From an uncultured Oscillospiraceae bacterium (GTDB taxonomy: Bacteria; Bacillota; Clostridia; Oscillospirales; Ruminococcaceae): a stretch of 24,000 nucleotides of DNA. The position numbers and the translations under genes are program-made. The notes below the pieces were generated by a model. The model was not told the DNA's origin, did no database searches, and saw nothing but the letters and a program-made list of their open reading frames with translations. Below, piece after piece: positions 1 through 24,000 of the stretch (its first letter is position 1; each line of letters starts with the position of its first letter). The DNA lies in NCBI GenBank assembly GCA_934466455.1, contig CAKSLF010000012.1, positions 27,939 through 51,938 on the forward strand. The letters are read 5' to 3'.

Positions 1-183
1 AACGGCGTCCGGGTCTTTATCAAGAGCAATAAGCCACCCTGTGGTAAGGCGTTTTGCAATTTCCCTCGAGTGTCCCGCACCGCCTGCGGTGCCGTCGATA
101 TAAATCCCGTCCGGCTTAATATTAAGTCCTTCTATGCTTTCGTCAAGCAGTACGGAAATATGATGAAAATCCATCTCGCTCAT
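1..183 (-). CDS. rsmH: 16S rRNA (cytosine1402-N4)-methyltransferase RsmH/MraW, first 61 codons only (runs off the window)
   Basis: My translation from ATG 183..181 gives [46 protein letters not shown]... This is the RsmH N-terminus with the D-G-T-x-G-x-G-G-H-S SAM-binding motif. It lies 8 nt downstream of mraZ, as in dcw clusters. Confidence 0.85.
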
Positions 184-191
184 ACCGCACC

Positions 192-611
192 TCAAAATCC
201 AAGCTCGTCCATCGCCTCGGCGATTGCGTCGGAATCCATTTTTCCGCTGCGGACAATCCAGCTCTCCTTGTCCCAAACCTCAACATGATCCGATGCGCCT
301 ATAACGGCAATTTCTTTTGAAAGCCCGGCATGAATACGAAGAGTAGGACTTACAAGAACTCTGCCCTGCTTGTCCGAGTTTACTATTGTTGCGCTTGAAA
401 ACATAAAGCGTTTCAAATCCCTTGCCTTTGCCTGCGGCAACCCGGCAACCTTATCGCTTATACGCTTCCATTCTTCCATAGAATAGGCGGAAAGACAGCC
501 GTCAAGCCCTTTGGTAAGCACAAATTGCTCGCCAAGCTCTTCACGGAGCTTTGCCGGGAAATTAACTCTTCCCTTTTCGTCAATGTTATGATAATATTCA
601 CCGATATACAA
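192..611 (-). CDS. mraZ: transcriptional regulator MraZ
   Basis: The ORF-track protein contains ...[25 protein letters not shown]...[18 protein letters not shown]..., the duplicated SpoVT/AbrB-like MraZ halves. I place the start at TTG 611..609, 10 nt after GGAGG (626..622). The tracked start at 683 would lie inside the operator/promoter. Confidence 0.9.
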
Positions 612-658
612 AGCTGCCCTTCCTCCCTTCTTTTTTGGGTGAATTTTAGGGTTACGGT

Positions 659-683
659 ACCACGCATACCCACTTTTCACCAC
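659..683 (-). promoter_or_regulatory. candidate MraZ operator: three direct repeats GTGGT-N5-GTGGG-N5-GTGGT at exact 10-bp phasing
   Basis: The minus strand reads GTGGTgaaaaGTGGGtatgcGTGGT (boxes at 683..679, 673..669, 663..659). It sits between the predicted -10 and the mraZ start. This matches the published architecture of MraZ sites: direct (G)TGGG-like repeats with 5-nt spacers. Confidence 0.55.
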
Positions 684-692
684 TCTATTATT

Positions 693-720
693 ATTATAAA
701 TAATTTCACGAAAATTGCAA
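693..720 (-). promoter_or_regulatory. candidate sigma-A promoter for mraZ-rsmH
   Basis: On the minus strand: TTGCAA (720..715), 16-nt spacer, TATAAT (698..693). Sequence-only prediction. Confidence 0.4.
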
Positions 721-819
721 TACCTTTTATAATATTTAGTTTTCCCTTTTGCGAAAATTTACAAATGAAATTTTTGGCATATTGTCTTGTTTTTTGATAA
801 ATTCGGTCGAAATAAAGCG

Positions 820-857
820 AAAAAAAATCTTCCCATACACAGTATGGGAAGATTTTT
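820..857 (-). terminator. rho-independent terminator (bidirectional shape) after the TfoX-like gene
   Basis: Stem AAATCTTCCCATAC (825-838) pairs with GTATGGGAAGATTT (842-855) around a 3-nt loop. An A-run lies 5' (820-827) and a T-run 3' (853-857). Confidence 0.65.
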
Positions 858-976
858 GACAATTTTGTTCGAAAGCACCCTTTGTAAAAACCGTTTTGCA
901 CAGAAAAGCATAAGCTTTATGCAAAACCGAATTGCGCCGCTGCGTTCAAAAAAAGCGACCGTATTTTTCTTAGGCT

Positions 977-1297
977 TTATTTTTTCTTTTTCGGCTTTGG
1001 AGCGGGAAGCTCGCTGTACATTCCGATAAAAAGCTTTTTCAAATACTCGGAATCCTCAACCTCCTCCACCAAAAGCATATCTTTTGCTCCCGGATACGGC
1101 GGTTCCCGCTTTGCCCCCGGCATATATTTTTCCGCAAAGGGCACATCCTTTGCAAGAAGCCTGTCGTCGCAGACATATGCGGCGATTTTATCCTTGTAAT
1201 AAATTATGTATTCGCCCATCATCTGCCGACAAGAAACATCGCCGAGTCCCGAAAGGCGTTCCATTATAAAATCTATATATTCCCTGTCTGTTGCCAT
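977..1297 (-). CDS. TfoX/Sxy N-terminal-domain family protein
   Basis: The 106-aa protein MATDREYIDFIMERLSGLGDVSCRQMMGEYIIYYKDKIAAYVCDDRLL...ELPAPKPKKKK matches my memory of small clostridial TfoX_N proteins. GGAGGG lies 5 nt upstream of the ATG. Confidence 0.75.
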   Translation of the reverse strand: MATDREYIDFIMERLSGLGDVSCRQMMGEYIIYYKDKIAAYVCDDRLLAKDVPFAEKYMPGAKREPPYPGAKDMLLVEEVEDSEYLKKLFIGMYSELPAPKPKKKK

Positions 1298-1299
1298 TG

Positions 1300-1797
1300 T
1301 TACCCTCCGATTTTCACATATGTAAAAATCCCGTCATTTTCTTTTTCATACTTTATTTTTCTTTTTTCCAAAAGCGGAAGAAGCTTTTCTTCAATTATCG
1401 GCATATCCATTCTGAAAGAGCTTATAACGAATATTCTTCCGCCCGGCTTTATCACCCTAAAACACTCCCTCAGCACTTTTTCAAGCACTGCGCCAAGGTG
1501 CCCTACGGCATTATACATAACAACGGTATCAAAGCTTTCCGCCGCAAAAGCCATATTTGTCGCATCCATCAAAGTAAAGGTAAAGCCCTCTGTTTTGCGT
1601 GCCTGCGGCGGAAGGCGAAGGCAGTCAAGGTCTATTCCGTCAACGCTCTTTGCGATATTTGCCGCATACATAGAAAATTCCGCACAACCGCAGGCAACCT
1701 CCAGAACGGATTTGCCGATTATGTTTTCCTCAATATGTGCCGTCGCCTGCTCAACACGCTTCAAAGTGTTTCCTCCCTGCCGTAAAAATTTTTCCAA
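1300..1797 (-). CDS. class I SAM-dependent methyltransferase
   Basis: Motif I is VLEVACGCAEFS, with post-I D-L-D and GGRIFVIS. The start is ambiguous: ATG 1797 overlaps the GNAT gene by 37 nt, and TTG 1764 overlaps its TGA stop. Confidence 0.75.
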   Translation of the reverse strand: MEKFLRQGGNTLKRVEQATAHIEENIIGKSVLEVACGCAEFSMYAANIAKSVDGIDLDCLRLPPQARKTEGFTFTLMDATNMAFAAESFDTVVMYNAVGHLGAVLEKVLRECFRVIKPGGRIFVISSFRMDMPIIEEKLLPLLEKRKIKYEKENDGIFTYVKIGG

Positions 1798-2270
1798 TCT
1801 TTTTTGTCTATTCTGTAATAGCGGAACATATCGTCCTCCGAAACAAATCGAAATCCCACCTTTTCAAGTACATGTGTGCTTCTTCTGTTTTTATGGATTG
1901 TATCCGCAAACACGGTGTTCATATTCATTTTCCCAAAGGCGTATTTGATTGCAAGATTCTCTGCCGCCGTTCCGTAACCGCAATTTTTGAAGCCGTCGTT
2001 TTTAATACCTATTCCAAGCTCGCAGGTTCCGTTATCACGGTCGATATGTTTAAAATAAACTTCTCCGATTACCTCGTCATCAAGCATAATCGCAAAACTT
2101 TTTCTGTCCGGAGCATTTTGCTTTTCAAAATGGGCGTCCGCTTTTTCTTCGCTGTATTCATACCGCTTAAAAGTGCTCATGTCCGCAAAAAGCATAGGGT
2201 CACTTTCATATTCCCGGAACAGCTCTCTGCAAAGCTCTTTCGTCATTTCTTTAAGTGAAATTTTACTCAT
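1761..2270 (-). CDS. GNAT family N-acetyltransferase (RimJ/RimL-like)
   Basis: The 169-aa protein has ...IGEVYFKHIDRDNGTCELGIGI...NCGYGTAAENLAIKYAFGKMNMNTVFADTIHKNRRSTHVLEKVGF..., the GNAT acetyl-CoA-binding core. Confidence 0.8.
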   Translation of the reverse strand: MSKISLKEMTKELCRELFREYESDPMLFADMSTFKRYEYSEEKADAHFEKQNAPDRKSFAIMLDDEVIGEVYFKHIDRDNGTCELGIGIKNDGFKNCGYGTAAENLAIKYAFGKMNMNTVFADTIHKNRRSTHVLEKVGFRFVSEDDMFRYYRIDKKDWKNFYGREETL

Positions 2271-2275
2271 TTTTA

Positions 2276-2315
2276 CAAAAACAAGACCCGCTCCATATAT
2301 AAAAGCGGGTTCTTG
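2276..2315 (-). terminator. rho-independent terminator after the coiled-coil gene
   Basis: The minus strand reads CAAGAACCCGCTtttatatatggAGCGGGTCTTG followed by TTTTTG. Confidence 0.6.
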
Positions 2316-2329
2316 ATATTATTATTTAA

Positions 2330-2803
2330 TTATTTTTCGGTATTCTGTCCCTTTTGCTGCTGCTGACGGAACGCCGCACGAGTGCTTTTTACTTCGTTCA
2401 TTGAAGCGGCAAGGGTTTCTTCCGTATTCTTCAGAATGTTATCCACAAATTCCTTGGCGGATTGGCGCATTTCACGGCTCTGCTGCTGCGCCTGCTGTGC
2501 AATTTCCGCAGCCTTGTTTCTGCTTTGGCGAACAATTTCTTCTTCTTCTACAAGGGCGGCTGCGCGCTTTTCCGCACGGGCAATAATCGTTTCCGCTTCC
2601 TTCTTTGCATTATTAACAATCTCGGTGCGGTCGGCAACAATAGACTGTGCCTGTCTTATTTCCGTAGGCATATTAAGACGCACATCATCAAGAAGCTCCC
2701 GCACCTTGTCTGCGTCAACAACACAGCGACCGCCGGTAAGAGGCAGCGACCATGCACGGTCGATAAGCTCATCAAGCTGGTCAAGAATCTCTTCAATAGA
2801 CAT
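2330..2803 (-). CDS. conserved coiled-coil protein (family often labelled 'ATPase' or V-ATPase subunit H-like in Firmicutes); function unknown
   Basis: The 157-aa protein starts MSIEEILDQLDELIDRAWSLPLTGGRCVVDADKVRELLDDVRLNMPTEIRQAQ, followed by a long Ala/Glu/Gln-rich helix. It lies directly downstream of coaD. Confidence 0.6.
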   Translation of the reverse strand: MSIEEILDQLDELIDRAWSLPLTGGRCVVDADKVRELLDDVRLNMPTEIRQAQSIVADRTEIVNNAKKEAETIIARAEKRAAALVEEEEIVRQSRNKAAEIAQQAQQQSREMRQSAKEFVDNILKNTEETLAASMNEVKSTRAAFRQQQQKGQNTEK

Positions 2804-2817
2804 AAAACATACCTCCG

Positions 2818-3309
2818 TTATATATCAGCATTATTTTTCAATACTTTTTCAATGGTTTCAAGTGCCTCCGCCGGAACAAAATCGGAAATATCACCGCCAA
2901 AGGAAGCAATCTGGCGCACAAGGCTTGAGCTAATATACATATTTTCCGGTTTTGCGGTCATAAAAACCGTTTCCGCCTTCGGCGCAAGGCTTTTGTTGGC
3001 AAGAGCCATCTGAAATTCGTAGTCAAAATCCGTTGCGGAACGCAATCCCTTTACTATTGCATTTATGCCGTTTTTTTCTACATATTCAGCCAAAAGCCCA
3101 TCCCATGCATCGACTTTTATGCGGTTGTTGCCGGAAAGTGCGCAGGAAATCATATTGCAGCGTTCCTCTACGGAAAAGTCATAGTGTTTTTCGGGGTTTG
3201 TCATAACAAGCACCGTAACCTCGTCAAAAAGCTCCGCAGCACGCCTGAATATATCTATATGACCGTTGGTCACCGGGCAAAAGCTGCCCGGACATACGGC
3301 TTTTTTCAT
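2818..3309 (-). CDS. coaD: phosphopantetheine adenylyltransferase
   Basis: CPGSFCPVTNGHIDIFRRA carries the T/H-x-G-H nucleotidyltransferase motif, and ISSSLVRQI is present. The ATGA overlap with the rsmD stop suggests translational coupling. Confidence 0.95.
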   Translation of the reverse strand: MKKAVCPGSFCPVTNGHIDIFRRAAELFDEVTVLVMTNPEKHYDFSVEERCNMISCALSGNNRIKVDAWDGLLAEYVEKNGINAIVKGLRSATDFDYEFQMALANKSLAPKAETVFMTAKPENMYISSSLVRQIASFGGDISDFVPAEALETIEKVLKNNADI

Positions 3310-3854
3310 TCTTCATCTTCCTTCCGATAGGAATAAACCATGGTTCTTCCGTAGCGGTACTCCTTGACTTTTACAAGCCCGCCCGCTCTTTCCGGAAGGT
3401 CGATTCCCTTTGCGGTTTCACAAAACACAATACCTCCCGGGCGCATTACTTTTGCCACCGCCGGAAGCGAAAGCGGAAGCTGCTGTGCAGCATATGGCGG
3501 ATCAAGAAAGGCAATGTCAAAACGCTCGAACGCTCCGGAAAGATACAGCACCGCATCGGTTGTCTTCAGCTTTGCTTTATCTGAAAAACCGCAGTTTTTA
3601 AGGTTTTCCGTAATGCAGCTCTGTGCATCCTTGGAACTGTCCACAAAAACGGCGGATTTTGCTCCTCTTGAAAGTGCTTCTATCCCAAGCTGACCCGAGC
3701 CGGCAAAAAGATCCAGCACATCTGCGCCCTCTATAATAAACTGTATGGCGGAAAAAATGCCTTCTTTAACTCTGTCGCCGGTCGGGCGGGTAACATCCCT
3801 GCCTTCCGGGGCAACAAGGCGTTTTCCCTTTGCCGTTCCCGTAATAACTCTCAT
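3306..3854 (-). CDS. rsmD: 16S rRNA (guanine966-N2)-methyltransferase RsmD
   Basis: MRVITGTAKGKRL...RPTGDRVKEGIFS...VLDLFAGSGQLGIEALSRGA...FLDPPY has the RsmD signature including DPPY. The conserved rsmD-coaD pairing is present. Confidence 0.9.
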   Translation of the reverse strand: MRVITGTAKGKRLVAPEGRDVTRPTGDRVKEGIFSAIQFIIEGADVLDLFAGSGQLGIEALSRGAKSAVFVDSSKDAQSCITENLKNCGFSDKAKLKTTDAVLYLSGAFERFDIAFLDPPYAAQQLPLSLPAVAKVMRPGGIVFCETAKGIDLPERAGGLVKVKEYRYGRTMVYSYRKEDEE

Positions 3855-3916
3855 ATTTTTACCTCCCTATGGGGATATTTATATTATCCTATTTTCACCG
3901 CTAAAAGTCAATGCTT

Positions 3917-5749
3917 TTATTCGTTGTCGAGGAAGTCCCTTAGGGACTTTGCGGCGGCGGCCGTCATCCCCGGTGCTGCGGCAAGCTCCTCGCAGGAAGC
4001 CGCCCGAATTGCCTTCATTGTTTTGAAGTGCTTTAGAAGTGCCTCCGCCCTCTTTGGACCGACGCCCGGTGCTTTTGTTATAAGCAGCTCGAAATTTGTT
4101 TTAGAGTGCTTTTGGCGGCTGTATGTTATTGTGTAACGGTGAACCTCATCCTGCACCGCAGTAATAAAGTTAAACACCTCTTTTATCGGAGAAATTGCTA
4201 TTTCTCCGCCGTTTTTTGCAATGGCACGGGTTCTGTGGCGGTCATCTTTTACCATTCCGAAAAGCGGCACGGTAACACCAATTTCATCAAAAAGCTCCTG
4301 AACGGCGGCAACATGACCCTTTCCGCCATCGAGCAAAATCAAATCCGGCACGGTTCCAAAAGATGTGCCCTTTTCTTTTTCCTCGCCAAGCCTCTCGAAT
4401 CTGCGGCGGAGCATCTCTCTCATACAGGCATAATCGTCCGGCTTTGCGGCGTCCTTTATAGAGAATTTTCTGTAATCGGAACGCTTTGAGCGGGCGTTTT
4501 CGTAAACGACCATTCCTCCGACAACCGTTTCTGCTCCAAAGTTTGATATATCATAGGCTTCTATCCTCTCCGGCGGCTTTTCAAGCCCAAGCAGCCTTGC
4601 AAGCTCGTCCAAGACGGCTACTTCCCGGCTGGTTCGCAGCTTTTCGTGAGAAAGCCTCTCTGCGGCATTATTGTATGCCATCTCCGCAGTTTTCCTGCGT
4701 TCGCCTTTTTGCGGAACGGTTATGGTTACCCTGTGCCCCGCCTTTTCGGAGAGCCAGCGGGAAAGCAGCTCTGCATCGTCACATTCCTCATGCAGTGCTA
4801 TTTCTTTCGGAATATCTGTTTTTTCCGCATAAAAGCTTTGCAAAAACTCCGTTACGGAAGCAGGGTCGGTTCCCAAATCCTTCATGACATATTCGCTTTT
4901 ATCCACAAGCTTTCCTCCCCTAAAGGAAAGAACCACTGCACAGCAATATTCCCCGCTTTGAGCAACGGCGGCAACATCCTGCTCCGGCAGCTTTGAAAAG
5001 ACAACCTTTTGTCTGTCGGCAATGCCTTCTATTGCACGGATTCTGTCCCGAAGAGAGGCTGCCCGTTCAAATTCCTCATTTTCGGCTGCGGCATACATAC
5101 GCTCCGTCAACTTTTCCACGGAGGAAGCACTTCCGCCTCTTATAAATTCAATAGCCTCCGTAAGAGCTTCGTTATATTCCTCTTCCGAAATTTTTCCCCG
5201 GCAAACGCCCATGCAGTTTTTGATGTAGTAATTGAGACAGGGGCGGGCTTTTCCAAATTCCCCGGGAAATTTTCTACTGCAGGTAGGAAGCATAAACGCT
5301 TTGTTTGCTTCCTCCACCGTTTGGCGCACGACAAAGGAGCTGATATACGGTCCGATGTATTCTGCGCCGTCGTCGTATTTTTGTAAAACGCCGCTTATCC
5401 GGCTGTATGGACCGGGAGATACCCTTACATAGCTGTAACCCTTGTCGTCCTTTAGAAGTATGTTATATTTAGGAGCATATTGCTTAATCAGGCTGCATTC
5501 GAGAATAAGGGCTTCAAACTCGCTGTCGGTAACTATATACTCAAAATCGTATACATGCTCCACCATTCTGTAAACCTTAGGCAGATGTTTTTCTACATTG
5601 CGGAAATAACTTGTTACACGATTTTTTAGTTTTTTCGCCTTACCGACATATATAACCTTGCCTGTCTTATCGTGCATAATATATACTCCGGGCTGCATAG
5701 GCAAGCTTAGTGTTTTTTCATGAAGATACGGCAACCTTGGGTTGTCCAT
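3917..5749 (-). CDS. uvrC: excinuclease ABC subunit C
   Basis: GIY-YIG N-terminus (PGVYIMHDKTGKVIYVGKAKKLKNRVTSYF), a UvrBC-interaction region, an Endo V-like domain and a C-terminal HhH. I place the start at ATG 5749. The tracked start 5830 would run through the ptsH terminator hairpin. Confidence 0.95.
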   Translation of the reverse strand: MDNPRLPYLHEKTLSLPMQPGVYIMHDKTGKVIYVGKAKKLKNRVTSYFRNVEKHLPKVYRMVEHVYDFEYIVTDSEFEALILECSLIKQYAPKYNILLKDDKGYSYVRVSPGPYSRISGVLQKYDDGAEYIGPYISSFVVRQTVEEANKAFMLPTCSRKFPGEFGKARPCLNYYIKNCMGVCRGKISEEEYNEALTEAIEFIRGGSASSVEKLTERMYAAAENEEFERAASLRDRIRAIEGIADRQKVVFSKLPEQDVAAVAQSGEYCCAVVLSFRGGKLVDKSEYVMKDLGTDPASVTEFLQSFYAEKTDIPKEIALHEECDDAELLSRWLSEKAGHRVTITVPQKGERRKTAEMAYNNAAERLSHEKLRTSREVAVLDELARLLGLEKPPERIEAYDISNFGAETVVGGMVVYENARSKRSDYRKFSIKDAAKPDDYACMREMLRRRFERLGEEKEKGTSFGTVPDLILLDGGKGHVAAVQELFDEIGVTVPLFGMVKDDRHRTRAIAKNGGEIAISPIKEVFNFITAVQDEVHRYTITYSRQKHSKTNFELLITKAPGVGPKRAEALLKHFKTMKAIRAASCEELAAAPGMTAAAAKSLRDFLDNE

Positions 5750-5815
5750 TAACAACCGCCCCCTTTCCAAAGGCTTTTTGCGGACAAAAAGTGTAAACCG
5801 CCATAATATTATATA

Positions 5816-5850
5816 CAAAAAGCACCGCAAATGCTACTCATTTGCGGTGC
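5816..5850 (-). terminator. rho-independent terminator after ptsH
   Basis: A 12-bp perfect stem, GCACCGCAAATG (5822-5833) with CATTTGCGGTGC (5839-5850), around a 5-nt loop. TTTTTG follows on the minus strand. Confidence 0.75.
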
Positions 5851-5870
5851 CGTTTTCAAAAAATTAAAAA

Positions 5871-6134
5871 TCAATCGGTAAAGCCGGATTCTACAAGCTT
5901 TACAAGAGCGTCAACAGCAGCTTCTTCGTCAACGCCGTCCGCAATAATAGTAACTTCGTTTCCTCCGAGAATTCCAAGAGAAAGTACGCCGAGAAGACTC
6001 TTCGCATTGACCCTGCGTTCATCTTTTTCGACCCAGATAGAAGATTTGAACTCATTGGATTTCTGAATAAAGAATGTTGCGGGGCGGGCATGAAGACCGA
6101 CTTGATTTTGAACCTTTACAGTGTTAGAAAACAT
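5871..6134 (-). CDS. ptsH: phosphocarrier protein HPr
   Basis: MFSNTVKVQNQVGLHARPA (His15 site) and NAKSLLGVLSLG (Ser46 site). The start is ATG 6134, 6 nt after GGAGG. The tracked 6176 start is an upstream extension. Confidence 0.9.
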   Translation of the reverse strand: MFSNTVKVQNQVGLHARPATFFIQKSNEFKSSIWVEKDERRVNAKSLLGVLSLGILGGNEVTIIADGVDEEAAVDALVKLVESGFTD

Positions 6135-6174
6135 ATGTATCCTCCTTATAACTCTCAAATGTTTTTCCGTTAAC

Positions 6175-6203
6175 ATTATAGCATTATAGAAAATTTAATT
6201 CAA
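6175..6203 (-). promoter_or_regulatory. candidate sigma-A promoter of ptsH
   Basis: On the minus strand: TTGAAT (6203..6198), 17 nt, TATAAT (6180..6175). A second TATAAT lies 8 nt upstream (6188..6183). Confidence 0.45.
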
Positions 6204-6283
6204 TGTAATTTTGAGCGCAAAAATAAATTCTATAATTTTTCCATAAGAAATGGCGGGTTTAGCCTTTTCGTTGGTTAATATGT

Positions 6284-7009
6284 CTATAAACTTTCCACCA
6301 TTTTAAGCAAGTTGTACACTATCGCAACAACAATAGAAGGCAGCATATTCGCCGTGCGTATTTTTGCGTTTGCCGTAAAATTAAGCCCTATGCAAACGAT
6401 AAGTGCGCTTCCCACCATGGTTACATCCGGCATCATATGCGCAGCCGTGCTGAGCACGCCCGAAACAGACGAGGCAAAAAGCGCAATCGCTCCCTGATAG
6501 ATAAGCACGGAGCCTGCCGCAAAAATTGCGCCTATTCCCATTGTGGAGGTCAGTACAAGGGCGGTTATTGCATCAAGCACGCTTTTTACAAGCAGCAAGC
6601 TGTAATCGCCGGTAAGTCCATCGTTTATCGGACCCAAAATTGCCATTGAGCCAACGCAATAGACCAATGTTGCCGAAACAAATCCCCTTGCAAATCCGTC
6701 AAATTTGACCCTGCACTCGATTTTTTGTCCAAGGTCATTTACCTTATCGTCAATATCAATGGCTTCGCCTATGGCTGTTCCTATAACAAGGCAAATGAGC
6801 AAAAGCATTCCGCCGCTTTCTGCGATTTTTCCGTCCTCGCCTACGGAGAGCATATTTGTGAGCACGCCGTTTAGCCCAATTATGAGCATGGCAAGTCCCA
6901 TTGCCCGCATAACTCCGTCCATTATGCTTTCTTTTATTCCTTTTTTGAGCACAAGCCCCAAAAGCCCACCTATAATAATGGCTGCGGTATTTATTAAAGT
7001 TCCTGTCAT
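6284..7009 (-). CDS. DUF554 (YqgA/YdfK-like) integral membrane protein
   Basis: The 241-aa polytopic protein starts MTGTLINTAAIIIGGLLGLVLKKGI..., typical of DUF554. Its ATG directly abuts the trmD TAA (TAAATG). Confidence 0.8.
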   Translation of the reverse strand: MTGTLINTAAIIIGGLLGLVLKKGIKESIMDGVMRAMGLAMLIIGLNGVLTNMLSVGEDGKIAESGGMLLLICLVIGTAIGEAIDIDDKVNDLGQKIECRVKFDGFARGFVSATLVYCVGSMAILGPINDGLTGDYSLLLVKSVLDAITALVLTSTMGIGAIFAAGSVLIYQGAIALFASSVSGVLSTAAHMMPDVTMVGSALIVCIGLNFTANAKIRTANMLPSIVVAIVYNLLKMVESL

Positions 7010-7708
7010 TTATAGATTTCCTTTGTATTTTTCGTACATGTCCGGGCGTTTTTCCTCGGTGCGTTTAAGTGCCTGCTCGTGCCGCCAATTTGAAATTTCT
7101 TTGTGATTTCCTCCGAGCAGCACTTCCGGAACGGCTTTACCATGCCAAATTTGCGGTCTTGTATATTGAGGATATTCAAGCAGACCGGAAAAATGACTTT
7201 CGTCCTCAAAGCAAACATCTTCCGAGAGCACCCCATCGCAAAGCCTGCCCACACAATCCGTAAGCACCAGTGCTCCAAGCTCTCCTCCCGTGAGCACATA
7301 ATCGCCTACCGACACCTCTTCATCGACAATCTCTTCGAGAACACGCTCGTCAACACCCTCATAGTGCCCGCAAATCAATAAAAGATGATCGTAATTTTCG
7401 GAGAAATTCACCGCCATTTTTTGATTGAGCACGGAGCCTTGCGGCGACATATATATCACATAAGGTTTTGAGCACGCTTCCTCACATATGTGCTCAAAGC
7501 ATTGAAAAATCGGTTCCGCCTTGAGCAGCATACCGTTTCCTCCGCCATAAGGCGCATCGTCGACCCGTTTATGCTTATCATATGAAAAATCTCTTATGTT
7601 ATGGCAATATACCTCTATAAAGCCTGCACGACGCGCCCGCCCGATTATGCTTGTTGCTAAAACCGCTTCGCACATTTCCGGAAACAGTGTGGCAATGTCA
7701 ATCCTCAT
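7010..7708 (-). CDS. trmD: tRNA (guanine37-N1)-methyltransferase
   Basis: MRIDIATLFPEM...DDAPYGGGNGMLLK...LLICGHYEGVDERV. ATG 7708 is preferred over the tracked TTG 7714. It overlaps the rimM 3' end. Confidence 0.95.
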   Translation of the reverse strand: MRIDIATLFPEMCEAVLATSIIGRARRAGFIEVYCHNIRDFSYDKHKRVDDAPYGGGNGMLLKAEPIFQCFEHICEEACSKPYVIYMSPQGSVLNQKMAVNFSENYDHLLLICGHYEGVDERVLEEIVDEEVSVGDYVLTGGELGALVLTDCVGRLCDGVLSEDVCFEDESHFSGLLEYPQYTRPQIWHGKAVPEVLLGGNHKEISNWRHEQALKRTEEKRPDMYEKYKGNL

Positions 7709-8213
7709 CGTCAAAAAGTCCTTTCATCGGGGTGATGCTCAAAAATCCGCCGTCAATATCCACCTTGTCGATTACCTGCGGAATTGCCGGAATCCATGTT
7801 TCTCCGCCGTTTTCGTTGCGCACATCATAAATGTCGTTTGCACCGGTGGAAGCAACATCAAAAACTTCCCCGTAACAAATTCCGCTTGCGGAATCCACGA
7901 CCTTTAATCCGATTATATCCTGAATAAAGTATTCGCCTTTTTTCATCGGAATATCCTCCCGCTTCATATAGAGAACTTTTCCGACAAATTTTCTGGCTTC
8001 CTCGGGCGAATCTATTCCCTTCAATTTAACAAGGTACACATTCTTATGTGGTTTTACATACTGCACACGAAATTCCTGCTCGCCTTTTTCGTCAAGGTAC
8101 ATTCTTGCAGCACGCTCGACATCGCCGGGATCGCACCATGGATAAAGGCGCATATCGCCCTTTATCCCATGCGTCGTTACAATTTCGCCCACTTCAAGAT
8201 ATTCCTTCCTCAT
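7698..8213 (-). CDS. rimM: 16S rRNA processing protein RimM
   Basis: YLEVGEIVTTHGIKGDMRLYPWCD... is followed by a PRC-barrel C-terminus. GGAGG lies upstream and the operon context is conserved. Confidence 0.9.
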   Translation of the reverse strand: MRKEYLEVGEIVTTHGIKGDMRLYPWCDPGDVERAARMYLDEKGEQEFRVQYVKPHKNVYLVKLKGIDSPEEARKFVGKVLYMKREDIPMKKGEYFIQDIIGLKVVDSASGICYGEVFDVASTGANDIYDVRNENGGETWIPAIPQVIDKVDIDGGFLSITPMKGLFDDED

Positions 8214-8273
8214 AGTTCTGCCTCCGTATACAATTCCCTCGTCAAAATTCTTTTGACGAGGGAACTTTTTAGT

Positions 8274-8507
8274 TTATTCGATAGTAACGGCAACCTTTTC
8301 GCCGTTACGGTTCGCAGCGGTACGCATAAGGGTACGAATCGCACGGGCAATTTTTCCCTGGCGACCGATAACTCTGCCCATATCCTCGGGAGCAACATGA
8401 AGATGGTATGTTACGGTACCCTCTTCGTCCGGCTCGCCGACGGTTACGACAACAGCATCCTTATTTTCCACAAGGCCGCGTGCAATAACAGCAAGCAGTT
8501 CTTCCAT
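8274..8507 (-). CDS. KH-domain RNA-binding protein (YlqC family)
   Basis: ...VIGRQGKIARAIRTLMR... contains the KH GxxG loop. ATG 8507 sits 8 nt after GGAGG. The tracked ATG 8525 (TAATG overlap with rpsP) is the alternative. Confidence 0.85.
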   Translation of the reverse strand: MEELLAVIARGLVENKDAVVVTVGEPDEEGTVTYHLHVAPEDMGRVIGRQGKIARAIRTLMRTAANRNGEKVAVTIE

Positions 8508-8524
8508 ATTCAGAACCTCCGGCA

Positions 8525-8770
8525 TTACTTAATAATGCCTTCAACTTTAAGAAGAGCCCTAACGGTATCGGTAGGCTGTGCGCCGGAAGCGATCCATTTT
8601 TCAACTTTTTCTGCATCAAATTTGATTACGGACGGTTCTTTGGTGGGGTCATAATAGCCGACTTCCTCGATAAAACGACCATCTCTGGGATAGCGGGAAT
8701 CTGCTACTACTACACGGTAGAAAGGTGCTTTCTTTGCGCCCATACGACGCAGTCTGATTTTAACGGACAT
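8525..8770 (-). CDS. rpsP: 30S ribosomal protein S16
   Basis: [42 protein letters not shown] is a canonical S16 sequence. Confidence 0.97.
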
Positions 8771-8835
8771 TTTGTTTTCCTCCTATGGTGAAAAAAATTA
8801 TCATATTTATCAATGGCTTTCGCCAAAAGATTTAG

Positions 8836-10203
8836 TTAAAAGGGCATTCCCATTCCGCCGCCGCTCTGCATTTGGCTCAGCATCTGGCGCATCTTTTTGC
8901 CCTGTTTTCCGTTACCGGAAAGCTGCTTCATCATCTTTTGCATTTGTTCAAACTGCTTCAGCAGGCGGTTTACATCCTCTACCTTTGTTCCGCTGCCGGC
9001 GGCAATTCTTCTTTTTCTCTGCGCCGAGATGATGGAGGGCTTTGCCCTCTCTTTTTTTGTCATTGAGTTTATTATTGCTTCCGTCATGACAAGCTGCTTT
9101 TCGCCCTTTTCGGTTTCCTCGTCGCTGAGTTTTTTCTTTGCGCCGGGAAGCATAGAAACTATCTGGCTGAGTGAACCCATCTTGCGAACCTGGCGCATCT
9201 GCTCAAGAAGGTCGTTCATATCAAAATTATTTTCGCCAAGTTTTTTTGCCATTTCTTCGGCTTTTTTTGCGTCAAGGTGTTCCTCTGCTTTTTCAATAAG
9301 CGTAAGAACATCGCCCATGCCGAGAATTCTTGAAGCCATACGGTCGGGATAAAACGGTTCCAAGTCGGTAAGTTTTTCGCCTGTACCGGTAAATTTAATC
9401 GGTGCGCCGGTAACAGCTCTTACCGAAAGTGCCGCACCGCCTCTTGTGTCGCCGTCAAGCTTTGTAAGGATCACACCGGTTATGCCAAGCTTTTCGTTAA
9501 AGGACTGGGCAACATTTACGGCGTCCTGACCCGTCATAGAGTCGATAACAAGCAAAATTTCCTCCGGATGAAACTGCTCTTTAAGGCGCAGCAGCTCGTC
9601 CATAAGCTCCGTATCTATATGCAAGCGACCCGCAGTATCCAAAATAACTATGTCATTGCCATAGTCCTTTGCGTGGGCAATAGCTTTTTTTGCAATTTCG
9701 CAAGGGTCAATCTGCCCCATCTCAAATACGGGAACATCAATCTGGCTGCCAACCACCTTTAACTGGTCAATCGCCGCAGGACGATAGACATCGCAGGCAA
9801 CAAGCAGCGGTCGCTTGCCCATTTTCTTAAAATGAAGAGCAAGCTTTCCGGAATGAGTGGTTTTACCCGAACCTTGAAGACCGACCATCATAATAACGGT
9901 AGGTATCTTCGAAGAAAAATTTATGCGGGCGTTGGATTCGCCCATAAGAGCAGTAAGCTCCTCGTTAACAATTTTTATTACATGCTGGGCAGGGGTAAGG
10001 CTTTCCAAAACCTCTGCACCAACCGCTCTCTCGCTGACCCTCGCCACAAAGTCCTTTGCAACCTTGTAGTTTACATCGGCCTCCAGAAGGGCAAGCCGCA
10101 CCTCCCGCATAGCGGTTTTTACATCACTTTCGGTCAGCTTTCCTTTATTTTTAAGCTTTTTGAAAACCGCAGAAAGCTTATCGGATAATCCTTCAAATGC
10201 CAT
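8836..10203 (-). CDS. ffh: signal recognition particle protein Ffh
   Basis: N domain, then a G domain (GLQGSGKTT, DTAGR, TKLDGD), then a Met-rich M domain ending ...QMQSGGGMGMPF. Confidence 0.97.
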   Translation of the reverse strand: MAFEGLSDKLSAVFKKLKNKGKLTESDVKTAMREVRLALLEADVNYKVAKDFVARVSERAVGAEVLESLTPAQHVIKIVNEELTALMGESNARINFSSKIPTVIMMVGLQGSGKTTHSGKLALHFKKMGKRPLLVACDVYRPAAIDQLKVVGSQIDVPVFEMGQIDPCEIAKKAIAHAKDYGNDIVILDTAGRLHIDTELMDELLRLKEQFHPEEILLVIDSMTGQDAVNVAQSFNEKLGITGVILTKLDGDTRGGAALSVRAVTGAPIKFTGTGEKLTDLEPFYPDRMASRILGMGDVLTLIEKAEEHLDAKKAEEMAKKLGENNFDMNDLLEQMRQVRKMGSLSQIVSMLPGAKKKLSDEETEKGEKQLVMTEAIINSMTKKERAKPSIISAQRKRRIAAGSGTKVEDVNRLLKQFEQMQKMMKQLSGNGKQGKKMRQMLSQMQSGGGMGMPF

Positions 10204-10218
10204 TATATATTCTCCAGT

Positions 10219-10581
10219 TTAATCGTTAAGGTGGCTTGCAATGCCGATAATCTCGGCAGTATGGTTTGTGATTTCACGAATAGTTGCTCCGTGAAGGCTG
10301 TCGTTTTCGATTGCGTGGGCTTCGCTTATTATTGTATCAAGCCCACGCTGAATTTCACGAAAGCGTTTTGCAAGCCCAAGCTTTTCTTCCATTTTCGTAA
10401 GGGTTGCCTCCGCCCTCTTTATTGAGTCGCAGACGCCCTGCCTTGTTATTCCGAGATGTTCGGATATTTCGGCAAGAGAGAGGTCGTCGTTATAATAATA
10501 ATCAATAACATCTTGCTGTTTTTCGGTAAGTATTTCACCGTAAAAATCAAACAGCAGAGAAATGTTCATATCCTTTGCCAC
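10219..10581 (-). CDS. ylxM: YlxM/UPF0122 putative DNA-binding protein (sigma-70 region-4-like HTH)
   Basis: ...NISLLFDFYGEILTEKQQDVIDYYYNDDLSLAEISEHLGITRQGVCDSIKRAE... GTG 10581 sits 8 nt after GGAGG (10594..10590); ATG 10569 is the alternative. The tracked start 10659 lies inside the promoter -35. Confidence 0.85.
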   Translation of the reverse strand: MAKDMNISLLFDFYGEILTEKQQDVIDYYYNDDLSLAEISEHLGITRQGVCDSIKRAEATLTKMEEKLGLAKRFREIQRGLDTIISEAHAIENDSLHGATIREITNHTAEIIGIASHLND

Positions 10582-10630
10582 AACGACCGCCTCCTTTTGT
10601 AAAGTATTTTGCTTTACAGCAGCATTTAAT

Positions 10631-10659
10631 ATTATAAAGGAAAAACCTTTACATGTCAA
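10631..10659 (-). promoter_or_regulatory. consensus sigma-A promoter of the ylxM-ffh-rpsP operon
   Basis: On the minus strand: TTGACA (10659..10654), exactly 17 nt, TATAAT (10636..10631). Both hexamers match consensus perfectly. Confidence 0.65.
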
Positions 10660-10767
10660 GCATTTTTACTCTTGTTTTTATAAATATGAGTATAAAAAGC
10701 CGCATTGCCGAGATTGCCGCTGCCGATTTACCGTTTTTGAAGCTTTAATGCGTTTTTGTTGGCGGCG

Positions 10768-10812
10768 GCAAAAGCCCTTTTACGCTGCCGGCGCAAAGGG
10801 GCTTTTGCTTTG
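10768..10812 (+). other. terminator-like hairpin, + orientation, with no + strand gene
   Basis: GCAAAAGCCC (10768-10777) pairs with GGGCTTTTGC (10799-10808) around a 21-nt loop holding a GCCGGC palindrome. TTTG follows. Confidence 0.3.
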
Positions 10813-10916
10813 CCGATTATTAAAATATCGCAAAGGAAAATCTTTGCCTGCTAAATACTATTGGCAATTTACATCTTGTTTTTTGCTTCTGCGCTTGCGG
10901 TGCCCAATAAAAGCAC

Positions 10917-11090
10917 AGCTTCAAGCACGGAATAGGTGCTGCGTTCAAGCAAATAATGTTGAGCACGGTATCAAAAGTTCGCACTAAGTGCCGTGTGCGG
11001 CACGCCCGAAATCAGGGGCGGCATGTTCAAAATTATATTAAATGTGCTTGCCGCCGTGTTCCCACAAAAAAATCCATGCTCAAAGCAAAA
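10917..11090 (+). repeat. intergenic element A, related to element B at 15989-16047
   Basis: Three collinear blocks are shared with B: AGCTTcAAGCACGGAAT (10917-10933), CATGTTCAAAATT (11022-11034, exact) and TGcTCAAAGCAAA (11077-11089). Each element is followed by a hairpin. Confidence 0.5.
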
Positions 11091-11158
11091 GGCAGCGTGC
11101 TCAAAAGCTGACTTCGCATAATAAAACATGAGAAGTTAGTCAAAGCATGCTGCCTTTT
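11087..11158 (-). terminator. long imperfect hairpin, probable ubiX terminator (bidirectional shape)
   Basis: AAAAGGCAGCGTGCT (11087-11101) pairs with AGCATGCTGCCTTTT (11144-11158), 14/15 positions plus one G:U. An inner CTGACTTC/GAAGTTAG pairing is possible. It starts 20 nt after the ubiX stop, and both strands have a U-tract. Confidence 0.45.
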
Positions 11159-11177
11159 CTTATCATTTTCAGTTTTT

Positions 11178-11726
11178 TCAACGCCGATAGGCGGCATCTT
11201 CGATTCCGCAAAGTTCCATAACCCGGCAGGCAAACTGTTCGACTATGTCGTCCGCATTTTGCGGTCGGTGATAGAACGACGGCATGGGCGGCACAATATA
11301 CGCACCCATACGGGCAAGCTTCGCCATATTTTCAAGATGTATTTCGTTAAGCGGAGTTTCGTGCGGGCAGATTATAAGCTTTCTGTGCTCCTTCATTGCC
11401 ACATCCGCCGCACGAACGATCAGTTCCGCATCGTATCCGTGCGCAATGGCACTGAGAGTTTTCACCGTGCAGGGGATTATCACCGTTGCGTCGACCTTAT
11501 ATGAACCGCCGGAAATTCCCTCGGCCATATTGCCGTTGCTGCACACTTCGTCCGCAAGAGAGCGCACATATTCTGCGGTATAATCGGTTTCAAGTGCAAT
11601 GGTTTTCTCTGCCCATTCGCTCATAGCCAAAACCGTGGATACTTCCGGGTGGGTTTTCAGCTTTTTAAGCAGCTTTATTCCGTATATAACTCCGGTTGCG
11701 CCGGTAATTCCCACAACGATTTTCAT
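11178..11726 (-). CDS. ubiX: flavin prenyltransferase UbiX (LpdB-type)
   Basis: MKIVVGITGATGVIYGIKLLKKL...VIIPCTVKTLSAIAHGY...LIICPHETPLNEIHLENM... Start ATG 11726 is 7 nt after GGAGG and forms an ATGA overlap with the upstream stop. The tracked 11780 start is an extension. Confidence 0.92.
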   Translation of the reverse strand: MKIVVGITGATGVIYGIKLLKKLKTHPEVSTVLAMSEWAEKTIALETDYTAEYVRSLADEVCSNGNMAEGISGGSYKVDATVIIPCTVKTLSAIAHGYDAELIVRAADVAMKEHRKLIICPHETPLNEIHLENMAKLARMGAYIVPPMPSFYHRPQNADDIVEQFACRVMELCGIEDAAYRR

Positions 11727-12067
11727 GGCTTTTCCTCCGCAAAGTAGCTTTCGATAAATTTTTCCGCAAGTTCGCTGCAAAGAGCAAGGGTATCCGCAAT
11801 CTCCTCCCCGCTGATGTTGTCGAGATGGATTCCGCAGCAGACTGCGACATTCATCGGCAGCTTTTTACCGAATGCTTTGCACATTCTGTGCATGACTGCG
11901 TCCTCCTTGTGCCCGGCAAAGGCAAAGGTGCATCCTCCGGCAGAAACTGCCCCAAGGTGGGGCAGTTCTCCTCCGGTCACAATAAAGCACCAATCCTTGC
12001 CCATGGGCCGTGCCTGCATGGATATTTTAAGCCGTCCTTTTTCCGCAAAGAAAGCTTTCGTTTCCAT
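11723..12067 (-). CDS. LpdD-like small protein (putative prenylated-flavin chaperone/accessory subunit of UbiD-type decarboxylases)
   Basis: The 114-aa protein has IVTGGELPHLGAV and VCCGIHLDNISGEEI. These match my recollection of the GG-x-x-PH-I/L-G and G-I-H motifs of Lactobacillus plantarum LpdD. It is translationally coupled (ATGA) to ubiX. The family call is from memory. Confidence 0.6.
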   Translation of the reverse strand: METKAFFAEKGRLKISMQARPMGKDWCFIVTGGELPHLGAVSAGGCTFAFAGHKEDAVMHRMCKAFGKKLPMNVAVCCGIHLDNISGEEIADTLALCSELAEKFIESYFAEEKP

Positions 12068-12834
12068 TTTTTCAGTCCTTTTTCTTTGTCACAGGCGGAA
12101 TTTGCAGCGTTTTCGGAATTTTGCTGCACTTTCGCAGCGGAATTTTGGGCATTAAAAAAGCCGTTGCTTTCCGCATCGGCTTTCGTTTCGTTTTCTGTTT
12201 TTACTCTTTCGTTTTCTGCGATTCGTTCTTCAACTTTTCGCAAAGCCTCGGAGATATAATTACGCCGCTCCCCGTCTTGTTCCCCCTTTTCCAGCCACGA
12301 GCGATAAATTCTTGCTCGCGTTTTCTCATCCAAGTATTCGCTTTGGATTGGTTTGTTGTTGACGTCATAAAAATTCTCCTTTCCATCTGCAAGCAATGTG
12401 TCTACAAGATGTAAAACATCAGTGTTTTTCTCAGTGTCAAATTCGAGAATTTGGATAATTCCGTTTGTCGTATCTATTGTGTAATCGGTAATTCCCGCTT
12501 TTTCAAGGGCTTTTGCAACGGCAAACTCGTCCATATTGCGGTATCTTATGGTATATTCATAAGCGTTACCGTCGTCAATATTATCGACATATCGCTTCTG
12601 AATCGCCGCTTCCTGCTGCTCATAGCCGTTTTCAGCCATAAGGCTTGCAAAAAGCTGTGCCTGCTCCGGCGTTGCATTTTCGAACTCGAAGCTGTAGCTT
12701 ATTTCGTGAACCTGCTGTCCGGCAGCTTCTCCTTCGGAAAAAGTGAACCCGCCCATATTGTTTGTTTCACCCTTGAGCTTAATTCCGAGTATTTTAGCCG
12801 TGTTTTTCGCATTGTCCGTAAACACCCTGTTCAC
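11977..12834 (-). CDS. hypothetical protein, 'module Z' of the broken multi-module gene; probable gene fragment
   Basis: The tracked ORF starts at GTG 12834. The frame is actually open from 12903, directly after the TAA (12906..12904) that ends the upstream ORF, in the same frame. I recognise no family. The Gln/Asn/Ser-rich tail runs 91 nt into the lpdD-like gene. Confidence 0.5.
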   Translation of the reverse strand: MNRVFTDNAKNTAKILGIKLKGETNNMGGFTFSEGEAAGQQVHEISYSFEFENATPEQAQLFASLMAENGYEQQEAAIQKRYVDNIDDGNAYEYTIRYRNMDEFAVAKALEKAGITDYTIDTTNGIIQILEFDTEKNTDVLHLVDTLLADGKENFYDVNNKPIQSEYLDEKTRARIYRSWLEKGEQDGERRNYISEALRKVEERIAENERVKTENETKADAESNGFFNAQNSAAKVQQNSENAANSACDKEKGLKKWKRKLSLRKKDGLKYPCRHGPWARIGALL

Positions 12835-12903
12835 GGCTTCCTTTACCTGCTGCTTGTTCTCGGCGGTAACCTCCGTGTTATAATACGGCGCAAATGTTGC
12901 ATA

Positions 12904-13479
12904 TTAGCTACTTCTATTATGCTCGAATTTTTGGCTATTGTCAACACTGCTTTTTTGAGCACGGACATTCTCGCTTTGAGCACCGTTTTGATATTCGGGG
13001 GAATATTCATTAGAGGGGTTGACATTGTTTCCGCTTTGTGGTATCTTATCGGTAGAAGAGTTGTTATTCCAAGCGTCTTGGGCGTACATCCGGGGGGCAT
13101 GTCCATCTGGAGCGGAAGAAGCAGCTCTTCTTTTTTCTACTTCCTGTTTAAGCCCCTCTATCTTAGGTATGTCCCCTGTTCCTACTTTTATCATTTGCTT
13201 GTTGTATAGCAAATTGCCATCGCCAACAGCTTCAAGATAATATGTAGTTCCGTTGTGTCGTTTTTCGTAATATATGCCCACTTGCCCGTTTTCTTTTGTA
13301 ACATAATAGACATTATCATAGTTTTCAACAATGTCCGGTATCTGCTTCAAGTCTGCGGCAGTAACCGGATATTTTTCGTTTGCATTGCCTCTGCCGTGAC
13401 TATTGTCTATGTGTCTTATATCGTTGTCGCTCAAAACATGCGTTTTGCCCTCAACATCAACGCCGTAAAGAGTTTGCAT
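12904..13479 (-). CDS. hypothetical protein, 'module X copy 1' plus linker tail (PBECR/BECR-like nuclease-type domain, tentative); probable gene fragment
   Basis: MQTLYGVDVEGKTHVLSDNDIRHIDNSHGRGN...VTAADLKQIPDIVENYDNVYYV...GIYYEKRHNGTTYYLEAV. The frame stays open for 117 more codons upstream (to 13830) with no ATG, GTG or TTG, so the ATG at 13479 is probably internal. Confidence 0.55.
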   Translation of the reverse strand: MQTLYGVDVEGKTHVLSDNDIRHIDNSHGRGNANEKYPVTAADLKQIPDIVENYDNVYYVTKENGQVGIYYEKRHNGTTYYLEAVGDGNLLYNKQMIKVGTGDIPKIEGLKQEVEKRRAASSAPDGHAPRMYAQDAWNNNSSTDKIPQSGNNVNPSNEYSPEYQNGAQSENVRAQKSSVDNSQKFEHNRSS

Positions 13480-13505
13480 ATCGGAAACAAGCCTTTCGGA
13501 GGCTT
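12955..13505 (-). repeat. direct repeat copy 1 (~546 bp), partner at 14405-14955
   Basis: Aligned by eye at an offset of exactly 1,450 bp: 2 mismatches in 13121-13500 and 10 mismatches in 12955-13120. Confidence 0.9.
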
Positions 13506-13799
13506 GACCGTATATAATACTGTCTTTTTGCTTCGCAACATCCTCGGCATTTCTTTTTTTGTCGCCATATTCAAGAGCGTATTCAACATAGCTGTTTACA
13601 TTCTCTTGTGTTGCGGGCTTTTCTCTTGTACCTATATTCTCGTCAAAAATACCCCTCGTGCTTTCTTGAGCACCGCTCTTTTTGGCTTGAGCACCGTTTT
13701 GATATTCAGGGGAATATTCGTTAGCGGGGTTGACAGCCTTGTTAGAATCTGCTATATTCTTAGTAGAGGCAACCTCCAGTTGCTCTGATGTCCGTGAGT

Positions 13800-14344
13800 T
13801 TAGCTCTGGCTCAGAGGAGGTTGTCTTTTTTTATTTATATTTATATTTGAAAGGTCGTAAAAAAGCTTTCTTCCGTCTTTTTTTACCCCTATCAGAACAT
13901 CCGCAGAATATTCATTTTCGCCGATTTTCAGGTTTACATTTCCTCTGTCAAAAGAAACAATATTATCGTTCCTCGGATGCTCCGGAGGCTCATTTTTATA
14001 CTCGGTGCTTAGGGAAATGGTATCAAGATATGGCGAAGTACGCATTTTATCTGCGTATACTTCCGGCTCATAAGATGAAAGGTTTTTGCTTTCTTTGGAA
14101 TTTGAAAACTCTCCCCGGCTTTTTGCAGAAACTTCAATATGTTCTCCGTTTATGCTGAATCCTTCAGGGAAAACACTGCGGATAATGTTCTTAACCCTCG
14201 CAAGCCAATCTTTTTTCGGAAAGTTTTCAAGAACATCCGATTTTATATCAATGGTAGTGTTATTGTCTGCATCGGTAATAACGCTAACGCCCTTCTTTAT
14301 CTCCGCAACTTCTTGCTCAGAAAGAGAGTATTTTTCTCTCTTCG
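13800..14344 (-). pseudogene. start-less open frame, 'module Y' (second BECR-like nuclease-type domain, tentative)
   Basis: The tracked ORF is 13800..14045. My translation shows ~100 further sense codons upstream with no ATG, GTG or TTG: TKREKYSLSEQEVAEIKKGVSVITDADNNTTIDIKSDVLENFPKKDWLARVKNIIRSVFPEGFSINGEHIEVSAKSRGEFSNSKESKNLSSYEPEVYADK-MRTSPYLD...EHPRNDNIVSFDRGNVNLKIGENEYSADVLIGVKKDGRKLFYDLSNINI. Confidence 0.6.
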
Positions 14345-15235
14345 TTAAGCTGTCATTTTCCGCTTGAGCACCGTTTTTTCCGTTTGAGCACGGGTGCTTT
14401 CGGCTTGAGCACGGACAGTTTCGCTTTGAGCTCCGTTTTGATATTCGGGGGAATATTCGTTAGCGGGGTTGACATTGTTTCCGCTTTGTGGTATCTTATC
14501 AGTAGAAGAGTTGTTATTCCGAGCGTCTTGGACGTACATCCGGGGGGCGTGTCCATCTGGAGGGGAAGAAGCAGCTCTTCTTTTTTCTACTTCCTGTTTA
14601 AGCCCCTCTATCTTAGGTATGTCCCCTGTTCCTACTTTTATCATTTGCTTGTTGTATAGCAAATTGCCATCGCCAACAGCTTCAAGATAATATGTAGTTC
14701 CGTTGTGTCGTTTTTCGTAATATATGCCCACTTGCCCGTTTTCTTTTGTAACATAATAGACATTATCATAGTTTTCAACAATGTCCGGTATCTGCTTCAA
14801 GTCTGCGGCAGTAACCGGATATTTTTCGTTTGCATTGCCTCTGCCGTGACTATTGTCTATGTGTCTTATATCGTTGTCGCTCAAAACGTGCGTTTTGCCC
14901 TCAACATCAACGCCGTAAAGGGTTTGCATATCGGAAACAAGCCTTTCGGAAGCTTTTGTTATGTTTCCGCACTCAGCAATTGCCTTAAACTGCATCATCT
15001 GGTCACTGTTCATTTCCAATTGCTTCTTTGCAAGGAAATCAACAAAATACCACAGCAAAGCACCAATACACATTCCGCCAACGACCCACATAACATCAAT
15101 GGGCAAGCCAAGAACCGTTTCTTCTTTGAAATTCCCCCAGTTTAATTCAGAAAAAGCATATTCACTTAAAAATGCTACTGAAAGGAAAGGTGCCACGATG
15201 CATTTAAAGAACCCCCTCGTTTTTTGCAAGCGCAT
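14345..15235 (-). CDS. chimeric ORF: acyltransferase-3-derived membrane segments fused to 'module X copy 2' plus linker tail
   Basis: The N-terminal ~95 aa are hydrophobic (FFKCIVAPFLSVAFLSEY...VMWVVGGMCIGALLWYFVDFL) and continue the broken acyltransferase upstream. From ASERLVSDMQTLYGV onward it is near-identical to 12904..13505. Confidence 0.55.
   Translation of the reverse strand: MRLQKTRGFFKCIVAPFLSVAFLSEYAFSELNWGNFKEETVLGLPIDVMWVVGGMCIGALLWYFVDFLAKKQLEMNSDQMMQFKAIAECGNITKASERLVSDMQTLYGVDVEGKTHVLSDNDIRHIDNSHGRGNANEKYPVTAADLKQIPDIVENYDNVYYVTKENGQVGIYYEKRHNGTTYYLEAVGDGNLLYNKQMIKVGTGDIPKIEGLKQEVEKRRAASSPPDGHAPRMYVQDARNNNSSTDKIPQSGNNVNPANEYSPEYQNGAQSETVRAQAESTRAQTEKTVLKRKMTA
14405..14955 (-). 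repeat. direct repeat copy 2 (~546 bp), partner at 12955-13505
   Basis: See copy 1. Identity ends at 14955, where the acyltransferase-derived sequence begins, and at 14405. Confidence 0.9.
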
Positions 15236-15800
15236 AATATAATGCTATAGAGCAAATAAGAATTCCGGATAAATACCAAAGAGGATAGTTAAATGAAGTT
15301 ACCTGAGTTACAATGATATCATCCGTATTAAACTGGTTATTTCCACCCAGTGCATATGGAAGTGCCATTGCATTCGTAGCATGAAGTCCGGTAAAATTCC
15401 AGAAATTCAAGTTAAAAAGTGTGTATCACTCTTCAAAATTATATCCGTTAGTATAGCATATCTGAATAAATCCTGCAATCATTCCGACCAAAAGTGCCGG
15501 ATATAGCATTTTCCATCTTCCACAAGTATGTTCAGTAGCCTGTTTCTCAGCGGGAATAGTTGTTAGGCCCCTTCTCTGCTTGCTTTTATAAGAAGCAACC
15601 ATAAAATAGCCACTTGTTAGAAGGAAAAATCCAAGAACATATCCTCCGTTCCAGCACATAGGATTTTGTTATGCTATGGCCTCGGGTGCCAAATACCAGC
15701 AACGATTAGCAAAATGCATAATAGCAACTGCAAGTGTACAAAACACACGCCAAAAGTCGATGGCGCAATTTCTTTGTTTTTTTGGTGCAAGTTCTGCCAT
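15204..15800 (-). pseudogene. acyltransferase family 3 (O-acyltransferase) pseudogene fragments
   Basis: ATG 15800 gives MAELAPKKQRNCAIDFWRVFCTLAVAIMHFANRCWYLAPEAIA, then in-frame TAA (15671..15669). Next comes QNPMCWNGGYVLGFFLLTSGYFMVASY...NFEE, then in-frame TGA (15428..15426). Then YTLFNLNFWNF...NYPLWYLSGILICSIALYY, followed by a frameshift into ORF 14345..15235. IDFxR, LSGYF and PLWYLS are typical acyltransferase_3 motifs. Confidence 0.7.
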
Positions 15801-15988
15801 AAAAAAGCCTCTTCAAAAAAATTTCATTGCGAAACATCGATTACAGCTTATCATATAGCTTCTCCGCTTTCAAGCCCCCGGACAATTACAAGATTTTATG
15901 GCGACATAGAACAAATCTATCCACGCTTCTCCTCCCTTTTCGGGCTCCGATTTTATTTCTCCGTGCTCACGGTGCTCAGGCAAAACAA

Positions 15989-16047
15989 AGCTTTAAGCAC
16001 GGAATGAGCACCATGTTCAAAATTGAACTTGGCGTGTTCAAAGCAAA
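15989..16047 (+). repeat. intergenic element B, a compact relative of element A
   Basis: AGCTTtAAGCACGGAAT (15989-16005), CATGTTCAAAATT (16012-16024) and TGtTCAAAGCAAA (16035-16047), in the same order and orientation as in A. Confidence 0.5.
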
Positions 16048-16076
16048 GTAGCCGCATTCAGGTGCGGCTACTTTTT
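16047..16076 (+). terminator. rho-independent terminator in + orientation with no credible + strand gene
   Basis: AGTAGCCGCA (16047-16056) pairs with TGCGGCTACT (16063-16072) around a 6-nt loop, then TTTT(G). Confidence 0.55.
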
Positions 16077-16187
16077 GCCAAAACTCTGTTTTCTCTTCAT
16101 ATTAGGTATTATTTTTCGCAGCTTTTTTATGGAAATAAGTATAAATTACCGCCGTTTTTCCGGAGCGTATAAAAAATGTGCCCTTGC

Positions 16188-16223
16188 AAAACTGCCTCCG
16201 CATAAAAATGCGGAGGCAGTTTT
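16188..16223 (-). terminator. rho-independent terminator (bidirectional) after the amidohydrolase gene
   Basis: A perfect 16-bp inverted repeat, AAAACTGCCTCCGCAT with ATGCGGAGGCAGTTTT, around a 4-nt loop. It lies 5 nt downstream of the TAA at 16229-16231. Confidence 0.8.
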
Positions 16224-16228
16224 ACTCT

Positions 16229-17056
16229 TTATATTCCGAGTACTCTTGCGAAATTTTCTCCAAGAAGCATTCTGTTTTGCTCTTTTGAAAGCCCAAGCCT
16301 TAAAAGGCGGGCGAACTCCGTTTTGTGATCCTGTGACGGAAAATCCGTCCCCCAAAAGAAATTTTCTATTCCGAATTTGTCAAAAAACTTAAATACAAGT
16401 TCCTTTTCCATAAACATAATGGAGCTTGATATATCAAAATAGCATGTTCCCGGTTTATAAGCCTCGTATGCCCTTTCCCAGACTTGGTATCCGCCGAAAT
16501 GCGCTGCAATAACTTTCAGCTTAGGCAGCTCTTCCAAAACAGCAACCATTCTGCATGGGTCGGAAAAAGGCAACCTTTTATCGCCGGTGTGCACAAGCGC
16601 AAACATATCATTATCGCATATTGCTTTCCACATCGGAAAAACCGCTTTGTCGTCAATTAGGAACTTCTGAAAATCCGGATGGAGCTTTACTCCCATAATA
16701 CCCGCAGTCTTTATTCTTTTCAATTCGTCGTCTATGTTCACAAAATCCGGGTGGACGCTGCCAAAGCCTATAAATTGAGGGTTGAGCTTACACTCACAAA
16801 TTATAAAATCGTTAATGCTTTCCACTTGCTTTTCCGTTGTTGCAGCGGAACAGACCAAATATCTATCAACTTTTATCTTTCTTCCGGATTTTATAAGTTC
16901 CTCCGCCGTACCCAAGTGTGCCATAGGAACATTATAAAAGCTTCCGATAGCCTCTCCTGCTTTTTCGGCTATTTTTGGAGGATATATATGCGTATGTGCG
17001 TCTATTATTCTGTAATCGGGCAAAAAAATCACACCTTTCGCAGAAAATTCTATCAC
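16229..17056 (-). CDS. amidohydrolase-family metal-dependent hydrolase (TIM barrel)
   Basis: DYRIIDAHTHIYP carries the H-x-H metal motif, followed by ...HPDFQ...VHTGD...AAHFGG...GTDFP. The tracked start is GTG 17056. TTG 17023, 8 nt after AAAGGTG, is more likely. Confidence 0.8.
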   Translation of the reverse strand: MIEFSAKGVIFLPDYRIIDAHTHIYPPKIAEKAGEAIGSFYNVPMAHLGTAEELIKSGRKIKVDRYLVCSAATTEKQVESINDFIICECKLNPQFIGFGSVHPDFVNIDDELKRIKTAGIMGVKLHPDFQKFLIDDKAVFPMWKAICDNDMFALVHTGDKRLPFSDPCRMVAVLEELPKLKVIAAHFGGYQVWERAYEAYKPGTCYFDISSSIMFMEKELVFKFFDKFGIENFFWGTDFPSQDHKTEFARLLRLGLSKEQNRMLLGENFARVLGI

Positions 17057-17108
17057 AAACTCCGCCGAACTTCAAGGCAAGCGGCTATCAATATAATTTA
17101 TATAATAT

Positions 17109-17142
17109 AAAAAAACACCGTTCCAAATGGAACGGTGTTTTT
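17109..17142 (-). terminator. rho-independent terminator (bidirectional) ending the eut operon
   Basis: A7, then CACCGTTCC (17116-17124), 4-nt loop, GGAACGGTG (17129-17137), then T5. It lies 14 nt after the eutQ stop. Confidence 0.8.
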
Positions 17143-17155
17143 GAGAAATCAAAAA

Positions 17156-17611
17156 TTATTGATTTGCCCAGTCTGCCGGATAGGAGATGTAGATAAATCT
17201 AACATGATCCGGAGTGGAGAAATGAATGCTGGTGCCCTTCGGGATGAAGGTCATGTCGCCTGCGTGAGCAGTGACATCGCCGGCATCGGATTTAAGAACG
17301 ATGGTACCGTCAATGATGTACTCAGCTTCGTCATAGTTAAGAGTCCAAGGGAAATCTACGCCATTATCAAGCTCCATAACGCCGATACCGAGGCGAGGAG
17401 ATTCCTCAAGGGTAACTACATCGAGAAGAGAAACATCTTTGTTTGCGGCACCGATGTCAAAGGGGAAAGGTCCGCAGTTGACAGTTTCGGTCTTGATGCT
17501 CATCATGCCGTTGGAAAGAACATTTCTCTCAAAAGGCATAGCATCTTCGTTTTTCATATTCTCGCAGACTTTGGCGACAATCTCTTTAATCAGTTCTTCA
17601 CTGAGATTCAT
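17156..17611 (-). CDS. eutQ: ethanolamine utilisation protein EutQ (cupin domain), short form
   Basis: ...LNYDEAEYIIDGTIVLKSDAGDVTAHAGDMTFIPKGTSIHFSTPDHVRFIYISYPADW is the EutQ cupin core. GGAGG RBS. It is the last gene of the eut cluster. Confidence 0.85.
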   Translation of the reverse strand: MNLSEELIKEIVAKVCENMKNEDAMPFERNVLSNGMMSIKTETVNCGPFPFDIGAANKDVSLLDVVTLEESPRLGIGVMELDNGVDFPWTLNYDEAEYIIDGTIVLKSDAGDVTAHAGDMTFIPKGTSIHFSTPDHVRFIYISYPADWANQ

Positions 17612-17674
17612 GATGTGCGCCTCCTTCTACAATTAAAATTTTATAAAGGTGAAATACCTTTAAGATTTCTCAAT

Positions 17675-17705
17675 AGAAGAGCCTATCGCGGCAATAGGCT
17701 CTTCT
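17675..17705 (-). other. perfect 12-bp hairpin between eutH and eutQ, without a U-tract
   Basis: AGAAGAGCCTAT (17675-17686) pairs with ATAGGCTCTTCT (17694-17705) around a 7-nt loop. Confidence 0.4.
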
Positions 17706-17737
17706 GAGTTTTGGCAAAAAGCCAAGATCTTAGCTAA

Positions 17738-18967
17738 TTATTCTTTGTTGGCAGAAGGGATCTTTGCAAGAAGTGCAGGAGCCATGAAGTTGCCAAGAAC
17801 GATAGCAAGGATACCAGCAACAAGTTTACCAACGATCATCGGGAAGATCATGTCGGGGTTGTTACCGGCGCAGAATCCGAGGTGGTCACCAAATACGAAT
17901 GCTGCAGAAACAGCGAATGCGCAGTTGAGGAGTTTGCCCTTCGGGTTCATTTCTTTAAGAAGGTTGAACATTGCGATGTTGTTAGCAAGGTTTGCAACAA
18001 GACCAGCAGAACCAGCAGCATTCATGCCAAGAGCGGAACCGATTTTTTCAAGAGCTTTACCGAATTTGTCGGTAACGAACTTAACCATCGGATATGCACC
18101 GGCAAGGGTGATAGCGATAACGCCGCAGGTAAGAAGACCGCCAGCAAGGCCATCATGATTTTCGTCTACCATGAGTTCGAAAACAGGGAAAACGATACCG
18201 GTGTTGTACTGGAAGATAGCAATAGCAGTAACAGCAGTAATGAAGATGGTAACGCCGTTACCGAATTTATCGAAGCCTTTCATCATGCCGGCAGGAGCGA
18301 ACCAAAGACCAACAGCGATGAGGCCAGCGATGATAACAACAGGGATCATGTTGAGAAGAATTTCAGAAACAGTGAGCTTGTACTGAGTGGTGTTCATAAC
18401 GAAACCGCCGGCGATGCAGCCGATCGGAATAGTTACAAGACCTACAAGAGTACCTGCACCGAGGTAGGAACGATCTTCAGGATCGATGATACCAAGAGCT
18501 ACGGGGATGGTGAAAACGATGGTCGGGCCCATCATGGAGCCGAGGATAAGACCAGCGTAGTTACCGATAGCTTCGGACTCAGCCATAGTCATAGCAAGAG
18601 GATAACCGCCCATATCGCAAGCGAGAAGGGTGGTAGCGAACATAGCAGCGTCTGCGCCTACAAGTCCGTAGATAGGTCCAAAGATGGGCTTAAGAACGAG
18701 AGCAAGGATAGGAGCAACAGCAACAACGCCTGCCATAGACATAGCGAGAGGGCCCATTGCGTTGATACCTTCTTCAAACTGTTCGCCGTAACCGAGCTTA
18801 TTTCCGCAGATGCGGTCGATTGCGCCAACGAGCATAAAGATGGCCATGATCATAACAACGATAGTGCTTATTGCGGTCCAACCACCAAGGTTTGCAACCC
18901 AAGCTTTGAGAGAATCAGTGCACATAGGCAGAGTTTCGTTCCAAACCTGAATAAGTTCATCAAACAT
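17738..18967 (-). CDS. eutH: ethanolamine permease/facilitator EutH
   Basis: A 409-aa polytopic protein with ...GNKLGYGEQFEEGINAMGPLA...LLACDMGGYPLA..., which are EutH family motifs. AGGAGG RBS. Confidence 0.92.
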   Translation of the reverse strand: MFDELIQVWNETLPMCTDSLKAWVANLGGWTAISTIVVMIMAIFMLVGAIDRICGNKLGYGEQFEEGINAMGPLAMSMAGVVAVAPILALVLKPIFGPIYGLVGADAAMFATTLLACDMGGYPLAMTMAESEAIGNYAGLILGSMMGPTIVFTIPVALGIIDPEDRSYLGAGTLVGLVTIPIGCIAGGFVMNTTQYKLTVSEILLNMIPVVIIAGLIAVGLWFAPAGMMKGFDKFGNGVTIFITAVTAIAIFQYNTGIVFPVFELMVDENHDGLAGGLLTCGVIAITLAGAYPMVKFVTDKFGKALEKIGSALGMNAAGSAGLVANLANNIAMFNLLKEMNPKGKLLNCAFAVSAAFVFGDHLGFCAGNNPDMIFPMIVGKLVAGILAIVLGNFMAPALLAKIPSANKE

Positions 18968-19185
18968 AAAATTGACCTCCTAAAATAGTTTAATTCTCAA
19001 ACTATATTCATAAAAGGAGTTTCCAAAACGGAGTTTTTATAATACAAGACCGTAAAAATCGAACACTCCTTTCGGAGGCCGCTTGCCCGAAATTTAATTT
19101 ATGTATTCTTCCGTTTTGTACTTTTCCTAAAATGACATTAATACCTGTAAAAACAGGATTTTTCAAGGTTCAAAGCTGCGAAAAT

Positions 19186-19464
19186 TTATTCAATATCCGC
19201 AAGAACCGTGTCATCGATAACACCAACTATTGCAGCGTCGATAGGCACGCTTGTGCCAACGGCATATCTGGCGGGGTTTCCTGTGACGATAAGAACCTTA
19301 TCGCCGATACCGGCGTCAACAACATCCGCGGCTATATAGGGCTCTCGAGTGATGTTTCCGGCCATCTTATAGTCGAGAGGTTCGACGATAAGAAGTTTGA
19401 GGCCTTCGAGTTTCGGCTCTTTTCTGGTTGCCCATACGCTGCCTATAACTACTCCAATTCTCAT
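19186..19464 (-). CDS. eutN: BMC vertex (pentamer) protein EutN/CcmL family
   Basis: MRIGVVIGSVWATRKEPKLEGLKLLIVEPLD...DAGIGDKVLIVTG...IDAAIVGVID. Confidence 0.92.
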   Translation of the reverse strand: MRIGVVIGSVWATRKEPKLEGLKLLIVEPLDYKMAGNITREPYIAADVVDAGIGDKVLIVTGNPARYAVGTSVPIDAAIVGVIDDTVLADIE

Positions 19465-19496
19465 TTGGTAATACCTCCGTTAGATATGATCCGAAA

Positions 19497-20246
19497 TCAG
19501 ATCAGTTCAATTCCAAGCTCAAAAGCGGTATCTTTTGCAAGATAAGTTATAACCGGCTTTTCGGGAAGCTGCACTTTTTTATAGTGCTTTGCAGCCGCTT
19601 CACGAATATCTCTTTCGGTTATAACACGCTTTGTGAGTACAAGTACGGAATCATCGCTTTCTGCCTTGGTTGCTGCAACCGCAGGGGCAGAAGTGGGAGC
19701 TGCTTCAACAGCCTTGACTTCCTCGGCTTTTACGCACTCGACCGGTGCGTCCGCTCCCTCACAAATGGCGTCTTTTACGCCCTCTGCATCAACGAGCTCT
19801 ACGCCGCTGTCAAGGAGTATCTGGAGATTTTTATAAATATTATTGTACAGTGCTTTGGGAGCGGTTTCCGCATATTTGAGGATTTCCACTTCCTCTTTGA
19901 CCATAATTACCCGTTTACCCTTCAGGATCGCTTCAGCCGCAAGGGCAAGGAATTTATTGTCAGTGCAGCCATTAGCGATCTTGAACAAATTGCTGTTTGT
20001 CATATTGTAAAGCACGATGGAGTCAAAATCATCGACATTGACTTCATAGTTTTGTGCAAGTGCGCAAGTGACTTTGCACAGTTCGCTATCCAGCTTTTCA
20101 ACTGCGCATTCTTCGCAGTGATGCTCCGTGAGGATAAGGGCGGAATTTACTTTGCGCTCCGCAGGAACGGCAGAGGTAATTCCCTCTTTCTCGAGGTATG
20201 CCTTAACGGCACGGACAGCAAGCTCTATTAACAAATCCATATCCAT
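19497..20246 (-). CDS. BMC-locus hypothetical protein (possibly PduM-like); N-terminal amphipathic helix; C-terminal VITExDIR...TxLAKD motif
   Basis: ATG 20246 sits 5 nt after AAGGTGA; the tracked TTG 20267 is the alternative. The N-terminus is MDMDLLIELAVRAVKAYLEKEG. The central region ...LFKIANGCTDNKFLALAAEAILKGKRV recalls PduM, from memory. An Ala/Glu/Val-rich linker follows, and the C-terminal ~45 aa are described under findings. Confidence 0.55.
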   Translation of the reverse strand: MDMDLLIELAVRAVKAYLEKEGITSAVPAERKVNSALILTEHHCEECAVEKLDSELCKVTCALAQNYEVNVDDFDSIVLYNMTNSNLFKIANGCTDNKFLALAAEAILKGKRVIMVKEEVEILKYAETAPKALYNNIYKNLQILLDSGVELVDAEGVKDAICEGADAPVECVKAEEVKAVEAAPTSAPAVAATKAESDDSVLVLTKRVITERDIREAAAKHYKKVQLPEKPVITYLAKDTAFELGIELI

Positions 20247-20300
20247 AATTATCACCTTCTTTTTCAATAATATCTATTGGAAAAGATATGGGTGCTCCGG

Positions 20301-21122
20301 TCAATCGACCAGGCAGTTCATGGCTATACCAGTAGGCGTAACCAGGAACGGGTCTGCGGGTTTAATGGTCTTAATACCAACTGTATCTTCGAATATTTTC
20401 TCCATTCCGGTAAGGCAGCAAGTACCTCCGCAAAGATAGATGGTATCGATGTTATATTTGGATGTATATTTCTTTACGATAGTCGCCATCTTTTCAATTA
20501 CCGGTTTCACTATGGGAAGGATTTCCCTGTGACGAGAGTAATCCGTTTTTATCTTCTCGGCGTCCTCGAAAGGAATACCGTAACTTCCGGCAAGAACAAG
20601 AGAAAGATGAGTACCGCCCGTAGGCTCGTCGTCAACCTCTACAACCTTGCCGTCTTTGAAGATTGCAAGACCGGTGGTACCGCCGCCTATATCGACAACG
20701 ACTCCGTCGGTTATGCCATAGATGGAGTTGGCGGCAGTCGGCTCATCAAGGACATTTGTCACATCAAAACCGGCTCCCTCGACGCAATATTTATGTGTTT
20801 TTGTGCTGGATTCGGTGCCCGCAGGCATTGCGATTGCAGCATATTCAAGTTCTCTTCCAAGACGCTCTTCGAGCTTCTTTTTGAGTTTTCTTACTATGCC
20901 GCAAGCTCCCGCATAGTCAACTATTACGCCATCCTTAAGTACCTGTGCAAATTGCTTTTCACAGGCAACGGGATTGTTGTCCTCATCAAGCACCACAATA
21001 ACTATGTATGCGGTACCAAGGTCAACGCCAACCTTCAGCTTATCGGATACAGGCTTATGCACAACCGTTTCGGTTTCTGTAACACGAGCCATGTAAGCAT
21101 TGATTGTATCAAGATCAACCAT
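20301..21122 (-). CDS. eutJ: ethanolamine utilisation protein EutJ (actin/Hsp70-fold ATPase)
   Basis: KVGVDLGTAYIV (phosphate 1), VVDIGGGTTGLAIF (phosphate 2) and IYLCGGTCCLTG (adenosine motif). Confidence 0.92.
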   Translation of the reverse strand: MVDLDTINAYMARVTETETVVHKPVSDKLKVGVDLGTAYIVIVVLDEDNNPVACEKQFAQVLKDGVIVDYAGACGIVRKLKKKLEERLGRELEYAAIAMPAGTESSTKTHKYCVEGAGFDVTNVLDEPTAANSIYGITDGVVVDIGGGTTGLAIFKDGKVVEVDDEPTGGTHLSLVLAGSYGIPFEDAEKIKTDYSRHREILPIVKPVIEKMATIVKKYTSKYNIDTIYLCGGTCCLTGMEKIFEDTVGIKTIKPADPFLVTPTGIAMNCLVD

Positions 21123-21134
21123 TAAAGTACATCC

Positions 21135-21752
21135 TTATTTAATAATTTTGCCAAGTGCAAAACCTGCAATATGTGCGGCGCCGGCTTCGTCAACATCAAC
21201 ATGCATACGGGTACGGAATTTCGGAGAGACTCTGATAACGGTATCTTCGAAGACAAGCTTTCTGTCGGTAAGAGCTTCAACAGAAACTATCTGATTATCG
21301 ACAAGACCAAGTCTTTCCGCATCCTCGGGAGTCATGTGAACATGACGGAGCGCAACGATTGCGCCTTCGTCAATAGTAATCTCACCGTTAGGACCTACAA
21401 GTGTTACGCTTGCAGAGCCTTTGGTGTCGCCCGACTGTCTGATGGGCGGATTGATTCCAAGGGCAAAAGCATCGCTGAATGAGACCTCAACCTGCACATG
21501 CTTTCTCTCCGGACCGAGAACTGCGACATTTTTGAAAGAACCTTTCGGTCCGATAATGTCAACTCTCTCTTCTTCGAGATACTGTCCGGGCTGGCTAAGC
21601 TCTCTTTTTGGGGTAAGAGTATGACCTACGCCAAAAAGAACTTCTACGCTTTCCTTGTCCAGATGCACGTGTCTGGCGGAGACCTCTATCTGAACAAGTC
21701 CCGCAGTTCTGATTTCGTCAACAACTGCTTCTACGACTTTTTCTGCAGCCAT
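21135..21752 (-). CDS. pduL: phosphate propanoyl/acetyl-transferase PduL
   Basis: The two PduL repeats are VSARHVHLDKESVEVLFG and VALRHVHMTPEDAERLGL, with ...RVSPKFRTRMHVDVDEA. Confidence 0.93.
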   Translation of the reverse strand: MAAEKVVEAVVDEIRTAGLVQIEVSARHVHLDKESVEVLFGVGHTLTPKRELSQPGQYLEEERVDIIGPKGSFKNVAVLGPERKHVQVEVSFSDAFALGINPPIRQSGDTKGSASVTLVGPNGEITIDEGAIVALRHVHMTPEDAERLGLVDNQIVSVEALTDRKLVFEDTVIRVSPKFRTRMHVDVDEAGAAHIAGFALGKIIK

Positions 21753-21769
21753 GTGTCTCCTCCTATAAA

Positions 21770-22540
21770 TTATTTATATTCACCCGCCAAGTACATACAC
21801 ATCATAATGTGGAATGCACTCGAGAGGCGGTTGAGAGTCCTGATGATCTCGGGCTGTTTGACATTTTTTCCGTCAACAAAGCAATCGAGAGCAGCAAGCT
21901 CCAATTCACGCACTTTCGCACGGAGCATATTAAGCTTGGTGTAATCAACTCCCATAGTGTAGTTTGGGAGAAGCATCTGCTTAATATTAAAGTATTTCTG
22001 CGGGTTGTGGGAACGGGCACGAAGCTCATCGGGGGTAAGACCGATGATTTTAACCTCGCTCATTTCCTCCTCCATTACCTCACAGTACATAATCTGGTTA
22101 AGCACCTTATTGATGTCGCCCAGATCGTCTATAAGCTTCTGGGGGCCGCTGGAAGCAGCAATCTCCGCCTGTATCATAACGACAGTGGAGCTCATGCTGT
22201 CAAGCTTTCCGCGGAAAACTATCCTTGGATGATTTTTATAAACCAATCTATTACCGAAAAGCTGGCACATATATTCCGGCTTTTTAACATAGAAAGCTCC
22301 GGTTTGCTCATCAACATATTTTGCTCCGGCAGGAGTATCGCTGATGGCGGAAGCTTTGCTGTTGGATGATGCCGCAGGCGCAGGAGCAGCCGGCGGATCG
22401 CCAAACTCAACTTTAATTTTAAGCTGGTTCAGGTATTCCTTTGCGGCGGGAGAAAGGAGTTTGTCCTTCGGTACATAATATACGGGAGGGCATTCGCCTT
22501 TAAGCTCGTTGCGGAGCACCATCTCGGTAATGACCTTCAT
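21770..22540 (-). CDS. eutT: ethanolamine-utilisation cob(I)alamin adenosyltransferase (PduO-like core with N-terminal extension; Firmicutes 'EutT')
   Basis: HPRIVFRGKLDS..., ...LNMLRAKVRELELAAL... and ...TLNRLSSAFHIMMCMY parallel the PduO-type helices (G-x-x-DE, R-R-x-E-R and LNRLSD). Position in the operon fits. The family call is from memory. Confidence 0.75.
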   Translation of the reverse strand: MKVITEMVLRNELKGECPPVYYVPKDKLLSPAAKEYLNQLKIKVEFGDPPAAPAPAASSNSKASAISDTPAGAKYVDEQTGAFYVKKPEYMCQLFGNRLVYKNHPRIVFRGKLDSMSSTVVMIQAEIAASSGPQKLIDDLGDINKVLNQIMYCEVMEEEMSEVKIIGLTPDELRARSHNPQKYFNIKQMLLPNYTMGVDYTKLNMLRAKVRELELAALDCFVDGKNVKQPEIIRTLNRLSSAFHIMMCMYLAGEYK

Positions 22541-22587
22541 AATATCACCCCCATCTTTGTGTAGTTAAATTCTAAACTTCTTCAGAA

Positions 22588-22869
22588 TTATTCGATGGAC
22601 GGGAGGATATACTCGACCTCTTCATGAGGTCTGGGGATGACATGAGTAGAAATAAGCTCGCCAACACGGTCTGCAGCAGCTGCACCTGCATCGACAGCGG
22701 CTTTGGTAGCGCCGACATCACCGCGTACAAACACGGTTACGAGGGCGCCACCAACGATAACTCTGCCAATGAGGGTGACATTTGCGGCTTTAACCATAGC
22801 ATCGGCTGCTTCAATAGCTCCGACAAGACCTTTAGTCTCAATCATGCCAAGTGCTTGTTTCTCAGCCAT
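22588..22869 (-). CDS. eutM: BMC-H hexameric shell protein (EutM/PduA type)
   Basis: [35 protein letters not shown]...[17 protein letters not shown]...HVIPRPH is a canonical Pfam00936-type shell protein. Confidence 0.95.
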
Positions 22870-22893
22870 CTTGTCTCCTCCTTAAAGGGTAAA

Positions 22894-23181
22894 TTATTCT
22901 TTGTCGAGATGCGGGAGGATGTATTCAACTTCCTCGTGGGGTCTCGGAATTACATGAACGGATTTGAGCTCGCCAACGCGGTCTGCAGCAGCAGCACCTG
23001 CATCGGTAGCAGCTTTGGTTGCACCAACATCTCCGCGTACGAAAACGGTTACAAGTCCGCCGCCAACATGTACTTTACCGATGAGGGTAACATTAGCAGC
23101 TTTAACCATGGCATCAGCAGCTTCAATTGCGCCGACAAGGCCTCTGGTTTCGATCATGCCCAGTGCTTGTTTATCAGTCAT
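22894..23181 (-). CDS. eutM: BMC-H hexameric shell protein (EutM/PduA type), tandem paralogue
   Basis: [62 protein letters not shown]... Confidence 0.95.
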
Positions 23182-23251
23182 TGTGTAGTACCTCCTTAAT
23201 TATTGGGGCCATGCCCCCTGGTTCTACTATATAGTATGGAAAAAACTCAAA

Positions 23252-24000
23252 TTAAAGCTTTTTCAGTGCGTCGATGACCATCTTTGCGATAGCATCAGCA
23301 TCAAGATTGTTCTCTTCAGCAGGTTTTTCCGCAAGATCCCAAGCTTCTCTTACACCGTAAGCAACACGGCGGAGGTTGATGAGGTTAAGCGGAGAAACAT
23401 TGTCGCTGGTGGCGGAACCGCCGACAGCACCGCAGCCAAGAGTAAGTGCGGGCATAAGGTTGGTGGTTGCGCCTACGCCGCCCTGAGAAGAAGAGGTGTT
23501 GACCAGAATACGGGATACGGGTTTCTTAAGAGCAAACTCACGGATAACATTTTCATCGTTAGTATGCATGGAAAGAGAATGTCCGATACCTACAAACTGG
23601 AGAAGCTGGATGCAGCGATCGCAGCAAGCACGCCAATCTTCCTCAAAATAGAGGGCAAGGCAGGGAGAAAGCTTCTCGATGGAGAAAGGATACTCATCGC
23701 CAACGCCTTTTTCGGGATAGCAAAGAACTCTGGTATCGGCAGGAACATCAATTCCGGCCATTGCAGCGATCTTGGTTGCAGGACGACCAACGATAGCAGG
23801 GTTTACGCTGCCCGGGCGTCTGGTGAAGATCTTGCAGAGTTTTGCGTATTCTTCATCGTTGAGGATGTATCCTTTTTCAGCCTTGACGGCTTCAATAACC
23901 TGATCCTTTATGCAGTTTTCTGCAACGATAGACTGCTCGGATGCGCAGATAACGCCGTTATCGAAAGTTTTGGAAGCAAAGATTCTCTTAACAGCAAGTT
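23252..24000 (-). CDS. eutE: acetaldehyde dehydrogenase (acetylating) EutE, C-terminal part (runs off the window)
   Basis: The tracked ORF starts at an internal Met (23761). My translation of 24000..23762 in the same frame is open: LAVKRIFASKTFDNGVICASEQSIVAEN..., with the catalytic Cys motif. It continues through ...TLGCGAVGGSATSDNVSPLNLINLRRVAY. Confidence 0.9.
   Translation of the reverse strand, partial: LAVKRIFASKTFDNGVICASEQSIVAENCIKDQVIEAVKAEKGYILNDEEYAKLCKIFTRRPGSVNPAIVGRPATKIAAMAGIDVPADTRVLCYPEKGVGDEYPFSIEKLSPCLALYFEEDWRACCDRCIQLLQFVGIGHSLSMHTNDENVIREFALKKPVSRILVNTSSSQGGVGATTNLMPALTLGCGAVGGSATSDNVSPLNLINLRRVAYGVREAWDLAEKPAEENNLDADAIAKMVIDALKKL

What the first reader, a model, noticed from the sequence alone, without database searches (positions are those of the whole stretch)
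11977..15235. Four head-to-tail open frames reconstitute one ~1,085-codon multi-module ORF resembling an orphan, broken polyvalent protein
**Seen in the sequence.** Four minus-strand frames lie head to tail:
- ORF 14345..15235.
- An open frame 14344->13800 whose first start codon of any kind (ATG/GTG/TTG) is ~100 codons in.
- An open frame 13830->12904 whose first start codon is 117 codons in.
- A frame 12903->11977.

Adding one A at each of two poly-A tracts and reading through one in-frame TAA joins them. The result is (15235-11977+1+2)/3 = 1,087 codon positions, counting the internal TAA and the final stop, i.e. ~1,085 sense codons. The architecture is TM segments, X2, linker, Y, linker, X1, linker, Z.

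**Inference.** Long start-less sense runs are not expected by chance, so this was (or is) one gene. Strings of small nuclease-like modules joined by low-complexity linkers are the hallmark of the polyvalent proteins described for conjugative elements and phages. No integrase, relaxase, T4SS or virion gene lies in this window. The locus is therefore one of three things: a stranded remnant, a domesticated chromosomal version, or a gene whose expression needs frame correction.
Basis: partly seen in the sequence, partly recalled or inferred. Interest (0 to 1): 0.7.

Follow-up and report, generated by a model that had tools for sequence, protein, structure and literature searches.

The report
Stranded, broken phage polyvalent-gene fragment
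The four head-to-tail frames are a decaying ~2.85 kb internal piece of a giant phage-type "polyvalent" effector gene that was spliced into a chromosomal LysR regulator gene, so it is a dead remnant and not a working 1,085-codon gene.

Summary
The four minus-strand frames exist as described. One added A at 14374-14379, one at 13826-13832, and read-through of TAA 12906-12904 give 1,087 codon positions.

- Only 14950->12103 (~950 codons) is polyvalent-protein sequence. Its order is PBECR3 (X2, N-truncated), LPD3 (Y), PBECR3 (X1, complete), then a ~240-aa module Z with no Pfam hit.
- The "TM segments" are the tail of a broken Acyl_transf_3 pseudogene.
- The next 21-25 codons are the start of a LysR gene.
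- The last ~40 codons are read-through into the neighbouring LpdD-chaperone gene.

A related contig (L019) carries the same acyltransferase::LysR joint with LysR continuing intact. This places the 5' breakpoint inside a 15/17-nt microhomology. Another relative (L018) shares the 3' joint but has a different cassette upstream of it.

Intact homologues carry X, Y or Z inside single long ORFs. Z relatives sit in 2,000-4,200-aa proteins that include predicted viral contigs.

The lesions are real differences from homologues: a 20-nt unit among 21-nt units, A8->A7, and CAA->TAA.

Verdict: a stranded remnant, a new member of a known kind. The side observation worth keeping is that similar fragments sit at four or more other housekeeping sites in gut Clostridia, with cassette swaps between conspecific strains.

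The parts
15016..15800 (-). Acyl_transf_3 pseudogene remnant: about the first 262 of ~415 codons. It supplies the 'TM segments' and the ATG at 15235 of the first ORF.
   Evidence: - Pfam gives a weak Acyl_transf_3 hit.
- Homologues P0036-P0041 carry PF01757, and the intact ones are 412-421 aa.
- Lesions are TAA 15671-15669, TGA 15428-15426 and a +1 G at 15212-15216.
- TGA is shared with L017, and the G5 run is shared with L019.
- L017 has GAA at 15671 and G4 at the G-run.
14951..15013 (-). Start of a LysR-family regulator gene (MNSDQMMQFKAIAECGNITKA...), cut off after the ASERL codons.
   Evidence: - Pfam HTH_1 matches profile positions 2-23 at E 0.034.
- The sequence is 100% identical to the N-terminus of P0042. 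There the LysR continues for 149 residues to the end of the called ORF and carries PF00126.
14939..14950 (-). 5' recombination joint: TCCGAAAGGCTT, within a 15/17-nt microhomology (AAGCyTCCGAAmGGCTT) between LysR and the X cassette.
   Evidence: In the three-way alignment the window follows L019 up to ...AAAAGCT and follows X1 from TCCGAAAGG onward.
14447..14950 (-). Cassette X2: PBECR3 predicted RNase module. It lacks the ~50-aa N-terminal extension that X1 has. The Pfam core is 14663-14956.
   Evidence: - Pfam PBECR3 at 1.9e-15, 57.2 bits.
- tblastn to P0002 gives 81% identity.
- X2 differs from X1 at 11 of 531 nt.
14361..14446 (-). Linker 1: a post-cassette NEYSPEYQNGA fused to pre-cassette 21-nt repeat units (xGAQxEN). 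Holds frameshift lesion 1 at the A6 tract 14374-14379.
   Evidence: the repeat finder families D2-D4 show unit spacings of 20 and 21 nt. TRF finds period 21 at 14357-14431. Intact linkers are seen in P0003-P0009.
13833..14360 (-). Cassette Y: LPD3 module. The Pfam core is 13863-14150.
   Evidence: - Pfam LPD3 at 5.8e-6.
- 96.4% nucleotide identity to L009 over 723 nt.
- 91-93% amino-acid identity to P0003-P0010, where Y is internal to ORFs of up to 1,053 aa.
13826..13832 (-). Frameshift lesion 2: an A7 tract that is A8 in the in-frame homologue. It lies next to a 6-nt repeat gain.
   Evidence: Alignment to L009. TRF finds 3.5 copies of TTTATA at 13828-13848.
13660..13825 (-). Linker 2 (TTSSEPELNSR...NPANEYSPEYQNGAQAKKSGAQES).
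   Evidence: A 77-nt direct-repeat family has copies at 12948-13024, 13659-13735 and 14398-14474. The same linker is seen in P0003-P0009.
12997..13659 (-). Cassette X1: a complete PBECR3 module with its N-terminal extension. The Pfam core is 13213-13503.
   Evidence: - Pfam PBECR3 at 3.4e-15, 56.4 bits.
- 86% identity to P0002 and 71% to P0012, where X is internal to ORFs of 994 and 787 aa.
12907..12996 (-). Linker 3 (NEYSPEYQNGAQSENVRAQKSSVDNSQKFEHNRSS).
   Evidence: Repeat family D2. Aligned with P0001 and P0013.
12904..12906 (-). In-frame TAA nonsense codon. Homologues have Gln here.
   Evidence: P0001 reads ...NKVSQYATVAPYY and P0013 reads ...NRNSQYATVAPYY. The codon identity was checked.
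12182..12903 (-). [not shown]
   Evidence: - 88% nucleotide identity to L008, with dN/dS 0.10 and dS 0.48.
- 152 library hits, mostly inside 2,000-4,200-aa proteins.
- AlphaFold model with pLDDT 89.6 and pTM 0.83.
- Best fold match is a segment of a large phage protein in BFVD (E 7e-15, TM 0.70).
- No significant PDB match.
12103..12181 (-). Terminal linker (ADAESNGFFNAQNSAAKVQQNSENAA) and the 3' joint at ~12100-12103 with the native upstream region of the LpdD-chaperone gene.
   Evidence: Homology to polyvalent proteins ends at 12103. L018 shares this linker and joint, differing by one 24-nt unit, but diverges upstream of 12181.
11723..12067 (-). Native neighbour: the PAC_bac/LpdD prenylated-flavin chaperone gene. 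The Z frame runs on, out of frame, into the first 88 nt of this gene. It is followed by UbiX-like flavoprotein at 11178-11780.
   Evidence: Pfam PF21758 at 1.3e-26 and PF02441 at 2.1e-42.

Best explanation
**What it is.** The locus is a non-functional remnant. A ~2.85 kb internal piece of a giant, phage-type polyvalent-effector gene lies at window 14950->12103. Its order is PBECR3(deltaN)-linker-LPD3-linker-PBECR3-linker-Z-linker. It sits in a strip of decaying chromosomal genes between an amidohydrolase/eut operon and an LpdD-UbiX pair.

**The joints (shown).**
- The 5' joint is an illegitimate crossover inside a 15/17-nt microhomology in the helix-turn-helix codons of a LysR gene. That LysR gene had already been fused to a truncated acyltransferase pseudogene.
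- The 3' joint lies ~35 nt upstream of the LpdD-chaperone start and is shared with a related strain.

**How it got there (inferred).**
- DNA that already carried a polyvalent fragment next to LpdD/UbiX recombined into an L019-like chromosome.
- A homologous crossover occurred on the LpdD/UbiX side and a microhomology joint formed in LysR. This is homology-facilitated illegitimate recombination.
- The tandem cassettes arose by recombination between near-identical linker repeats (the 21-nt units and the 77-nt NEYSPEYQNGA block). The same process swaps cassettes in intact relatives.

**Decay since (shown).** The piece has acquired one nonsense codon and two frameshifts.

**Function of the parent (inferred from the literature).** In the parent protein the cassettes would be effectors delivered with the invading DNA. 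PBECR3 is a predicted metal-independent endoRNase. LPD3 and Z have unknown activity. In this window they have no native start and no delivery context.
For: **Domain identity.**

**The first ORF is a chimera.**
- Acyltransferase homologues are 412-421 aa and carry PF01757.
- P0042/L019 shows the same ...FLAKKQLE|MNSDQ... joint with LysR continuing.
- The three-way alignment pins the crossover.

**The neighbouring pseudogene lesions are real.** Independent assemblies share some and lack others. TGA 15428 is in L017, the G5 run is in L019, and TAA 15671 is GAA in L017.

**The lesions in the fragment differ from in-frame homologues.**

**Cassettes are internal modules of long ORFs elsewhere.**
- P0001, P0002 and P0004.
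- Z relatives sit in 2,000-4,200-aa proteins with ART-PolyVal, MuF_C or LPD38.
- One is a 4,167-aa ORF on a 98.6 kb IMG/VR contig.
- Z's fold matches segments of large phage proteins.

**The fragment lacks the family's ends.** It has neither the N-terminal nor the C-terminal region.

**Recent capture from a functional gene.** Z against L008 gives dN/dS 0.10.

**The 3' joint is shared with L018, but a different cassette lies upstream.**

**L017, a 97.7%-identical relative, joins a longer acyltransferase directly to the C-terminal part of an X cassette.**

**Context is housekeeping only.**

**Composition.** The coding strand is A-rich over ~11.5-15 kb, with plus-strand AT skew of -0.23 to -0.30 against about -0.05 in most adjacent 1-kb windows.

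**Literature.**
- Mosaic PBECR/LPD3 polyvalent proteins are described in PMC5512222.
- Isolated remnants of integrated elements in a gut Clostridia genus are described in PMC12084326.
- Homology-facilitated illegitimate recombination is described in PMC3240628.
Against: - No independent assembly confirms the three lesions inside the fragment or the internal joints LysR::X2, X2-Y, Y-X1 and X1-Z. Exact-protein look-ups and two junction scans found nothing.
- Two of the three lesions sit in homopolymers, where sequencing errors are common.
- The order of events cannot be phased from 0.8-1 kb contigs. L019 has the acyltransferase-LysR deletion but an intact LysR. L017 has more acyltransferase sequence. 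L018 has the same 3' joint.
- The PBECR3 core of X1 and X2 is identical over 324 nt. This could reflect gene conversion, a recent duplication, or selection.
- Similar fragments recur at four or more other housekeeping sites. Pure chance stranding does not obviously predict that.
- The parent element itself was not found. There was no close match in IMG/VR or in plasmids, and only one weak match among GenBank phages.
Confidence: 0.8

Rival explanations
1. [not shown]
For: - Each cassette is flanked by the same linker repeats.
- In relatives X, Y and Z occupy one and the same slot as alternatives.
- Two conspecific strains with 99.6% identical flanks differ by a clean Y/X swap of 623 against 642 nt, bounded by the linkers.
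- L018 shares the 3' joint but has another cassette.
- Fragments of this family lie at four or more other housekeeping sites.
- The X1/X2 core is identical over 324 nt.
Against: - One nonsense codon lies inside Z, and the frameshifts are not corrected.
- X2 is cut by the LysR joint.
- The fragment sits among other pseudogenes.
- Relatives' fragments are also often frameshifted: L009 as 528+468 aa, L010 as 787+229 aa.
- No expressed partner gene is visible in the 24 kb window.
- No PADLOC hit.
- Exchange with incoming phage copies would also occur for a neutral remnant.
Confidence: 0.1
2. An intact or conditionally expressed gene. The two frameshifts are homopolymer sequencing errors or phase-variable tracts, and the TAA is read through. 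One long protein is then made, or a LysR(1-25)-PBECR3 fusion is made from ORF 14345-15235.
For: - Both frameshifts lie in A6 and A7 tracts.
- The first ORF contains a complete PBECR3 core in frame with upstream ATGs.
- No terminator-like site lies between the fragment and LpdD.
Against: - Even the repaired frame starts inside an acyltransferase pseudogene that has two stops and a frameshift. Some of those lesions are seen in independent assemblies.
- The TAA is a substitution, not a slippage product.
- Lesion 2 comes with a 6-nt repeat gain.
- The LysR ATG has only GGA 2 nt upstream as a ribosome-binding candidate (read directly from the sequence).
- No orthologue with this architecture exists among 5.8 billion clustered proteins. 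The best hit covers 39% of the query.
Confidence: 0.05
3. Assembly artefact. The X2-Y-X1 arrangement is a mis-join across the 77-nt and ~540-nt repeats, and the true locus holds fewer cassettes.
For: - The internal joints are not seen in any other assembly.
- Long near-identical repeats are present.
Against: - X1 and X2 differ at 11 positions and have different upstream contexts.
- The three linkers differ from each other.
- The acyltransferase::LysR joint and the 3' joint are each confirmed by an independent assembly.
- The LysR::X2 joint has its own microhomology signature.
Confidence: 0.05

Closest known systems
Polyvalent proteins of phages and conjugative elements (Iyer et al. 2017, PMC5512222), especially the mosaic PBECR/LPD3 proteins of the jhp1044 type in Helicobacter prophages
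   Same: - It has the same domain repertoire: PBECR3 twice, LPD3 once, plus a further module found only inside giant polyvalent proteins.
- Modules are strung together and duplicated or rearranged between relatives.
   Different: - It is an internal fragment of ~950 codons with no start of its own, no N- or C-terminal region and no delivery or processing domain.
- It is broken by three lesions and sits among housekeeping genes, not virion or T4SS genes.
Isolated or undelineated remnants of integrated mobile elements in gut Clostridia (Faecalibacterium survey, PMC12084326)
   Same: It is a piece of mobile-element DNA with no integrase, att site or transfer genes, left in the chromosome.
   Different: - It is much smaller: a part of one gene.
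- Both joints are resolved to within a few bases, and allelic states are seen in relatives.
- The parent looks phage-type rather than conjugative. [quoted passage not shown]
Homology-facilitated illegitimate recombination (PMC3240628 and the work on competent bacteria it cites)
   Same: One end is shared with a related strain in homologous sequence (LpdD/UbiX). The other end is a short-microhomology joint in an unrelated gene.
   Different: The mechanism is inferred from the end products only. The route of DNA entry and the donor are unknown.
Orphan toxin-cassette arrays downstream of rhs/cdiA-type polymorphic toxin genes (from general knowledge)
   Same: It is a start-less tandem array of alternative effector cassettes, each preceded by a conserved recombination-prone segment.
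   Different: - No full-length gene lies next to it, and there are no immunity genes between cassettes.
- The cassettes are disrupted.
- The resemblance is formal only and was not tested.

Membership tests
Polyvalent protein (sensu Iyer et al. 2017) | Two to fifteen effector domains from the polyvalent repertoire in one polypeptide | tested here: inconclusive
   Four modules (PBECR3 twice, LPD3, Z) lie head to tail. They form one polypeptide only after three repairs.
Polyvalent protein (sensu Iyer et al. 2017) | Encoded by a phage or conjugative element, next to virion or T4SS genes | tested here: not met
   The window holds MraZ, UvrC, HPr, TrmD, RimM, Ffh, UbiX, LpdD, an amidohydrolase and eut genes. 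It has no tRNA and no mobile-element gene.
Polyvalent protein (sensu Iyer et al. 2017) | A single intact ORF with its own start | tested here: not met
   There are two frameshifts and one TAA. The N-terminus is borrowed from an acyltransferase pseudogene and a LysR gene.
PBECR3 (PF18812) | Profile match above Pfam's gathering score | tested here: met
   X2 scores 57.2 bits and X1 scores 56.4 bits against a cut-off of 30.
PBECR3 (PF18812) | [quoted passage not shown] | not tested
   Both copies keep ...DIRHIDNSHG.... The residues were not mapped onto the published alignment.
LPD3 (PF18798) | Profile match above Pfam's gathering score | tested here: inconclusive
   Y scores 26.9 bits against a cut-off of 27. 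Homologues of Y at 57-69% identity score 50.8-56.2 bits.
LysR-type regulator (HTH_1, PF00126) | N-terminal helix-turn-helix followed by a substrate-binding domain | tested here: not met
   Only codons 1-25 remain, scoring 14.5 bits against a cut-off of 26.6. They are 100% identical to P0042, which carries PF00126.
Acyl_transf_3 (PF01757) | A full-length membrane acyltransferase of ~330-420 aa | tested here: not met
   About 262 codons remain, with two stops and a frameshift. Intact homologues are 412-421 aa.

The most novel reading that the evidence does not exclude
Chromosomal fragments of this polyvalent family may not be random debris. They may be a recurring class of small cassette islands in gut Clostridia.
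- They are lodged between housekeeping genes at five or more independent sites, counting this window.
- They keep exchanging effector cassettes through their linker repeats with incoming phage copies.
- They may be retained because they serve the host or the phage, for example as a cassette reservoir, a recombination trap, or a source of promoter activity for the downstream LpdD-UbiX genes.
Probability: 0.1. Interest if true: 0.7.

Novelty: new member of a known kind. Interest (0 to 1): 0.35.

Why it matters
- For annotation, 14345-15235 should not be called a membrane or PBECR3 protein. The four frames should be marked as one pseudogene fragment plus two other pseudogene remnants.
- For biology, the locus is an unusually well-resolved case of how a piece of phage DNA gets stranded in a chromosome. 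Both joints are mapped, a pre-insertion allele exists, and sister alleles are known.
- It shows at the DNA level how near-identical linker repeats let polyvalent proteins swap and stack effector cassettes.
- Module Z has a confident fold, about 150 library relatives, and no Pfam or PHROG match. It is a candidate for a new LPD-type family.

Tried and rejected
**Searches that found nothing useful.**
- Exact-protein look-ups of the 296-aa ORF and the LpdD gene found nothing.
- A close-relative scan of IMG/VR found nothing.
- tblastn against plasmids found nothing.
- tblastn against GenBank phages gave one 37% hit to Y.
- Two junction-pattern scans of JGI metagenomes found nothing.
- Rfam and tRNA scans of the window were empty.
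- PADLOC gave no hit for any cassette or homologue.
- PHROGs gave nothing for Z or for most homologues.

**Ideas rejected.**
- Stop-codon reassignment. The in-frame stops are a mix of TAA and TGA, and the surrounding genes are normal.
- Stand-alone genes for each piece. Relatives have the pieces inside long ORFs.
- The shared tail ...TPNFLKIRHFTFW... of many homologues as the end of a mobile element. It starts at about the point where the flank shared by L009 and L011 resumes, upstream of PFK, so it is read-through into chromosomal DNA.

Full report
**1. The observation**

The four minus-strand frames exist as described.
- 15244->14348, with the ORF starting at ATG 15235 (296 aa).
- 14459->13803, first start codon of any kind at 14045.
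- 13830->12907, first start at 13479, 117 codons in.
- 12903->11980, first start GTG at 12834.

Adding one A to the A6 tract 14379-14374, adding one A to the A7 tract 13832-13826, and reading through TAA 12906-12904 gives 3,261 nt, or 1,087 codon positions.

The long start-less stretches are coding sequence. They align in frame at 86-96% identity to proteins from other assemblies.

**2. What the pieces are**

Pfam results:

| Piece | Family | Score |
|---|---|---|
| X2 | PBECR3 | 57.2 bits (cut-off 30) |
| X1 | PBECR3 | 56.4 bits (cut-off 30) |
| Y | LPD3 | 26.9 bits (cut-off 27) |

More distant homologues of Y hit LPD3 at 50-76 bits.

- An exhaustive profile-free search found 152 relatives, most embedded in proteins of 2,000-4,200 aa.
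- Two of the three sampled giants carry ART-PolyVal, and one of those also carries MuF_C and LPD38.
- One Z relative lies in a 4,167-aa ORF with ART-PolyVal on a 98.6 kb IMG/VR contig.
- The model has no significant PDB match. It does match segments of large phage proteins in BFVD at E 7e-15 and TM 0.70. Other matches there are named RelA/SpoT, large-polyvalent-domain and pyrophosphatase proteins.

**3. The ends are not polyvalent**

*Upstream end.*
- The frames 15812->15207 and the first 74 codons of the "first ORF" are one broken Acyl_transf_3 gene.
- Its homologues carry PF01757, and the intact ones are 412-421 aa long.
- A relative with 97.7% nucleotide identity to window 15003-23998 (L017) reads the same codons as internal acyltransferase residues.
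- Against L017, the window has a +1 G at 15212-15216 and TAA in place of GAA at 15671. Both share TGA at 15428.
- ATG 15235 is therefore an artefact of that frameshift, and the "TM segments" belong to the acyltransferase.

*The LysR stretch.*
- Codons 75-99 (MNSDQMMQFKAIAECGNITKASERL) match LysR HTH_1 profile positions 2-23.
- They are 100% identical to P0042. That protein comes from an 807-nt contig, L019. There the same ...FLAKKQLE|MNSDQ... joint is followed by LysR sequence for 149 residues to the end of the called ORF (YVTQPSLSHMLKKLEEELG...).

*The 5' crossover.* The three-way alignment of L019, the window and X1 shows:
- The window follows L019 up to ...AACATAACAAAAGCT.
- The window follows X1 from TCCGAAAGGCTTGTTTCC onward.
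- The crossover therefore lies inside TCCGAA, within a 15/17-nt microhomology at 14939-14955.
- X2 consequently lacks the ~50-aa N-terminal extension that X1 and P0002 have.

*Downstream end.*
- Homology to polyvalent proteins stops at ~12103, at ...NSENAA|NSACDKEKG.
- The frame then runs out of frame into the PAC_bac/LpdD chaperone gene, whose ATG is at 12067. UbiX follows.

**4. Relatives carry the modules inside long single ORFs**
- P0003-P0010 carry Y, P0002 and P0012 carry X, and P0001 and P0013 carry Z.
- Each module lies between a pre-cassette linker (...LELMRAQNGAQ(xENxGAQ)n) and a post-cassette linker (NPANEYSPEYQNGAEHPETVGAMES...).
- These proteins have ~600 aa of conserved N-terminal sequence and a conserved C-terminal continuation that the window lacks.
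- No protein in the 5.8-billion-cluster collection covers more than 39% of the reconstructed Y-X1-Z stretch.
- In the window, the joints between cassettes are fusions of a post-cassette linker to a pre-cassette linker (YQNGA|QSE...). They are encoded by a 77-nt repeat present three times and by 21-nt units.
- This is what unequal recombination between linkers would produce (inference).
- The same linkers bound a clean cassette swap between two conspecific strains. L009 and L010 are 99.5-99.7% identical over ~10 kb on each side. They differ only in a 623-nt Y segment against a 642-nt X segment.

**5. The lesions**
- Lesion 1 is a 20-nt unit among 21-nt units.
- Lesion 2 is an in-frame 6-nt repeat gain plus A8->A7, measured against L009. 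L009 is 96.4% identical over 723 nt.
- The TAA corresponds to Gln in P0001 and P0013.
- These are ordinary mutational differences from in-frame homologues.
- No second assembly of this exact allele was found to rule out sequencing error.
- Z against its 88%-identical relative in L008 gives dN/dS 0.10 at dS 0.48. Most of the divergence therefore arose under purifying selection, and the capture is recent compared with that divergence.

**6. Alleles at this locus**

| Contig | State |
|---|---|
| L019 | Window-like acyltransferase::LysR joint and G5 frameshift, but LysR intact |
| L018 | 98% identical across UbiX-LpdD; same 3' joint and terminal linker, minus one 24-nt unit; entirely different sequence upstream of 12181 |
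| L017 | Longer acyltransferase remnant joined directly to the C-terminal part of a P0002-type X cassette |

Reading of these alleles:
- The 3' joint is old, or has spread by recombination, while the 5' joints differ.
- The simplest reading is inferred, not shown. A donor that already carried a fragment next to LpdD recombined into an L019-like chromosome. One crossover was homologous and the other was a microhomology joint. This is homology-facilitated illegitimate recombination.
- The short contigs do not allow the events to be ordered.

**7. Context**
- The window is housekeeping throughout: MraZ, UvrC, HPr, TrmD, RimM, Ffh, YlxM, UbiX, LpdD, an amidohydrolase, EutQ and EutH.
- There are no tRNA genes or Rfam families.
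- The coding strand over ~11.5-15 kb is markedly A-rich compared with most adjacent windows.

**8. Comparison with what is known**
- The piece is derived from a polyvalent protein in the sense of Iyer et al. 2017. That paper already describes extensive mosaicism of PBECR/LPD3 proteins.
- It fails the criteria of mobile-element context and intact ORF, so it is a remnant and not a member in working order.
- Isolated remnants of integrated elements are reported as common and under-counted in the gut Clostridia genus Faecalibacterium.

**9. What remains odd**
- Fragments of this same family, 1.7-3.9 kb long and lacking both ends of the parent gene, lie between housekeeping genes at four other sites:
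  - DAPDH|PGI in L008.
  - DUF4363|PFK in L009-L012.
  - AraC|methyltransferase, next to a tRNA-like sequence, in L013.
  - SpoIVA|epimerase in L014/L015.
- Several of them are also frameshifted.
- This may reflect a very large, repeat-rich gene being the likeliest survivor of element decay, plus the bias of searching with this gene.
- It may instead reflect a retained class of cassette islands. I rate the second reading at about 0.1.

**Verdict.** The best explanation is a stranded, decaying fragment. It is a new member of a known kind and of modest interest. The well-resolved joints, the linker-mediated cassette shuffling and the unannotated Z module are the useful by-products.

Noticed in passing
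window 15016-15800 (-): Acyl_transf_3 pseudogene. It has TAA 15671-15669, TGA 15428-15426 and a +1 G at 15212-15216, and is truncated at ~262 of ~415 codons. TGA is shared with L017. L017 has its own extra A near 15784.
   Followed up: yes
L009 10178-10800 vs L010 11762-12403: Two conspecific gut strains, 99.5-99.7% identical over ~10 kb on each side, differ by a clean swap of an LPD3 cassette for a PBECR3 cassette inside a chromosomal polyvalent-like gene upstream of PFK. A third strain (L011) has a different 3.3 kb allele at the same site.
   Followed up: partly
L008 9882-11593; L013 9875-13790; L014 9989-12388; L009 8418-11404: Internal fragments of the same polyvalent family lie between housekeeping genes at four other chromosomal sites, with no mobile-element genes beside them. 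Several are frameshifted. The L013 fragment appears to abut a tRNA gene, judged by eye only.
   Followed up: partly
L009 ~11302-11407 and the C-termini of P0002-P0009 and P0031: Many homologues end in the same ...TPNFLKIRHFTFWAHLLTQQHIYFVFLYMMCF, joined at three different breakpoints in the gene. The tail starts at about the point where the chromosomal flank shared by L009 and L011 resumes upstream of PFK. So it is read-through into flank DNA, not part of the protein family.
   Followed up: partly
window 13170-13493 vs 14620-14943 (approx.): X1 and X2 are identical over 324 nt (codons 23-130, the PBECR3 core). Their flanks differ at 11 positions, 4 of them non-synonymous and 3 of those derived in X2. 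This suggests gene conversion or a mosaic origin.
   Followed up: partly
window 12916-12944 (-): A strong sigma-70-like match (TTGACA-17-CATAAT, 11/12) lies on the coding strand just upstream of Z. No terminator-like site lies between it and LpdD-UbiX. The fragment might now supply transcription for those genes.
   Followed up: no
window 12182-12903 (-): Module Z gives a confident predicted fold (pLDDT 89.6) and has about 150 relatives in giant phage-type proteins. It has no Pfam or PHROG match and no significant PDB fold match. It is a candidate for a new LPD-type domain family.
   Followed up: yes
window 12134-12157 (approx.) vs L018: One 24-nt linker unit (NSAAKVQQ) is present in the window and absent in L018. 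The linker repeats evidently gain and lose units.
   Followed up: no
window 17156-24000 (-); L017 1-8246: An ethanolamine-utilisation microcompartment operon (EutQ and EutH confirmed in the window; BMC shell proteins, aldehyde dehydrogenase, PTAC and EutN from L017's gene table). It is colinear and 97.7% identical between the window and L017.
   Followed up: partly
window 977-1297 (-): A small ORF with a TfoX N-terminal domain just below Pfam's cut-off (29.7 against 30.1 bits). TfoX proteins regulate competence in some bacteria. This could bear on how foreign DNA gets in.
   Followed up: no
window 16188-16223: A 16-bp perfect hairpin with T-runs on both sides lies just downstream of the amidohydrolase gene, between it and the acyltransferase pseudogene. 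It looks like a bidirectional terminator.
   Followed up: no
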